From an uncultured Gammaproteobacteria bacterium (lineage in GTDB: Bacteria; Patescibacteriota; Microgenomatia; UBA8517), in contig CAYRUS010000001.1 of NCBI GenBank assembly GCA_964427735.1, positions 162,173 to 226,172 of the forward strand: 64,000 nucleotides of DNA, given 5' to 3'. Numbering within the stretch: position 1 is the stretch's first letter; every line of letters starts with the position of its first letter. Position numbers and translations under genes: made by a program. Shown piece by piece: positions 1-64,000 of the stretch. The notes beneath the pieces are model-generated. The model was given only the letters and a program-made list of their open reading frames with translations, ran no database searches and was not told the DNA's origin.

Positions 1-170
1 TTAAAAAGTTTTCCATCTTTACCAACCCTCTTGGGCATATCTGCAAATACAGGACCTTCAGAGGTTAGCTTGATGATTATCGCCACAACAATGATAATCG
101 GCAGAAACAATATTAATAAAAATATTGCTCCAAAAATGTCTATTGTTCTTTTGGTAACGTCGTAGAGCAT
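1..170 (-). CDS. Polyprenyl-phosphate glycosylphosphotransferase (bacterial sugar transferase, WbaP/PglC-like), N-terminal 56 codons only; the gene continues past the window start
   Basis: Minus-strand ATG at 168-170 gives MLYDVTKRTIDIFGAIFLLILFLPIIIVVAIIIKLTSEGPVFADMPKRVGKDGKLF. The KRxxD ... IKLTSxGPVxF ... R.GK.GK.F pattern is typical of the N-terminus of small monotopic phosphoglycosyltransferases. It is absent from the ORF track because fewer than 60 aa lie in the window. Confidence 0.6.
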   Translation of the reverse strand, partial: MLYDVTKRTIDIFGAIFLLILFLPIIIVVAIIIKLTSEGPVFADMPKRVGKDGKLF

Positions 171-210
171 ATGCGGCAGGTAATTATTTAACAATTGTAT
201 CAATCATAAC

Positions 211-1299
211 TCATTTGATGTACTTCTTATGATATTTTTCTAGTTTAGTATACAGATCTTTAACTTTTTCGGTTTTATTCATATCACAAACCAAAAGACC
301 ATCAGGTGTGTCTATCACAGCAACATTTGATATACCAATTATACTTATCATTTTTCCTTTTGGTCCAATAATTAAATTTTTGTCTGAATCAATAAAGACA
401 GTATCAGCACCACCATCAACAATTGTTTTCTTTTTAGGTGTAATTAGTGATTTATAGAAAGTTTGCCAAGTCATAACTGATTCCACCCATCCCATGTCAG
501 CTGGAATTGTTGCTCTAACATCTGCAGGTAATTTTTCAAAAATACCGTATTCAATTGAATCCTTCTTAAGCTTGCCATACTCTTTTTTTAAGGTTGAGTT
601 TTGTTTGCTTGTGCCCCAATCACCTACAATCTTCATAAGTCCTTTATACATATCAGGCTGGTATTTTTTGTAATAATCAAGCATGGTATCAGCTTTCCAA
701 ATTCTGTAGCCTGTATTAATTAACCATTCATTTGACTCAAACAACTTTTTTGCGACATGTTCCTTAGGTTTTTCTATATGCTTATCTATTAACATAACAT
801 CAAAACCATTTTTATTGGCAAGCTTTTTACCAATATGAACCCATCCGTTGTGTACACTTGGGTATTCAGCTTTTGCATCAACTGATACTATTTTCTCTGA
901 CTCTTTTGCATATTGACTAGCAGCCTCAAGAGCATCCAAAAAAACTGATTCTTTTGAAATAAAATGTTTTGCCCAGGATATCAGTATTGTTTCACCTGGG
1001 AAATACTTATTAACTACTGCTGTGGCGAGACCACAGGCTGCAAGCAAATCTTTTCTCTCTGGTTCTTTTATAATATTATTATCAGGTACTGGTGGTGCTT
1101 GTTCTTTAATAAACGGAACGTAAGCTTCTTCTGTGGTTATAAAAATATCTTTTGGTTTATAAGCTTTCTTATACCTGTTGTAAGTAATCTGAAAAATTGA
1201 CTGACCATTTACCAAAGGTATGAAAGATTTTGGTTTTGACACACGACTCAAGGGCCAAAGTCTTGTCCCTCTACCTCCTACAAAAATAACAATTTTCAT
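211..1299 (-). CDS. manC: Mannose-1-phosphate guanylyltransferase (GDP-mannose pyrophosphorylase)
   Basis: N-terminal FVGGRGTRLWPLSRVSKPK nucleotidyltransferase signature (GGxGxRLWPLSR), 362 aa, followed by an LbH-like C-terminal part. Confidence 0.8.
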   Translation of the reverse strand: MKIVIFVGGRGTRLWPLSRVSKPKSFIPLVNGQSIFQITYNRYKKAYKPKDIFITTEEAYVPFIKEQAPPVPDNNIIKEPERKDLLAACGLATAVVNKYFPGETILISWAKHFISKESVFLDALEAASQYAKESEKIVSVDAKAEYPSVHNGWVHIGKKLANKNGFDVMLIDKHIEKPKEHVAKKLFESNEWLINTGYRIWKADTMLDYYKKYQPDMYKGLMKIVGDWGTSKQNSTLKKEYGKLKKDSIEYGIFEKLPADVRATIPADMGWVESVMTWQTFYKSLITPKKKTIVDGGADTVFIDSDKNLIIGPKGKMISIIGISNVAVIDTPDGLLVCDMNKTEKVKDLYTKLEKYHKKYIK

Positions 1300-2358
1300 C
1301 TATAAAATACTTAAAAACTCCCTTTTGAAATTTTCTTTTGAAAAACGTTTTGCATTATTAGTTATATCTCTTATATTAAACTTTTTTTCATTAAAGTTCT
1401 CAATAGTTCTTATTATACTATCAGAATCTTGTCTGTCGAAAAACAATCCTGTTACATTTTCTATAACTGTGTCTAGAGCGCCACCTGATTTATAAGCAAT
1501 TACAGGCATACCATATGCCTGAGCTTCAATAGAAACCAGACCAAAATCTTCTATCTGTGGAAAAATCAATGCCCGAGCATTTTTATAGTAATTAATTAGC
1601 TCCTTATCAGAAACATATCCTGTAAATTTAATGTTATCTTTTGACATTCTTTGAAGAAAGCTTTTTTGTCTTCCCTCTCCAATAATAACTAGTGGTAAAC
1701 CCAATTCATTAAATGCCTGTATTACAAGGTCTATTTTCTTATAAGGCACTAATCTGGTGACCACTAAAAAGTAATCTTTTCTTTTCTCAGCTGTAACATT
1801 TTTTGCTGGGATGTTTAGAGGAGGAAAAATTATCTGAGAATCTCTGTTGTAGAATTTTTTTATTCTATTTTTAACCTCTGATGAAATTGAGATTAATTTA
1901 TCAGGACGACCTGAAGCTTGCAGGTCCCATTTTCGTAAATATTTTATAATAGGTTTTGATAGTGTTTTTAAATTTTTATTTTGGAAATATTCATCATATG
2001 CACTCCAAAGATATCTAGTTGGAGTCAAACAGTAACAAATATGCTTTGTATTTGAATCTGTAATTATACCTTTTGCTGCTTCGCTGGTTATGGATATGAC
2101 AACATCGTAGCCCTTAAAGTCAAAGCTCTCAAATGCATTTGGCATTAAATATGCAAAGTATTCGTGATTTTTTTTTATAAACTTAAGTCTTTGTAAATAA
2201 GAAGGGATTACTTGAGGAAAAACTTCTGCCCATTTAGCATTTTTATCATATACAGAAGTGTAAAGCGGTGCCTCTGGAAACATTTCGTGGAGTGTCAGAA
2301 GTACTCTCTCTGCACCTCCCCACTTGTTTACCCTATCGTAAACTAAAGCTATCTTCAT
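1300..2358 (-). CDS. Glycosyltransferase family 4 (GT-B fold, group 1)
   Basis: C-terminal EDFGLVSIEAQAYGMPVIA motif of the glycos_transf_1 domain; 4-bp overlap with the upstream gene. Confidence 0.8.
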   Translation of the reverse strand: MKIALVYDRVNKWGGAERVLLTLHEMFPEAPLYTSVYDKNAKWAEVFPQVIPSYLQRLKFIKKNHEYFAYLMPNAFESFDFKGYDVVISITSEAAKGIITDSNTKHICYCLTPTRYLWSAYDEYFQNKNLKTLSKPIIKYLRKWDLQASGRPDKLISISSEVKNRIKKFYNRDSQIIFPPLNIPAKNVTAEKRKDYFLVVTRLVPYKKIDLVIQAFNELGLPLVIIGEGRQKSFLQRMSKDNIKFTGYVSDKELINYYKNARALIFPQIEDFGLVSIEAQAYGMPVIAYKSGGALDTVIENVTGLFFDRQDSDSIIRTIENFNEKKFNIRDITNNAKRFSKENFKREFLSIL

Positions 2359-3479
2359 TTGAGAGTTTCAGTATAAACCTCTACTGTTTCTTCTGCCATT
2401 TTTCCCCAGGAATACTTTTTAATAAATTCCCGAGATTTTTTGATTCTCTTATTTCTTTCCATTAACTTCATATCTATGACTTTTTGCATTGTTTGTTTGA
2501 CTGAAGTAGTACTTTTTGGATTGAAATATAAAGCATTTTCTCCATAAATCTCTTTTAATACAGGTATTTTGGAAGTTAATACTAGAGTCCCAGCTTGCAT
2601 AGCCTCTAACCCTGGAAGTCCAAATCCTTCAGATAAAGTTGGATATACAAAACCTAAAGAATTTTTATATAAACTATTTAATTCTTCATCAGGAACAAAT
2701 CCTAAAAACTTTATATATTCCTCTGCACCTTCTTTTTTGGCAGAATTGATAATGCGTTCTACAAATTCGCTTCTGGAAGATGCAATGGCTAAATAATAAT
2801 TTTGATTCGAACTCTGATTAAGTTCTTTTATTGCTTTAATGGCAACGTTAATGTTTTTATGAGGATATGCGCTACCTACATATAGAAAATAATTTTTAGG
2901 TAAATTATATTTTTTATAAATTTTTTTATTTGTATCTTTTGAAAAATTTTCATCTATTCCTTCATGCGTAACTATAATTTTATTTGGATTTATTTTGTAA
3001 GTATTCAAAATATCGTCTTTAACAGCTCTACTTGGAACAATAATTCTATTAGAGGAATAAACCGCTTTTAAAAAGGCAATATGATAGCCTATTCGCCAAA
3101 CAAAGTAAGTAAAATAATCTTTGGTAGTTGAATGTTTCCCTGTAAATCTATGCATTGTTAAGTCGTGGATAGTAACCACAAATGGCTTAGAATAAAATAC
3201 AGGTACATTAAAAAACGGGAAATGGACGAGGTCGGGGTTATGTTTTTTTATTAGTGACGGTAATTTAATTTGCTCCTCAAAAGTATAGTGCTTGTAATCT
3301 GCCATTACTTTTTTAAAATTATTTCCTAACTTTATTTGATTGAAGTGCTTTTTCCTTAGTAAAATAATATAGTTATTGGCTCTATCAATTTTGGTTAAAT
3401 TGTCTATAAGACTTTTGGTATACCTACCAGGTCCTGCATTTTCGACCCCATAAAACCTAGCGTCAATTAATATTCTCAT
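2355..3479 (-). CDS. Glycosyltransferase family 4
   Basis: SEGFGLPGLEAMQAGTLVLTS motif; N-terminal Rossmann-like MRILIDARF. Confidence 0.8.
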   Translation of the reverse strand: MRILIDARFYGVENAGPGRYTKSLIDNLTKIDRANNYIILLRKKHFNQIKLGNNFKKVMADYKHYTFEEQIKLPSLIKKHNPDLVHFPFFNVPVFYSKPFVVTIHDLTMHRFTGKHSTTKDYFTYFVWRIGYHIAFLKAVYSSNRIIVPSRAVKDDILNTYKINPNKIIVTHEGIDENFSKDTNKKIYKKYNLPKNYFLYVGSAYPHKNINVAIKAIKELNQSSNQNYYLAIASSRSEFVERIINSAKKEGAEEYIKFLGFVPDEELNSLYKNSLGFVYPTLSEGFGLPGLEAMQAGTLVLTSKIPVLKEIYGENALYFNPKSTTSVKQTMQKVIDMKLMERNKRIKKSREFIKKYSWGKMAEETVEVYTETLK

Positions 3480-4378
3480 GTGATTATCTCTTTGGTAATA
3501 CGAATCAATTTTAATAACTTAATCCCCGCCAAAACTAAAACATTTAAAAAAAGTGGATAATGACTCCACAATCTCTTTTTATAAAATATTTCCATTGAGT
3601 TTATTCCTGTAAGTCTGTACTTAAGTCTTAATCTTACTGGAATTTTTTCTTTAGCTTTGTTTTTCCCTTTTGTAGCACCTTTATAGTGCATTATTGAAAC
3701 TTTAGGAGTATAGAATAATTCATACCCCTGTTCTTTAATTTTCCAAGACAAGTCAATATCCTCACCATCTAAAAAATAATCTTCGTCAAACCAACCTACT
3801 CTATCAAGCAATTGCTTTCTAGAAAGAAAGTAAGCCCCCTGAATAACTTCAACAGAATGTTCTTTATTCGGATCTACATATCCATACCAATATCTGGAAA
3901 AGAGTGGAGAATCGGGAAATATTCTATCCAAGGGTAGTACCAAATGTGTAAATGACACCCAAGGAGTTGGGAATGATCTTCTAGCATCTTTATCCAAAGT
4001 CCCGTCTGCTAAAATCATTTTGCAAGTGACTGCTCCAAGCTTGGGATTTTTTTCAAGCAGCTCAAGGGTATATTTTAGAGTACCTTTTTTAACTTCTGTA
4101 TCAGAATTAAGGAATAAAACATACTTTCCTTTTGTAACTTTCCGTGCTGCATTATTTCCAGCAGAAAAACCTAAGTTTTCTTTATTTTCTACCAAAACAA
4201 CCTGCGGAAACTCATTTTTTATCATTTCCAAACTCCCATCTGTAGATCCATTGTCACTAACGATCACCTCAAAATTTACTTCTTTTTTCACTTTTTCAAG
4301 TGATTTCAAGCAAGCTTTTAATAACTTTTTTGTATTGTAATTAAGAATTATTATTGAAATAACTGGATTCTTACTCAT
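3476..4378 (-). CDS. Glycosyltransferase family 2 (GT-A fold)
   Basis: SIIILNYNTKKLL ... VIVSDNGSTDGS, then a DxD-region LNSDTEV. Confidence 0.8.
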   Translation of the reverse strand: MSKNPVISIIILNYNTKKLLKACLKSLEKVKKEVNFEVIVSDNGSTDGSLEMIKNEFPQVVLVENKENLGFSAGNNAARKVTKGKYVLFLNSDTEVKKGTLKYTLELLEKNPKLGAVTCKMILADGTLDKDARRSFPTPWVSFTHLVLPLDRIFPDSPLFSRYWYGYVDPNKEHSVEVIQGAYFLSRKQLLDRVGWFDEDYFLDGEDIDLSWKIKEQGYELFYTPKVSIMHYKGATKGKNKAKEKIPVRLRLKYRLTGINSMEIFYKKRLWSHYPLFLNVLVLAGIKLLKLIRITKEIIT

Positions 4379-5580
4379 TTTTTTATTTTTCCTAATTCTT
4401 TATAAATATTGTTTAGTGATATAGCCATTTTCTCCCAGCTGTATTTTTCTTCTACTAATTTTCGTGCGCTATTGGCAATTTTCATCGCTTTATTGCTATC
4501 TTTTAGAATACTGATTGTAGCTTTAGCAATATCATTCATATTATTTCTAACAATTATATTCTCTCCATTCTTTACACTTAAACCTTCTGCGCCAACAGAT
4601 GTAGTAACCAAAGGAAGCTTACTTGCCATTGCAGCAAAATGCTTTAAACGAGTACCTCCAGGACCTTTCAAGGGAGAAACAAATACGCTTGATTCATAAT
4701 ACGCCTTTTGGATACTTTCCTCATCATTTTCAGCTAAATCATCAATAATTATACTTTCGCTTTTTCTATCCTTAAGTGTGTCAGGAATATGTTGCCCAAC
4801 TATCCAAAGTTTTGCGTTTTTTAATTCCTTATGCACGATAGGATAAACTTCATCAAGAAGATTAACAGCAGCTTCTACATTCTGTAACCATTTAAAATTA
4901 GCAACAAATAATATTTTTGGATCATTATTTTTCCAGCTTTTTTTAACTTTAAAAAAGTCTAGATTTACACCATTAGGAACAATACCAACATCAAGATCAG
5001 GTACTAAATTTAACATTGCCTCTTTATCTGCCTCTGAAACAGCAACAACTTTGTCCGCTTTTTTCCAATAAACTCTTTCCCAATAACGCAATTTAGAAAC
5101 GTCAATATTGAGTAATGGTCTCAGGTAAGCTTTTGCCTGCTTTTCAACAAAATGTTTATATACTAAATATTCTATTGTTTGTTCTACCAAAAGCACAGGT
5201 ATATCTGTTTTAGGAATATGAGGCATTACATAAAAAGTCTCTGCGTGAATTAGATCATATTTTTCTTTTTTTAGTTCAGCTTCAACTCCTTTTTTTTCAT
5301 CAGGAGATAGGTTTCTAATCACAAGAAACGGATATGGTCCAAATCCCGTCAACAAAATATTCCTAAGTGTCCATGGAGATGCTGTTCTTTTGAAAACTTT
5401 TACACTTTTACAAAACTTACTTAACTCTTTTATATGCTTCCTTTCTTTTTCATCCTTAATAAGTGAAATAAGAGTTATCTCATGGTCTTTGCTAAGATGC
5501 TTTAACAAGTTAAAGGAGCGAATTTGACCACCGGAAGAAGGAGGAAAAGGCAGATATGGAGTAAGCATTAATATTTTCAT
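4375..5580 (-). CDS. Glycosyltransferase family 4
   Basis: N-terminal MKILMLTPYLPFPPSSGGQIR and C-terminal GT-B domain; ATGA overlap with the preceding gene. Confidence 0.75.
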   Translation of the reverse strand: MKILMLTPYLPFPPSSGGQIRSFNLLKHLSKDHEITLISLIKDEKERKHIKELSKFCKSVKVFKRTASPWTLRNILLTGFGPYPFLVIRNLSPDEKKGVEAELKKEKYDLIHAETFYVMPHIPKTDIPVLLVEQTIEYLVYKHFVEKQAKAYLRPLLNIDVSKLRYWERVYWKKADKVVAVSEADKEAMLNLVPDLDVGIVPNGVNLDFFKVKKSWKNNDPKILFVANFKWLQNVEAAVNLLDEVYPIVHKELKNAKLWIVGQHIPDTLKDRKSESIIIDDLAENDEESIQKAYYESSVFVSPLKGPGGTRLKHFAAMASKLPLVTTSVGAEGLSVKNGENIIVRNNMNDIAKATISILKDSNKAMKIANSARKLVEEKYSWEKMAISLNNIYKELGKIKK

Positions 5581-5581
5581 A

Positions 5582-7054
5582 TTATTTTGGCTGATTAAGG
5601 TCTAAAATAATATATTCACCTGTTTTTTCTAAGGTAGAATACTTTTCCTCAAATTTAAGTGTGTCTGCAGAATTAAGATCAACAGATACATAATAATCAG
5701 CACCAAACTCATTTATCAATTGGTCTAAAGTAGTTTCCACAACTGGCCATCCATATCTTTTTGTCTGATACAAAAAAGCTGTGTCACCATTATAAGGAGC
5801 TACAACCAAAGCATCTTTTGGTGTTAATCTGTCAACTGCTTCCCCTGCTGTAATAATTTCTGGGTGATTTACCTGATAATAATCTTTGACTTGATATGCA
5901 CCTATACCAATCATCATCACTGCAGAAAATAATACAAGCCCTCTTCTCAAAACAAGATTTAGGTTTTTTTCATTCCATAAATATAAACTTCCTTGGGAAA
6001 GAATTAGAGCAATTGCTGGCATTAATAACGTTTGATAATAATCATGCCTAACATTCGCTGTTGCAACAACAATAGTATACAAAACAACTCCTACCATAAA
6101 CGCGACATTTATTAATTTTTTGTTCTTTGTCAAGACAGATCCCACTCCAAATGGAATTAACCCCCACATACCTAGAATCAACTTTCCAATTCTTTCACCA
6201 AAAATCCATCTCCAAAATGCAGGTCTGAATCTTATCCCATCTCCATTAAATGCCCATTCAAAATGAGGAATTCCTACCGGAAATTGGTTTATCCAAATAC
6301 GCCAAATCAAAAAAGGAAGTGTAGCTATATTAAGATAAATAAGCATTTTGGAAACAACCCCTGCATTTTTGTATATTTTTTCTTTGTATTTCCTAATAGC
6401 TATTAAAATTATAGGCAAGCTATAAAAAATTGAGTATGGTTTAAGAAGCAAACCTAAGGCTGCAAGTATAGCAGATAAAATAAAATAAATATTTTTGTTT
6501 GTTTTATCAAATCTAAGAAACAACCAAATAGCACCAGTTGCAAATAAAACTACTAGAGGTTCGGGGAGAATCACGCGAGTAAAATAAATATTAAATGGGA
6601 TTAATAAATAAAAAAAGGAAGCTAAAACACCTCCCCACTTACTTATTGTTTCTTTCCCGATACTATAAAGAATTAATGATGTGATTAATGATGTAACAAT
6701 TGACATCAATCTACCTGCAGTCTCAAAGGAAACAAATGGAAGCATATAAGAAAAAGCTACATGAAAAATATTAAATAATGGAAGCTCTACCATCCTCCAG
6801 CCATTGGGATTAAAAAAACCAGATTGTATTGTAGAAATATCATAATATTTAGGTTCAAGTATATTTATGCCTTCTTCTTTAAAAATCCTAGATACAGCAG
6901 CTGTATCTGCTTGTCTCCAGGAATGCCAATCTCCTAATGGTATATTAATTTTGTATAACCTTACTGCAAATCCAACAATTAAAATAATAATTAACCATAA
7001 AACAGGCTTATTTATTTTATCAAGTAGGCTTAGTATAGATTTAATTTTTTGCAT
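5582..7054 (-). CDS. Polytopic membrane protein, GT-C-like glycosyltransferase (divergent ArnT/PMT-like)
   Basis: 490 aa with more than 10 predicted TM segments. The N-terminal loop GDWHSWRQADTAAVSRIF sits where the PMT/ArnT acidic loop motif lies. The C-terminal soluble domain is about 130 aa. Confidence 0.5.
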   Translation of the reverse strand: MQKIKSILSLLDKINKPVLWLIIILIVGFAVRLYKINIPLGDWHSWRQADTAAVSRIFKEEGINILEPKYYDISTIQSGFFNPNGWRMVELPLFNIFHVAFSYMLPFVSFETAGRLMSIVTSLITSLILYSIGKETISKWGGVLASFFYLLIPFNIYFTRVILPEPLVVLFATGAIWLFLRFDKTNKNIYFILSAILAALGLLLKPYSIFYSLPIILIAIRKYKEKIYKNAGVVSKMLIYLNIATLPFLIWRIWINQFPVGIPHFEWAFNGDGIRFRPAFWRWIFGERIGKLILGMWGLIPFGVGSVLTKNKKLINVAFMVGVVLYTIVVATANVRHDYYQTLLMPAIALILSQGSLYLWNEKNLNLVLRRGLVLFSAVMMIGIGAYQVKDYYQVNHPEIITAGEAVDRLTPKDALVVAPYNGDTAFLYQTKRYGWPVVETTLDQLINEFGADYYVSVDLNSADTLKFEEKYSTLEKTGEYIILDLNQPK

Positions 7055-8492
7055 TCTTAAATATAGCTCCAGCTACAAGACTAACTCCTAAAATCATCCA
7101 AAAAATTGAGGCTACTTTGCTTGCCTCAAAAACATCTATAAAAATTGCATTAACCAAATAAGCCACCATAAGTGATAGTATACCTGCAAAATAATATTTC
7201 ATAAAACCTTTGCTACCTTTGTAAAAAGATACAATGTTTTTTGTTATCGCTATTAGTAGCAAAGTAAATGCTATAAATCCAAGTATTCCAACTTCACCTA
7301 ACATCCGAAGGTAATCATTGTCAGTGGCAAGCCCAATAGAAGAATAACCTGTACCCAAAAGTGGGTTTTTATAAAATGCCCTCATTGCTCTCGGCCACTC
7401 CATATCCAAACGAATAGATAAAGATCTATAAACTCCTAATTGAGTTGGATCAGTTGGCTCTCCAGGTGCAATATCAGCAATATTTATACTTCTGTCTTTT
7501 TGCTCAACCATATCCACAGGAAGTGTAGGTATATTCAAGCTGCCTCTTTCTTGTTGATCTTTTGTCCCCTGAAAAGTTTGCTCGTTACTAAATATGACTT
7601 TAATAGTTGCTAAATATCTATCACGTAAACTAGAAGGATAAATAGCAAACATAGAAATTAAGAATATTATTAAAAATATATATCGATACTTTCTAAGCAG
7701 AATCACGAGTGACACTAAACCAACAAAAACTGCAATAAACGATAACCTAGCAGCGGTTAACACTAATACATATAATGAAAAAACAGATAACAGGCTTATC
7801 CAGGTAACTGCCGTCAATTTTTTCTTTGTAATTTTTCCTTTATTGATTTTGTCAAAAAAGTAAAAAAATACTGTAGCTGCCAAGATTACAGTCATCATTA
7901 GAAATATGGCTAAATCATAGTGTCCTGCAAATGTAGAGCCAACTCTTTCACCAGGGGATAAGTAGTAAACAAATCCTTTTGATAATTCTGATGTAGTAGT
8001 GGATATAGCAGGAAAGCGTAAATATTTTTGACCTAATGCATAAAAATTAACAATAAAAACAACTATAGAAGATGACGCAAGAAAAACAAAAAACTGTCTC
8101 TTTGTTTTTACAACAGTAAATGCAAAAGGCAAAAACATCAGCAGTTCTATTCTCCTTAAATAATGAAGAACGCCTATGCTTGGCATAACTGTTTTAGTAA
8201 GAAATATTCCAGAGAACAAAGAGACACTGCCTATAAAGAAAAACACAAGAAGAGCTTGAATAATACTGGAGTTTAAAAGCTGGACGATTTTCTTAGAAGC
8301 TACGAGATAAATAAACCATAATAAGTATCCAACAAAAATAAATATATCTTCTAATCTTATAGACACAAAACTTCCTTTAACTCCAAATAAAGGAAACTTC
8401 TGATACAAAGATATAAAAAATAATAAAAAAATTAAATACCAATACAAAAAAACTTCAAATTTTGGTAATAATTTTTGCATAAGTTTTTGCAT
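7041..8492 (-). CDS. O-antigen ligase / Wzy-type polymerase-like membrane protein (Wzy_C-like domain)
   Basis: 483 aa polytopic protein with a large loop carrying NPLLGTGYSSIGLATDNDYLRMLGEVGILGF. This resembles the H-N-x-Y-L ... E-x-G-x-x-G core of the O-antigen ligase domain. Confidence 0.5.
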   Translation of the reverse strand: MQKLMQKLLPKFEVFLYWYLIFLLFFISLYQKFPLFGVKGSFVSIRLEDIFIFVGYLLWFIYLVASKKIVQLLNSSIIQALLVFFFIGSVSLFSGIFLTKTVMPSIGVLHYLRRIELLMFLPFAFTVVKTKRQFFVFLASSSIVVFIVNFYALGQKYLRFPAISTTTSELSKGFVYYLSPGERVGSTFAGHYDLAIFLMMTVILAATVFFYFFDKINKGKITKKKLTAVTWISLLSVFSLYVLVLTAARLSFIAVFVGLVSLVILLRKYRYIFLIIFLISMFAIYPSSLRDRYLATIKVIFSNEQTFQGTKDQQERGSLNIPTLPVDMVEQKDRSINIADIAPGEPTDPTQLGVYRSLSIRLDMEWPRAMRAFYKNPLLGTGYSSIGLATDNDYLRMLGEVGILGFIAFTLLLIAITKNIVSFYKGSKGFMKYYFAGILSLMVAYLVNAIFIDVFEASKVASIFWMILGVSLVAGAIFKNAKN

Positions 8493-9357
8493 AATCTCTC
8501 CTTCCTAATATCAAAAAAGCTAATGCACGCAAAGGTATAAAAATATAATATAAAACTCTCAAATAAATTACCGCTAGTAAACCATAGTTTTTTTTGTATA
8601 AATATACTAAACCCTTTAATTCCCCTATCCATTGGGTTTCTCTTGGCGAACTACTACTTGCACCACCTATGTGTATGATTTCAGCTTTGTCTGTCCATCC
8701 AATCTTAAAACCAGCATTATAAGCTCGCCAACAATAATCAACATCTTCTGCATACATGAATATTTTTTCATCTAATAAACCAATTTTTTCTAGAACATCT
8801 CGTTTAATCAACATAACAGATCCAGAAACCCAACCTACAGATCTTTGTTTTTTGTAATATTTTGCATACCTTTGTTGAAAAGAAGGCAAAAGTAATACTT
8901 TTCTAAAAATATCATCCAATCCAGATACCCACAAAAAAACAGGCAGAGGTGTAGGAAGGTCTCCTGCGTTTGGTTGAAAAGTCAGATCAGGGTTTAATAA
9001 TTTGCAACTAGATATTTGATATTTGTTTTTTTCGGCAAAATCAACCAAAATGTCGAGTGATTTATCAAGTACTTTTGTATCTGAATTAATTAATAATACG
9101 TAATCGATATCATTCTTCAAAAGTTCATCTATTCCAAGATTATTCCCACCAGCAAAACCTAGATTTTTATTACTTTTTATGATTTTCAATTCTGGATATT
9201 TTTTTGATACTGCCGAAATTGATCCATCGGTTGAGTTATTATCAACCAACACTACTTCTAGTTTTGATTTCCATCTCTTCTTTAAAATACTATCAAGACA
9301 ATCAAGTGTTAAATCTTTAGTATTATAATTTACAATAACTACACCTACTTTAGTCAT
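8455..9357 (-). CDS. Glycosyltransferase family 2
   Basis: GVVIVNYNTKDLT ... VVLVDNNSTDGS ... LINSDT. Confidence 0.8.
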   Translation of the reverse strand: MTKVGVVIVNYNTKDLTLDCLDSILKKRWKSKLEVVLVDNNSTDGSISAVSKKYPELKIIKSNKNLGFAGGNNLGIDELLKNDIDYVLLINSDTKVLDKSLDILVDFAEKNKYQISSCKLLNPDLTFQPNAGDLPTPLPVFLWVSGLDDIFRKVLLLPSFQQRYAKYYKKQRSVGWVSGSVMLIKRDVLEKIGLLDEKIFMYAEDVDYCWRAYNAGFKIGWTDKAEIIHIGGASSSSPRETQWIGELKGLVYLYKKNYGLLAVIYLRVLYYIFIPLRALAFLILGRRDYAKTYAKIITKI

Positions 9358-9910
9358 TTAATATTACTCGCTTTCCAGTTATCCAAAGCAAAAGGATTGA
9401 AACAATAATTCCAAACCAGACAACTATCCTTACATACAAACTTGATGGGTAATATCTCAATATGTTTTTTGTAAGGTGTTCCTGATTATCGAAATCAAAC
9501 TTTGTAGCTCCTGCATATCTTGGTTCACCATTTTCTGTAAATGGCTCCATACCATTTAGGAAAATAGAATCACGTAAGGGGTATACGTACTCTTCTAAAT
9601 AAGTACTTTGAGTTTGATCTTTAATATAAGTGTAAGCGTTTTCTGGAGGATAATTTAATTTTATTGGATCAAAAGGTATTTTATTTTTATTTTTGTAATC
9701 TTCATAATAAAATTCAGTAGCAAAATCACGATAATGATCAGAAAAATAAGCTTTGATATTTGGTACTTGCCATACATCTCCTGGCAAGGTAGACACAGAA
9801 GAATTAGGCAAATCTGAAAAATTCTGAACAGAAACAGTGCCGGGTATTACCATATATATAAGTAAAATCAGGGAAAAAATTATATATAAAGATGATACAA
9901 ATACTTTCAT
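9350..9910 (-). CDS. Hypothetical bitopic membrane protein (N- and C-terminal TM helices around a soluble domain of about 130 aa)
   Basis: 186-aa ORF. Hydrophobic N-terminus SLYIIFSLILLIYMVIPG and C-terminus IVVWFGIIVSILLLWITG. No recognisable motif. Confidence 0.45.
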   Translation of the reverse strand: MKVFVSSLYIIFSLILLIYMVIPGTVSVQNFSDLPNSSVSTLPGDVWQVPNIKAYFSDHYRDFATEFYYEDYKNKNKIPFDPIKLNYPPENAYTYIKDQTQSTYLEEYVYPLRDSIFLNGMEPFTENGEPRYAGATKFDFDNQEHLTKNILRYYPSSLYVRIVVWFGIIVSILLLWITGKRVILND

Positions 9911-9914
9911 GAAG

Positions 9915-10517
9915 TTATTGAAACAACCTAGCTCTGCCTAATTGGTATTTAGGATTTTTGTTTTTCCTTTCTCCAATAACCTTTGCTGGCACTCCTCCTA
10001 CAATCTCAAAATCCTTTACATCCTTTGTAACAACAGCACCGGCAGCAACAACTGCACCTTTACCAATTTTAACCCCTGGAAGAATTATTACCCTTGGACC
10101 AATGAATACATAATCACCAATTGACACAGGTTCCTCAATTGCAGAGAAATCATTACTGCTTATATCGTGTTCTGAGTTATAAACCATAACTGACGATGCA
10201 ATATCTGTATGGTTTCCGATAGAAAGAGATGATCTTCCATCAAGGAAAGCATGATCACCAATTATTGTATCTTCACCAATTTGAATATTTTTCAGTTCAA
10301 AAAAATTGACCCACATATGAATTGTAGACCCCTTTCCAATCTTCATTCCTGACAATTTGTAAAAAAATTTTCTTATAGTCCAGATAGGTATATTACCCAC
10401 CCATCTTAGCAGCATCAACTTAAAATCCAGCCAATAATTATAAAAGCGAGTGATGATTTTTTTGGAAGCCTGACCCCATGTAAGTTCATTTCCGTGCTTG
10501 TCTTTAAATATAGCCAT
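9915..10517 (-). CDS. Hexapeptide-repeat (left-handed beta-helix) sugar O-acetyltransferase
   Basis: Repeating [LIV]-G-x-x-x-x-I hexads (IGEDTIIGDHAFL, IGNHTDIASSVMV, IGDYVFIGPRVIILPGVKIGKGAVVAAGAVV). About 200 aa, as in WbbJ/WcaF-type acetyltransferases. Confidence 0.75.
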   Translation of the reverse strand: MAIFKDKHGNELTWGQASKKIITRFYNYWLDFKLMLLRWVGNIPIWTIRKFFYKLSGMKIGKGSTIHMWVNFFELKNIQIGEDTIIGDHAFLDGRSSLSIGNHTDIASSVMVYNSEHDISSNDFSAIEEPVSIGDYVFIGPRVIILPGVKIGKGAVVAAGAVVTKDVKDFEIVGGVPAKVIGERKNKNPKYQLGRARLFQ

Positions 10518-10595
10518 TAAATTTATTATACTAAAATTTATCTAAGATATCAGACTTGGCTAAAAACAAGTAATTACAAAATGCAAAACAGATGT

Positions 10596-11726
10596 TTACT
10601 CTATAGATTCAATTATATTTAATGTTTTTCTCGCAGTTTTCTCCCAGGTGAAATTTTTTGACCATTTAACACCATCTTTAACCAATTTATTGTATTCTCC
10701 TTGCTCCAGTGAGATAATTCTATTGAATCCCCTGGCGATATCTTTAGTGTCATCTGGATCAACATACTCTACTACATCTCCTCCAACTTCCTTTAAACTT
10801 CCTCTGTCACTGGAAACCACTGGTGTTCCTACAGCCAAAGACTCAAGAACATGTAACCCAAATCCTTCCCAGTATGACGGTGTAGCAAGTAATTTTGCTC
10901 CAGTCATTAGAGTCACCTTATCTTCCTCTGGAATGAAACCCGTAAAAATAACATCATCTTCCAAGTTTAAATTCTTAACAATTGAAAATATATTTTCATA
11001 AAGCCATCCTTTTTTGCCTGCTACTACAAGTTTTAAATCACTTTTGTTTTTATTTTTTAGCAAAGAAAATGCATTTATTACACCATCCACATTTTTACTT
11101 GGCTTTAAAGTTCCCAAATATAATATATACTCATTTGGAATTTTATATTTATCCTTTATACGTCGCACATTATTTTTGTACTTTGTTTGATTAAAGAGAT
11201 CTTTGTCATAGGCGAGGTGCGTAATGATGATTTTATCTGAGGCTGAAGAATAGTGTCGTACAATATCTTTTTTAGTCGCTTCACTAATCGCAATAACTCT
11301 TTTTGAAACTTTTATACTCATAGCAGTCCAGTACTTTAACTGCCAAAATACATGCGTTTTAAATTGTTCCGAACTTTCGAGGTATCCAAGGTCCATTATT
11401 GAGCAAATTTTAGGCATTGGAGAAAATGGCGGAACATAATGACTAGGAGTAAACAACACATCTGGTTTGTTTTTTGCTTTATAGAGATAAGGCATTAATA
11501 CTGTTATTATCCATAATCCCTTACCTGGTAAAACTTTATATTTCCAGTGTTTGCTTTCCTCGGGCAGTTCTTTTAAAGGAGCATCTTTTAAGAATATAAC
11601 AAATTTATGTTTATCTTTCCACTCTGGTTCTAGTTTTTTTATTGCTTTTAGTAATTCAAATGCATAAGTGTTAACACCAACACGGTTTTCTACATTTGCC
11701 TCATTACCATTAATCCCAATTAACAT
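10596..11726 (-). CDS. Glycosyltransferase family 4
   Basis: WEGFGLHVLESLAVGTPVVSSDRGSLKEV motif. Confidence 0.8.
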   Translation of the reverse strand: MLIGINGNEANVENRVGVNTYAFELLKAIKKLEPEWKDKHKFVIFLKDAPLKELPEESKHWKYKVLPGKGLWIITVLMPYLYKAKNKPDVLFTPSHYVPPFSPMPKICSIMDLGYLESSEQFKTHVFWQLKYWTAMSIKVSKRVIAISEATKKDIVRHYSSASDKIIITHLAYDKDLFNQTKYKNNVRRIKDKYKIPNEYILYLGTLKPSKNVDGVINAFSLLKNKNKSDLKLVVAGKKGWLYENIFSIVKNLNLEDDVIFTGFIPEEDKVTLMTGAKLLATPSYWEGFGLHVLESLAVGTPVVSSDRGSLKEVGGDVVEYVDPDDTKDIARGFNRIISLEQGEYNKLVKDGVKWSKNFTWEKTARKTLNIIESIE

Positions 11727-11735
11727 ATTTAAATT

Positions 11736-12836
11736 TTACTCTAATGCTTGTTTGTATACATCTAAAGTTTTTTTGGCAGTAATCTCCCAGCTAAATCTTT
11801 TTAAATTCTCTTTACCTTTCTTTTCTAGACTTTTTCTCCGTCTCATTGCTTTTTTGATACCTTCTGCAATCGATTCATGAGAATAGGGATCAACTAATAT
11901 AGCTGCATCACCAGCAACTTCGGGCATACTGGAGATATTAGAAGTTACAACCGGTGTAGCACATGCCATTGCCTCCAAGATTGGCAATCCGAACCCTTCA
12001 TATAATGAAGGATATAAAAATGCTTCAGCTCCTGTATATAGTGAAACTAACTCTTCTCCTGAGATATGCCCTGTGATTCTTATATCCCTTTCTTCATCTA
12101 AGTTAATATATGTAGGTCTACCAACCATTATTAGCTTTAGATCTTTTCCTCCTTTTACTTGCTCAAATGCCTTTATTATTCTCTCCGAATTTTTTCTTGG
12201 GTTTATACCTACAGTCAATAAATACCCACCACTTACTTTGTATTTTTTCTTTACTGCTTCTATAGACTTTTTACTTGCAGACTTAATATCATCTGATACA
12301 GCCTCTGGTATTACTACTATTTTATCTTCATTAAAATCAAGCTCTATTAAATCTTTTTTTGTTGCTTCCGATGGAACAATTATTTTATTTGATTCTTCTC
12401 TGACCCAGGCAAGTTTTCTTTTGTGAACTGAAAGAATTTTAGGATGAGTCAGCTTAGGAAATTTTAGAGGTGAAAGATCATGTATAGTTGTAACTTTCTT
12501 TGCTTTGGCTGGCGGCTCACTCCAGTCGGATGTATGAACTAAATCTACATTTCCAATAAGTCTTTCTATAGTTAAAATATGAAGTCGATTCCACAATAAA
12601 TCTGCTAGTGTGGGAGATATAGTAGAAATTTTACCGGTTACATTTTTATTAAAATTATTGGCGAAATCTTTTAACTCATTTTGTCTTCTTAATGATCCCC
12701 CGAACAAAACATATTCATTTTCATTATTTATCTTTATTAAATTTTCAACCAAATTTTTGGTATAAATTGAAACACCTGTACCATACAATATTGGAGAAAT
12801 ATCAATTGCTATTTTCATTTTTATATTTCCAAACAA
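11736..12836 (-). CDS. Glycosyltransferase family 4
   Basis: YEGFGLPILEAMACATPVVTSNISSMPEV motif. Confidence 0.8.
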   Translation of the reverse strand: MFGNIKMKIAIDISPILYGTGVSIYTKNLVENLIKINNENEYVLFGGSLRRQNELKDFANNFNKNVTGKISTISPTLADLLWNRLHILTIERLIGNVDLVHTSDWSEPPAKAKKVTTIHDLSPLKFPKLTHPKILSVHKRKLAWVREESNKIIVPSEATKKDLIELDFNEDKIVVIPEAVSDDIKSASKKSIEAVKKKYKVSGGYLLTVGINPRKNSERIIKAFEQVKGGKDLKLIMVGRPTYINLDEERDIRITGHISGEELVSLYTGAEAFLYPSLYEGFGLPILEAMACATPVVTSNISSMPEVAGDAAILVDPYSHESIAEGIKKAMRRRKSLEKKGKENLKRFSWEITAKKTLDVYKQALE

Positions 12837-14220
12837 CTATTCCGTTAAAATCATACTCATTTGTTTTCTCATAACCCAAGTTTTCTATTTTTAAACGCGT
12901 AGTATCGTCCGGATCAAAAACCTCCTGAACGTACCTAAACAACCAGATTGCCTTATAATTATTGTTTAATTTGTCAACTGAAAGCAAGTGATTATCAAGC
13001 TGATAATATTTTATTGCCTCTGTTTGGGAGTTTGACGAGGTTAAAACTGCATAACTTTCTACATTCTGATCTTTAATAAAACTAATCGCTCCTCTCCAAT
13101 CTTCTCTATGAAATTTTGGACTCAAGAGATAATATGTCGAACTTAAAATATTAATAGTAAGAACAATAAAAATAATTTTATCAGCATTTATTTTATCAAC
13201 TCCTAGCGCTACCAGTATCCAAAATGCTGGCAAGATAAATAATAATCTAAAGTAAGAAAATATTGATAACTTAAATCCTAAAAACCAAGTTAAAAGCAAA
13301 GGAACCAAAAACCACATGACTATTAAAAACACCTTCTTGTTTTCTTTTGTTATTCCTCTTAGAGCAAGCCCCCAAACAACAAAAGTGGTTAATATTGATG
13401 CCAAAGCATAAAAAACCTTGTTATCAAAACTTACTCTACCTATTACAAACTTTACTATGACAAGCAAAGTCTCTTTTATGTCTGTCTTACCTAATACCTG
13501 CCACCACAAAAATTGATTATCTTCAACAGAGAGACCCAAATTTAATTGTTGAGATAAATAAGGTAACCACCAAATAAAAACAATAATTAAAGGCAAATGA
13601 GTTGTTAAAAATTTTCTCCACCACAGCTTATCTTTTTTAGATAAGTAAGCATGAATCCAAAAGACAGGAATAATTAAATTTGGCAGATAATCAGTCAAAA
13701 AATTACAAGCTAAAAGAGTACCAAAAGCCATCCAATAAAAATAAGAATTACTTTTATAGATTTTGAGATATAAATAAATTAATAATGAAACTAAAAATGC
13801 AGATAAAGCATACATTCTTGCTTCCTGAGAATAGTAGATATGCAAACCAGAAGTTGCTAATAACAGTGCTGAAATAGTAGGTAGATATTTATTTTTGATC
13901 TCTAACTCTCTTGAAATTAAATAAACCAAAAATATAGTAAAAGTCCCAACCAATACAGAAAACAACCTTAAATGAACTTCACTAAAGCCAAAGATTTCTC
14001 CCCATAATTTAAGTAATAAATAATAAAGCGGAGGATGAAAATCTCCTGGGGAAAACTTATTTAATATTTCGCTAAACGATAGATCCCTAGTTACATAGCC
14101 ACTGGTTGCCTCATCCAACCAAAAAGATTGATTAATCGAGATTAACCTGAGCAGTAAAGCCATAAGTAAAATAAAAAATATAGTTTTACTTTTAAGCAGA
14201 CTGAATAAATCACTTATCAT
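12802..14220 (-). CDS. GT-C membrane glycosyltransferase, PMT/ArnT-like (GT39/GT83-like)
   Basis: 472 aa polytopic protein with the N-terminal loop motif INQSFWLDEATSGY (the D-E dyad of PMT/ArnT enzymes). Confidence 0.65.
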   Translation of the reverse strand: MISDLFSLLKSKTIFFILLMALLLRLISINQSFWLDEATSGYVTRDLSFSEILNKFSPGDFHPPLYYLLLKLWGEIFGFSEVHLRLFSVLVGTFTIFLVYLISRELEIKNKYLPTISALLLATSGLHIYYSQEARMYALSAFLVSLLIYLYLKIYKSNSYFYWMAFGTLLACNFLTDYLPNLIIPVFWIHAYLSKKDKLWWRKFLTTHLPLIIVFIWWLPYLSQQLNLGLSVEDNQFLWWQVLGKTDIKETLLVIVKFVIGRVSFDNKVFYALASILTTFVVWGLALRGITKENKKVFLIVMWFLVPLLLTWFLGFKLSIFSYFRLLFILPAFWILVALGVDKINADKIIFIVLTINILSSTYYLLSPKFHREDWRGAISFIKDQNVESYAVLTSSNSQTEAIKYYQLDNHLLSVDKLNNNYKAIWLFRYVQEVFDPDDTTRLKIENLGYEKTNEYDFNGIVVWKYKNENSN

Positions 14221-15898
14221 TTTCTTCTATTTTATAAATTTTACACATGTCGTGGCACGCACTTTTGACTTCTGTTAATTTAAAACTTTGTTTTAACTCA
14301 TTGAAAGACTCATGTAGATAAGATTCGTTTCCTAAACCATAAGTTGAAACATATAATTCGCGGCCATTAATTAAATATTTCTCATAAAGAACATGTAAAT
14401 CAGAATAATCCCCCGGCCCCCAAATCTTTTCTCTGTTTCTTCTGAATTCCTGATGAGGAGAAAGAGGAAGCAGATCATACTTTCCATTAGAATAAAAATC
14501 TATGTAAAAGGGAATCATAGGTGAAATAACCACAGGCTTTTTATCTGACTCTTCAATTTGATCAAAGAATTTATTGAGCTCAAGGACTGAAAGATAATAC
14601 CACGGTGTCTCGGCATATCTTAAGTTTAGTACAGCTTGATATCTTAACCTTTGTAAATTAGAAAAGAGATAAATTACGGACAAAATGCCAATTAATAAAT
14701 AAAAAACGTATTTACGCTTTTTGTCTTTTGTATATTCATAGAGAAAATGTAAAAACAATCCAAATCCTAACAAAAGTGATGGTATTTGGTGATATAAATA
14801 TCTCAAATCAACAGCATAAAAAGATGAGATAAATATGAGCTGACTTAGGAGCATAATTGTTAAAGCAACTGACAGCAATCTATATTTTTTCTTCGTAAAT
14901 CCAATTATTAATCCTATAAGTCCAGGCATTGAAACATAGATTGGTAAAACAGGAGTAAAATCCCACAAAAACCTGACATTTCCTCCAATAAATGAGTCTA
15001 AATAAATCGGAAAGTTTATTTGAAAATACTCTAATGAGAACCAGGCAGACTCACCTGAACCAGGAGACATTTCTGAATAAAAAAAGCCTGGAAATACTCC
15101 TTTAATTAAAGTTAACAATGAGTCTAAAGGATTTAATTTAATTGTAAAATTTGCATAAACAAAAGCAGGTATAGCAAAAATCAAAGTCAAAATAATAAAT
15201 CTAATGGCATTTTTAGAGTAATATTGCTTCTTTTTTGTATTTTTAAAAAGTACTTTTGTTAAATAGACAATTCCATATACAAGTGTTACTGGTAGGTAAG
15301 CATATTTGGTGGCAAAAAATGAAACAGGAACTAACGCAGAAAGAATTATATTTCGATAGTTAACATCTGATATAACAAGATAAACAGCAGATAAAAAAAG
15401 AGGTAAAATTAAATTTTCAGCCATTGCCCATTGCGGATACCAATAGAGAAAAAAATTAGTTGAGAAAAGAAAAATTGTAAGACCAACTATCCACTTATTG
15501 AAATTTAACTTTGTTAAGATTTTATAAAATACCACTAAGGAAAATATTGATAATAAAATGTTAGCAAAATAAAACATTCTGGGATCCTGATTTAAGGCTA
15601 AAAAAGGAAATAGAACAATACTGTACAACGGAGGAACTGAGGGTATAATTCCTTCTAAACCTTGTCTTGCTATTACAAATCTTCCATCTTCAAGTAAGTT
15701 TAACGGGGGTACGAGATAGTGAAAGGTATCAGGATATGGCTCCAAGTTAGGGATAAGCGTTCGGGTAGAAAATGGATTTCGCCATAGTAAAACTATAAAA
15801 GTAATTAAAGAGAGCAAAAAAAATATATTTGGTTTGGAGATTCTATCTAATTTTGTAATAAATTCTTTTAGTTTTGCAGTCACAAATAATTTTAGCAT
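14210..15898 (-). CDS. Large polytopic membrane protein, possible GT-C-like transferase (unassigned family)
   Basis: 562 aa with many TM segments and a C-terminal soluble region of about 150 aa. No canonical DE loop motif. Confidence 0.4.
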   Translation of the reverse strand: MLKLFVTAKLKEFITKLDRISKPNIFFLLSLITFIVLLWRNPFSTRTLIPNLEPYPDTFHYLVPPLNLLEDGRFVIARQGLEGIIPSVPPLYSIVLFPFLALNQDPRMFYFANILLSIFSLVVFYKILTKLNFNKWIVGLTIFLFSTNFFLYWYPQWAMAENLILPLFLSAVYLVISDVNYRNIILSALVPVSFFATKYAYLPVTLVYGIVYLTKVLFKNTKKKQYYSKNAIRFIILTLIFAIPAFVYANFTIKLNPLDSLLTLIKGVFPGFFYSEMSPGSGESAWFSLEYFQINFPIYLDSFIGGNVRFLWDFTPVLPIYVSMPGLIGLIIGFTKKKYRLLSVALTIMLLSQLIFISSFYAVDLRYLYHQIPSLLLGFGLFLHFLYEYTKDKKRKYVFYLLIGILSVIYLFSNLQRLRYQAVLNLRYAETPWYYLSVLELNKFFDQIEESDKKPVVISPMIPFYIDFYSNGKYDLLPLSPHQEFRRNREKIWGPGDYSDLHVLYEKYLINGRELYVSTYGLGNESYLHESFNELKQSFKLTEVKSACHDMCKIYKIEENDK

Positions 15899-16038
15899 TT
15901 ATTACTAAACAAAATGTATAATCTCTCTTATAATAAACTAGCATGAAATTTTTACTCTTATTTTCCTCCATGCTTTTAATCAATGAATTAAAATGGTTTA
16001 ACAAAAACTAATGTTAAAATTACCTTGCAAACTTCAAA
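15899..16038 (-). promoter_or_regulatory. 140-bp AT-rich intergenic gap in a mostly gap-free minus-strand gene run; candidate internal promoter/terminator region
   Basis: One of the few gaps over 100 bp. Contains TATAAT-like hexamers; no clear hairpin. Confidence 0.25.
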
Positions 16039-17022
16039 TTAACGCCTGTTAATTTTCTCAAATAACTTTTGACTTAAAATTTCAGTGTAGTGGGGAATTG
16101 CAGTTCTAGGGTTTTTGTAAATATTAAGTATTTTCCATAATTTTGAATTTTTAATAGTAGCTAGTTCGTGCCTTAATTGATGATTTTCTGCTTTTTCTAT
16201 ATTTTTTTGATTAACAATACTTGCATATTCTCTCAATTCACTATTACTAAATAATTCTTTAAAACTATTTTTTTCCCAATATTTCAAAAATTCCATAAAT
16301 CGATAAAATTCCATCAATTTACTAGTTACATATCCATGTACGCCATCTTTATATCCTTCTTTTATTGAATATCTATAAGCAAATTCTCCTTTCATATATC
16401 TCTCTAATAAATCCAGATCTATATTATCAATTAAATCAAAGTAATTAGATTTTTCTGCATATCTGTCAGTTCTCTCTAGCCACTGTGATATAGCTGAGTA
16501 ATGATAGTGAATAATTGAATTTTCTTCAGTTGCACTTAACACCTTCACTTTTCCAATAAATTCAGGTTGCTGATGAATAACCTCTGACCATCTAACGTGT
16601 CCTTTTTTGAATAATCGAGTTTGATAATCAGGCCAATAATCTGAATGTTTAATCCATTTTCCAAAAATTATATTTTTTCTTGGAATATTAACAACTTCAT
16701 AATCCATATCAGAAATAACTTTTTTAATTACTTGTTTTAAATTATTAGCTAATCTTTCATCAGCATCTAATAGGAGTATCCAATCACCTTTTGCCTTACT
16801 GATAGCTTTTTGCCTTGCTGGCTCGACATATCCATAATCTTTTACCTTAATTATTCTGGCACCGAGCTTTTTTGCCTTCATTACAGTATCATCTGTACTA
16901 TTCATATCAGCAATAATTATCTCATCACACAAATCCTTAGCACTGTTTATACATTTAGTAATATTTTTACTTTCATTTTTTGTATTTATAACTAAACTAA
17001 TACTTAATTTCTTGTTTTTCAT
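16039..17022 (-). CDS. Glycosyltransferase family 2 with conserved C-terminal extension (paralog of 53222..54121)
   Basis: LSISLVINTKNESKNI ... IIIADMNSTDDT ... YVEPAR ... LLLDADERL, then NIIFGKWIKHSDYWPDYQTRLFKKG, which is shared with three other GT2 genes in the window. Confidence 0.8.
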   Translation of the reverse strand: MKNKKLSISLVINTKNESKNITKCINSAKDLCDEIIIADMNSTDDTVMKAKKLGARIIKVKDYGYVEPARQKAISKAKGDWILLLDADERLANNLKQVIKKVISDMDYEVVNIPRKNIIFGKWIKHSDYWPDYQTRLFKKGHVRWSEVIHQQPEFIGKVKVLSATEENSIIHYHYSAISQWLERTDRYAEKSNYFDLIDNIDLDLLERYMKGEFAYRYSIKEGYKDGVHGYVTSKLMEFYRFMEFLKYWEKNSFKELFSNSELREYASIVNQKNIEKAENHQLRHELATIKNSKLWKILNIYKNPRTAIPHYTEILSQKLFEKINRR

Positions 17023-17069
17023 TTATATTTAGTTTAAAAGTATGTATTATACTCATTATAATCTTATTT
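17023..17069. promoter_or_regulatory. Divergent intergenic region between the minus-strand GT2 gene and the plus-strand methyltransferase gene; probable divergent promoters
   Basis: 47-bp AT-rich spacer between genes transcribed in opposite directions. Confidence 0.3.
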
Positions 17070-17780
17070 ATGTTTGGAATAAAAACAAGAATAGTTAAAA
17101 CAAACTCATTTGTTAAATGGAAATTTGAAAATTATAAAGCATATCAAGATAGAACTAATCGAATTAACAAATATATTAAGTCACATAAAGTAAAGAAACT
17201 TAATCTTGGTTGCTGGCCTTATTTAATGGAAGGTTGGCTAAACACAGATCTCTACGGAAATAAAGACCTTACTCCACTAGACATGACCCAAAGATTTCCA
17301 ATTAATGACTCAACTTTTGACTATGTTTTTTCTGAACATACCATAGAACACTTTACACTAAAAGAAGGATTAAATATTTTAAAAGAATGTTATCGAATTC
17401 TTAAACCAGGTGGGAAAATCCGTCTTGCTACACCAGATCTAAAATTTTTAATTGACTTATATGGTTCAAAAAAAAGTGAACTTCAGAAAGAATATGTTAA
17501 CTGGGCTACTGATGAGTTTTTAAGATCCTCAAACTTTAAAGGTGATGTTTATGTTATAAACAATTTTGTAAGATCTTGGGGCCATCAATTTATTTATGAC
17601 TATAAAAGTTTAAAGAATTCACTACTCACTTCAGGCTTTATAAAAATCAAAAAGTACAAACCAGGAATTAGTAAAGATAAGGAACTTAAAGACCTTGAGA
17701 TGCACTGGAAATCAATTGGAAGAAAAGATTTCAATGACTTAGAAACATTTGCAATTGAAGGAACAAAACCAGATAAATAA
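17070..17780 (+). CDS. Class I SAM-dependent methyltransferase
   Basis: LNLGCW ... D motif I region and ILKPGGKIRLATPD (post-I/II region), typical of Methyltransf_11/23-type enzymes. Confidence 0.7.
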   Translation: MFGIKTRIVKTNSFVKWKFENYKAYQDRTNRINKYIKSHKVKKLNLGCWPYLMEGWLNTDLYGNKDLTPLDMTQRFPINDSTFDYVFSEHTIEHFTLKEGLNILKECYRILKPGGKIRLATPDLKFLIDLYGSKKSELQKEYVNWATDEFLRSSNFKGDVYVINNFVRSWGHQFIYDYKSLKNSLLTSGFIKIKKYKPGISKDKELKDLEMHWKSIGRKDFNDLETFAIEGTKPDK

Positions 17781-17810
17781 TTTAATGGATTATACAATTT
17801 ACAATACTAT

Positions 17811-19850
17811 ATGAAAAAATTTCTTCTAACCTACTTTTCTTTTTGTTTCTTTTTCTTCACTTTTTTTGCTTCAGGATTCGTTGAATCACAAGATGGTCAA
17901 CAATACCTAGCAATCGCAAGGAGGATTTATTATGACAAAACTTTGGAAATGCCAGAAGAAGCTTATCCTACAGAAAATATATATATGGCTATTCGAATAG
18001 GAAAAGATAGCAAGAGATATAGTCTTACAGGTTTAGGTTACACTCTAGCATTACTTCCGTCAGTTTTTGCTGAAGATATGTTTTTACGAATCACTGACAA
18101 AGAATCCTTAAGTGCTTTTCCTCTTCAATCAGATTGGCCAGTTCATTTATTTGCTAGTTTTACAAACGCTTTTTTCGGAGCAATTTTAGCTAATGTAATT
18201 TATCTTTACCTTAGAAGTTTTAACATCAAACACAAGACAGCTTTGTATTTAAGCTTCATTTCAATTATTTCAGCCAACCTCTGGCCTTATACTAAGCATT
18301 CCTTTGCTCACATAATGTTTGCTAGTTTCCTAACTTTAACTTTTTACTTAATTCGTATAAGTAAACTAGAAATGAATAGTAAGTATCTATATTTTGCCGG
18401 AGTTAGTTATGGCATAGTTGTTATTTCATATAATCCGACGTTCCTATTTGCTTTACCTGCACTAGTTATTTATTATTTTTCATCGTTCAATATAAACATA
18501 CGAAAACTTCCATTTAAATCAATCATTAAGGACCTTGCATACGTAACTTTAGGTATTCTTCCTTTTTTATTTATTTACTATACATTCAACAGGTACAGAT
18601 TCGGTAGCGGCATTTATTCAGGCTACGGAGGAACTCTTGTACCTGAAGCATATGTATTTGTTGAAGGAATATGGAATGTATTATTAAGTCCTGGAAGAAG
18701 CTTTATTCTCTACTCACCGCTGTTAATTATACTTATTGTGTTTTGGTTTAAGTTAAAGAAAGAGTTACTGCCTGAAACTATAGCATTTGCTGTTCTATCT
18801 TCTACTTACATTATACTTATTGGCACTTTCGTAGGAGGAACAGATTATCTAGTTTGGCATGGTGAATCAAGCTGGGGACCACGTTATATGACTCCAATTA
18901 TTCCTCTAGCAATGATTTTGGTTGGCAACATATTTACTAAATTAACCAAAAAAGAAAAGCTTCTTGTTTTTTATCCATTGATGGCTATAGGAATTTATAT
19001 TCAGGTTTTAGGTATATTATTTCCTTATCAAATAAAATTTGCAGGTCTTCAAATGGATGCCTTTTTTAATGGTCGTAACTTTAATATGTACGAATACGGA
19101 AATGAAATTCCTAGATACTCCCCTATATTCAAAATGACAAAAACATTAGCAAAACGAACATTAAATATTAATCAGCAATTTAATCATGGAAAATATAATC
19201 TTCGTTTGTATGACGGCTTTTATCTTCCTTTTGAAACAGGTGTGGGAATTTGGAGAGAGATCATGCCATCAGCAAAAATATCATTTGATAATAATAACGT
19301 TGAAACAGTAAATTTTCTCATTTCCAACCATCTTATAAATTCAGAAAGCACACACGCAGCCAGACTAAATATTAGCGTTAATGGAACAGAAACAATAAGT
19401 GATTTTAAAATCGATCCTGGAAAAGAAGAAGTAATTGAACTTGACTTAAGTGGTGTTGAGAAGAATAATGTTTACAACCTAGATATAAATTATCAGTTTG
19501 AAGGAACTTCATTATCAAGACTTAAAAACGAGCACGTCCTTTTTCTAAAAGATTTGAAAATCAATGGAGAAACTCAAAACATATCAACTATTGACTTTCC
19601 TTATGTCTCACCAGTTTCCCAAAGTTTATTGGGTATTGAATATGGGTATTGGGGTGGTGAACAAAGTGACCCTTGGGAATTGTGGCATCTAAGGTCAGGT
19701 GTATACGAAAAAACCTTTGATTTCTGGTGGCTAAGACCTTATCATTATTGGGACTTGCCTTATAAGCTATTTATTGTCTTACTTTTTACTAACATCATTT
19801 TTTTGATATATTTCGGGATAAAGTTAACAAATCACGAATCGCTTAATTAG
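17811..19850 (+). CDS. Polytopic membrane protein with a C-terminal extracytoplasmic domain of about 250 aa; GT-C-like (divergent ArnT-like)
   Basis: 679 aa. N-terminal loop GFVESQDGQQYLAIARRIY resembles the ADEAIYVRWAQ loop of the ArnT-like protein at 60021..61607. About 12 TM segments; beta-rich C-terminus. Confidence 0.45.
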   Translation: MKKFLLTYFSFCFFFFTFFASGFVESQDGQQYLAIARRIYYDKTLEMPEEAYPTENIYMAIRIGKDSKRYSLTGLGYTLALLPSVFAEDMFLRITDKESLSAFPLQSDWPVHLFASFTNAFFGAILANVIYLYLRSFNIKHKTALYLSFISIISANLWPYTKHSFAHIMFASFLTLTFYLIRISKLEMNSKYLYFAGVSYGIVVISYNPTFLFALPALVIYYFSSFNINIRKLPFKSIIKDLAYVTLGILPFLFIYYTFNRYRFGSGIYSGYGGTLVPEAYVFVEGIWNVLLSPGRSFILYSPLLIILIVFWFKLKKELLPETIAFAVLSSTYIILIGTFVGGTDYLVWHGESSWGPRYMTPIIPLAMILVGNIFTKLTKKEKLLVFYPLMAIGIYIQVLGILFPYQIKFAGLQMDAFFNGRNFNMYEYGNEIPRYSPIFKMTKTLAKRTLNINQQFNHGKYNLRLYDGFYLPFETGVGIWREIMPSAKISFDNNNVETVNFLISNHLINSESTHAARLNISVNGTETISDFKIDPGKEEVIELDLSGVEKNNVYNLDINYQFEGTSLSRLKNEHVLFLKDLKINGETQNISTIDFPYVSPVSQSLLGIEYGYWGGEQSDPWELWHLRSGVYEKTFDFWWLRPYHYWDLPYKLFIVLLFTNIIFLIYFGIKLTNHESLN

Positions 19851-19867
19851 GGATTGATAATAGATAC

Positions 19868-20608
19868 TTAACTTTCTTGTTTTTTTGCTTCCAATCTGTA
19901 AATAATTAAGGAATTATAATATTTAAGTTTTTTACTAAGAAACGTATCAATTTTCATAAAAACATTTAGCAAAAATGGAAATTTGTCTAAAAACAGAAAT
20001 ATACCTCTAGGTAGTATAAAAGACCCTCCGAAGGCAGAAACCTTTAAATTGAGTTTGTCAAACATTCTTCTATACTCTCTGTTTGAATAAAAATAATTTA
20101 CTTTTCCATAAGGAAATAATCTTGCAAGAGTACTTTCTAAACTGTTTTTATTTAGTGCTGCAAATATTATAATTCCATCTTTAGATAGTGATTGTTTTAT
20201 GTTTTTTAAGATTTTTTCTTGATCTTTAATACTAAAATGATCAAAAAAACGTAGTGATGTCACAACTTGAAATTTCTTTTTAGTTTTTATTTTTTCAAAT
20301 ACCGATTGTACAAAAACATTCTTTTTGGAAAAGAACATATACAGAACTTCTGCCATTTCCTCACTTGAATCTAGACAATAAACTTCATAACCCATTTTTT
20401 TAACAGATCTTGATAATCTACCACGTCCTGCGCCTAAGTCCAGAACTTTCACATTATTTGTCTTAATTAGTAGATCTATAATAGGATTTACTTCGTTTTC
20501 ATTAATATACACACCACCTCTACCAAAAAACCTTTTCCTATCATATTCGGTAACAACCTCACTGCTACTATAATATTTTTTAATTGCTATTTTGTTTTTT
20601 TTATGCAT
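19868..20608 (-). CDS. Class I SAM-dependent methyltransferase
   Basis: VLDLGAGRGRLS (motif I, GxGxG), acidic residue after beta-2 (YCLDSSEEM). Confidence 0.75.
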   Translation of the reverse strand: MHKKNKIAIKKYYSSSEVVTEYDRKRFFGRGGVYINENEVNPIIDLLIKTNNVKVLDLGAGRGRLSRSVKKMGYEVYCLDSSEEMAEVLYMFFSKKNVFVQSVFEKIKTKKKFQVVTSLRFFDHFSIKDQEKILKNIKQSLSKDGIIIFAALNKNSLESTLARLFPYGKVNYFYSNREYRRMFDKLNLKVSAFGGSFILPRGIFLFLDKFPFLLNVFMKIDTFLSKKLKYYNSLIIYRLEAKKQES

Positions 20609-21692
20609 ATAGTTCTTTTAAAAACTCTTTATTCCTTGCTTCATTATATTCATTTACTATAGATTCTCTTGCTCTACTTGTTAAAGGTTTATATTTATTC
20701 CAATTTTCTACAATATCCTTTATTTTTACAATAACCGAGTCTATATTTAAATCCTTGATTATTAAACCGTTTTTATTGTTAATAATCACATCTTGTACTG
20801 AGTTCGTATTAGTAGTCATAACTAGACATCCTGCCTCCATCGATTCTAAAATTGTATTTGGTAATGATATGGCACCATAGTCGTCTAGTAAGGGAAGTAG
20901 AAAAACATCATTATCTCTAAAAAATTTATGAGGTTTAACTTCTCCGAAAAAGTTAACTTGTATGTTTGTTTTTCCTGCTACTTTTCTAATTCTTGATTCT
21001 ATTTTACTTTTTTCACCAACATCACTAAATGCGAAGTTGAATTTAACTTGATTTTTTAAATTAAGTGCATTTAGTTTTTTTATTATATCAGGAAATAGAT
21101 ATACACCCTTTTTTTTAAGAGGATGTCCTAAATAGCAAAATCTAAGTATTTTTGATGGTCTTTTGTTTGCATAATGAATCTCAACCACTGGTGGTAAAAG
21201 TTTTATATTCCTCTTCATAGCTAAATATTTACTTCTGGTTAAAGTTATATCATAACAATTTATAATATTTTTTATTTGACTATCTCGATTCAGAAGAACT
21301 CTGAGTAAAGTCTCATAATCTATTGACTTAGAAAAGCCAGAATCGTTTTGAAGTTCTTTAAAGAAACTGATGGTATTGTTTGATTTTTTTACAGGTAGCA
21401 CGAAAAGCAAAGAAGCAACTGGTAAAACAAACACATCGTGTATGTGAGTAAATTTTTCCTTTTTAACAAATTTATCTATTTCTCCGACGATTTTTTTTCT
21501 GTTAATTATAGCGTCAAACATCGATTTTCCAGTGTAAATATCGATATGTTTTTGATTAGGATATCCGATATTTAAGACTTTAGTTGAAACACCTATACTA
21601 TTTAAATATTTTTTTGTTCTTAAGGTATTAATCGAAACAGCTTCTTTCCTATTCTTATCAATGCCGTAACCAATAAATAATACTTTCTTCAT
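20601..21692 (-). CDS. Glycosyltransferase family 4 (divergent)
   Basis: C-terminal LPNTILESMEAGCLVMTT glycos_transf_1-type motif. Confidence 0.6.
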   Translation of the reverse strand: MKKVLFIGYGIDKNRKEAVSINTLRTKKYLNSIGVSTKVLNIGYPNQKHIDIYTGKSMFDAIINRKKIVGEIDKFVKKEKFTHIHDVFVLPVASLLFVLPVKKSNNTISFFKELQNDSGFSKSIDYETLLRVLLNRDSQIKNIINCYDITLTRSKYLAMKRNIKLLPPVVEIHYANKRPSKILRFCYLGHPLKKKGVYLFPDIIKKLNALNLKNQVKFNFAFSDVGEKSKIESRIRKVAGKTNIQVNFFGEVKPHKFFRDNDVFLLPLLDDYGAISLPNTILESMEAGCLVMTTNTNSVQDVIINNKNGLIIKDLNIDSVIVKIKDIVENWNKYKPLTSRARESIVNEYNEARNKEFLKELYA

Positions 21693-21719
21693 TATATTAG
21701 AAAATTATATATTTTTTTA

Positions 21720-23267
21720 TTACCGAATATCTTCAACATATTTAAGAAGTTTATCAATAAATACTTCACTGGAATAATTTTTAGCCATTTTTTCCATATT
21801 TTTTGAATACATCTTCCATTTTTTTTCGTTTGATATAAAGTCAACTGTATTTTTAATTAACTCATCTGTATTTTTCCAAATTTGATTTTTGTCATTGGAT
21901 ACAGTCTCTTTCAGGCCTCCCTCACCATAAACAATCGGGACAGCTCCAGCGGCCATAGCTTCAACTGGAGTAATCCCAAAATGTTCCATTAATATCGGTT
22001 CATTCTTACTTTCACCATACCCGGCAGCATGCCAGTAAATTTTTGCAGCAGAATATAGCTTTTTAAGTTCATTAAACGGAGCTGAAATATGAAAGTAAAT
22101 TGGATAACCTTTTGCACTTTTTTTGATTTTTTCAACGTATTCTGAATGCCTCTCCCCTTTTGCAACTCCTCCAACTAAATGCAGTTCCCAAGAATTATCA
22201 ATTAATTTTTTGTCTACCATTGTTTTAAATACTTCAACTAAAACGTCTTGCTTTTTTGAATGTCCTCCCACAAAAAATCTTCCCACACTTAGAATATTAT
22301 TTTTTTTCTTGCCTGGTTTAAACTCTTGAACATCGACTGGCGGGTAAAGCACATCAGCATTTTCTTTCCAGTATTTCTTTGTCCAGTAAGCTGAAAACTT
22401 TGAATCTGCTAAAAACATATTATAAGTTGAAAGACCGGCTGCTGGTTTATAACCAGAACTGCCATAAAGTGCCATTTCAAATGCTGGTAAGTACCTTTTT
22501 ATGATATTCCATAAAAAATATCTATAGTTGAATACTGTCATACTCACCAAACCAAACCCTGATTTTAATTCTGTGTCATCAATGTTAATTTTTATGCTTA
22601 CCGCACTATCTTTTTGTCTTTTCGTCCCTTTTAGATCATACGCAAGAACATTATTTCCATGCTCAATGTATTTACCTGTCAAAATTATGCTTGAATCATC
22701 TGAAGTAAGGTTAATTGAATTTAATGACTCCAAGGTTAACTGTTCTGCATAAATTCTTATCTTAATCTGGAATTTTTCTGGAAGATTCCGCAAAACAAAT
22801 ATATTTTCTTTGCTTAACCATTTTCCTCCACGAACAATTACTTCGTCTATATGCTGAAGACCTTTTGTAACTTCTGGTATTATTAAGAATTTTCTTAAAA
22901 AAGGCAAGATTTTTTCATATTTAATAAAACCAAGTAAGGTTCTTTTTATAGGTGTGGGGAAAAGAATATAATAGATAGATTTCTTAGCTTTACTAGGCAG
23001 ATGATCCATGAAGCTGACATTTATAAATAAATCATATTCTTTCGTCTCAGGAGTCAATTTTTCATAAGATCTTTCTTTCCATTGAACCAATTCAACCTTA
23101 GAAAGATCCACTCCCATTTTTCTTTCTATTTCATTTATCTCAATGAATGAATTTGATATTAAGTCCACCTCATGTCCACTCTTAGAAAGAGTCTCTGCCA
23201 TTACACAAGCTACTTTTTCTCCTCCCCCCAACTCCCTTAACCATTTATCATAAATTCCAATTTTCAT
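21720..23267 (-). CDS. Glycosyltransferase family 4 with an inserted middle domain
   Basis: N-terminal MKIGIYDKWLRELGGGEKV and C-terminal EHFGITPVEAMAAGAVPIVYGEGGLKETV. At 515 aa it is longer than a typical GT4. Confidence 0.7.
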   Translation of the reverse strand: MKIGIYDKWLRELGGGEKVACVMAETLSKSGHEVDLISNSFIEINEIERKMGVDLSKVELVQWKERSYEKLTPETKEYDLFINVSFMDHLPSKAKKSIYYILFPTPIKRTLLGFIKYEKILPFLRKFLIIPEVTKGLQHIDEVIVRGGKWLSKENIFVLRNLPEKFQIKIRIYAEQLTLESLNSINLTSDDSSIILTGKYIEHGNNVLAYDLKGTKRQKDSAVSIKINIDDTELKSGFGLVSMTVFNYRYFLWNIIKRYLPAFEMALYGSSGYKPAAGLSTYNMFLADSKFSAYWTKKYWKENADVLYPPVDVQEFKPGKKKNNILSVGRFFVGGHSKKQDVLVEVFKTMVDKKLIDNSWELHLVGGVAKGERHSEYVEKIKKSAKGYPIYFHISAPFNELKKLYSAAKIYWHAAGYGESKNEPILMEHFGITPVEAMAAGAVPIVYGEGGLKETVSNDKNQIWKNTDELIKNTVDFISNEKKWKMYSKNMEKMAKNYSSEVFIDKLLKYVEDIR

Positions 23268-23269
23268 AA

Positions 23270-24565
23270 TTAAATAAACTTATTTACCTGCTTTTCATTT
23301 AATCGCGGCTCTCTTGAAAGTGATACTATGAATGGAAATATAACAGACAAAACAACTTTAAGACGTATTTTGAATCTATTTAGGTATTCTCTGGAAGATT
23401 GTGAACCTAGAAAATAGTAAGCAAGACTCCCAAAAGTATTACGAAAAATAAATTCCGTCAATTCACGCAAAGCCATGATTCTCGGCCATTGTTTTGCTAC
23501 AAACAATAGTCTGCTTCTTTCAACTTGATATATAAAAAAGTCAGACCACTCTTTACTGGAAGCTGAATGAATATGTCTAACCATTGCGTCTGGACAATAA
23601 TATACTTTCCAACCTGAATTTTTTAACCGCAAAGACAACTCACAATCTTCATAATACATAAAAAAATCATCGTCAAAATATCCCACTTCATTTAGTGCTT
23701 CCCTGTTTAATAAAACTCCTGCTCCACAAAAGGCTGGTATTTCCTCTTCTTTATCATATTGCCATTCATCAGCTTCATAATATTGTTTACCTTCTATTAC
23801 AACAGCTCCGCGATCTCTACCGTAACCTTTTTTAAATAGTATTGTGCCTGAGTTTTGAATTAAATCTTTTGATTCTTTTTCTAGTTGTCTTTTACTCATC
23901 TCGAGTTTAACAGTTTTTGGTTCTTCCTTTATATTGAACTCTCCTTTTTCAATTATTTTGTTATCAAGCAGTATCTCGTAACTCTTTCGTCCAGAGTTTT
24001 GAATATATAAATTGATTATTAACTTTTCATTATTTAACTTATAATTATATGGTATATATAAATTTTCTAAATATTCTCTTTTGTCATTAATAATCGTAAA
24101 AACATGCGTGTTTTTTGCCTGAACAGCTTTGGGAATATCTGCTTTTACTAAAGAAGCACCTTTTAAAGTTATTGGAATATATTTATCAAATAATACTAAT
24201 TTTGCATTTATTGCTCCTACTTTTTCTTTTTCATCCAATTTTTTATAGCAGTCTACTAATTTTTTCAAAAAATCATTATGAACTACAGTATCGTTATTTA
24301 GTAAAACAATAAGTTCACCTTGTGAGAACTTTATTCCTAAATTATTTCCACCTCCAAAACCTAAGTTCTTTTTAGATTTTATAACTTCAACATCTGGATA
24401 ATTATTTTTAATGTATTTAACTGAACCATCAGTTGAAGCGTTATCAACTACTATAACTTCATATTTATCTTGGGGATAATTTAAAGAATTTAAAGAATCC
24501 AGATAGTCACCTAGATATTTTTTACCGTTATAATTAACTGTAATTATTGATATAAACGGATGCAT
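23270..24565 (-). CDS. Glycosyltransferase family 2 with C-terminal extension (rhamnosyltransferase-like)
   Basis: ISIITVNYNGKKYL ... VIVVDNASTDGS ... LLNNDTVV. Confidence 0.75.
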   Translation of the reverse strand: MHPFISIITVNYNGKKYLGDYLDSLNSLNYPQDKYEVIVVDNASTDGSVKYIKNNYPDVEVIKSKKNLGFGGGNNLGIKFSQGELIVLLNNDTVVHNDFLKKLVDCYKKLDEKEKVGAINAKLVLFDKYIPITLKGASLVKADIPKAVQAKNTHVFTIINDKREYLENLYIPYNYKLNNEKLIINLYIQNSGRKSYEILLDNKIIEKGEFNIKEEPKTVKLEMSKRQLEKESKDLIQNSGTILFKKGYGRDRGAVVIEGKQYYEADEWQYDKEEEIPAFCGAGVLLNREALNEVGYFDDDFFMYYEDCELSLRLKNSGWKVYYCPDAMVRHIHSASSKEWSDFFIYQVERSRLLFVAKQWPRIMALRELTEFIFRNTFGSLAYYFLGSQSSREYLNRFKIRLKVVLSVIFPFIVSLSREPRLNEKQVNKFI

Positions 24566-24566
24566 A

Positions 24567-25292
24567 CTATTTTATTTTTCTAAACTTATTTATTATTTTA
24601 TCCGGCGCTCCGTTATCAATAATTTTCCCATTGTCAAGAAGTAGAACTCTGTCTGTAAACTTTTTAACTCCTTCCAAATCATGACTTATAAACACTATCG
24701 AAACTCCCTGTTTTTTAAATTCTCCCATCTTATCCATACACTTTTCCTGAAATGCCTCATCACCAACTGCAAGAATTTCATCTACCAAAAGAATGTCGGG
24801 GTTTGTGTGAATTGCAATAGAGAATGCAAGCCTCATATACATTCCAGAAGAATAATGCTTTACAGGAGTATCAATAAATTCAGCTAACTCTGAAAACTCT
24901 ACAATTTCATCAAATCTACTTTCAATGTAATTCCTATTTAAACCTAAAATAACGCCGTTCAAGTATATATTTTCTCTACCTGAAAGTTCAGGATGAAAAC
25001 CCGCACCTAATTCAATCAAAGGAGCTATTCTTCCATTTGTAACAACTTTTCCTTTTGTGGGTACAGTAACACCTGCTATTAATTTTAAAATTGTTGATTT
25101 ACCTGAACCGTTTGTGCCGATTATTCCTAGTGTTTCACCTTTTTTTAATTCAAAACTAACGCCTCTTAAGGCAAAAAAATCATCTGTTTGCCCAGGCTTG
25201 AAAATATCAAGCAAAGCTTCTTTTAGGAGAAGTTTTCTTCCTTTTTTGTATCTTTTATAGACCTTATCGAATTTGACAACTGAATCTTTCAT
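24567..25292 (-). CDS. Polysaccharide ABC exporter ATP-binding protein (Wzt/TagH/KpsT-type)
   Basis: Walker A GIIGTNGSGKST, signature YSSGMYMRLAF, Walker B ILLVDEILAVGD, plus a GRENIYLNG motif typical of the glycan-export subfamily. Confidence 0.85.
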   Translation of the reverse strand: MKDSVVKFDKVYKRYKKGRKLLLKEALLDIFKPGQTDDFFALRGVSFELKKGETLGIIGTNGSGKSTILKLIAGVTVPTKGKVVTNGRIAPLIELGAGFHPELSGRENIYLNGVILGLNRNYIESRFDEIVEFSELAEFIDTPVKHYSSGMYMRLAFSIAIHTNPDILLVDEILAVGDEAFQEKCMDKMGEFKKQGVSIVFISHDLEGVKKFTDRVLLLDNGKIIDNGAPDKIINKFRKIK

Positions 25293-25295
25293 AAA

Positions 25296-26063
25296 TTAAA
25301 CAACATCAGCAAAATAAACTGATTTTTTCTTAAAGTAAATATATCCAAAAATAAATATAATCAAAGAAAATCCAGTTGCATACAAAAACGATTGAGTAGA
25401 TGGGGGAAGTCCATACAATACAGTATTTCTATAAGCATTAATAATTCCTGACATTGGGTTAAGATTAAAAATCATTCTGTATTCGCCAGGCACAAGCTCT
25501 GGCGGGTATAGTACAGGAGAGATATAAAGCCACATAGTTATAAATACTGATATTACATTTTCAACATCTCTAAAAAAAACATTTATAGCAGATAGTATAA
25601 AAGATATTCCAATGATCAAAAGAAGTTGGATAAATAAAATAATAGGAACCCAGAGAACTGTAAGGTGTATTGTTACACCAAATGCAATCAAAATTGCCAC
25701 TAAAATTAATATTGATAAAAGAAAGTCAATAAACTTTGCAAATATAGAGGCCAAAGGGAATACTTCCCTTGGAAGTCTGATTTTTGTAATTAATGTTGAG
25801 TTTGCCACAAGACTACCGGTTGCATAAGTAATAGCATTAGCAGTAAAAAGCCAAGGCACAAGCCCAACAAATAAAAATACAGGATATGGTGTTCCCCCTG
25901 TTGGAATCCTCACTAAAAATGAAAATACGACTGTTAGCACTATTAAATTGATTAATGGCACTAAAATAACCCAAGCATAACCCAAAATTGATTGTTTGTA
26001 CTTAGCTTTAATTTCCCTTTTTACGAGCTCAATTAAAAGTTCTTTATAATTTGCGGCAAACAT
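25296..26063 (-). CDS. ABC-2 type polysaccharide exporter permease (Wzm/TagG-type)
   Basis: 255 aa with 6 TM segments, N-terminal ELVKREIKAKYKQSILGYAWVIL ABC-2 signature, immediately upstream of the ATPase. Confidence 0.8.
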   Translation of the reverse strand: MFAANYKELLIELVKREIKAKYKQSILGYAWVILVPLINLIVLTVVFSFLVRIPTGGTPYPVFLFVGLVPWLFTANAITYATGSLVANSTLITKIRLPREVFPLASIFAKFIDFLLSILILVAILIAFGVTIHLTVLWVPIILFIQLLLIIGISFILSAINVFFRDVENVISVFITMWLYISPVLYPPELVPGEYRMIFNLNPMSGIINAYRNTVLYGLPPSTQSFLYATGFSLIIFIFGYIYFKKKSVYFADVV

Positions 26064-26096
26064 TACTGTTTAGATTATAAACAAATATAGCTTTAA

Positions 26097-27371
26097 TCAC
26101 ACTATTTTTCTTAATTTTGACAAAAGATACTTAACATCAAAATTAAACATCATAAAGAAAAACAAAGAAATCAATAATCCCAAATTAGTGAAGATCGAGA
26201 CATAAATAATTTCTGAAATGTTAGAATTAAATATCATAATCCCTAATGCCTGGACAATAGCCGCTGAAAACAAGATATAGGCAGATTTAGTTTTATTCCT
26301 GGATATTAAATAGCTAACTGTATAAACATTTAATGCAAAAAGTCCTGCAAAAATACTGAAGATCAACAGATAAGGAGTCGCCTCCATAAATTCTTTTCCA
26401 AAAAGTATACCCACCGAAAATTCAGGAAATAATACATAAATTGCCATTACTACTAAAACAATAAATAAGGTAAAACCAAATCCCAACAAAAATAACAAAC
26501 CAGAAGGTTTGTTGCTTGAGGCTTTTTTACTTACCATGGGAAAAACAACGCCAATAATCGGATTTGCGCCAAAATAGATCACTTTACCCATTGCTGACAA
26601 TGCCGCATAGATACTTGCCTCATGCAAACTTAAAAAATATTTAGCCAGAATAATATCTGTTGAAAACATCGAAGTTAAAGAAAGTGTCATTATAAAAATC
26701 GGTAAAGAATAAGATAAAATATCCTTTTTAAAAAATATTTCAACCTCACCTTGCTTTATACCAATATCTTTTAGAAATTTCTTACTCATAAGAATTGACA
26801 CTATTATTGAAAATATCCAAGCAACAATAATCCCAAAGAGATTGAACCCTAAATAAATAAACATTATTCCAAAAGTTATTCTACCTAACCAGCCTAAATT
26901 ATTAATAAAAACACTTTCTTTGAATTTTAATAACCCTTGTAAAAATGAACTGTTCACCATTACATAAAATGACAAAACTATAATGAACGGAATAAGCAAA
27001 GCAATTCTATGATCAAGGTTGAGAAATTGTGCAAAAAAAGGTGAGACAATCAACAAAAAGATTAATAAAAACCCACTCCAGAAAAGTGATTTTTTTATTA
27101 TCCAATTATAAAACCTTGACACTTCATCCATATCTTTGCTTGAAACAATTTTTATTATCACAAGACTAAAAAATGTAAACAAAGAAGTTATTAAAGCAAC
27201 TAAAGATATAATAGCAGCAAGCTCTCCATATCCATCTTTACCCAAAATTCTTCCAAAAATAAGATGATATAAATACCCCAAAAAGTTAGCAAAATTTGTT
27301 CCTGCGATCATCAAAGCACTGCTTGAGAGTAAAGGATTATTTAGTACATGTTTAATTTTATCCTTAGGCAT
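26097..27371 (-). CDS. Wzx-type oligosaccharide flippase (MOP superfamily polysaccharide biosynthesis protein)
   Basis: 424 aa with about 12 TM segments. N-terminal LMIAGTNFANFLGYLYHLIFGRILGKDGYGELAAIISL, typical of Wzx/MurJ-like flippases. Confidence 0.65.
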   Translation of the reverse strand: MPKDKIKHVLNNPLLSSSALMIAGTNFANFLGYLYHLIFGRILGKDGYGELAAIISLVALITSLFTFFSLVIIKIVSSKDMDEVSRFYNWIIKKSLFWSGFLLIFLLIVSPFFAQFLNLDHRIALLIPFIIVLSFYVMVNSSFLQGLLKFKESVFINNLGWLGRITFGIMFIYLGFNLFGIIVAWIFSIIVSILMSKKFLKDIGIKQGEVEIFFKKDILSYSLPIFIMTLSLTSMFSTDIILAKYFLSLHEASIYAALSAMGKVIYFGANPIIGVVFPMVSKKASSNKPSGLLFLLGFGFTLFIVLVVMAIYVLFPEFSVGILFGKEFMEATPYLLIFSIFAGLFALNVYTVSYLISRNKTKSAYILFSAAIVQALGIMIFNSNISEIIYVSIFTNLGLLISLFFFMMFNFDVKYLLSKLRKIV

Positions 27372-27376
27372 ATGTA

Positions 27377-28156
27377 TTAGTTATTTATAAATTTAACAAC
27401 TCCAACTCTTCCCATATTATGTAACTTATGTAAACCTAAAATCATAGTATTACTTGTGTGTTTTTTTACAATTTCTTCATCTTCCAATAGTGTGCTCTTG
27501 AAATCAGTTGAGGAAATATTATCTCCGCTCATTCTAAAACTAGAAAGGTAGTCATCGATTACATAGGGCATTTCTATTTTGGCTAGTTTGAGCCAAAAAT
27601 CATACTCCATAACAAATTTATCTGTGCCTGTAAACGGTCCATACTTTTCATAGGCAGTTTTGCTTAAAAATACTGAAGGCTGAATTAAATAGTTAACCAC
27701 TAAAAGTAGATTATAGTTATTGATTTTTAACAAAACATTCTTGTACTGAGTTGTTGCTTTGGCGACTTCTATTCCTTTGCCATTTATTACTTTACCTTTA
27801 CCTGCAAGCCATAATGTATTTTTCTTAAAGTTATTTCCTACTTTTCTAAAAGCTCCTACTTCGTAAACATCATCTGCATTTATAAAAGTTAAAATATCTC
27901 CAGAAGCTTTTTTCAGCCCTTTGTTGATAGCGTCTAGTTGGCCTTTATCTTTTTTTGAGAGCCATTTTAATTTACCTCTAAACTTACTTTTATAACTTTT
28001 TATAATATCTATAGTCTTATCTGTAGATCCTCCATCTTGGACTATTACTTCGTAATTATCATAATTTTGCTGAAGTATAGATTCTAAAGTAATTCCAATA
28101 AACTTATCTTTATTGTATGAGGGTATAACTACCGATACTTTTGGCTCTTTAATCAT
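27377..28156 (-). CDS. Glycosyltransferase family 2
   Basis: VSVVIPSYNKDKFI ... VIVQDGGSTDKT ... INADDV. Confidence 0.8.
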   Translation of the reverse strand: MIKEPKVSVVIPSYNKDKFIGITLESILQQNYDNYEVIVQDGGSTDKTIDIIKSYKSKFRGKLKWLSKKDKGQLDAINKGLKKASGDILTFINADDVYEVGAFRKVGNNFKKNTLWLAGKGKVINGKGIEVAKATTQYKNVLLKINNYNLLLVVNYLIQPSVFLSKTAYEKYGPFTGTDKFVMEYDFWLKLAKIEMPYVIDDYLSSFRMSGDNISSTDFKSTLLEDEEIVKKHTSNTMILGLHKLHNMGRVGVVKFINN

Positions 28157-28160
28157 GAAT

Positions 28161-28514
28161 TTACTTTTTCTTTGGAGGATTGCTTTTTTTTGTATCTTTT
28201 ATTGCTAATGTCCTAACTAGTTCTTCCAACTTTTTTTCTAGTTTTCTTGTTCTAACGTACATTACTGCAGACATGGAAATAACTATTAAAAAAGCAACCA
28301 CAACCATTAAATCAAACAGCCTAGTAATTAAAAAATTATATGATACTGTTCTAAGCAGTTCCGGAAATACAACAATAAAAGCAGTTCCGATCCAAATTAA
28401 TGCCCAAGAATAAAACTCCCTTTTGTTTATTTCTCCTTTTTTGTAATTTACTAATGAAAAATAAATCATAGATAATGAGAACACTATCCCAATAATTTGT
28501 AAACCTATTATCAT
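28161..28514 (-). CDS. Small membrane protein (DUF2304-like / GtrA-like accessory of polyprenyl-phosphate GT2)
   Basis: 117 aa with 3-4 TM segments and a basic C-terminal tail. Translationally coupled to the DPM1-like GT2 upstream (4-bp overlap). Confidence 0.5.
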   Translation of the reverse strand: MIIGLQIIGIVFSLSMIYFSLVNYKKGEINKREFYSWALIWIGTAFIVVFPELLRTVSYNFLITRLFDLMVVVAFLIVISMSAVMYVRTRKLEKKLEELVRTLAIKDTKKSNPPKKK

Positions 28515-29206
28515 ACTCTAAATCTCCAAGCTATAACATCAAATAAAACTTTAAATGCATCAAGAATCGATACTCCTTTGTACTTATCATAGTATACGGT
28601 CTTAACCGGCACTGTACAAAATTTTATCTTATACATTCCCACCTTAGCTATCATTTCTGTTTCTATCCCATACCCTGTTGAGGATAAATTTAAATTCTCA
28701 TAGCCTTTTTTAGTTAAAGCCCTATAACCACACAACAAATCATTAACTCTAATTCCAAATAGCATTTGAACTAAAAGACTACCAATTTTGTTACCCATGA
28801 ACCTAACAAAAGGGACACCTTCAGTTAAATTTCTTTCTCCGATTATAACGTCGTATTTTCTCTTTTTTAGAACATCTATAAATTTTTGCAAATCTTCAAT
28901 TTTATGCTGTCCATCAGAGTCCATAAATATAACAGCTTTCGCATTGTTTTCAAAAGCATACTCAGCACCTGTTCTCATTGCTGCTCCTTTGCCCAAATTC
29001 ACTTTGTGGTGCAACACAGTTAGCTTTTTACTTTTTAGAGCTTGTCTTGTTTTGTCTAGTGAGCCATCATCGATAATAACTACTGGATAATTGATTTTCT
29101 TTATATCTTTTAAAAAACGCCTGATAGTCTTTTCTTCGTTATAAGCAGGCACAACAATCCATATATTCATTATGATATTGTACTTTTTTTGATTAATACT
29201 TACCAA
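28511..29206 (-). CDS. Polyprenyl-phosphate sugar synthase (GT2; DPM1/GtrB/ArnC-like)
   Basis: 231 aa short GT2: WIVVPAYNEEKTI ... VVIIDDGSLDKT ... FMDSDGQH (DxD) ... catalytic-region CGYRAL. The size and motifs match dolichyl/undecaprenyl-phosphate glycosyltransferases. Confidence 0.75.
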   Translation of the reverse strand: MVSINQKKYNIIMNIWIVVPAYNEEKTIRRFLKDIKKINYPVVIIDDGSLDKTRQALKSKKLTVLHHKVNLGKGAAMRTGAEYAFENNAKAVIFMDSDGQHKIEDLQKFIDVLKKRKYDVIIGERNLTEGVPFVRFMGNKIGSLLVQMLFGIRVNDLLCGYRALTKKGYENLNLSSTGYGIETEMIAKVGMYKIKFCTVPVKTVYYDKYKGVSILDAFKVLFDVIAWRFRV

Positions 29207-30208
29207 TCAGGAGCGATTTTGGATGTACCAGTGGATAGTTTTAGCAAGACCCTCATCAAAGCTAGTTGAAGAAATAAAGCCAAATTTTTCAGCAGCCTTC
29301 GAGGTATCTAATTTACGTCGAGGCTGTCCATCTGGTTTAGAAGTATCCCAAGCAATTCTACCTGTAAAACCAACTAGATTTTTTATTTTTCCTGCTAACT
29401 CACGAATTGAAATTTCACAACTACTGCCAACATTAATAGGATCAGAATCATCATAAAATTGTGCAGCCAAAAGTATTGCTTCAGCAGCATCTTCAACATA
29501 CAAAAACTCTCTTGTTGCACTTCCGGTTCCCCAAACTACGACTTCATCTTTTCTTGACTCCTTCGCATCGACAAATTTTTTAATAAGAGCTGGTATTACA
29601 TGGGAAGACTCAGGATCAAAATTATCACCAGGACCATAAAGATTAACTGGAAGCAGATATATACTTTCCAATCCATATTGATTTCTATAAGCATCTCCCA
29701 AAACAAGAAGCATTTTTTTTGCAAGACCGTATGGTGCATTCGTTTCTTCTGGATACCCCATCCATAAATCTTCCTCTTTAAAAGGAACTGGAGTGTTTTT
29801 GGGATACGCGCACACTGTCCCTGTTATTACAACTTTCTTTACTTTAGCCTCATTTGCCACCTGCAAAACGTTCATACCCATAATCATATTATCCTTAAAA
29901 AGCTCTACAGGATAATTCATGTTATAACCAATTCCGCCTACGTTTGCGGCTAGATGCACTACAATATCTCCACTTATTACTTTTCTTGCACTTTCTAAAT
30001 CTCCTAAATCATATTCTTTCGAAGAAAAAGTAACGATCTCCTTTGGGCTATATTCTCTTAGTTTTGCTACTAAATGACTACCTAAAAACCCAGTACCGCC
30101 AGTAATTACAACTCTTTTTCCTTCCCAAAATTCCATTCTTTCCATGCTTCTTGGTAGATATTTTGCTTCTATTCCTGGAAGTTTTTTTCTGCCTTCTTCT
30201 GTACCCAT
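29207..30208 (-). CDS. fcl: GDP-L-fucose synthase family (GDP-4-keto-6-deoxy-D-mannose 3,5-epimerase/4-reductase, Fcl/WcaG-like)
   Basis: Collinear with the E. coli Fcl sequence as I recall it: GTVCAYPK (Fcl GSSCIYPK), ETNAPYGLAKK (PTNEPYAIAKI), NLYGPGDNFDPESSHVIPALIKKF, VVVWGTGSATREFLYVEDAA, INVGSSCEISIRELA, DTSKPDGQPRRKLD. The true start is probably an internal Met (MERMEFWEGKRVVITGG); the ORF carries a 21-aa N-terminal extension. Confidence 0.8.
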   Translation of the reverse strand: MGTEEGRKKLPGIEAKYLPRSMERMEFWEGKRVVITGGTGFLGSHLVAKLREYSPKEIVTFSSKEYDLGDLESARKVISGDIVVHLAANVGGIGYNMNYPVELFKDNMIMGMNVLQVANEAKVKKVVITGTVCAYPKNTPVPFKEEDLWMGYPEETNAPYGLAKKMLLVLGDAYRNQYGLESIYLLPVNLYGPGDNFDPESSHVIPALIKKFVDAKESRKDEVVVWGTGSATREFLYVEDAAEAILLAAQFYDDSDPINVGSSCEISIRELAGKIKNLVGFTGRIAWDTSKPDGQPRRKLDTSKAAEKFGFISSTSFDEGLAKTIHWYIQNRS

Positions 30209-30253
30209 ATGCGATGTTTATTTTATACTTTTAGTTCATTTTTACAAGAAGAG

Positions 30254-31435
30254 CTATGCAATCCAATATCCTCTTATAAAAAGAGACAGATAAATAAATT
30301 GAAGTATGACACAAACAATAGACAATAATTTAAGTTGTGTCTTGGATAATGAAGATACAATTAATGGAAATATTGGAAACAAAACAAGAGAATATCTTGG
30401 CATTGATGAAAATGTTCCAGTAAGTGTGGGCACAAGTAAAGCAATAAAAATAAAAACTAAATAACTAAGACGGATATTCTTGTACAACAAAAATATCAAT
30501 ACAAAAGGTATAGTACCAAAGATAAACTCAGATAAAATATTAAAAAAATGCAAGCTTTTTAAATCAACTGAAAAAAGCATCTTAAAATATCTATAAATTA
30601 CTTGAGGATAAGGAACCAGAGGAATTGCACTTCTCTCAGCACCAAAGCCTGGTTGAGCTGAAAGAAAATACAGAGGGTCACCGTGCGCTTCATTCAAATA
30701 AAGCATATATATAAAAAGTCCTAAGGGAGCGATTAGAAAGCTTAAGAAAACAATTGCTTCATTTTTAACATCATTCTTTTTCTTTTGCAAATAAAACTCT
30801 ATTATTAATGCAAAAATAAGAAGGATACCTATTATTTTTGTCGCAGATGCAAGGCTTGCAAAAACACCTGAAACTAAAAATTTTCCTTTTCGAGCAAAAT
30901 ATAAACTTCCAGCTGCCAAGAATAAAAACAACGATTCCGTATAAATCGCCCCAAAATAAAAAGAAACAGGAAAAGCCAATAACAAAATCACTGAAAGAAA
31001 TGACGTGTTTTTATTGTTGTCTATTTTATAAAGTTTATAAACAAAAATTAATCCAGCCAAAAAAATTAAATTTGAAAGTAATAAGCCTGAATAAAAATAA
31101 GCAGGATCAACAAATATATCAGTATCTAAAGACAAATTTTTGGGAATAAATTTTGAAAATAACCTTATTAAAAAAGGAAAAAGAGGGAAAAAAGCTTCTG
31201 TATATTCTGAGTTATAACCGTTTTGTGCAATCCGTAGATAATGGACACCATCAAAATTACCAAAACCCCAAACCCAATTAGGTAAGCCTGTAATTTCTAA
31301 CGCAGTATCAGCATATGGAAATCTATTCCCAAAGACTGGAATAAAATAGATTGCAAACATCGCAACTACAAAAAGTACTATTCTCCAAGAAACAAAATAA
31401 AAAAATATTTGTCTAATCTCTAAGTAATTTTTCAT
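30254..31435 (-). CDS. GT-C membrane mannosyltransferase-like protein (PIG-V / GT76-like family)
   Basis: 393 aa polytopic. The motif NFDGVHYLRIAQNGYNSEYTEAFFPLFP matches the D-x-x-H/W-Y-L-x-I-A-x-x-G-Y ... AFFPL signature I associate with PIG-V-type mannosyltransferases. Confidence 0.45.
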   Translation of the reverse strand: MKNYLEIRQIFFYFVSWRIVLFVVAMFAIYFIPVFGNRFPYADTALEITGLPNWVWGFGNFDGVHYLRIAQNGYNSEYTEAFFPLFPFLIRLFSKFIPKNLSLDTDIFVDPAYFYSGLLLSNLIFLAGLIFVYKLYKIDNNKNTSFLSVILLLAFPVSFYFGAIYTESLFLFLAAGSLYFARKGKFLVSGVFASLASATKIIGILLIFALIIEFYLQKKKNDVKNEAIVFLSFLIAPLGLFIYMLYLNEAHGDPLYFLSAQPGFGAERSAIPLVPYPQVIYRYFKMLFSVDLKSLHFFNILSEFIFGTIPFVLIFLLYKNIRLSYLVFIFIALLVPTLTGTFSSMPRYSLVLFPIFPLIVSSLSKTQLKLLSIVCVILQFIYLSLFIRGYWIA

Positions 31436-32540
31436 AAACTTTTATAGTCTCGTTGGCTGTTTTATTCCAAGAATACTCTTTTGATTTAAGAACACCTTTC
31501 TCCACAAGATCTTCTTGTAATTTTTTATCTTTTACAACTTTGCTAATTTTATTTGCAAAATCGCTGATTTTTTTAGGATCAGCGTATATTGCAGCGTTAC
31601 CTGCTACTTCTCTATGCACTTTTATATCTGAAGCGACAACAGGAGTGCTGCATGCCATAGCCTCTAATAGAGGAAGTCCAAATCCTTCGCTATAAGAAGG
31701 CTGACAGTATACTGAAGCTAAATTATAAATAGCTACTAACTCCTCATCTCTCACATATCCAGTCAAAACTACATTCTCATCTAAAATAAGCCTTTTTAGA
31801 TCGGCTATGTGCACAAGTTCGGGATGAGGTTTATCAAACATAAACCTTACGTAATCCATCGGACCTTGAATACTATATTTAAATACAGGACTTTCTGCTA
31901 CATCCTTTGCATGTTTACCCACAATAACAAGAGGTAAACTTACTTTCTTTGATGCCTCAATTAAAGTACTCAAATTTTTGTTGTAATTTACATCACCAAC
32001 ATAAAGAACAAATTTATCTGGTAAAGAAAATTTCTTTTTGACAGCATTTAGCTTTTTCTTGTCTTCAACCTTTTTAAAACTACTATTGGCTGCTAAATAT
32101 GTGACGAATATTTTATCTTTAGGAAATTTCAAATGTTTTACGATATCATTTTTAGAAGCTTCCGAAATTGTTATGGCAGCGTCAACTTTTTTAAGCCGGG
32201 ATATGTTTTTGATTAAATTTATTTTTCCTTTAATTCCCGCAGGATAATTTAAAGGATAATTAAGTGGTATTAGGTCATCAATTGTTATTATTGTTTTTGA
32301 TTTAAATTTTTTGTTTGGAAGACTTAAAAAATATGGGTGAAACTGTGTAAAGTGCAAAATTTCATATCCTTCTAGCTTGTTTTTGTTAAAATCAATTGAT
32401 TTAATATCAAAATTTTTATTCTTATTTTTTAGGTGATCTGTTAATTCTTTTACCTGTACGCCAATACCTCTTATGCTATGACCACTAGCAAGCGCGGATA
32501 TATCAATTGCTACTTTTAATTTTTTATTACTACTTGGCAT
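31413..32540 (-). CDS. Glycosyltransferase family 4
   Basis: YSEGFGLPLLEAMACSTPVVASDIKVHREV. Confidence 0.8.
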   Translation of the reverse strand: MPSSNKKLKVAIDISALASGHSIRGIGVQVKELTDHLKNKNKNFDIKSIDFNKNKLEGYEILHFTQFHPYFLSLPNKKFKSKTIITIDDLIPLNYPLNYPAGIKGKINLIKNISRLKKVDAAITISEASKNDIVKHLKFPKDKIFVTYLAANSSFKKVEDKKKLNAVKKKFSLPDKFVLYVGDVNYNKNLSTLIEASKKVSLPLVIVGKHAKDVAESPVFKYSIQGPMDYVRFMFDKPHPELVHIADLKRLILDENVVLTGYVRDEELVAIYNLASVYCQPSYSEGFGLPLLEAMACSTPVVASDIKVHREVAGNAAIYADPKKISDFANKISKVVKDKKLQEDLVEKGVLKSKEYSWNKTANETIKVYEKLLRD

Positions 32541-33407
32541 TTAATTACGTATATATCTCATATAAGCACGAGGAAACCTAATCGCAGAAAAAAAGGAAAA
32601 AACTATTCCTTGATATCCATCTAATATTCCCTTGTGTCTTATCTGAGTCATAAAAAACCATCGAAGCGGCTTTATTATCATATATTTAATAAATGTAGAT
32701 AAATCTTTTTTTGTTTTATTGTCTTTTAACTCCTTAACCATCAATTTGATGTACCTGTCGTTTCTCATAATATACCTTTTAAAAGTTGGGTCCGCCATAT
32801 GAATAAGAGGATTTTGCAGCCAGCCTACTCTCCCATCCACAACAATTTGCTCGTGTACATCCTTTGCTGGAAAATAAGCCTTCCCATTTTTAATCAGACG
32901 TATAACCCCATCCGGATAAACACCACCATACCTTAAATATTTTCCCAGAAAATAATTTAATCTAGGGACAAAAAATCCTGCGTATTCTCCTACATTTTTG
33001 CCAATTTTTCCATCACGTTCTTCTATTAGTTTTGTGTGTCTATCAAACAGCTTTTTTTCTCTTAAAGATTTTTGATATTTTCCAATATCTTTATCTTCCA
33101 TTTGAATAATTTTTATTATTTCTTCAGATAATTCTTTACTGACAATTTCATCTGCATCAAGTTGGAGAATCCACTTATTTTTTGCTTTTTCCAAAGCTTT
33201 TTGCTTATTGATATGGAAAATTTGTTCATTTCTTACTTTATACACTTTTGCACCTTTTTTCTTGGCAATTTCCCTTGTTTTATCTTCAGATGAACCATCA
33301 ACTATAATAATTTCATCAGCAATATCTTTAACTGAATTCAGACATTTACCTATATTTTCTTCTTCGTTAAATGTTGCTAATACAACTGATAGTTTGTTTT
33401 TATTCAT
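32541..33407 (-). CDS. Glycosyltransferase family 2 (same subfamily as 16039..17022, 51483..52244 and 53222..54121)
   Basis: LSVVLATFNEEENI ... IIIVDGSSEDKT ... LQLDADEIV; C-terminal GKYLRYGGVYPDGVIRLIKNG segment. Confidence 0.8.
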   Translation of the reverse strand: MNKNKLSVVLATFNEEENIGKCLNSVKDIADEIIIVDGSSEDKTREIAKKKGAKVYKVRNEQIFHINKQKALEKAKNKWILQLDADEIVSKELSEEIIKIIQMEDKDIGKYQKSLREKKLFDRHTKLIEERDGKIGKNVGEYAGFFVPRLNYFLGKYLRYGGVYPDGVIRLIKNGKAYFPAKDVHEQIVVDGRVGWLQNPLIHMADPTFKRYIMRNDRYIKLMVKELKDNKTKKDLSTFIKYMIIKPLRWFFMTQIRHKGILDGYQGIVFSFFSAIRFPRAYMRYIRN

Positions 33408-33408
33408 T

Positions 33409-35007
33409 TTAATAAGTACTTACTATATAAAATGCTTCACCAATTTGACCTGGAAATTCAATTGGTTTTTGTGTTTTGAAAAAATCTTTGTACCTTAAAC
33501 CACTATACTGGCTTGGCGTCACAATATAAAGCTGACCATCTATAGGTGGACTTTCGATTGGATCCCAATTCCCAAAATTATATTTATCAAATGATTCTAT
33601 AGTATTATAACTTTTACTTTGGTTTTGATCGTATTTTAGAGAAGACAAAAGTTCTGGCAATGGGTACTGAAGGTAATACAGGAAGAAAATATAAGGTTGA
33701 CTACGTTCTTTTGTCATGTACACCTTGTGATAGTCTGGATTATCTTCCACGAATTGGACAATCTGTTTCATTCCGTATTGCCAATCATGAGGGTTCATAC
33801 GAGGATAATTTATTAGGTAATATGAATATGTATAAAGTGACTGAAATATAAAACAAGCTAAAATCACAAATAATGAAGCTGCCTCAATTTTTTTGTTTTT
33901 TGCTAACCTACTAAATCCCGCCACACCAACTGACGCCAATAATTGAGGAGGGCCGATCATAAATATAGACCTGGTTGAGTTTGCAATGTTGGTAGAAATT
34001 GCTCCTGGGAATGGAGCTATCAAAAGCCAAAAGAGCAATAAAATTAATTCCTTAAACTTCCTTTGGGAAAATAAAACAAAAATTCCAATAAAAGAGAATA
34101 TAACTACAACAACACTAAATTGTCCTTTGTCACCTATAAACCCTCTTGGATTTTGGTCACCACGAAATACAAGATAATCTAATGAGAAATATTCCTTGTA
34201 GTTTTTTAAAGATAATTCTAACTGCCCTAGATATTCATTACCAGTATTTTGGAATAGTATTGTTTCATTAATTAAATCGCTCGAGAACTTAGTTTGATTT
34301 GCTCTAGCAAGACCTAGCAATCGAGGCTCTATCACCAACAAGAAAATGAAAAACAAAAAAACTCCTACAGAAATAAATGACAACTTTTTTAATTGAAAAA
34401 GTTCTTTTGTATATAAAAGTACAAGTAATGGTACAAACAAAAACACAACAATTTTTGCAGAATGGTATGAAAGCAAGCTCACCCCAAAAAATCCAAAAGC
34501 AAGTGGTAAAAGATAGTTTTTCCTTTCTAATCCATGAAAAAACAGAGCAAACCCCGCTATGAAGAAAAAAAGCGCAAAGTTAGCTTCCCATAAACCTCTA
34601 GAATAGTGAATATGATAAACACTCAAAGCAAGGAAAATAGCAGATAAAAATGCCACTAACCTATTATTAAATAATTTATTTGCTAGTAGATAAATAAATA
34701 AAATAGTCAAACTTCCAAAAATAGCTGAAGGTAACCTCGTTGTAAAATCGTTTACTCCTAAAAATAAATAGAAAATAGAAGTTATATAAATGTGTACAGG
34801 ATGTTTATCATCCCTAAATGATGTAAAAACTAGTGGTAAAGTATCTCCCCATTCGTCTTTACCCCAATTTTTGATAGTAAAAGCGTTATAAGCTGCGGCT
34901 GCTTCATCCCAATTGAGAGAAGGAGGAACTGAAGTTATTTTAAATACTCTTAATATCCCTGCAATTATTACTATAGCTATTAAAATATATAAATATTTTT
35001 TATTCAT
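33409..35007 (-). CDS. GT-C membrane glycosyltransferase, PMT/ArnT-like (tandem paralog 1 of 4)
   Basis: 532 aa polytopic; N-terminal loop PPSLNWDEAAAAYNAFTIKNWGKDEWGDTLPLVFTSFRDDKHP. Confidence 0.7.
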   Translation of the reverse strand: MNKKYLYILIAIVIIAGILRVFKITSVPPSLNWDEAAAAYNAFTIKNWGKDEWGDTLPLVFTSFRDDKHPVHIYITSIFYLFLGVNDFTTRLPSAIFGSLTILFIYLLANKLFNNRLVAFLSAIFLALSVYHIHYSRGLWEANFALFFFIAGFALFFHGLERKNYLLPLAFGFFGVSLLSYHSAKIVVFLFVPLLVLLYTKELFQLKKLSFISVGVFLFFIFLLVIEPRLLGLARANQTKFSSDLINETILFQNTGNEYLGQLELSLKNYKEYFSLDYLVFRGDQNPRGFIGDKGQFSVVVVIFSFIGIFVLFSQRKFKELILLLFWLLIAPFPGAISTNIANSTRSIFMIGPPQLLASVGVAGFSRLAKNKKIEAASLFVILACFIFQSLYTYSYYLINYPRMNPHDWQYGMKQIVQFVEDNPDYHKVYMTKERSQPYIFFLYYLQYPLPELLSSLKYDQNQSKSYNTIESFDKYNFGNWDPIESPPIDGQLYIVTPSQYSGLRYKDFFKTQKPIEFPGQIGEAFYIVSTY

Positions 35008-36517
35008 TCTTATAAATTATAAAAGCTTCTTCACCTTTTAAATCACTTATAGTTTTTACCTGTTTATAATCTATATTAATATCTGGGGGAATTATTAGTA
35101 AAGAATTTTCTTCTAATTCAACATTTTCATTTGAGATAAATTTATACTTTCCGAATGATTCAACAGTAGAAACTCCCCATTTATCCGGTGGATTATAATT
35201 AACTTCATTCCAAAAAGATTCCGGGTCATATTTATTATAAAAAAGAGTAAATATATATGGTTGACCGTACGTATCCGCTACATGGACTTCATTAAATTCT
35301 TCGAAATTAATACTTTCAGAAAAAACTTGCTTGTAAGGGTATTGCCAATCTAAAGAAGTGGTTTTATTGTAATCAGTTAAAAACTTCTGAAAATACACTA
35401 AAAATGACAAAAACAAAGTAAATATAAGCACAAAATGAATGTATTTCGGATAGTTTTTCTTAACTAATAATGCTCCTGCACCTATAGCAGATATAATAGA
35501 AAAAGAAGGAGCCATTAAAATAGCTCTTAAGGCATGCGGAGATTCTCTTGTGATAGCAGCAGGAATGGGTGCAACTAATAGTAAGGCAAATGGAAGAAAA
35601 TATCTCCCTTTTTTCTTGAAAGTAGTATAAATCCCCACCACAACCAAAACTGATTCCATTAAATAAAGTTGTCCAAATCCGGGAATTTGACTTCTAGGGT
35701 TTGAGTCTCCATCCACAAACAAAAACGTTGGGTTAAAATGTGACATATAATTATTACCAAAATAAAAAATTTTATCTTTAAAAGTATCACCTTCAAGACC
35801 AATCGCTTGTAATCTACTTCCACCATAGTCTTGAAAATAAAGTTTTGTAATAGGCAATAAACTAATAACAAAAACTAAAAATGAAATAATTAAATACTTG
35901 TTTTTTATGATATTTGCTTTCTCTTTAATCAATTGAAGTGCAAATATAAACAAAATACTAATAGGGACAATAACTCTAAAACTATTGTAGTTATATATAC
36001 TTGCTATCCAACTTAGTACTACTAGCAAAAAATATTTAGAATTTCCCCAACTACTTAAAGAGAAAAATATACCTAATAGATAAAAAGCCAAACCTGCGGT
36101 TGCTTCATACCCAGTTCTTGAAAATATAAAGGTCCAAGGAGAGATAATGGATAAAAACAATGCATATAACCCAATAGTATTACTATTAGTTAGTTTTTTG
36201 GTGATTAAATATACTAAAATTACAGCAACAAAAGAATAAATCACAGAGGGCAGTCTTACTGAAAATTCATTTAAACCAAATAATGCAATAAAAGGAACAG
36301 CAGAATATATATACAAAGGAAGCTTAAACTCTCCAAATGCTCTAAAATGAAGAGGAAGAAACTCTCCCCATTCATCACTCCCTGTCTTTAATACTGAATA
36401 TGCGTTATATCCGATAGATGCTTCATCCCAATAAACAGAAGATGGTATTTGATTGATTTTATACAAACGAGTAAACAAAAAAAGTAAAACAATAAACCAA
36501 AGGAAATACCTCTTCAC
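35000..36517 (-). CDS. GT-C membrane glycosyltransferase, PMT/ArnT-like (tandem paralog 2 of 4)
   Basis: 505 aa; SSVYWDEASIGYNAYSVLKTGSDEWGEFLPLHFRAFGEFKLP. Confidence 0.7.
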   Translation of the reverse strand: MKRYFLWFIVLLFLFTRLYKINQIPSSVYWDEASIGYNAYSVLKTGSDEWGEFLPLHFRAFGEFKLPLYIYSAVPFIALFGLNEFSVRLPSVIYSFVAVILVYLITKKLTNSNTIGLYALFLSIISPWTFIFSRTGYEATAGLAFYLLGIFFSLSSWGNSKYFLLVVLSWIASIYNYNSFRVIVPISILFIFALQLIKEKANIIKNKYLIISFLVFVISLLPITKLYFQDYGGSRLQAIGLEGDTFKDKIFYFGNNYMSHFNPTFLFVDGDSNPRSQIPGFGQLYLMESVLVVVGIYTTFKKKGRYFLPFALLLVAPIPAAITRESPHALRAILMAPSFSIISAIGAGALLVKKNYPKYIHFVLIFTLFLSFLVYFQKFLTDYNKTTSLDWQYPYKQVFSESINFEEFNEVHVADTYGQPYIFTLFYNKYDPESFWNEVNYNPPDKWGVSTVESFGKYKFISNENVELEENSLLIIPPDINIDYKQVKTISDLKGEEAFIIYKNE

Positions 36518-38163
36518 TTTACCTCCACTATTTCAAATACCGGTTTCCCATCAAGGAAATAAAAAGTCTCAACTATATTAGCATCTGTTGGAAAATCTCC
36601 AGGCTTACCTACAACTAATATATCTTCATTTGGGTATTTGTTAATGATATCTTGATACTTTGTGCCTTCATCTCCTAAGTCAGGAAATAAAAATTTACCA
36701 AAGCTTTCTACCCAAACCCAATCATGAGATTGATACCTCTTTAAATTCGGATCTGTTTGGAAAGAATCTGGTGGATATTGTAAATAAAACAATGCAAAAA
36801 TATGAGGTTCTCCATAATGTCTCGTAACTACAATTCGATCATAATCTGTAATCCTAGGTTCTATAAAATCATAAACCTGCTTATATCCATATTGCCATTC
36901 TCTTGAGTATGCAAAAGGATAAATAAAATAATAATTAAATAAATACAAACTAAATTGAAACATAAAAACAAAAATTACTAGTGACCATACCGAAAACTGG
37001 TATACTCTTTTTTTGTCTTTGAGATACTTATATGCCTTGTATAATCCATAGGCAGAAATAAGTTGAAAAACAGGCAATGCTATTAAAGTTCTTAAAGCAT
37101 GGGGAATTGTATCGCGGGTCGTCGCTGCAGGTATAATTGAAATTACCAACCAAATTATCAAAATCCATCTATACTTAGATTTATCTTTAAACAATAGGTA
37201 AGCTCCAATAACTAAAAACGGTGCTTGTATCCAGAATAACTCACCTATTCCTTGAACATGGTGATGCTTGTGTTCTGCACCCCTTAAAAATAAAAATTGA
37301 GGACTGAAGTGAGATAGATAATTCTTTGCAAAATAATATGATATATATACTGGTCTGTTGTGGATTAAATTGGTGATTAAACCTGAAAGTTCGGACTCAT
37401 TTCTTCTCTCTTCAATTCTTGGCACGAGACCTGGGTCAGTGGTAATACTAACTAATTCATATCTAGCAGAACCCTCCCCACTTAAAACAAAAGGCACTAA
37501 AGGTAGCAATAATATTAAAAATAATCCACCTGCGAGTAAAAAATAATTTTTAAATTTGAGTATTTCCTTTTGATATACTGCTGCAGTTATCAAAAGAAAA
37601 ATTGGCACAAAAAATCTTGCACTATTGTAGGTATAAACTGCAATCGCAAAAGGAACTGCACTTACTATCCACCACCTCTTATCAGTATTGAAACCACGAA
37701 CAAGAAACCAAACCCCCAACAGTACCCAAAATAAAGAAAAAGAAGATTCAAAAGACGCGCGAGTCAACTGAATATGCCAAACTGAAGTCGCCATTAAAAA
37801 GGCAGTGAAAACCCCTATTTTTTTATTTGAAAATATTTCTTTAGCTACAAAATACGATAATAAAACAGTCAAGGTTCCATAAACAACTGGTGTTATCCTT
37901 ACCCCAAATGCATTAAGACCAAAAAATGCAATCCCCGGAATTGAAGCGTATATTTGAGCTGGAAGCTTATATTCTCCGAAAGATCTAAAATGTAAAGGTA
38001 AAAAACTATTCCACTCGTCTTTACCTGTTTTTAGAATAGAATAAGCGTTATAGCCAATAGACACTTCATCCCAATTGAGTGATGGAGGAATTTCAGTCAC
38101 CTTATTAATTCTTAATAAAAATCCAAGTAAAGCAACTAAAACAATTATCAAAAAGTTTCTCAT
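36514..38163 (-). CDS. GT-C membrane glycosyltransferase, PMT/ArnT-like (tandem paralog 3 of 4)
   Basis: 549 aa; PPSLNWDEVSIGYNAYSILKTGKDEWNSFLPLHFRSFGEYKLP. Confidence 0.7.
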   Translation of the reverse strand: MRNFLIIVLVALLGFLLRINKVTEIPPSLNWDEVSIGYNAYSILKTGKDEWNSFLPLHFRSFGEYKLPAQIYASIPGIAFFGLNAFGVRITPVVYGTLTVLLSYFVAKEIFSNKKIGVFTAFLMATSVWHIQLTRASFESSFSLFWVLLGVWFLVRGFNTDKRWWIVSAVPFAIAVYTYNSARFFVPIFLLITAAVYQKEILKFKNYFLLAGGLFLILLLPLVPFVLSGEGSARYELVSITTDPGLVPRIEERRNESELSGLITNLIHNRPVYISYYFAKNYLSHFSPQFLFLRGAEHKHHHVQGIGELFWIQAPFLVIGAYLLFKDKSKYRWILIIWLVISIIPAATTRDTIPHALRTLIALPVFQLISAYGLYKAYKYLKDKKRVYQFSVWSLVIFVFMFQFSLYLFNYYFIYPFAYSREWQYGYKQVYDFIEPRITDYDRIVVTRHYGEPHIFALFYLQYPPDSFQTDPNLKRYQSHDWVWVESFGKFLFPDLGDEGTKYQDIINKYPNEDILVVGKPGDFPTDANIVETFYFLDGKPVFEIVEVK

Positions 38164-38180
38164 AAAATCCTCAAAAAAAA

Positions 38181-39809
38181 TTAATTTATCTCAGTAACTA
38201 TCATCGCTGGTTCGTTGTCTATTGAATATATAATGCTATTATAATTAGTCACATAATCTTTTTCGTTTATTTGGCCAATATACAAAGTATTTGAAGGCTG
38301 GTTTTCAAGAAAGACATTAATCTCACTTCTTGGAGTAGAACCTATATAAACATTGCCATATTGTAAAAACTCATGTCCATTAATAACAGAAAGATCGTCT
38401 TTATTAATTACAACTACTGGATCAATTTCAGAATACACACGATAGGCAGGTATTATACTTTCTATGCTTGATGAGAGGATTATCCTATCGTAATTACCCT
38501 TATTTTCATTGGCATAAACTGTTGCAATTTCAGCATGCTTAGCCCAAAATTTTGATTGTATAACAGGCTCGACAAAATAAAATCTCGCTAATGCTAAAAT
38601 TAGCTGAGATATTAATAAAAATACTGCAAAATAACCAATCAACCTGTAATTTTTAGATAAGTAGTAAAAACCCAATGATGACAAAATCGTTATAGCAGGA
38701 AACATGAATGAGTTTCTTAACGCATGCTGATCTAACATAAAAGCAGTTGCTATAGGAGTTATTAGTATCCAAGAAAATATTAAGATCGACAATTTATTCC
38801 TCTTTTTGAACATCAAATATATTCCTAAAAATATGGTTATTATTTCTACCCAATAAAACTCCCCCATTGATGTCATGTTGTGACGAGGATTATTGTCTCC
38901 TTCAGTAAACAAAAATCCAATTGAAAAGTTACTCAAATATGACCTTAAAAAGACCATTGAATACTCAATAACTCTATTATGAAAAAGCGGGTCGATAAAC
39001 TCAGGTAGATTATTGCTTATCCTCTCGTAGTTCACTTTTTCAACAATCCTATTGTTAAGAGCTTGGTTACTAAAAATATTTTGATTCAAAAATCTCTCTT
39101 CAGAACCTGCAAATAAAGTTTGATGAACAGATAAAATACCTGCAATTAATAAAATAAAAATTGAAAATATTACCTCTAATTTATATTTACTAACTAATTT
39201 TGTAACTTCCTTTTTGTAAACCACAAAAATAACAATTAACAAAATGGGTAAAGTTAACTTGTAAACAGGATAAGTATGAATAGCTAAGCCCCAACTTATT
39301 GCCCAAATGTATAAGTATTTAATGTTTTTTTGTGATTTTAGTAAAGAATATAAACCAAGTAGAGATAGAAACAATGCAAAATGGGCTTCATAACCACCTC
39401 TTGATAATGATAAGCTCCACAATGAAATTGATGAAAAAGCTGCAGAAATTATAGCCACCTTTTCACTAATAAATTCTTTTACAAAAAGGTATGTAATAGC
39501 TATTATCCCAAGGCTCGACAGTATAGACAAAAACCTAACACCTAGAGCAGTAGGTCCGAATAAATATACAAAAGGTATTGAGAAATATACATAACCAGCA
39601 GGTCTCCCTGCACCAGACGAAAATGTTAATGGCAAAAGCTCTCCAAACTGATCTTTACCGGTTTTTAGAATTGAATAAGCATCATATGCAATAGTTAGTT
39701 CATCTCCATATAAAGATAGTTCAGTAACTTTATAGAATCGAAGAACAGCAGAAAATAATAATATTAAAACTAATATTTTATATTTACTCATTTGCGGATA
39801 CAGGTCCAT
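38181..39809 (-). CDS. GT-C membrane glycosyltransferase, PMT/ArnT-like (tandem paralog 4 of 4, most divergent)
   Basis: 542 aa; ELSLYGDELTIAYDAYSILKTGKDQFGELLPLTFSSGAGRPAGY. Confidence 0.65.
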   Translation of the reverse strand: MDLYPQMSKYKILVLILLFSAVLRFYKVTELSLYGDELTIAYDAYSILKTGKDQFGELLPLTFSSGAGRPAGYVYFSIPFVYLFGPTALGVRFLSILSSLGIIAITYLFVKEFISEKVAIISAAFSSISLWSLSLSRGGYEAHFALFLSLLGLYSLLKSQKNIKYLYIWAISWGLAIHTYPVYKLTLPILLIVIFVVYKKEVTKLVSKYKLEVIFSIFILLIAGILSVHQTLFAGSEERFLNQNIFSNQALNNRIVEKVNYERISNNLPEFIDPLFHNRVIEYSMVFLRSYLSNFSIGFLFTEGDNNPRHNMTSMGEFYWVEIITIFLGIYLMFKKRNKLSILIFSWILITPIATAFMLDQHALRNSFMFPAITILSSLGFYYLSKNYRLIGYFAVFLLISQLILALARFYFVEPVIQSKFWAKHAEIATVYANENKGNYDRIILSSSIESIIPAYRVYSEIDPVVVINKDDLSVINGHEFLQYGNVYIGSTPRSEINVFLENQPSNTLYIGQINEKDYVTNYNSIIYSIDNEPAMIVTEIN

Positions 39810-39875
39810 CTAATTATAATCACTTCCCTAAAGTTACTTAGTCTCTTTACTTACAAAAGAAGTAATCTAAGTTAA

Positions 39876-41873
39876 GTGATAAAATGTTTATACAATAATA
39901 GTATAATGGATATCATACTAACATACCTACTTTTCCCTGTTCTATGCCTATTGTTATTTATTGGAACCGGGTTACTATTACTTAAATACTTGGGTAATAA
40001 CAAATCTTATTCTTTAGAATCTATAGTTTTTGGCACTGTAATCGGGTATGTAGTGCTTAATTTAGTAGCATATTTTTTTCTAATACTTCATATTTCTTTT
40101 TGGATAATTCCATTTGGAATCGCCTTATTGATTTATCTTAATAAAGACATTTTCAACAAAATTAAAATTAATAAAACCATCTCAAGACTTGATCTTATTT
40201 CTATTGCAGTTTTTATGATTGGGGTAATTTTTCAGCTTTTAGTCATAGCTCCTAGTGGAATCACTAAAAATGGCGATTTACTGTTTTGGAGCTCTCATGG
40301 TCATGATGCAACTTGGCATATAGCTGTAATGAATAAAATTGCGGAAGGTTTTCCATTAGAAAATCCCATCTTCTCTCTAGAAAGACTTTATAACTATCAT
40401 TATTTTTTTAATATCTTGCCTGCCATATTTATGAAAAACTTCAACCTTTCTGAGATTGAAATGTACTTTCGATTGTTCCCTTTACTTTTCAGTATTCTTC
40501 TTGGCAGCACAGCATATTATCTAGGTAAGAAAGTTGGCAAGTCGCAAACGGCAGGCATTTGGAATATGTTTTTTGTATATTTTGTCGGAAGCTTTGGCTA
40601 TATAGCCACCTTAATAAAAGATGGTATAGTCGGAGGAGAAAGTATTTTCTGGGCTTCACAGGTTCATAGCTCTATTGGAAACCCACCTCAAATCATTTCA
40701 AATTTTTTGGTTTTGTCTTTTCTATATTTTATATTTGACTATTTTAATACCAAAAGAAAATCAGACTTTATTTTCTGTGTTTTAATTGCCTCAGTATTAC
40801 CTGTATTTAAGGTATATGCAGCAGTTATAGTTTTCCTTTCTTTAGGTGTTATAGCAATAATTCGTTTAATCACAGTAAAAAATTTTGATATTTTTGTAAT
40901 GACATTCATTTCTGCTCTCTTTGCAGCTGTTTTGTATTTGCCAAATACCCTGTCCTCAGCATCATTTTTAATTATTGAACCATGGTGGTATATAAGAACT
41001 ATGATTGTCTCAGAAGGACGTCTAAATTGGATTGATCACGAATTAAGAAGACAGACTTTCCTTGCTCATAACAATTATTTGAGGGTAATCCAACTAGAGT
41101 TAATAGCTTTTGTCATTTTTATAGTTGGAAACTTAGGAACACGAATAGTCGGATTAACTTATTTTATTAAAAATATTAAAAAATTCTTTGTAGATAATTT
41201 TTATGCACTATTAACCATGATTGCTACTTTTTCAGTTGTATTACCTTTGCTGTTTTTACAAAAAGGAGTAGTAAGTAATACTGCTCAATTTCTTCAATAT
41301 TTTTTGTTGACTTTTGGTATTGCTGCTTCGATTTCTATTGACGAATTACTTAAAAAAGTAAAACAAAGTCAGGCAAAAGCCGTAATAGTCCTAATACTAA
41401 TATTTATTTCTGCACCAACACAAATTGGATTGTTATTTGATTTTTACCAGAGACCTGCATTTGCTAAAGTATCAAAGCTAGAGTTAGAAGCTTTAAATTT
41501 TACGAAAATGAATTCTGCTGATTCTGATGTAATTATAGTCCCCTCATACGACCCACATACAAATACTGATGAAGAAACACCGCCAATCTGGGATTGGTTT
41601 GATACTTCGTATGTTTCCGCCTTTGCAAAAAGAAGTGTTTATTTTGCTGACTACGAGCAACTGGATATAATGGGCTATGACTTTAATGAAAGAAAAGATC
41701 TAGTAGAAAAACTGTTTAACACTAACTCCCCATCGGAGTTTGACACTTTGTTCAAAAAAAGTGGTTCTAGCATATTATACTTTCCTAAAATGATGCGTCC
41801 CGATGTATTTCTGCCAATGACTAGTTTAGAAAAAAAATATGAAAATGATGAAGTAGAAATATGGTCTTATTGA
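39876..41873 (+). CDS. Large polytopic membrane protein, unassigned family with GHDAxWHIA motif (paralog of 54619..56385); candidate novel GT-C-type transferase or polymerase
   Basis: 665 aa. SSHGHDATWHIAVMNKIAEGFPLENP after TM2. Conserved C-terminal YVSAFAKRSVYFADYEQLDIMGYDFNERKDLVEKLFNTNSP, aligned with YVSAFTKKPVYLEDEVNLTIMNYPWQERREKLDEFLKDSNSP in the partner. The real start may be the ATG at 39906 (MDIIL...). Confidence 0.5.
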   Translation: MIKCLYNNSIMDIILTYLLFPVLCLLLFIGTGLLLLKYLGNNKSYSLESIVFGTVIGYVVLNLVAYFFLILHISFWIIPFGIALLIYLNKDIFNKIKINKTISRLDLISIAVFMIGVIFQLLVIAPSGITKNGDLLFWSSHGHDATWHIAVMNKIAEGFPLENPIFSLERLYNYHYFFNILPAIFMKNFNLSEIEMYFRLFPLLFSILLGSTAYYLGKKVGKSQTAGIWNMFFVYFVGSFGYIATLIKDGIVGGESIFWASQVHSSIGNPPQIISNFLVLSFLYFIFDYFNTKRKSDFIFCVLIASVLPVFKVYAAVIVFLSLGVIAIIRLITVKNFDIFVMTFISALFAAVLYLPNTLSSASFLIIEPWWYIRTMIVSEGRLNWIDHELRRQTFLAHNNYLRVIQLELIAFVIFIVGNLGTRIVGLTYFIKNIKKFFVDNFYALLTMIATFSVVLPLLFLQKGVVSNTAQFLQYFLLTFGIAASISIDELLKKVKQSQAKAVIVLILIFISAPTQIGLLFDFYQRPAFAKVSKLELEALNFTKMNSADSDVIIVPSYDPHTNTDEETPPIWDWFDTSYVSAFAKRSVYFADYEQLDIMGYDFNERKDLVEKLFNTNSPSEFDTLFKKSGSSILYFPKMMRPDVFLPMTSLEKKYENDEVEIWSY

Positions 41874-41874
41874 T

Positions 41875-42546
41875 TTAATCCTGGCTTTTCCAAATGAAAA
41901 TTATTAATGTTATTATTAACACAGCATAAAACACCACGAATTTTGTATCAAAAATAAACTGATTAATAAAATCTTTATACACACTAGATATTAGATCAAA
42001 TTTACTTTCTGGTTTATAAATTGGCAAAATTGACAAATTACCATCAATTTTTTCTTGGTTATAAAATAAATCACTCATCCACCTCTTAAGTTCATTTGAA
42101 TAAAAAATCTGAAGAGCGTTAAGAGAATTAGATGTTGGAGAATTAATTCTTATTTCATACCATTTATTTTCTGATTCAAAAATCGGCTCAAATCTAAATT
42201 GTACAAATTCTCCGTCAGGAATATTGAGCCCATTTATATGTGATGATCTTATTAAATTATCATCTTCATAAAGCTCTAAATATATATTTTCATTATTTCT
42301 AAAATTCGGGTTTTTAATACTAGTTCCAAAGCCAATAAGGTTATTTTTGTCTGAATATATTACTTGTTTGATTTGATTGTCTTCATAGACATCTAAAGTT
42401 GCATCCAAACTAGGCTGTGAATGCAAATAAAAAGCATCAAGAGTAAATAAAATACTTATTGGAATTATTAAAATAAAAAATGCTATTAAAGTAACTGCGT
42501 ACAAAAGTACTTTAGTTTGTAATTTTTTCATTTTTGTAACATACAA
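41875..42546 (-). CDS. Hypothetical bitopic membrane protein (N- and C-terminal TM helices, central domain of about 150 aa)
   Basis: 223 aa; N-terminal VLLYAVTLIAFFILIIPISILF and C-terminal FVVFYAVLIITLIIFIW hydrophobic segments. Same topology as 9350..9910. Confidence 0.4.
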   Translation of the reverse strand: MYVTKMKKLQTKVLLYAVTLIAFFILIIPISILFTLDAFYLHSQPSLDATLDVYEDNQIKQVIYSDKNNLIGFGTSIKNPNFRNNENIYLELYEDDNLIRSSHINGLNIPDGEFVQFRFEPIFESENKWYEIRINSPTSNSLNALQIFYSNELKRWMSDLFYNQEKIDGNLSILPIYKPESKFDLISSVYKDFINQFIFDTKFVVFYAVLIITLIIFIWKSQD

Positions 42547-43732
42547 AGACAGTCAATAAACCCACAATAAACAAAATAATTTTTACTAAGTTTGTCAACA
42601 ATCCAACATCCATAATCTTACTAACAAATATGTATGGGTATGAAGCCTGATGAAATATCTGACTAATCGGAGTTAGCAAAGAAACACTTAAATATCTGTC
42701 GTTTATTAAAAGTGGCGCAACAAAACTCAAAATCATAATAACAAGAGAAGGTGCTATATATTTACTATTTCTAATAGTTAGAATAATGAGGAATGGCAAA
42801 AACCACAAGATCCACTGAATATGATAATCAACCATAGTAACTAAAAGTAAAGTTGATGACAGAAAAAATAACCAATACCCTTTAATTCTATTAATGTATA
42901 GATACAAAAATGCTATCGAATAAACTATCAAGTAATATGGAATTTTCTTGGGTAAACCGATATCTACTCCGTGTTCAAAAATCCGATTTGTTAATCCAGA
43001 AGAAAGAGAAGCATTAAAAAAATCACTACCCATAAAAGGAAGTAATATTAAAACAAATACTGCTAGCGATACTACAAAATTTATTAATTGATTCTTGAAT
43101 TTTCCCTTTGTTAAGAAAAGTACAGGAAGCAATAAAATTGGATATGCCTTAATACCCGCTCCTATAGCCAAAGACAAACCAGCGTGCAAACTCTGCTTCT
43201 TTTTTAGAAACAATAATGAAAGTATTGTAAAAAAGACAGCTAAGATATCAATGTTACTATAAAAATAAATAATAGCTATACTAAAAGGATTAAATAACCA
43301 AAAGGTAAAAGCCAACTCTTTATTCCTCTTCTTCTCAAACAATTTATAAATTAAAAATGCAATGAAAAGATCCAAAAAAAGATATGGCAACTTTAAGACA
43401 AACAGATATCTATATAAATAGTCTGTATTCTCTCCATTAAGCCAATGATAGAATTCTGAACCTAAAAATGGACTAACCACAAGCTGATAGGTTCCTAAAA
43501 AAAGATATGCAAGAGGAAAATATACAAACTCTTCTTTAAAGTGATGATTTTCTTTATTATCTTCTAGATAAGAATATATGTTAATTACTCCTGATTTTAG
43601 GTATTGTGATTGAGAATGATAAACTCTTATATCTGGGTGAAAGAAAAATGGCATTAATATAATTCTTATTAATATTGCCAGCAGCAAAAACCATCTAAGA
43701 GTTTTATTTTTTAATATTTCTTGCATTGTCAA
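42512..43732 (-). CDS. Polytopic membrane protein, possible GT-C-like transferase (DUF2029/GT87-like?)
   Basis: 406 aa with about 11 TM segments; N-terminal FFHPDIRVYHSQSQYL loop. Family assignment is tentative. Confidence 0.35.
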   Translation of the reverse strand: MTMQEILKNKTLRWFLLLAILIRIILMPFFFHPDIRVYHSQSQYLKSGVINIYSYLEDNKENHHFKEEFVYFPLAYLFLGTYQLVVSPFLGSEFYHWLNGENTDYLYRYLFVLKLPYLFLDLFIAFLIYKLFEKKRNKELAFTFWLFNPFSIAIIYFYSNIDILAVFFTILSLLFLKKKQSLHAGLSLAIGAGIKAYPILLLPVLFLTKGKFKNQLINFVVSLAVFVLILLPFMGSDFFNASLSSGLTNRIFEHGVDIGLPKKIPYYLIVYSIAFLYLYINRIKGYWLFFLSSTLLLVTMVDYHIQWILWFLPFLIILTIRNSKYIAPSLVIMILSFVAPLLINDRYLSVSLLTPISQIFHQASYPYIFVSKIMDVGLLTNLVKIILFIVGLLTVFVCYKNEKITN

Positions 43733-45377
43733 TTTTTAAATTAAAAATATAGCATCCAACTATTATAAATGCTGCAATTGAAGTCAAATCAAGAAATAAT
43801 TTAGACTTTGTTTCAGTAAAGTAATATGAAATATTGTATCTGCCTTTGTCTACGTTAAAACTTACCTGCCCATGTGGTTCTCCGGGAAATATTTCTGCTT
43901 TTTTATTGTTTATGTAAACATTCCACCCAGGGAAATAATACTTCCTTAGATTTACATTGGTTACCTGATTAACATTAATATTAGCTTCAAATTTTAATGG
44001 ATTAATCTCGATCAATTCTATTACCTCAACACCTTCACCATAAATTTCCGGCAAAACACTACTAGGTCTTTGGGAAGTATGTTTAGTAAGTCTTAAATAC
44101 TCTTCAGATGTTTCCAGATATTCTGTGCTAGCATCTGGGTAAGGAATATACCTATTTAGATAATATTCGTCTGTTCTTCCCAAGTAGTCTTGAGGATGAA
44201 AATACCTAAAAGTACTAAATATTATTAGTGCTATTAAAACAACTGACAAAATCAGCCTTTTTGAAAAATAAGATAAAGTAATTAAAAATAGTGGCGACAA
44301 AAATGTTGTTAACATTAAAAACCTCCAAGGGAATTGAAAGTACTGAATTAAAGGTACATTTTCCCAAACGAGTGCAGATCGATGATTCATCATAAAAATA
44401 CTGATCATAAAAACACTAATCATCCAAACAAAAAGTGATTTAACAAATTTATCCATCTTTTTCCATTTCAACACCAAGATCAGAATTCCAAAAGCAACTG
44501 CTAATAAATTAAACAAGCCTACAAAAAATGACATTCCATCATAAGGACCAGGCACAGAAGCTCCATAACCAAAATATGGAGTTATCAATTGTTTAATAGT
44601 AGGGAAATGATCGTAAAAATTAAAAACAGTATCAAACTTCATTAACCTACTATCTAGAATTGCAGGTAACCAAAAATAAATGCTAATGAAAAATCCAAAT
44701 AAATACATAATTAAGTAATTTTTAATTGTGTAGATATCATTATTTACGAAAATCAAAATGATAATTAAAAGAATTGAAGTAGGGATAAACATATATGCAG
44801 CAATGTTGTGGGTTAATATTAACCCTGCAATGGCAATCGCTCCTACACCAATCCACCGTCTCTCATCTTTAAAAACTTTAATAATAGATAAAATAATCAG
44901 AGGTAAAAAAACAAATGATAATATTTCACCTATAGCACCTCTAACATACAAGTCGGTTGCTCGATATGGTGTATAGGCATACAATACTCCTGCTGCTAAA
45001 GCAACAAATTTATTAGATAACTCTTTTGCCAATAGATACATAAAATATACAGAAAGAGGAATACTTAAAACAAAAACCGCTTTAATGCTGTCAACAAGAC
45101 TAAGTCCAAACAAGTTAAATATTTCAGCAAGATAAAAAGGCAAAGGGAAAACAAAATTGAAAAGCGGATATCCAAACCTAAAACTTAAATCAGGTACATA
45201 TCTTGGTGGAATTTGTCCAGAAATTAATGATCTGTGCATTTGATGTAACCAAGCAATATGAATATCATCAGATGCACCAAAATATCCAGGAACAAAAAGT
45301 GCTGAAACTGCTGGCAATGATAAGACAATTATCAATAATATTATGTATTTATCGAAATATTTTTCTAATTTTTTCAT
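43704..45377 (-). CDS. YfhO-like GT-C membrane glycosyltransferase (tandem paralog 1 of 3)
   Basis: 557 aa; N-terminal GYFGASDDIHIAWLHQMHRSLISGQIPPRYVPDLSFRFGYPLFNFVFP. C-terminal YYFPGWNVYINNKKAEIFPGEPHGQVSFNVDKGRYNISYYF resembles the FPGW ... G.H.v.f.Y C-terminal domain of YfhO-family proteins. Confidence 0.5.
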   Translation of the reverse strand: MKKLEKYFDKYIILLIIVLSLPAVSALFVPGYFGASDDIHIAWLHQMHRSLISGQIPPRYVPDLSFRFGYPLFNFVFPLPFYLAEIFNLFGLSLVDSIKAVFVLSIPLSVYFMYLLAKELSNKFVALAAGVLYAYTPYRATDLYVRGAIGEILSFVFLPLIILSIIKVFKDERRWIGVGAIAIAGLILTHNIAAYMFIPTSILLIIILIFVNNDIYTIKNYLIMYLFGFFISIYFWLPAILDSRLMKFDTVFNFYDHFPTIKQLITPYFGYGASVPGPYDGMSFFVGLFNLLAVAFGILILVLKWKKMDKFVKSLFVWMISVFMISIFMMNHRSALVWENVPLIQYFQFPWRFLMLTTFLSPLFLITLSYFSKRLILSVVLIALIIFSTFRYFHPQDYLGRTDEYYLNRYIPYPDASTEYLETSEEYLRLTKHTSQRPSSVLPEIYGEGVEVIELIEINPLKFEANINVNQVTNVNLRKYYFPGWNVYINNKKAEIFPGEPHGQVSFNVDKGRYNISYYFTETKSKLFLDLTSIAAFIIVGCYIFNLKIDNARNIKK

Positions 45378-47034
45378 GATTCAAATAAACAATTAACCCT
45401 ATTAAGGAAACCATAGAAATAATATTACTAAAAGTTCGAATCGGTGTATTAAAGAAATATCCTTCAATAGCGTTTTCCCCTTCTGCTAATGTAACAATTA
45501 TTCTCCCAAAATTGTCATATTGCGGACTCGTGTATTCTGAATTTGTTTTTACTTTCCATTCTGGAAAATAAAATATCGGAATAACCACCTCTGTTTCCTC
45601 TTGTGAATTAGCTACCATTCTAAAAAATTTAGAATTACTCTCGTACTCATTTATCTGAACGTCATCAGGAATAATAGGTAAATCAGGTGCTTGCTCTTTT
45701 GGCTCCAATGCAGTTTTTGGTAGATAGTCTAAAATTGATCCTTTTTGCTGAGTAATCCATCTAGATCCACTTAACTTTTCTTCATCAGTAACTTGATATA
45801 AATGGACTGGTCTAAAATAAGTAATGTTAAAACTAATAACAATTGCTGCTATTACTAATGCAAAAAAGGTTCTTTTGTTCTCTTTTATTAAATAAATAAA
45901 CACACCTCCAAGAATACTAATAAAAAAAGCTGTCAAACCCAAAAATCTCCAGGGGAATTGAACATATGAAAGAATATCAAATGTTTCCCAAACAAATGCT
46001 GATCTATAGTGAGTCATAAAAACAGAAAAACCAAAAAATAAAAAAGTAAATGTTGTTATTAGTTTTTTATCTTCATCTAATCTTTTTTTTATCGTTATAT
46101 TTTTGAAAATGTACTTTCTCAAACAAATCAAGAAAATAAGTGAAATTAAAATCATCAAGTGAATCCAACCAATTTGAAAAGATAAACTATCATTGTCACC
46201 AGGAACTGAAGCCCCAAATCCCCAGGTATTTGAAAAAAACAACTGCTTTATATTTACAAAATGACCACGATAATTTAAATCAAATCGAGTTAGTGTTTCT
46301 GTTTGAACAAGATTTTTTTCAAAAAATGCTGGCAATACAAAAAATGTAGCTAAACCAAAACCAAGAAAAAGAGACAAAAGCAACTGATAAAAATTTTCCC
46401 TTTTACTAATTAAATATAAATATGCGATCGACACAAGGATAATAGGAGTAAAAAGCAAAGTAGATATGTTATGTGTCAATAAAAATAAACAAAATGATAC
46501 AGAAAGTCCTAAAATATTAAACTTTGATGGCTTTTTTGCCAGGGCAAAAATAAAGTAAAAAATAAATGGAATAATTCCTAAAGCAAAACTTTCAGACAAT
46601 GCGCCTCTAACATACGTATCCACAGCCTTATATGGAGAATAAGTATACAAAACCCCAGAAATAAATCCTGCATTTTTCCCAAACCATTCTTTAACAAACA
46701 AATACATCCCGATGCCTGAAAACATCTGGGGTAATATAAATAATATCTTTGCAGTATTTATGTAACTAAAAAAATAACTTATTAATCCGCCTAAGTAATA
46801 TGGAAAAACACTGTAGTAGTTAAAAAGAGGATATCCATATCCAAACCCCATATCAGGAACCCATCTACATGGGATTTGAAAATCAGAAAAACACTTTCTC
46901 ATTTCATAGATCCTTATTATCTGCAAGTCATCATGGTGTGGAAAGTATCCTTTTGAAAAAAGAGGAATTACAGTAAACAAAGAAACTAATGTAAGAACTA
47001 TTAGCTGCCAGTTTTTTTGTATAGTAATTTTCAT
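45349..47034 (-). CDS. YfhO-like GT-C membrane glycosyltransferase (tandem paralog 2 of 3)
   Basis: 561 aa; GYFPHHDDLQIIRIYEMRKCFSDFQIPCRWVPDMGFGYGYPLFNYY; C-terminal FYFPEWKVKTN ... GENAIEGYFFNTP. Confidence 0.5.
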   Translation of the reverse strand: MKITIQKNWQLIVLTLVSLFTVIPLFSKGYFPHHDDLQIIRIYEMRKCFSDFQIPCRWVPDMGFGYGYPLFNYYSVFPYYLGGLISYFFSYINTAKILFILPQMFSGIGMYLFVKEWFGKNAGFISGVLYTYSPYKAVDTYVRGALSESFALGIIPFIFYFIFALAKKPSKFNILGLSVSFCLFLLTHNISTLLFTPIILVSIAYLYLISKRENFYQLLLSLFLGFGLATFFVLPAFFEKNLVQTETLTRFDLNYRGHFVNIKQLFFSNTWGFGASVPGDNDSLSFQIGWIHLMILISLIFLICLRKYIFKNITIKKRLDEDKKLITTFTFLFFGFSVFMTHYRSAFVWETFDILSYVQFPWRFLGLTAFFISILGGVFIYLIKENKRTFFALVIAAIVISFNITYFRPVHLYQVTDEEKLSGSRWITQQKGSILDYLPKTALEPKEQAPDLPIIPDDVQINEYESNSKFFRMVANSQEETEVVIPIFYFPEWKVKTNSEYTSPQYDNFGRIIVTLAEGENAIEGYFFNTPIRTFSNIISMVSLIGLIVYLNHEKIRKIFR

Positions 47035-47040
47035 AAAATA

Positions 47041-48756
47041 TTAAGTTTCTCTCTTTTTATAATAGATAAAAGTTAACATGATCATACTTCCGAGACTCAA
47101 AATATTTCCAACAGTCTGCGCTGTCGTATCTTCTAATCTGATTTCTACATTATGGTTTCCAGGTGGTAATTCAAAAGTAACCAGCCCTAGACAAAACTCC
47201 TGTTCTCTACAATCATCATTTATATGATCAATAACTTCTCCATCGGAATAAACTGTCATACCTGGAAAATCATATATAGGAGCTCTTATTAATGCATCCT
47301 CAGAGACATTTATTGGACCCATCTGATAGTTGCTACCTTTTTTATAACTACCTATTTCAGCATTTCCTTCAAGTATTTCTGGCTTTTCCGGAGCTTTTTC
47401 TATTGGAGGTAGATCTGCTGATTTGGGCAGATAATCAAAGATGCTAATTGTAAGTTGCTTTTCCCACAAGTTACCAGAAAACTTATCCGCGTCAGATATA
47501 TAATACCACTCTTTTACTCTGAAAAACCCAATATTTAGTAGGATTGCTAGGATAATAATTATTATTCCTATGATATATTTTTTAAAGCCGCCAAACATTG
47601 AGATACCCACGCCAGCTATGATTGGCAATAGAAATATGCTCACAGCCATAAAACGCCACGGAAACTGTAACCAAGCTAGAAAATGTAGTCTTTCCCATAT
47701 AAACATTGACCTTAGATGCATCAAAAATAAAGTAAATACTTCAAGTCCTAAAAGAAGCAATAAAAGTAGAGATAATTTTCTATTTTTGTTTATTTTGAAT
47801 AAGGCAACAATTCCTACAATTATCGCAAATAACCAATGAATATTTCCTGTTGATAAATTAAGAAGTTCATCTGGAAAGCCAGAAGACCCATATCCCCACT
47901 CTCGTGAAATAAACATGTCATACAGGTTTACGAAATGCTTTCTGTAATCAAAGTAACCCATCAACATAGTTTCTATATGCACATATTTTTGTTCGAGTAT
48001 TGCAGGAAGCACAAAATACGAAGCAAAACAAAAACCTAACACTCCACTTAGTACTATTTTGGGAAATACATCCTTCCACTTTTTTTCAGTAAACAACCAA
48101 TACAAAACCCAAAATAAGGAAGGAATAACAAATATTAGTGACATAAGACTATGTGTCATCAACAACAAACCAACTGATAATGAAAGCCATACAAGGTATT
48201 TATTTTTGTTAGTTTTTATTAGTTTATATGAAGACCAAAATATTAGTGGGAAAAACACTAAAGCCCAAAACTCACTCAAAGCTCCTCTTACATAAACCTC
48301 AACTGCTTTGTATGGAATATATGTATAAAATATTGCTGCAACAATTCCTTCCCATTTACCTGCAATCTCTTTAACTAAAATAAACATGGTTAAAGCTGAC
48401 AAAATATAACCCAACATAAAAAGTATCTTTACAGAATCAATAAACTGAAAGCCTAATAAATGAATTAATTCTCCGATGTAGTAAACACTAGGCGGATAAA
48501 AGTTAAACTGAGGGTATCCATACTGATATCCAGCATCCGGTACCCATCTACAGGGAATTTGAAAATCCTTGAAACATTCATGCATTTGATGAATCCTAAA
48601 TGCCTGAAGATCATCTTGCATAAAAAAATATCCACTCCTCATAAGCGGAATAAAAGAAGGAGATATGATCAAAATGATAAAGACTGTTGTCCAAGAAAAT
48701 CCCACTAACTTTATATAAGACTTTATTTTTTTTATTAGCTGCTGAGCTTTTTCCAT
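47041..48756 (-). CDS. YfhO-like GT-C membrane glycosyltransferase (tandem paralog 3 of 3)
   Basis: 571 aa; GYFFMQDDLQAFRIHQMHECFKDFQIPCRWVPDAGYQYGYPQFNFY; C-terminal YDFPGMTVYSDGEVIDH ... PPGNHNVEIRLEDT. Confidence 0.5.
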   Translation of the reverse strand: MEKAQQLIKKIKSYIKLVGFSWTTVFIILIISPSFIPLMRSGYFFMQDDLQAFRIHQMHECFKDFQIPCRWVPDAGYQYGYPQFNFYPPSVYYIGELIHLLGFQFIDSVKILFMLGYILSALTMFILVKEIAGKWEGIVAAIFYTYIPYKAVEVYVRGALSEFWALVFFPLIFWSSYKLIKTNKNKYLVWLSLSVGLLLMTHSLMSLIFVIPSLFWVLYWLFTEKKWKDVFPKIVLSGVLGFCFASYFVLPAILEQKYVHIETMLMGYFDYRKHFVNLYDMFISREWGYGSSGFPDELLNLSTGNIHWLFAIIVGIVALFKINKNRKLSLLLLLLLGLEVFTLFLMHLRSMFIWERLHFLAWLQFPWRFMAVSIFLLPIIAGVGISMFGGFKKYIIGIIIIILAILLNIGFFRVKEWYYISDADKFSGNLWEKQLTISIFDYLPKSADLPPIEKAPEKPEILEGNAEIGSYKKGSNYQMGPINVSEDALIRAPIYDFPGMTVYSDGEVIDHINDDCREQEFCLGLVTFELPPGNHNVEIRLEDTTAQTVGNILSLGSMIMLTFIYYKKRET

Positions 48757-49550
48757 TTTTGTCCTGACAATGATATAAGATATATCAGATAGTGTCCCAA
48801 CAAACCATGATAAATTTTACTAGAAGGAATTAACCGCTTCCACTGATCTTTACCTTTTGCTAAGTTTCTACCACTAGCTCCATGGTGATGAACCACAATA
48901 GACTTCGGGTTGTAAAAAACTTTGAGTCCTGCTTTGTGTACTCGCTTACAATAATCAAGATCCTCAAAGTACATAAAATACCTCTCATCAAGTAGACCAA
49001 CTTTTTTTATAGCTGTTGGTGTAATTAAAAATGCTGCACCAACCAAAGCATTTACTTCGACTGAGATATCACCCTCTGGAGCAAATTTACTAAAATATCC
49101 TTCCTCTCCAAACCAATACTCTTTTATTGCGTTTCGGATTGTAGGGAAAACAAAACACGATGGCTGAAGACTTCCATCACTATTTAAAAGCCTTGATCCT
49201 ACAACTCCTACATCCTTAGTGTTTTTAGCAAACTCTAAGAGCTCAGAAATTGCATTTGCTTTTATTTCAGTATCAGAATTTAAAAGAAATATATATTTTG
49301 ATTTCGCCTCTTTAATTCCAATATTATTTGCTTTTGAAAAACCAAGGTTACTTGAGTTTTTAATAAAGAAAAGATTCTTATATTCTTTTTCCAATTTCTC
49401 TAGTTTTTCTACGCTTTGATCATAAGATCCGTTATCAATAAGAATTATTTCAAAGTTGAGGTTTTTCTCACATTTGAATATAGACTTTACACAAGCTACA
49501 GTCAGTTCAGGTGTGTTGTAATTTACAATAATAATAGAAACATCTTTCAT
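48735..49550 (-). CDS. Glycosyltransferase family 2
   Basis: VSIIIVNYNTPELT ... IILIDNGSYDQS ... LLNSDTEI. Confidence 0.8.
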   Translation of the reverse strand: MKDVSIIIVNYNTPELTVACVKSIFKCEKNLNFEIILIDNGSYDQSVEKLEKLEKEYKNLFFIKNSSNLGFSKANNIGIKEAKSKYIFLLNSDTEIKANAISELLEFAKNTKDVGVVGSRLLNSDGSLQPSCFVFPTIRNAIKEYWFGEEGYFSKFAPEGDISVEVNALVGAAFLITPTAIKKVGLLDERYFMYFEDLDYCKRVHKAGLKVFYNPKSIVVHHHGASGRNLAKGKDQWKRLIPSSKIYHGLLGHYLIYLISLSGQKWKKLSS

Positions 49551-49553
49551 ATT

Positions 49554-50447
49554 TTAATTTCTAGATAATAATGCTTCATCTGATAATTTTGATTCTCTTT
49601 TTTCTATCCTCCTCCTTTTCCAAATAACAGGTAACTTTGGCAAAGCTAAAAGAACTACTTTTATATATCCGGGGTGCCTTATTAGCCTATTTGCTAGTCC
49701 TTTTAGATGTTTCCTCATGATATTTGCACTTGTGATGTTTTTCCAATTAAACAGCAAGTGATTTCTTTCTTTTGTTAATGAAAGTTTTGCTTTTCTGAAA
49801 TTTTTTTCATTTATTGAAGATTCGTGTACATGGGTAACCTTGGCTTTAGGATCCCAAAGTATTTTGTATCCTCTTTTTAACGCTCTGTAAGACAAATCAA
49901 CATCTTCCCAGTAAAAAGGTTTGTATACTTCGTCATCAAACCCTTTTAATTTTTGCCATGTAGATTTTCTAAACACGGCGCTTCCTCCACTAGCCCAAAA
50001 TGATTCAACCCTCTCTTTAGATTTTTTTTGAGGCTCATGTATAATAAACCCATTCTCAAATTTTCCAGCAGAAGGACCATATTCTTGTTCGTTTAAAGAA
50101 ACTGCAAAAACTAAATTATTTGCAAAATGTTTAGTGATGCCTTTAAGGAAATCAGGGCATGGATTTACATCCTGATTTAAAACACACACTAAATCTCCTT
50201 TTGATTTTCTCACTCCTTCGTTTACTGTATAAGAAAAACCTTTATTTTGATTATTTGTAATAAGGATAACATCGTCCTTATAATTCTTTTTAATAAAAGT
50301 AGCAGAATCATCTGAAGATCCATCATCCACTAGAATAATTTCATCTATTTTATTTGATTTATTTTTCTTTGCTTTTATTAAATTTGGAAGATTTTTCTCC
50401 AAATGTTCTCTACCATTCCATACCGGAATAACTACTGATATTTTCAT
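49554..50447 (-). CDS. Glycosyltransferase family 2
   Basis: ISVVIPVWNGREHL ... IILVDDGSSDDS ... VLNQDV. Confidence 0.8.
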   Translation of the reverse strand: MKISVVIPVWNGREHLEKNLPNLIKAKKNKSNKIDEIILVDDGSSDDSATFIKKNYKDDVILITNNQNKGFSYTVNEGVRKSKGDLVCVLNQDVNPCPDFLKGITKHFANNLVFAVSLNEQEYGPSAGKFENGFIIHEPQKKSKERVESFWASGGSAVFRKSTWQKLKGFDDEVYKPFYWEDVDLSYRALKRGYKILWDPKAKVTHVHESSINEKNFRKAKLSLTKERNHLLFNWKNITSANIMRKHLKGLANRLIRHPGYIKVVLLALPKLPVIWKRRRIEKRESKLSDEALLSRN

Positions 50448-51469
50448 TTTGATATTTGTTTTACTTCTGCCTCGAATCTTTTATATTCATAAATCTTACT
50501 ACTTTCAACAGCTGATTCTATAATCTTTTCAACACTTAACTTTTTATTTATTATTTCCATAGTTTTATTAAACAAATCGTTCTTTTTCTTCCATAAAAAC
50601 CCATTTTCACCATCCGCTATTATTTCCTTATAGCCACCTGCACTATATACAACAGGTATAACACTTGCAGACATTGCTTCTACAACAGTTATTCCAAAAT
50701 GTTCAACTTTTTTTGGCTTCTTTTCTTCATTTATCTTGTAGCCTGCTGCAGACCAAAATATTTTTGCTTTTCCATATAAATCTTTTATTTGCTCAAAGTC
50801 AGGACTTTCTATAAATTCTATTGGATATTTACCTGCAACAACTTTAAGTTCCTCTAAATACTTCTTTGACCCTACTTCAGTTCCTCCTGCTAAGACAAGC
50901 CTCCAATCTTTTACCCCTAAATCTACTAATTTTTTGAATACATCTATCAATACATCCTGTCTTTTTTCTTGAGTAAGCCTTGAAAATCTACCAACATAAA
51001 GAATCAGGTTTTGCTTTCTTTTCTTTTTAAATTTATCAACATCAACCGGAGGATAAATAACTTCAGAATCAACTCCATATTCCTTGTCTATGAATCTTTT
51101 TGTAAAAAATGAATTACATACAACATGATTGATTCTAAACAGTTTCATTTTGTTAAACAAAGTCTTACCTTTAACATTTGTAAAGGGGAACTGAAAATGA
51201 AGAATATTATTTCTTGCCTTAAGCATTGGTATAGAACCATCACTCAACCAAAAACAAAGATCATAGCCATCTCCTCTGTTTATGCTTTCTATAAAATTCA
51301 ATCCTCTGAACTTTATCCCAAACCTTTTTTCAATTTTCTCACTAATATCAGTTTTCCACTCAATATCAACATCATAACCACAATCAGCCAATGCTTTTGC
51401 GAAGCATGCTGTGTAACGCTCACCACCACCCAAAGTGTCCCAGTATGGATTATATATTGCTGCTTTCAT
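50444..51469 (-). CDS. Glycosyltransferase family 4
   Basis: MKAAIYNPYWDTLGGGERY and EHFGITVVEAMSASVIPVVYSAGGYKEII. Same subtype as 21720..23267. Confidence 0.75.
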   Translation of the reverse strand: MKAAIYNPYWDTLGGGERYTACFAKALADCGYDVDIEWKTDISEKIEKRFGIKFRGLNFIESINRGDGYDLCFWLSDGSIPMLKARNNILHFQFPFTNVKGKTLFNKMKLFRINHVVCNSFFTKRFIDKEYGVDSEVIYPPVDVDKFKKKRKQNLILYVGRFSRLTQEKRQDVLIDVFKKLVDLGVKDWRLVLAGGTEVGSKKYLEELKVVAGKYPIEFIESPDFEQIKDLYGKAKIFWSAAGYKINEEKKPKKVEHFGITVVEAMSASVIPVVYSAGGYKEIIADGENGFLWKKKNDLFNKTMEIINKKLSVEKIIESAVESSKIYEYKRFEAEVKQISK

Positions 51470-51482
51470 AGACTTAATTTAG

Positions 51483-52244
51483 TTATTGCTTGTGTTGCAT
51501 CTCCCAGAGCTTTGCATATGACATAAATCTACTCCAAGATTGATATAAGCCATATATTATACCCTCTGCTCCATCTTTGTACCCTTTTAGTTTTATGATT
51601 CTATAGTAAGCTTCAGTAAAAATTATTCTCAAAAATCTCCACCATACCATTTTTGGATGATTACTTTTTAAAAGAAGCTCTGCTTCTATATTTGACCACT
51701 CGTTTGTTTTTTCAATCATTTCACTTATATTGTCGTGTTTTATATGTATTAAGGGCTGTTTTAAGTGCCCTAGTTCGCCATTAATTACTGGTTCTTCATG
51801 AAGCTTCCCTTCCCATTTTATTAAACTATCTTTTTTGTAAAATCTTTTAACATAATCCGGCCACCAACCTCCATGCTTCATTTCTTTACCTAAGATAAAG
51901 TTTCGTCTAGGTATGGCATATGCTGAGTACGGAACATTCTCACTTAATGATTTTATTTCTTGTTTTAGTAGGGGAGTGATACGTTCATCTGCGTCTAAAT
52001 AAAATATCCAATCACTCTTTGCTTCTTTCAATCCTTTGTTCCTCCAATCAGAAAAGCCACCCTTTGGATAGTCATAGATTTTTGCTTTATATTCTTTAGC
52101 AATTTTTTTTGTATTATCTACAGAACCAGTATCAACCACAATAATCTCACTAGCAAACCCGTCTAATGACTCTAAACACTCTCTTAGTTTATTTTCTTCA
52201 TTTTTAGTGATTATGATTACAGATATCTTTTTTTCATTTTTCAT
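51483..52244 (-). CDS. Glycosyltransferase family 2 (WPDY C-terminal subfamily)
   Basis: ISVIIITKNEENKL ... IIVVDTGSVDNT ... YLDADERI ... GKEMKHGGWWPDYVKRFYKK. Confidence 0.8.
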   Translation of the reverse strand: MKNEKKISVIIITKNEENKLRECLESLDGFASEIIVVDTGSVDNTKKIAKEYKAKIYDYPKGGFSDWRNKGLKEAKSDWIFYLDADERITPLLKQEIKSLSENVPYSAYAIPRRNFILGKEMKHGGWWPDYVKRFYKKDSLIKWEGKLHEEPVINGELGHLKQPLIHIKHDNISEMIEKTNEWSNIEAELLLKSNHPKMVWWRFLRIIFTEAYYRIIKLKGYKDGAEGIIYGLYQSWSRFMSYAKLWEMQHKQ

Positions 52245-53163
52245 TTACCCAACTCCCCTTGCCAAATTTACCTCGATAATAATCTTTTATTCCCTTTTTT
52301 TGCCACTTTCTACCTTTAATCAAAAAACGAATACTTTCTTTAAATAATGCAAATTTTGTTCTTAGAGTGGCATACTGTATACCAAACAACATTCGATTTC
52401 TACTAATAAAGTAGTCATTTAAATCACTTCCTATTCCTGAGCTTTGTGCCACTTTGTGCCAAACAACCGCATTCGGAACAAAAATAATATCTTTATCTAA
52501 GTTTTTAACACGCACAGAAAGATCTGCGTCTTCATAGTACATAAAATACCTTTCATCAAAATATCCAATCTGCCTAAAAATATCTGAGTGTACAAACATC
52601 GCTGCTCCGGTCGCAAAATCAACCGCAGTCATATCGTTATACTGACCATTATCTACTTCATCTACACCTCTATTTATTCCATAGACATTACTCCAATCAA
52701 TTACTCCTCCAGCAGACCAAATCACACGTCCTATTTCATTTTCTTTGTATCTATCCTTGTGGAATTCAAAACCAGGAGCAAAATATATCTTAGGAGTTAA
52801 AATACCTGCATTTGGATTAGCTTCTGCAGCTGATATTAAGTTTGTTATTGCTTTCTTTTCTATAACAGCATCATTATTTAATATGAATACATAATCTGCC
52901 TCATTCTCTACAGCATAATTTATTCCAACATTATTGCCTGCAGCAAATCCTAAGTTTTCGTCATTTTCTATAAGCCTAATATCTAAATCCCTGTTTCTTT
53001 CTATGTATTGCCTAATTGTGTCTTTTGACTCTTTTCTAGAATTATTATCAACAACTACTGCTGTTAACATAAAATCTTTCAGAGGTATTTCTTTTATACC
53101 TTTGAGACAGTCTACGGTATCGGCTTCCCGATTCCAGTTTAAAATTACTACGAAGACGTGCAT
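52234..53163 (-). CDS. Glycosyltransferase family 2
   Basis: VFVVILNWNREADT ... AVVVDNNSRKES ... ILNNDAVI. Confidence 0.75.
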   Translation of the reverse strand: MHVFVVILNWNREADTVDCLKGIKEIPLKDFMLTAVVVDNNSRKESKDTIRQYIERNRDLDIRLIENDENLGFAAGNNVGINYAVENEADYVFILNNDAVIEKKAITNLISAAEANPNAGILTPKIYFAPGFEFHKDRYKENEIGRVIWSAGGVIDWSNVYGINRGVDEVDNGQYNDMTAVDFATGAAMFVHSDIFRQIGYFDERYFMYYEDADLSVRVKNLDKDIIFVPNAVVWHKVAQSSGIGSDLNDYFISRNRMLFGIQYATLRTKFALFKESIRFLIKGRKWQKKGIKDYYRGKFGKGSWVNEK

Positions 53164-53221
53164 GATATAAAGTGTAAAGGTTACAAATTAAAATTTAATA
53201 ATAAGTAGATCATAATTGTAG

Positions 53222-54121
53222 TTAACTCAGCTTATATTTCCTTTTTATTCTATTTATTGTACCTCCTTTTTCTTTTAAAAGTGTATCTGCATACCAATAA
53301 TTTGCATCCTTTTGAACCTTTTTCAATTCAGTAATAACCTCATTCAGTTCAATATCTTTTTGTTTTAAACCTTGGAGTTCCCAAATCTTAATATATTTTG
53401 TTGCTTCAGAAATCATCTGAAATAAAGCTAAAACTAACCCATAAACTCCATCTTTATATCCTTTACCAAAAAAATACCTACTGAAAAACTCTTGGGCAGG
53501 TTTAGTTACTAAATCTTGCCATTTAAATAGATACCCCTCATAAACTAAGTCTTTTGCCTGATGATTTGTGTATCTATCCATTCTATTTATAAACTGAGAG
53601 ATGGAGTTGTAATGGTAATGAACAATAGCTAAGTCTTCTTTTGCCTCTATATCCCCACCTTGACCTATTGTCTCTGGGACAGAATGAATAACATGACTCC
53701 AGTTAACATTACCTTTTTTGAAAAAACGAATATTGTAATCTGGCCACCAGCGGGAATGCTTTATCCATTTTCCAAAAATTATATTCTTTCGCGGCAATGC
53801 CCAATAATCTTTTGCACCCTCATCTGCAATCTGGCGAAGCTTTTTTGATAGTTTTATAGGTATTCTTTCATCAGCATCTAAAATTAATATCCAATCTCCT
53901 TTTGATTTTTCTATGGCAAAATTCCTAGCAGGCTCTACATATCCCATTCGTTTGTGCATATATACTGATGCTCCCTTTTTTTCTGCAATCTTGGTAGTTT
54001 TATCATCTGAGTGCATATCAACAACTACTATTTCATCCGCTAGCTTTTTTACGGAATCAATAGCATCTGCGATATTATCTTCTTCGTTCAAAGTGTTTAT
54101 AACTACTGAAATTTTAGCCAT
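53222..54121 (-). CDS. Glycosyltransferase family 2 (paralog of 16039..17022)
   Basis: ISVVINTLNEEDNI ... IVVVDMHSDDKT ... YVEPARN ... ILDADERI ... NIIFGKWIKHSRWWPDYNIRFFKKG. Confidence 0.8.
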   Translation of the reverse strand: MAKISVVINTLNEEDNIADAIDSVKKLADEIVVVDMHSDDKTTKIAEKKGASVYMHKRMGYVEPARNFAIEKSKGDWILILDADERIPIKLSKKLRQIADEGAKDYWALPRKNIIFGKWIKHSRWWPDYNIRFFKKGNVNWSHVIHSVPETIGQGGDIEAKEDLAIVHYHYNSISQFINRMDRYTNHQAKDLVYEGYLFKWQDLVTKPAQEFFSRYFFGKGYKDGVYGLVLALFQMISEATKYIKIWELQGLKQKDIELNEVITELKKVQKDANYWYADTLLKEKGGTINRIKRKYKLS

Positions 54122-54124
54122 GAT

Positions 54125-54622
54125 TTATTGTACACTACTCATAGAATTTATGACCTTCTGCAATTCATCATATACATTTTCAGAAGTTAGGTTAGTAGTA
54201 TCAATGGAAAAATCAACTTGTTTTTTCTGATATGCTTTTGCAAGAATATCCTTATAAAGTAAATAATTCCTTTTGAATCTATCTGCCTTTATAGAATCTC
54301 CATCTCTTTTTCTCTTCCTTTCAAGGAGGGTGTTTTCATTTGCATGCATTTCGATTATAAAAAAGTTATTATTCTTTAATATCTCAATTTGTTCCAAATC
54401 CAAAAACGAAATAACAAACAACAAATTATCTTTATCGATTATACGCCTAATTGATTCTTCGAATAGTTCATCTATTATTTCTTCTTCCTCTGGCCAAAAA
54501 TCACCATTTAATTTATAAACAAGATCATCCGCCTCTATTAGTTCTAAATTAAAAGCTTCAGCCAATTTTTTTGCTATTGTCGACTTTCCTGATCCTGTAA
54601 TTCCAAGCAAAACTATTTTCAT
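54125..54622 (-). CDS. Small P-loop NTPase, shikimate/gluconate-kinase-like fold (kinase-like; paralog of 58907..59410)
   Basis: 165 aa; Walker A LLGITGSGKST; IEADDL after beta-2; LERKRKRDGDS LID-like segment. Embedded in the GT gene run with 4-bp overlaps on both sides. Confidence 0.55.
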   Translation of the reverse strand: MKIVLLGITGSGKSTIAKKLAEAFNLELIEADDLVYKLNGDFWPEEEEIIDELFEESIRRIIDKDNLLFVISFLDLEQIEILKNNNFFIIEMHANENTLLERKRKRDGDSIKADRFKRNYLLYKDILAKAYQKKQVDFSIDTTNLTSENVYDELQKVINSMSSVQ

Positions 54623-56385
54623 AAAACTTCATAAATTATCACTTCTTCATTATCAAAAATGTTATCGATCCTAAGCGCGTTTTCATCTAGCCCAACTCCC
54701 GACCTCTTAACTAAGTAAATGTAATCTATTTCTTCATCACGCAGAAAAGCAAATCCTTCTGGAGAATTGCTGTCTTTCAAGAATTCATCTAGCTTCTCTC
54801 GTCTTTCTTGCCATGGATAGTTCATGATTGTTAAATTAACTTCATCTTCCAGATATACAGGCTTTTTTGTAAATGCTGATACATAGGCTGTAGAGTCATA
54901 CATAAACAAAGGCTTTGGTGCTTCTGCCTCGCGACCTAAGTAATTCATTCCAATAGGCTGAGCTGACAACACGATCCCCTTCGGCTCTTTTTCTAAAAAT
55001 TTTAATGCTTCAATCTCATAATTAGAAATTTTAGCCGGAGGAGTATTGGTGTAATAGTGTCTTATCGTAGTAAGAGTTGTCGGCAAGGTAAGGAGTATTG
55101 TTAAAATGGTAAAAATCTTACCAAAATTTGAGTTAATTTGGGTCAATAATTTTATAAGCTCAGGCATAGCAACCCCGGCAAGAAGACCTGAAAAAAACAA
55201 TGAATAATAAGTAAACTGAATAGTGTTCCAGGCAGTGCCACTTTGCACAAATAATATTGGGACAACTATTCCTGCTAATATTACTGTGCCAATAAACACT
55301 TCTATCCAACCTAGTTTTCTAAAATTTCTTATCCAATTAACTATAGCTAAACTACTCACTACCCTTGTTCCAAGGTTACCAAACCAAAATATTAAAAATG
55401 CGAAAATGTAAAGAATTAACGCTTTATAAATAATTCCACCCTGCCTTGTTGTAAGCATTGCCCTAGAGTACCAATCCCAATGCAACCTATCTCCATAAGT
55501 CATCAAGCCTTCTAAAAACCAAAATGGTGAATAAGATATTAATCTTCCTGAACTTGGAATAACAAAAAACATTAATATCGCCACAAATAGTGTACATCCA
55601 AAAAGATAGAGAAAAATCCTGCTTTTCTTCTTAAGCCACAAATAGATACTTGTAACAAAAAGTCCTGTCAGAACAAGCAATCCAGCATAAATTTTTATTT
55701 GGATAAGTAAACCAAATAAAATTCCAGCTATTATAATTTTTTTAAACGCTATCTTTTTGATATTTTGAATTATTAACATTCCTAACAATAAAACAACAAT
55801 AGACAAGGCAAAAGGCGGATTAACCAAGGTTGTGGCAGATGACTGAGCCCAAAACATAGAATCTCCTCCAAGCCGACCATACCGAACCAAATGTACCAAC
55901 CACCCCCAACCACCACCAAAGTAAACAAAAAAAACTGCCCAAAAAGCAGCAAGGCTTGACTTAGTCCAACTATAAACAAATTTATAAGAAAAAAGACCAA
56001 TTAAAAAAGCAAACACTGGTGGCAAAACTTGAAAGTACAAAAACCTAACAGGAATAAAAGTAATTTTATGAAGCAAAGCAACAAACACGTCAAAACCAAT
56101 ATGGTAATTTTGTAAAGTAAAACCTGATAAAACTGGTATCTCAGTGGATCCCCTTGATAAAGACTCAATTAATGCAATATGCCAGACAGCATCATGACCG
56201 TGAGCTCCCCAAAACCCCATTCCATATTTATAAATCAATCCACTTTTTATAGTTGTTAAATACCATATAAAAGTACCTATAAAAATAAGCAGCAAGGCTT
56301 TTTTGTCAACTTCTTGAAATAAATAATTTAGTACTTTTTTTAACATCTTCCTTAATAGATGAACCCACAAGAACAAGTATTGCAC
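54619..56385 (-). CDS. Large polytopic membrane protein, GHDAxWHIA family (paralog of 39876..41873)
   Basis: 588 aa; WGAHGHDAVWHIALIESLSRG and the conserved C-terminal YVSAFTKKPVYLEDEVNLTIMNYPWQERREKLDEFLKDSNSP. The start is probably the internal Met at 56346 (MLKKVLN...), which reduces the overlap with the upstream flippase gene. Confidence 0.5.
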   Translation of the reverse strand: MQYLFLWVHLLRKMLKKVLNYLFQEVDKKALLLIFIGTFIWYLTTIKSGLIYKYGMGFWGAHGHDAVWHIALIESLSRGSTEIPVLSGFTLQNYHIGFDVFVALLHKITFIPVRFLYFQVLPPVFAFLIGLFSYKFVYSWTKSSLAAFWAVFFVYFGGGWGWLVHLVRYGRLGGDSMFWAQSSATTLVNPPFALSIVVLLLGMLIIQNIKKIAFKKIIIAGILFGLLIQIKIYAGLLVLTGLFVTSIYLWLKKKSRIFLYLFGCTLFVAILMFFVIPSSGRLISYSPFWFLEGLMTYGDRLHWDWYSRAMLTTRQGGIIYKALILYIFAFLIFWFGNLGTRVVSSLAIVNWIRNFRKLGWIEVFIGTVILAGIVVPILFVQSGTAWNTIQFTYYSLFFSGLLAGVAMPELIKLLTQINSNFGKIFTILTILLTLPTTLTTIRHYYTNTPPAKISNYEIEALKFLEKEPKGIVLSAQPIGMNYLGREAEAPKPLFMYDSTAYVSAFTKKPVYLEDEVNLTIMNYPWQERREKLDEFLKDSNSPEGFAFLRDEEIDYIYLVKRSGVGLDENALRIDNIFDNEEVIIYEVL

Positions 56386-57790
56386 TCATATAAACAAACC
56401 CACCCACTATAATTAATATCCAAACTGAAGTCATTGTGTAGCTCAATTGTTCTCTCAAAAGATACGTAATTAATGTCATAACAAGTGTTGCAATCATTGG
56501 CTTTACAAATGATTTTACAAAAGAAAACTTTACATATCTTCGTACAACAATTACTGCAATTATCGAACTCACTGAAACCAAAGCATAGCCTGATGCGGCA
56601 CCGTTAACCCCATAACGCATTGCCAAAACTGGTATAAAAATCCAGGACAAAGTGGTCCACATAACCATGAGTTTAAAGGTGGTTTTGATTTTGCCGATTG
56701 CATTAAGAAGATTAGTGAGCTGTGTCGTTACTGATGCAAAAACAGTATTTATTCCAATAATGCCCAAGGCAACCAAAGCAGGCTGCCATTTTTCATATCG
56801 TGGAATTACTTCTATAAGTACAGGTGCCAAAATGAGCAATCCTGCTAGAGATGGAAAAACCAAAAATGTAATAAAGAAAATTGAACGTTCTAAACTCCTC
56901 TGCAAATGTTCTTTTTCGTCTTGCATTCTGGAAAATGCCGGGAATGTTACTTTTATTACATGATCCATAAAAAACCGCAAAGGTGCTTGCCCCCACTTTT
57001 GCGCCCATCCAAGTAAACCAAGACCACTAGAACCAAGAATACCTCCTAAAACTGCAGTCATCCCATCATCTTTGAGCGTAGCCAAAAGTGTGTTTGCCTG
57101 ATAAGGCACGCCATAAGCTAATAGTTTTTTTAGGGATTTTTTTGAAAAGGCAAAACCTGGAATCCACGGTTTAAGTGCGTACATAGAAACTAAACCTACA
57201 ACTCCTCTCAAAATCACGGCATAGGCAAAACTCAGCACTCCATATCCACTCCAGGCAAAATAAACAGCCGAAATATTGTAAACAAGGTTTTCCAATACCT
57301 GCGGTATTACCAGCTTTCCAAAATCAAGTTCACGTTCAAGTAATACTGAAGGGATTGTCTTAAGCGATGAAAGGAAAAATGAAATTCCTAATGCATATAA
57401 GAGCATTTTTCCTTCATTGCTTAAATTGTATACATCAGAAAGCACTGGGCTTGCTAAAAATAAAACTAAAATAAGTGCAATTACTAATATTTGTTGAACT
57501 GTAAAGGTGGTTTTTAAGTCTTTATCTGTAATAGATTCTTTTTTCTGAATTAATGCAGCTGCAAGTCCAACATCACTAAAATATGCTAAAAAGTTCACTA
57601 CAGCAGACACAATCCAAAATACACCAAATTCATCAGGCTCTAAGAATACTGTCAAAAATCCTGTTGCTACAAGTGATAGAACCGAGAGCAAAAAAGTTCT
57701 TCCAGTAAGAATAACAACACCTCTTACAGCACGCTTTTTTACATTTTCAAGAGTGATTTCTGAAGTTGGGTCTAGATGTTCATCTTCCAC
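56306..57790 (-). CDS. Wzx-type oligosaccharide flippase (MOP superfamily), second copy
   Basis: 494 aa with about 12-14 TM segments; N-terminal KKRAVRGVVILTGRTFLLSVLSLVATGFLTVFLEPDEFGVFWIVSAVVNFLAYFSDVGLAAALIQ, the classic polysaccharide-biosynthesis-protein signature. Confidence 0.75.
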   Translation of the reverse strand: MEDEHLDPTSEITLENVKKRAVRGVVILTGRTFLLSVLSLVATGFLTVFLEPDEFGVFWIVSAVVNFLAYFSDVGLAAALIQKKESITDKDLKTTFTVQQILVIALILVLFLASPVLSDVYNLSNEGKMLLYALGISFFLSSLKTIPSVLLERELDFGKLVIPQVLENLVYNISAVYFAWSGYGVLSFAYAVILRGVVGLVSMYALKPWIPGFAFSKKSLKKLLAYGVPYQANTLLATLKDDGMTAVLGGILGSSGLGLLGWAQKWGQAPLRFFMDHVIKVTFPAFSRMQDEKEHLQRSLERSIFFITFLVFPSLAGLLILAPVLIEVIPRYEKWQPALVALGIIGINTVFASVTTQLTNLLNAIGKIKTTFKLMVMWTTLSWIFIPVLAMRYGVNGAASGYALVSVSSIIAVIVVRRYVKFSFVKSFVKPMIATLVMTLITYLLREQLSYTMTSVWILIIVGGFVYMSAILVLVGSSIKEDVKKSTKLFISRS

Positions 57791-57835
57791 AGATTAAGTT
57801 TAGCAAAATAGGTAGTTTATTAATACCTTTTCAGA

Positions 57836-58102
57836 CTAAATTGAAGCTGCTTTTTTCTCTACTTTTGTAAGTCTGTTGTCCAACCCATCATATTCCTCAC
57901 GAGTCGGTGCATCATCTTCTAAATAGGCAAGATGTCTACCTTGCTTGTCTAACCTATCTTTTACTTCTTTAAATCTCTTGTCCATTTTCATTTCAATTTG
58001 ATCAAATCTTTTATCGACCTCATCAAATCTTTTTTCAAACTCCTGTCTCATAGCACTCTGACCGTTAATTACTGCTCTAATCATTTCCTTCACTTCATCC
58101 AT
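57836..58102 (-). CDS. Small coiled-coil protein with internal KRFxEV repeats (hypothetical)
   Basis: 88 aa, highly charged. KRFDEVDKRFDQIEMKMDKRFKEVKDRLDK contains three KRF-repeats. Confidence 0.4.
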   Translation of the reverse strand: MDEVKEMIRAVINGQSAMRQEFEKRFDEVDKRFDQIEMKMDKRFKEVKDRLDKQGRHLAYLEDDAPTREEYDGLDNRLTKVEKKAASI

Positions 58103-58132
58103 ATATTAAGTATACACTTAAGAACCAAGCCT

Positions 58133-58561
58133 TCAATCACTATCCTGTAAGAAATACTCTGCATCCGGAGTCAATTCAAAACCCTCTATATCTTCAATTG
58201 AAATCCACTTAAATTCATCGTGCTCCCAGTTTAGTCTAACTTCACCTGTCTTTAAGCTTGCTTTAATTCCAATTATAACTGCAGAGTCTGTCTTGCCCTT
58301 GACATGAGTTTTTACTGAAAAAGGCTTAAGGTTTTCTATTCCTAATCCAGTTTCCTCATCTATCTCACGCCTTGCAGCATCCAGCACATCTTCTCCATAT
58401 TCCACAGCACCACCTGGCAACGACCAAAGTCCTCCACCACCTGCTTTATCACTTCTTTTAAGAATCAATACCTTACCTTTTTCGTTTTCAATTAGCACCT
58501 TAACACCAACCAAAAAATAGTAATTTATCTTTTTATAATTTGGATCATAATCTCCACTCAT
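58133..58561 (-). CDS. NUDIX hydrolase (possibly nucleotide-sugar hydrolase, Gmm/NudD-like)
   Basis: Nudix box GGAVEYGEDVLDAARREIDEETGL (GX5EX7REUXEEXGU); 142 aa. Confidence 0.8.
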   Translation of the reverse strand: MSGDYDPNYKKINYYFLVGVKVLIENEKGKVLILKRSDKAGGGGLWSLPGGAVEYGEDVLDAARREIDEETGLGIENLKPFSVKTHVKGKTDSAVIIGIKASLKTGEVRLNWEHDEFKWISIEDIEGFELTPDAEYFLQDSD

Positions 58562-58725
58562 GTTTATTTTTTGTATAAATTAATAATTTCATTCTACTTC
58601 ACTTGTCTACAGTAATAAAATAATTACTAAGAAAAGAACAACAACGTCCAGTTCTTGAGGAAGCTAGGAGTTTCAGTGTTAATCTTGATGAATTCTACCA
58701 AGAAAGACAAGCTCCACGCGATATC

Positions 58726-58902
58726 ATGCTAGTGTTAAAACCTAGTGGGAGCACATTTATATTAGAAAGCCAAGGATCTTATTTGCAAGACATTGCAGAT
58801 CCAGACGAAAAGAAAAGAAAATTGTTCGATTATAGAAGAGAGATGAATGAATTTGCAGCATTTCTAAAATACAAATTTTTCAATCAAACTAATTATATTT
58901 AG
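58726..58902 (+). CDS. Orphan small ORF (58 aa) on the opposite strand inside a 345-bp gap; possible small protein or gene remnant
   Basis: Non-repetitive, protein-like translation MLVLKPSGSTFILESQGSYLQDIADPDEKKRKLFDYRREMNEFAAFLKYKFFNQTNYI. The same frame is open for a further 34 codons upstream (from 58624) but has no ATG/GTG/TTG there. Local GC is higher than the flanks. Confidence 0.2.
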   Translation: MLVLKPSGSTFILESQGSYLQDIADPDEKKRKLFDYRREMNEFAAFLKYKFFNQTNYI

Positions 58903-58906
58903 TAAT

Positions 58907-59410
58907 TTAATTAAATCGTTTAAATAATTCTTTAGGCTGTACTGTCCCGTCAATTATTTCAATCCTCAATTTTTTAGCTTTATTCTCCATTCGTCTTGCG
59001 TATTTTATTATTTCATTTTTTTGTAATTCTGTATTTCCCATGGGGTTATCTCTATCAAGGCTACTTAATCTCTCGAGAAGGATGTCTCCCGGTACTGATA
59101 AGTAATAAACCTTGTCAAATTGCGAGAGTATTTCAAACACATTATCAGATAATCCAAACAAATATATTGTCTTATTTGAATCCAAAAACCTTTTTAAAAA
59201 GCTTTTATCCCACATAAATTTGTGGCTATCTAAAAATTCCTTACCAGCATTTTGAGGAAAAGTTACTTTATTACCTTTAGAATCAAACCACGAACTTAAT
59301 CCATCTACTAAATCCGCATCAAATACATTCAAGCCAAGTTTTTTTAAATGTTTAGCAAAGTAAGATTTACCTGAACCGGAAGGTCCAATTACAAGTACTT
59401 TTTTGTTCAT
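58907..59410 (-). CDS. Small P-loop NTPase, kinase-like (paralog of 54125..54622)
   Basis: 167 aa; Walker A VLVIGPSGSGKSY; VFDADLV; LLERLSSLDRDNPMGN LID-like segment. Confidence 0.55.
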   Translation of the reverse strand: MNKKVLVIGPSGSGKSYFAKHLKKLGLNVFDADLVDGLSSWFDSKGNKVTFPQNAGKEFLDSHKFMWDKSFLKRFLDSNKTIYLFGLSDNVFEILSQFDKVYYLSVPGDILLERLSSLDRDNPMGNTELQKNEIIKYARRMENKAKKLRIEIIDGTVQPKELFKRFN

Positions 59411-59421
59411 TGCAAATATTA

Positions 59422-59829
59422 TTAAATATTATATTCACCTTTAACTTTATAGCCTCTGTATTTTAAATCATTCAGCACCCTTTCCAGTACATCCGGGTGG
59501 TATTTTTCAACTTCATCAAGTATGTGTTCACCAAAGTCTATAGTCCACTGAACTGCCTTTTCAACAATATCGCTCTTGTCTTTCGGAAATCCTTCAGGAA
59601 TTTCTGGATATCTGTATATTCTCAACTTCCCTTCTGCCTCCAAGTTTTCTAAATATTCTAGTGCATCTTCTACTTCGATTTCTTCTATGACATCAGTTTC
59701 CTCCTCAGAAACCAACTCACCAGAACTAATTGCTGATTCTTCCATAAAACCATCAGCTGAAAGTTTATATATCGACCCGCTTTTTCCTTTATATGCATGT
59801 TCAAGAGCACCTTCGAACCTTTCATACAT
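59422..59829 (-). CDS. Acidic hypothetical protein
   Basis: 135 aa; central polyacidic stretch EEETDVIEEIEVEDALEYLENLEAEG; no recognisable catalytic motif. Confidence 0.4.
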   Translation of the reverse strand: MYERFEGALEHAYKGKSGSIYKLSADGFMEESAISSGELVSEEETDVIEEIEVEDALEYLENLEAEGKLRIYRYPEIPEGFPKDKSDIVEKAVQWTIDFGEHILDEVEKYHPDVLERVLNDLKYRGYKVKGEYNI

Positions 59830-59838
59830 GCATGGGGA

Positions 59839-60018
59839 TCAACCTTTGTTTAAATGAGTCTGTACAATAAAATCATAATTATCCCCTAAAAACATTGCAG
59901 ATGTTGTAATATCTTTGGTTGCATACACCCACGGTTTCTTATGTGTACTTTTCCTTGGTTCTAATTTCTTAAGCCCTTTTGCTTTTGAAGCATGGTATAC
60001 AAATTCCTGATTCTCCAT
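59839..60018 (-). CDS. Small ORF (59 aa) in the same frame as, and separated by a single TGA from, the downstream gene 59422..59829
   Basis: MENQEFVYHASKAKGLKKLEPRKSTHKKPWVYATKDITTSAMFLGDNYDFIVQTHLNKG, then TGA, then TCC CCA TGC ATG TAT ... It fills the otherwise unexplained gap between 59829 and 60021. Confidence 0.3.
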   Translation of the reverse strand: MENQEFVYHASKAKGLKKLEPRKSTHKKPWVYATKDITTSAMFLGDNYDFIVQTHLNKG

Positions 60019-60020
60019 TA

Positions 60021-61607
60021 TTACCTCACTCTTAAAAACAACAATTCTTCTACACTCCCATCAGGTTTTTGTGCTTTTGGAAATAATTCAATCAAATTAA
60101 GTTCTTCTGTATTGTGTCCAATCTGATGTCTTGTATTATTAATGACTAAATAAGTCTTATTTCCAGATTCTACTGATTCTTTCAAACTTTCAGGCACTTC
60201 GTTAAGACCAAGCCCTATCCCTTTTACAATTATTTCAGGGTAATTTTGAAGATATATTTGCAAGCCGTCTGGCAAAGTACCGAAATATCCTTCTGTACCA
60301 ACAACTATTCCTTGATTAGGATCTTTGTCGTACTCTTTAATTAAGTGCCCGGAAACCTCTCTTATACCATGACCTGCTGTCCATTCTTCGAGGTAACCGG
60401 ATCTTTCACTTCTTGGTAAAGGAGCTCTTTCAACACTTGTTAAAAGTAAATAGTTTGTATATATGCTTTGTAATAAAAAAATAAGTGAAGTTAAATATAT
60501 CAATGTAGATTTTCCTTTTTTGATAAGTAATATTGCAGGTGAAGAAAGCAAGATAAGATAAGGAAAAGTAAAATAAATGTAACGAGCAGTCATTGTTTTT
60601 GAATACATAGCAACTGCAATTAGAGGAATCAACCACCATAACAAGACTACTAAAAATTCTTTTTTAAATTTCTTGAAAAAAGATAGTTTTGATATAAAGG
60701 CAAGAATTATTAAACCAACAGGAGCAAGAAGTATATAGTAATTTATCATTGCACCTAGATGAGAAATAAACGGATTAAAAGGCTCTTTTAGAATATGCGA
60801 ATAAGGGTAAACATAATCAAAGTTTCTACTCGAGAGTAAATGGAAATTTGGACCAAGACGCAAGATGTTGTACATAATAAAAGCTACAACCACTGAAAGT
60901 AGCAATAGCCCTCCTGCAACAAATAAATTTTTGGGTGTTTTTTTGCTCCAATTAGCTAAAATCAGCAAAGTAGGCATAAGAATAATAAAAAATATAGCTG
61001 GAGATTTGGTTAGCCACGCTGCACCTAAAGCAAACCCCGTAAATAAAGCCGTATCTATACGCTTGTGTTTAACAGTTAATATTCCAAAAACAAAAGACAA
61101 AGTCCCAAACATAGAAAGCATCGAGTCCACCAAAGCTAATCGATCATAAAAAACACTAAATGGCGACAATGCATACAAAAACGCTGCAAATAGTGCAGCT
61201 TTTTTTGAATTAAAAAGAAGATACGAAGCTGTAAATATTCCCAAAAGCGTAACAATACCTGTCAAAACTGATAAGAATCTACCTGCAATAAGAGGATCGC
61301 TAAAGAGCGATAACATTGGCCATAAAGTCCACATAAATAGAGGCTGTTTACCATCTGAAAGAGGGATGAACCTGAGTGTTGGCTCGTTTTTTATAATTTG
61401 TGCCCATCTCACATAAATTGCTTCATCTGCGAAAACTGGAAGTTCATTTAAATTATAAAACCTAATTACTGAAGAAAAAAGAATTATTAGAAGCAGTACA
61501 AATATAGTTTTTTCCCACTTTTTATAAAATTTTAAAAAACCTTCAGAATTCATAAGTGATATGTTTTGATTCCCCTTGCAGGGAGTCTCCCTGCAAGATA
61601 GTCGCAC
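60021..61607 (-). CDS. GT-C membrane glycosyltransferase, ArnT/PMT-like (GT83/GT39-like)
   Basis: N-terminal loop NELPVFADEAIYVRWAQII with the D-E dyad; 500+ aa polytopic. The probable true start is the Met at 61553 (MNSEGFLKFYKK). The annotated 18-aa extension MRLSCRETPCKGNQNISL is encoded by the GC-rich palindrome and is likely non-coding. Confidence 0.7.
   Translation of the reverse strand: MRLSCRETPCKGNQNISLMNSEGFLKFYKKWEKTIFVLLLIILFSSVIRFYNLNELPVFADEAIYVRWAQIIKNEPTLRFIPLSDGKQPLFMWTLWPMLSLFSDPLIAGRFLSVLTGIVTLLGIFTASYLLFNSKKAALFAAFLYALSPFSVFYDRLALVDSMLSMFGTLSFVFGILTVKHKRIDTALFTGFALGAAWLTKSPAIFFIILMPTLLILANWSKKTPKNLFVAGGLLLLSVVVAFIMYNILRLGPNFHLLSSRNFDYVYPYSHILKEPFNPFISHLGAMINYYILLAPVGLIILAFISKLSFFKKFKKEFLVVLLWWLIPLIAVAMYSKTMTARYIYFTFPYLILLSSPAILLIKKGKSTLIYLTSLIFLLQSIYTNYLLLTSVERAPLPRSERSGYLEEWTAGHGIREVSGHLIKEYDKDPNQGIVVGTEGYFGTLPDGLQIYLQNYPEIIVKGIGLGLNEVPESLKESVESGNKTYLVINNTRHQIGHNTEELNLIELFPKAQKPDGSVEELLFLRVR
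61575..61597. promoter_or_regulatory. Perfect GC-rich 23-bp palindrome (CTTGCAGGGAG-T-CTCCCTGCAAG) in the intergenic region between the DPM1-like GT2 gene and the ArnT-like gene
   Basis: Read directly from the sequence: 11-bp arms at 61575-61585 and 61587-61597 are exact reverse complements. It is strongly GC-rich in an AT-rich genome. No T-tract follows on either strand. Confidence 0.5.
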
Positions 61608-61630
61608 AATGATTTAATCCTATTTCCAAT

Positions 61631-62389
61631 TTAAACTTTGTACATGCCAAAAATGGCATTTAGCCTTACCCTCATTAAATCTCTAAATCCTTCCCATGAG
61701 TCTTTGATCGCACTAACTCTTTCTGTCCCTTTGTGGTGCCAAATAACTGGAACTTCAGCAACTTTATATCCGAGTTTTCTTGCTATATAAAGCATTTCGA
61801 GATCAAACCCTGCGTTTACTGCAGCACCTTGAACAGCTTTCTTTTCATCAAATATTTTCATTCTTTTAAATATATTTTCTGATGCTTCTCTGGTAAATGC
61901 TTTAAAACCACATTGAGTATCTTTGAAAGGTAAACCCAAAATTATATTCCTAAGAGTAGCAAATCCCCAACCCATTAGTTTACGTACAAATGGAGCACCT
62001 TTTCTTCCCTTTCGTGAACCAATCACGCCATCATATCCTTGTTCAAACTTTGGTAGCAGCTTTTCAATCTGATTAATTGGCGTTGCCTGATCCATGTCTG
62101 TAAACAAAACAATATCTCCTTTGGCAGCTAACATCCCAGCAATGACTGTTCCACCTTTGCCTCTATGAGGTTCTTTTAAAGCACGGACATTTTTATGAGA
62201 TTTTACAAATTTTTCGACTAATTTTAAGGTGTTATCTGTTGACTCATCATCTACGATTAGAAGCTCCCAGGAATACTTTTGTTTATTTAAATAGTCCCAT
62301 ACTTCTTGTAAAACTCCTTTATTGAGATTTTCTTCCTCATTGTAAGCAGGAATTACAACAGATAGTTTTTTAAATTTCATTCTCATCAT
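61631..62389 (-). CDS. Polyprenyl-phosphate sugar synthase (GT2; DPM1/ArnC/GtrB-like)
   Basis: LSVVIPAYNEEENL ... LLIVDDESTDNT ... LFTDMDQATP (DxD) ... TQCGFKAF. Same architecture as dolichyl/undecaprenyl-phosphate glycosyltransferases, immediately upstream of the ArnT-like GT-C gene. Confidence 0.8.
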   Translation of the reverse strand: MMRMKFKKLSVVIPAYNEEENLNKGVLQEVWDYLNKQKYSWELLIVDDESTDNTLKLVEKFVKSHKNVRALKEPHRGKGGTVIAGMLAAKGDIVLFTDMDQATPINQIEKLLPKFEQGYDGVIGSRKGRKGAPFVRKLMGWGFATLRNIILGLPFKDTQCGFKAFTREASENIFKRMKIFDEKKAVQGAAVNAGFDLEMLYIARKLGYKVAEVPVIWHHKGTERVSAIKDSWEGFRDLMRVRLNAIFGMYKV

Positions 62390-62425
62390 CTATAGTATCA
62401 AACTTGAGCTTATTATTGTATATTC

Positions 62426-63964
62426 TTAATCGTCAAAAAAACTAGTTGGATAATATACGCCTATTCCTCCAATAGGGTAAACATTTTCCTCACTTTCAGG
62501 TGGAATAACAATCCTAACTAAAGGATCTTCACTATTCCCGGATTGACTTATGTCCAAGTGTTTGATTATATACCTATAACCAGCATCCTCACCTATAGGA
62601 ACAGAAAATGAAATATTAAACTTGTTTTCGCTTACTGAAGTTTTTATGAATTCAATCGCCTTGTATTTGTAATACAAACTTTGCTTGTTTTCTGACAACA
62701 ATTCGTTGCTTTGCCTTGTTACAGCTACAATAAGCAATAAAAGACTAATTACACCTGTTATTTGATAAAGTTTTGGTTTAAGTCGTAGGAAACTGATCAA
62801 GTAGCTTATCAAAAGCAAAACCGGAAAGATTAAGTAATTAAAATAATATTCGGAAGGACGAGATCCGTAAATAGCAAATAAAAATGGGGAAATAGTCCAA
62901 ACCAAAAATAATCCAAACCAAAAATTTCTTTTAAATTTGTCTTTTGTAAATTTAACCGCAAGTAAAAACAAAAATGAAAATACTATAAAAACAATACCTC
63001 CTGGCAATCGTATACCAGTAAAACTTGAGACAAAATTCTCCCAAACCGGGGCAAAAGCAAACAAATCTAATTCACCCTTACTCAGTAAAAAATTAATTAA
63101 AAGTTTAGTATTTAAAAAATCATGTCTTAAATCAAAAATAACCAAGGGGAATAAAGTTATTAAAAAGCCTACTAAAATTACTACAGCAGATTTTAAGGTC
63201 TTTTTACCGTCCTTTCTCAACTCAGAATAAAAATAGGGGAAAATTATTGGAACAAATAACAAAAACTGAATATGGAAACTCATTCCCAACCCTATTATTA
63301 TTCCTATTAACAAATCGAGTATATGCGTTTTTGCAATAAGATTTCTTAAATATAAAAAGTAAATCAAAACTAGCTGAGCTAAAGGAATGAGCAATGGGTT
63401 CCAAGAAATTGTATCTATACTAATTGTCAAAGGTAAAATCGCCCAAAATAATAAAAACAGTACAGCCACTAAACTATTAAATATTTTCTTTATTACAAAA
63501 AACGAGGATAGAAAAAAGAAGATTCCATAAAATATCATAAAAGAAATTATTGCGTAAGGACTCATCGAGCTTGCCACATAAAAAGGCAAAATCAAATAAA
63601 AAAAGTAAGGGGGTAAGAAAAAACCTTCCGGGCCCAAAACTCTTGGCCCTAAAAGTGTTGGAGATCTTGTGTTTATTATTTCTAAAACTGCATTTGCATC
63701 TCTTTCCTGATCCCAATTAAAGACTGTCCGTTTATCTAATTCATGAAACCTAAAAAGTGAAAATAAAACAAAGACTACTAAAAGAACTAATATTGTTAAC
63801 AAACTTTTGTTCGATATCTTCCCCGGAAAACTAAACTTAAATACAAGCAATATAAACACCAACAAAAATGTTATTGATATAAAATTAAAGAAATTTTGGA
63901 TAGGAGTTTGTACAATCTGCCATTCCAAAATATTTCTGCCATCTACAAATTCCCTTGCCTCCAA
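62426..63964 (-). CDS. Polytopic membrane protein, probable GT-C-like transferase; the 5' end may extend past the window
   Basis: 512 aa with more than 12 TM segments. The ORF-track start is a TTG (LEAREF read as M). The reading frame stays open to position 64000, so the true start may lie outside the window. Confidence 0.4.
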   Translation of the reverse strand: MEAREFVDGRNILEWQIVQTPIQNFFNFISITFLLVFILLVFKFSFPGKISNKSLLTILVLLVVFVLFSLFRFHELDKRTVFNWDQERDANAVLEIINTRSPTLLGPRVLGPEGFFLPPYFFYLILPFYVASSMSPYAIISFMIFYGIFFFLSSFFVIKKIFNSLVAVLFLLFWAILPLTISIDTISWNPLLIPLAQLVLIYFLYLRNLIAKTHILDLLIGIIIGLGMSFHIQFLLFVPIIFPYFYSELRKDGKKTLKSAVVILVGFLITLFPLVIFDLRHDFLNTKLLINFLLSKGELDLFAFAPVWENFVSSFTGIRLPGGIVFIVFSFLFLLAVKFTKDKFKRNFWFGLFLVWTISPFLFAIYGSRPSEYYFNYLIFPVLLLISYLISFLRLKPKLYQITGVISLLLLIVAVTRQSNELLSENKQSLYYKYKAIEFIKTSVSENKFNISFSVPIGEDAGYRYIIKHLDISQSGNSEDPLVRIVIPPESEENVYPIGGIGVYYPTSFFDD

Positions 63965-64000
63965 GCAAACTTTACCATCACAATTTGCATAATTCTTAAC

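Follow-up and report, generated by a model that had tools for sequence, protein, structure and literature searches.

ArnT, the undecaprenyl-P-L-Ara4N:lipid A transferase (GT83; 5EZM/5F15), requires for activity two residues, Y43 and K69, located in the RYA and YFEKP motifs of its first periplasmic loop (PMC5377068). Three-component extracytoplasmic glycosylation systems (Gtr-type; GT136 of Citrobacter youngae) consist of a polyprenyl-P-sugar synthase, a flippase and a GT-C enzyme whose C-terminal domain binds the substrate, and they act beyond the membrane on a glycan that is already complete (PMC11127046). In mycobacteria, a short GT2 and a small membrane protein supply lipid-linked sugar to GT-C enzymes (PMC3485146). 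Literature searches for GT-C arrays in CPR or Microgenomates bacteria returned nothing specific. These bacteria have ultra-small cells and tiny genomes. Here we describe a tandem array of four GT-C genes, P1 to P4, within a 64-kb stretch of DNA (hereafter the window) from a CPR genome of the Microgenomates, Daviesbacteria/Woesebacteria-like. We consider it probable that P1-P4 represent an ancient, Microgenomates-wide subfamily of ArnT/PMT_2-type GT-C enzymes, predicted to be catalytically intact, which decorates a surface glycoconjugate using polyprenyl-P-sugars.

The first-pass annotation had described four consecutive genes of 532, 505, 549 and 542 aa, and the ORFs were found exactly so, co-directional on the minus strand and nearly abutting. 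P1 (33409-35007; 532 aa, PMT_2/PMT) carries a D34-E35 dyad whose codons were verified at 34903-34908. P2 (35000-36517; 505 aa) starts with GTG and has D31-E32 at 36422-36427. P3 (36514-38163; 549 aa), the most conserved copy, has D32-E33 at 38065-38070, and P4 (38181-39809; 542 aa), the most divergent, D36-E37 at 39699-39704. P1 and P2 overlap by 8 nt and P2 and P3 by 4 nt; 17 nt separate P3 from P4, an operon-like spacing. Gene calling on a second, independent assembly of this organism recovered all four genes. Searches of the quartet region for tRNA genes and Rfam families gave no match, and promoter and terminator scans of it gave scores at or below shuffle expectation.

Pairwise BLASTP identified P1-P4 as mutual paralogs with 28-33% identity and E-values of 7e-27 to 6e-84, far beyond chance, over the full length for P1-P3 and over the first ~400-450 aa only for P4. 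Divergence at the nucleotide level had been claimed, and blastn indeed recovered only patches of 85-179 nt with 67-76% identity, all in the signature-coding part. The accompanying claim that the duplications are old was borne out by related loci, where the copies have their own orthologues at 43-58% identity versus 28-35% between paralogs. P1 orthologues in loci L003 and L005 are 43-48% identical, P2 orthologues 46-51%, and the P4 orthologue in L005 45%. Orthology was reciprocal, and each of the four orthogroups received 100/100 bootstrap support in the tree. Among related loci, the P1 orthogroup occurred in 64, P2 in 60 and P4 in 30.

An N-terminal signature had been reported as common to the four proteins. 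It is literal in P2 and P3, but P1 (LNWDEAAAAYNAFTIKNWGKDEWG...LPLVFTSFRDDKHP) and P4 (LYGDELTIAYDAYSILKTGKDQFG...LPLTFSSGAGRPAG) read differently, and 11 positions are invariant in all copies (P3 numbering: S28, D32, E33, Y38, A40, G47, D49, L55, P56, L57 and F59). In P3 the signature (SLNWDEVSIGYNAYSILKTGKDEWNSFLPLHFRSFGEYKLP, from translation) marks the first extracytoplasmic loop, EL1 (37960-38082, minus strand), a putative catalytic and donor-binding element; no other region is as well conserved between the paralogs (33-69% identity). Loss of the D-E dyad in most copies, which the first-pass annotation had envisaged as a sign of pseudo-enzymes, was not observed: the dyad is conserved at ≥95% in each of the four orthogroups, and D32-E33 is invariant in a 72-sequence alignment. 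P4 carries GDE in place of WDE and R in place of K66, and within its orthogroup both GDE and G-x-G-R-P are ≥95% conserved. K66 of P3 aligns with the lysine of the ArnT YFEKP motif. Of RYA/YFEKP, the Tyr (Y38), Ala (A40) and Lys (K66; R in P4) are conserved, but the motifs themselves read (I/A)-G/A-Y-N/D-A and G-E-x-K-L-P. R89 and K199 show no substitution even when E. coli ArnT is included. The D-E dyads lie two columns apart in the MAFFT alignment with E. coli ArnT, and their equivalence therefore rests on visual inspection.

All four proteins matched Pfam PMT_2 (PF13231) above its gathering threshold of 26.1 bits: P1 with 46.5 bits (E 6e-12), P2 with 36.3 (8.1e-9), P3 with 44.0 and P4 with 33.9 (4.4e-8). 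For the PMT domain (PF02366; threshold 22.7 bits), P1 (35.6 bits, E 9.7e-9) and P3 (32.2) scored above, P2 (21.6) fell narrowly below and P4 had no match. Neither PMT_4TMC nor MIR gave a Pfam match at E ≤0.01 in any of the four. The ArnT equivalog model (NCBIfam PRK13279) matched P3 only, over residues 78-221 and with 26.2 bits against a cutoff of 567. When a profile of the quartet was searched against PDB sequences, the sole significant match was ArnT (5EZM, E 1.3e-5); a search at E up to 10, meant to align the D-E loop residue by residue with a solved PMT, yielded nothing beyond ArnT (residues 67-224) and one marginal match to STT3. No arn operon genes (ArnB/C/A/D/E/F) were seen among the ORFs of the window. 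The first-pass label of PMT/ArnT-like should not be taken as membership: given the low equivalog score and the absence of MIR and PMT_4TMC, P1-P4 do not count as true ArnT or as true PMT (GT39). Matches to HMMs of non-GT families, which would have spoken against that label, were not found.

The estimate of seven such proteins in the window was roughly right. Eight ORFs pass PMT_2 gathering, namely P1-P4 and 5582-7054, 12802-14220, 47041-48756 and 60021-61607, and two more (43704-45377 and 30254-31435) lie just below. In the tree proposed by the first-pass annotation, which included 12802-14220 and 60021-61607, only P1-P4 formed one subfamily, with 12802, 60021 and 5582 outside it. Profile comparison of the family-less polytopic ORFs 14210, 17811, 39876, 62426 and 45349 with the quartet's family gave weak similarity or none (hhalign probability ≤31%).

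Polytopic architecture, an N-terminal TM module that superposes on solved GT-C enzymes and conserved acidic residues in the first extracytoplasmic loop place the quartet in the GT-C superfamily. In sequence as well as in fold, ArnT was the best match, the closest solved relatives being only ~11-14% identical. Fold matches also included Pmt1-Pmt2, the Pmt4 dimer, AftA, AftB, AftD, EmbA, EmbA-EmbB and PimE; fold comparison gave nearly equal scores for mono-sugar GT-C enzymes (ArnT, PMT, ALG) and oligosaccharyltransferases and did not separate them. Hydropathy and charge bias predict ~11 TM helices for each protein and place its N-terminus in the cytoplasm and its C-terminus on the outer side, a topology that the K/R-rich loops fit. 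The outer face would then carry the conserved first loop (D-E, Y38, K66 or R in P4, R89), the loop EL4, which is long, indel-rich and variable among paralogs, and a C-terminal alpha/beta domain. In P3 this predicted extracytoplasmic domain spans residues 415-549 (36517-36921, minus strand) and opens with a conserved (D/E)W motif (W423). It is divergent among the copies, that of P4 being only 7-16% identical to the others, and gave no significant oligosaccharyltransferase match and no recognised CBM.

The quartet is followed by further minus-strand genes. One nt downstream of P1 lies a GT2 glycosyltransferase (32541-33407; Pfam Glycos_transf_2, 7.4e-22), followed by a GT4 (31413-32540; Glycos_transf_1, 5e-33), a PIG-V-like GT-C of the Mannosyl_trans2 family (30254-31435; PF04188, 7.1e-15) and a GDP-L-fucose synthase-like epimerase/reductase (29207-30208; NCBIfam GDPFucSynFcl 1.6e-87, below the equivalog cutoff; Pfam Epimerase 4.2e-55). 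Next comes a short GT2 (28511-29206), a candidate polyprenyl-phosphate-sugar synthase of the PpgS/AglJ/Dol-P-hexose transferase-like type (NCBIfam PpgS 2.2e-37, AglJ 2.5e-30), whose PpgS match spans the full model length yet stays below the NCBIfam cutoff. It adjoins a DUF2304 membrane protein of 117 aa (28161-28514; Pfam 1.7e-19). A further candidate donor synthase, a PgfS/ArnC-like GT2, lies at 61631-62389; all candidate polyprenyl-P-sugar synthases score below NCBIfam equivalog cutoffs. As a whole, the 64-kb window forms a glycan island: besides numerous GT2 and GT4 genes it contains Wzx-like, Wzy_C-like and ABC-2 genes. It encodes MOP/Wzx-type transporters, and no GtrA- or SMR-type flippase was seen.

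These neighbours bear on a different reading, in which P1-P4 are PMT-like (GT39) protein O-glycosyltransferases, each using a polyprenyl-P-sugar donor to modify Ser/Thr in a different set of proteins that are secreted or lie on the surface (S-layer proteins or pilins, for instance). We think this unlikely: MIR and PMT_4TMC are lacking, ArnT is the better match in sequence and fold, the YFEKP-type lysine is an ArnT feature, and the conserved neighbours (GT2, GT4, PIG-V-like, Wzx-like, Wzy_C, ABC-2) are of polysaccharide type.

Of 79 related species-level loci, 55 retain the order P3>P2>P1, and in 47 of the 79 the three genes are directly adjacent; P1, P2 and P3 are one-to-one orthologues in kept order across Daviesbacteria, Woesebacteria and other Microgenomates. 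Of 82 related loci, 68 carry the GT2 downstream on the same strand (median identity 54%); the GT4 lies downstream in 61 and the PIG-V-like GT-C in 59. P4 is absent or unlinked in most related loci. Relatives were found in at least 488 species genomes, and the four-paralog profile matched 5,439 clusters (50% identity) at E ≤1e-30. Because gene order and partner genes are kept in related loci, the duplications are ancient, and the conserved module is a lineage hallmark. The number of family members per locus ranges from 1 to 8, so a fixed pathway of four steps is not universal.

The paralogs could instead be subunits of one hetero-oligomeric GT-C machine, comparable to Pmt1-Pmt2 or EmbA-EmbB, rather than independent sequential enzymes. 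The stop/start codon overlaps suggest coupled translation, P3-P2-P1 order and adjacency are strictly kept in 47 of 79 loci, and solved GT-C dimers (Pmt1-Pmt2, Pmt4, EmbA-EmbB) are among the fold matches. However, every copy retains its own catalytic residues, P4 is missing or unlinked in the majority of loci and the loci differ in copy number, with 1 to 8 members, so that we regard this organisation as quite unlikely, although it is compatible with our best explanation. It seems improbable that P1-P4 form a diversifying set with partial redundancy that varies surface decoration, for example to evade phage or host recognition, without fixed pathway order. Genomes do differ in how many extra, unassigned family members they have upstream of P3 and in their type, these members being only 23-37% identical to P1-P4, and 160 of 393 family matches lie outside the four orthogroups; yet one-to-one orthology of P1-P3 in kept order argues for fixed, non-redundant roles of the core three. 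Finally, it is very improbable that P1-P4 act like the oligosaccharyltransferases STT3, PglB and AglB (GT66), moving preassembled glycans from polyprenyl-diphosphate carriers, since no Pfam STT3 match was found in the quartet, the only STT3-type NCBIfam match was marginal (TIGR04154 archaeo_STT3 in P3, residues 89-127, E 6.5e-4, scoring 18.2 bits where the cutoff is 450), the EL1 motif resembles that of ArnT, WQYG differs from WWDYG and is lost in P4, and the C-terminal domain lacks a significant match to these enzymes.

An ArnT/PMT_2-type subfamily decorating a surface glycoconjugate remains our preferred reading, and the most likely role of the four enzymes is to glycosylate a glycan or glycoprotein at the cell surface. 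By analogy with ArnT, PMT and mycobacterial GT-C enzymes, a cytoplasmic GT2 would load a sugar onto polyprenyl phosphate, the candidates being the PpgS-like GT2 with DUF2304 (28161-29206) and the GT2 at 61631-62389; the PpgS-like enzyme is a possible donor supplier for the GT-C enzymes. The lipid-linked sugar would be flipped across the membrane, and each paralog would pass it on to a separate acceptor position of a glycoconjugate outside the cytoplasm, most likely the surface glycan that the 64-kb island around the array produces. The donors of P1-P4 would be polyprenyl-phosphate sugars of one chemical class, and the acceptors, outside the membrane, would differ. From the genomic context, sequential action of P1-P4 on one glycan is plausible. 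A bolder extension, which we put forward only tentatively, is that P(4)-P3-P2-P1-GT2-GT4-PIG-V-like forms a Microgenomates-specific extracytoplasmic assembly line, in which three to four GT-Cs, perhaps as a hetero-complex, build stepwise from polyprenyl-P-sugars a lineage-defining surface glycopolymer or glycoprotein glycan. Its product would then be a key surface determinant of ultra-small symbionts, for instance in host attachment.

The glycan stretch represents ~8% of the ~760 kb contig bearing the exact P3 protein, and that genomes so reduced have retained the array implies an importance of the surface product for lifestyle. The subfamily is retained across Microgenomates though it has no characterised member, and database labels such as 'GT39' or 'ArnT-like' should not be taken to mean O-mannosylation or modification of lipid A. 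As a concrete unit, the conserved module offers a testable target for studying the surface composition of uncultivated cells.

Compared with known systems, the quartet resembles ArnT in its GT-C fold, in a first outer loop with D-E, a conserved Tyr and (E)-x-K-x-P similar to RYA/YFEKP, and in a C-terminal extracytoplasmic alpha/beta domain, predicted for the quartet. CPR bacteria are not known to make lipid A, so the acceptor must differ from that of ArnT. Identity to ArnT is only ~11%, the quartet has ~11 predicted TM helices versus 13 in ArnT (PMC5377068), and it is a conserved multi-paralog array, whereas ArnT is encoded by a single gene in the arn operon. Unlike the PMTs (GT39; yeast Pmt1/Pmt2/Pmt4, actinobacterial Pmt), the quartet proteins have no MIR in the long loop and no PMT_4TMC, and possess a C-terminal soluble domain that PMTs lack. 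ALG3, ALG9 and ALG12, the ER-lumenal mannosyltransferases, are eukaryotic, encoded by unlinked genes and without a comparable C-terminal soluble domain, and provide an analogy of logic only; if the assembly line exists, it would be a bacterial counterpart of these enzymes or of mycobacterial arabinan/mannan assembly. The PpgS-like and DUF2304 genes recall the short GT2 and small membrane protein of the mycobacterial PpgS/Rv3632/Rv3779 system, the pair at 28161-29206 being analogous to M. tuberculosis Rv3631/Rv3632 (PMC3485146). As proposed for the quartet, the Emb, Aft and PimE enzymes of mycobacteria are multiple GT-C paralogs that construct or modify a single wall glycan on the outer side of the membrane. 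The three-component systems follow the same logic as proposed for the quartet, but no dedicated small flippase of GtrA or ArnE/F type was seen in the window, and they use one GT-C per modification, whereas here three to four related GT-Cs are fixed in tandem.

The four GT-C paralogs at 33409-39809 are ancient in origin, remain intact and keep the residues of the catalytic loop; they sit in a conserved, operon-like module within a glycan island. ORF calling reproduced exactly the four minus-strand genes of the first-pass annotation: P1 (33409-35007, 532 aa), P2 (35000-36517, 505 aa, GTG start), P3 (36514-38163, 549 aa) and P4 (38181-39809, 542 aa). They are packed like an operon. A gap of 17 nt separates P4 from P3, whose start is preceded by GAGGA; the overlaps are 4 nt between P3 and P2 and 8 nt between P2 and P1, and the gene downstream of P1 begins 1 nt beyond it. 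BLASTP among all window ORFs identified P1-P4 as mutual paralogs (28-33% identity, E 7e-27 to 6e-84), with matches extending over the full length in P1-P3 and over the first 400-450 residues in P4. The proposed N-terminal signature was found literally in P2 and P3 but is degenerate in P1 and P4; 11 of its positions are invariant across all four. At the DNA level, only patches of 85-179 nt with 67-76% identity survive, all within the part encoding this signature, confirming the suggested nucleotide-level divergence.

The same annotation had called the duplications old. Orthologues in other genomes share 43-48% (P1), 46-51% (P2), 57-58% (P3) and 45% (P4) identity with their window counterparts, compared with 28-35% between paralogs, and each of the four orthogroups received 100/100 bootstrap support in a neighbour-joining tree (outgroup, E. 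coli ArnT); both results support an early origin. The quartet clade was likewise supported at 100/100, and the window PMT_2 proteins encoded at 5582-7054, 12802-14220 and 60021-61607 fall outside it. The family is widespread: a four-paralog profile retrieved 28,836 clusters (50% identity) at E ≤1e-3 and 5,439 at E ≤1e-30, and a scan in which a single genome represented each species turned up at least 488 genomes carrying a relative. Named homologues belong to Candidatus Daviesbacteria, Woesebacteria, Shapirobacteria and other Microgenomates. Clear Microgenomates-type arrays also occur in many MAGs that bear the title 'uncultured Gammaproteobacteria bacterium' (binchicken/SRP co-assemblies; loci L010, L015-L017 and others); since their locus content matches that of Daviesbacteria and Woesebacteria loci, these titles seem to be placeholders or wrong taxonomy. 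G+C content is ∼31%.

Gene order is also conserved. Among the 79 related loci with a P3 orthologue, 55 have P3, P2 and P1 in this order on one strand, directly adjacent in 47, and 23 have an orthologue of P4 upstream. Orthologues of three genes follow downstream on the same strand: a GT2 (32541-33407; 68/82 loci), a GT4 (31413-32540; 61/82) and a PIG-V-like GT-C (30254-31435; 59/82). Within 10 kb on either side, loci contain 1-8 family members, and surplus copies outside the four orthogroups lie mostly upstream of P3. These counts of order, adjacency and downstream partners define P3-P2-P1-GT2-GT4-PIG-V-like as the truly conserved unit; upstream of it, P4 and further paralogs form an extension that varies.

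All four proteins exceeded the gathering score of Pfam PMT_2 (PF13231), and P1 and P3 also passed PMT (PF02366). In NCBIfam the quartet matched no model above threshold; sub-threshold hits included the ArnT equivalog (26 bits, cutoff 567), the Agl23-type TIGR03663 and the Leptospira LA_3751/2 family. When a 72-sequence family profile was compared with all PDB sequences, ArnT (5EZM/5F15) was the sole significant match (E 1.3e-5, residues 67-224). The AlphaFold2 model of P3 was confident (pLDDT 90.7, pTM 0.89), and Foldseek with this model returned the same set of matches as the other fold comparison. The confident model and concordant matches establish the GT-C fold; on its own, this fold cannot tell ArnT/PMT-type enzymes from those of OST type. 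OST hallmarks were nevertheless absent: Pfam detected no STT3 match in P1-P4, and the NCBIfam archaeo_STT3 match was marginal and limited to P3 (E 6.5e-4; 18 bits, cutoff 450). Where OST has WWDYG, P1-P3 show W-Q-Y-G. The quartet thus belongs to Pfam PMT_2 and the GT-C fold class, and this part of the earlier PMT/ArnT-like assignment stands; however, Pfam detected neither PMT_4TMC nor MIR domains in P1-P4, the ArnT equivalog was not matched, and comparison with the E. coli arn operon revealed no arn context around the quartet. By analogy, the four would work like ArnT or PMT, but they are members of neither family.

Among the paralogs, conservation is strongest in the putative catalytic loop. 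In the 72-sequence alignment, D32-E33 (P3 numbering) is invariant, as are Y38, D49, P56, F59, Y72, G82, R89, S127, R135, E139, Y179, R358 and W423. Conservation was scored on orthologues of each paralog gathered from the 82 related loci: the D-E dyad is ≥95% conserved within each orthogroup, and no copy looks like a pseudo-enzyme, a possibility raised in the first-pass annotation. In the P4 orthogroup a distinct variant is conserved, G-D-E ... G-x-G-R-P, in which Arg takes the place of K66. The first periplasmic loop of ArnT carries the RYA and YFEKP motifs, whose Tyr and Lys are needed for activity (PMC5377068). HMM alignment and MAFFT with E. coli ArnT agreed in aligning K66 of G-E-Y-K-L-P with the YFEKP Lys, and in finding R89 and K199 common to ArnT and the quartet family. 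We also read ArnT P-D-E-T-R-Y-A as equivalent to W-D-E-V-S-I-G-Y-N-A, a match made by eye, as MAFFT sets them two columns apart.

Hydropathy, together with the placement of Lys/Arg in short loops, is compatible with 11 TM helices and the N-terminus inside. This arrangement would place the D-E loop EL1 (24-87), the long loop EL4 (229-308) and the C-terminal domain (416-549) outside. Between paralogs, EL1 retains 33-69% identity, EL4 is indel-rich and the C-terminal domain is divergent, with identity as low as 7-16% for P4. Six window PMT_2 paralogs that otherwise differ strongly all keep a Trp directly behind their final TM helix (W423 in P3; C-terminal part 36517-36921), with equivalents in P1, P2 and the proteins at 12802-14220 and 60021-61607; its context in P1-P3 is D/E-W-Q-Y-G, in a position reminiscent of the OST WWDYG motif.

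Taken as a whole, the window is a glycan-assembly island. Almost the entire 64 kb, ∼8% of the ∼760-kb contig carrying it, is given to glycan biosynthesis. There are ∼13 GT2 and ∼9 GT4 genes; eight proteins score above the PMT_2 threshold, and further GT-Cs are GT87-like or PIG-V-like. Also encoded are two Wzx-type transporters, a pair of ABC-2 transporter proteins, one Wzy_C/O-antigen-ligase-like protein, a mannose-1-phosphate guanylyltransferase (ManC), a GDP-fucose-synthase-like (Fcl-like) enzyme, methyltransferases and an acetyltransferase. A second minus-strand tandem triplet (43704-48756; polytopic, 557/561/571 aa; 28-37% mutual identity, E 3e-57 to 4e-105) matches PTPS_related (PF10131), with PMT_2 weak or marginal, and is probably another GT-C-like paralog set; a GT87-like gene (42512-43732) lies downstream of it. 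Two polytopic proteins with ∼12-13 TM helices, at 39876-41873 (plus) and 54619-56385 (minus), are paralogs (30% identity over ∼590 aa, E 4e-64) for which no Pfam or NCBIfam family was found. The former is the only plus-strand gene in its stretch, has orthologues immediately upstream of the array in 33/82 related loci, and did not resemble the quartet profile significantly in a profile comparison. Three further large polytopic proteins with 8-14 hydrophobic segments (14210-15898, minus; 17811-19850, plus; 62426-63964, minus) had no Pfam family and are possibly very distant GT-C relatives; in the last, N-W-D-Q-E aligns with the quartet N-W-D-E (hhalign E 5e-4, probability only 31%). A small non-glycan insert on the minus strand (57836-60018) interrupts the island; besides small ORFs with no family found, it encodes a P-loop kinase-like protein (58907-59410) and a NUDIX hydrolase (58133-58561; 2.1e-23). 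The tandem module stands out for its deep conservation and for the portion of a reduced genome devoted to it.

Besides the ∼760-kb NCBI contig, a Logan assembly contains the exact P3 protein, public database labels of the quartet genes are generic ('GT family 39 protein', 'ArnT-like'), and a literature search found no paper on them. The quartet is a new, uncharacterised set, already public as sequence, within a known kind of enzyme.

Two short GT2 proteins resemble polyprenyl-phosphate-sugar synthases and are candidate donor suppliers. One, at 28511-29206 (minus), matches PpgS (polyprenyl-P-GalNAc synthase) over its full length at 2.2e-37, below cutoff, as well as AglJ and Dol-P-hexose transferase; a 117-aa DUF2304 membrane protein directly follows (pair 28161-29206, minus). 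The same arrangement occurs in M. tuberculosis Rv3631/Rv3632, which supplies the GT-C Rv3779 (PMC3485146). The other, PgfS/ArnC-like (61631-62389), adjoins the PMT_2 gene at 60021-61607. Donors of the quartet would be polyprenyl-monophosphate sugars made by cytoplasmic GT2 enzymes, flipped outward and then used by P1-P4. Since EL1 is conserved, EL4 indel-rich and the C-terminal domain divergent, the simplest reading of the sequences is that catalysis and donor class are shared and acceptor positions differ; sequential decoration of an outer-face glycan, as initially suggested, is a reasonable, putative role. The acceptor may be a protein, a polysaccharide or a lipid-linked glycan, and the four may work one after another or as a complex. 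Such a pathway would follow the same logic as ArnT, PMT, the mycobacterial GT-Cs and the three-component systems of extracytoplasmic glycosylation (PMC11127046).
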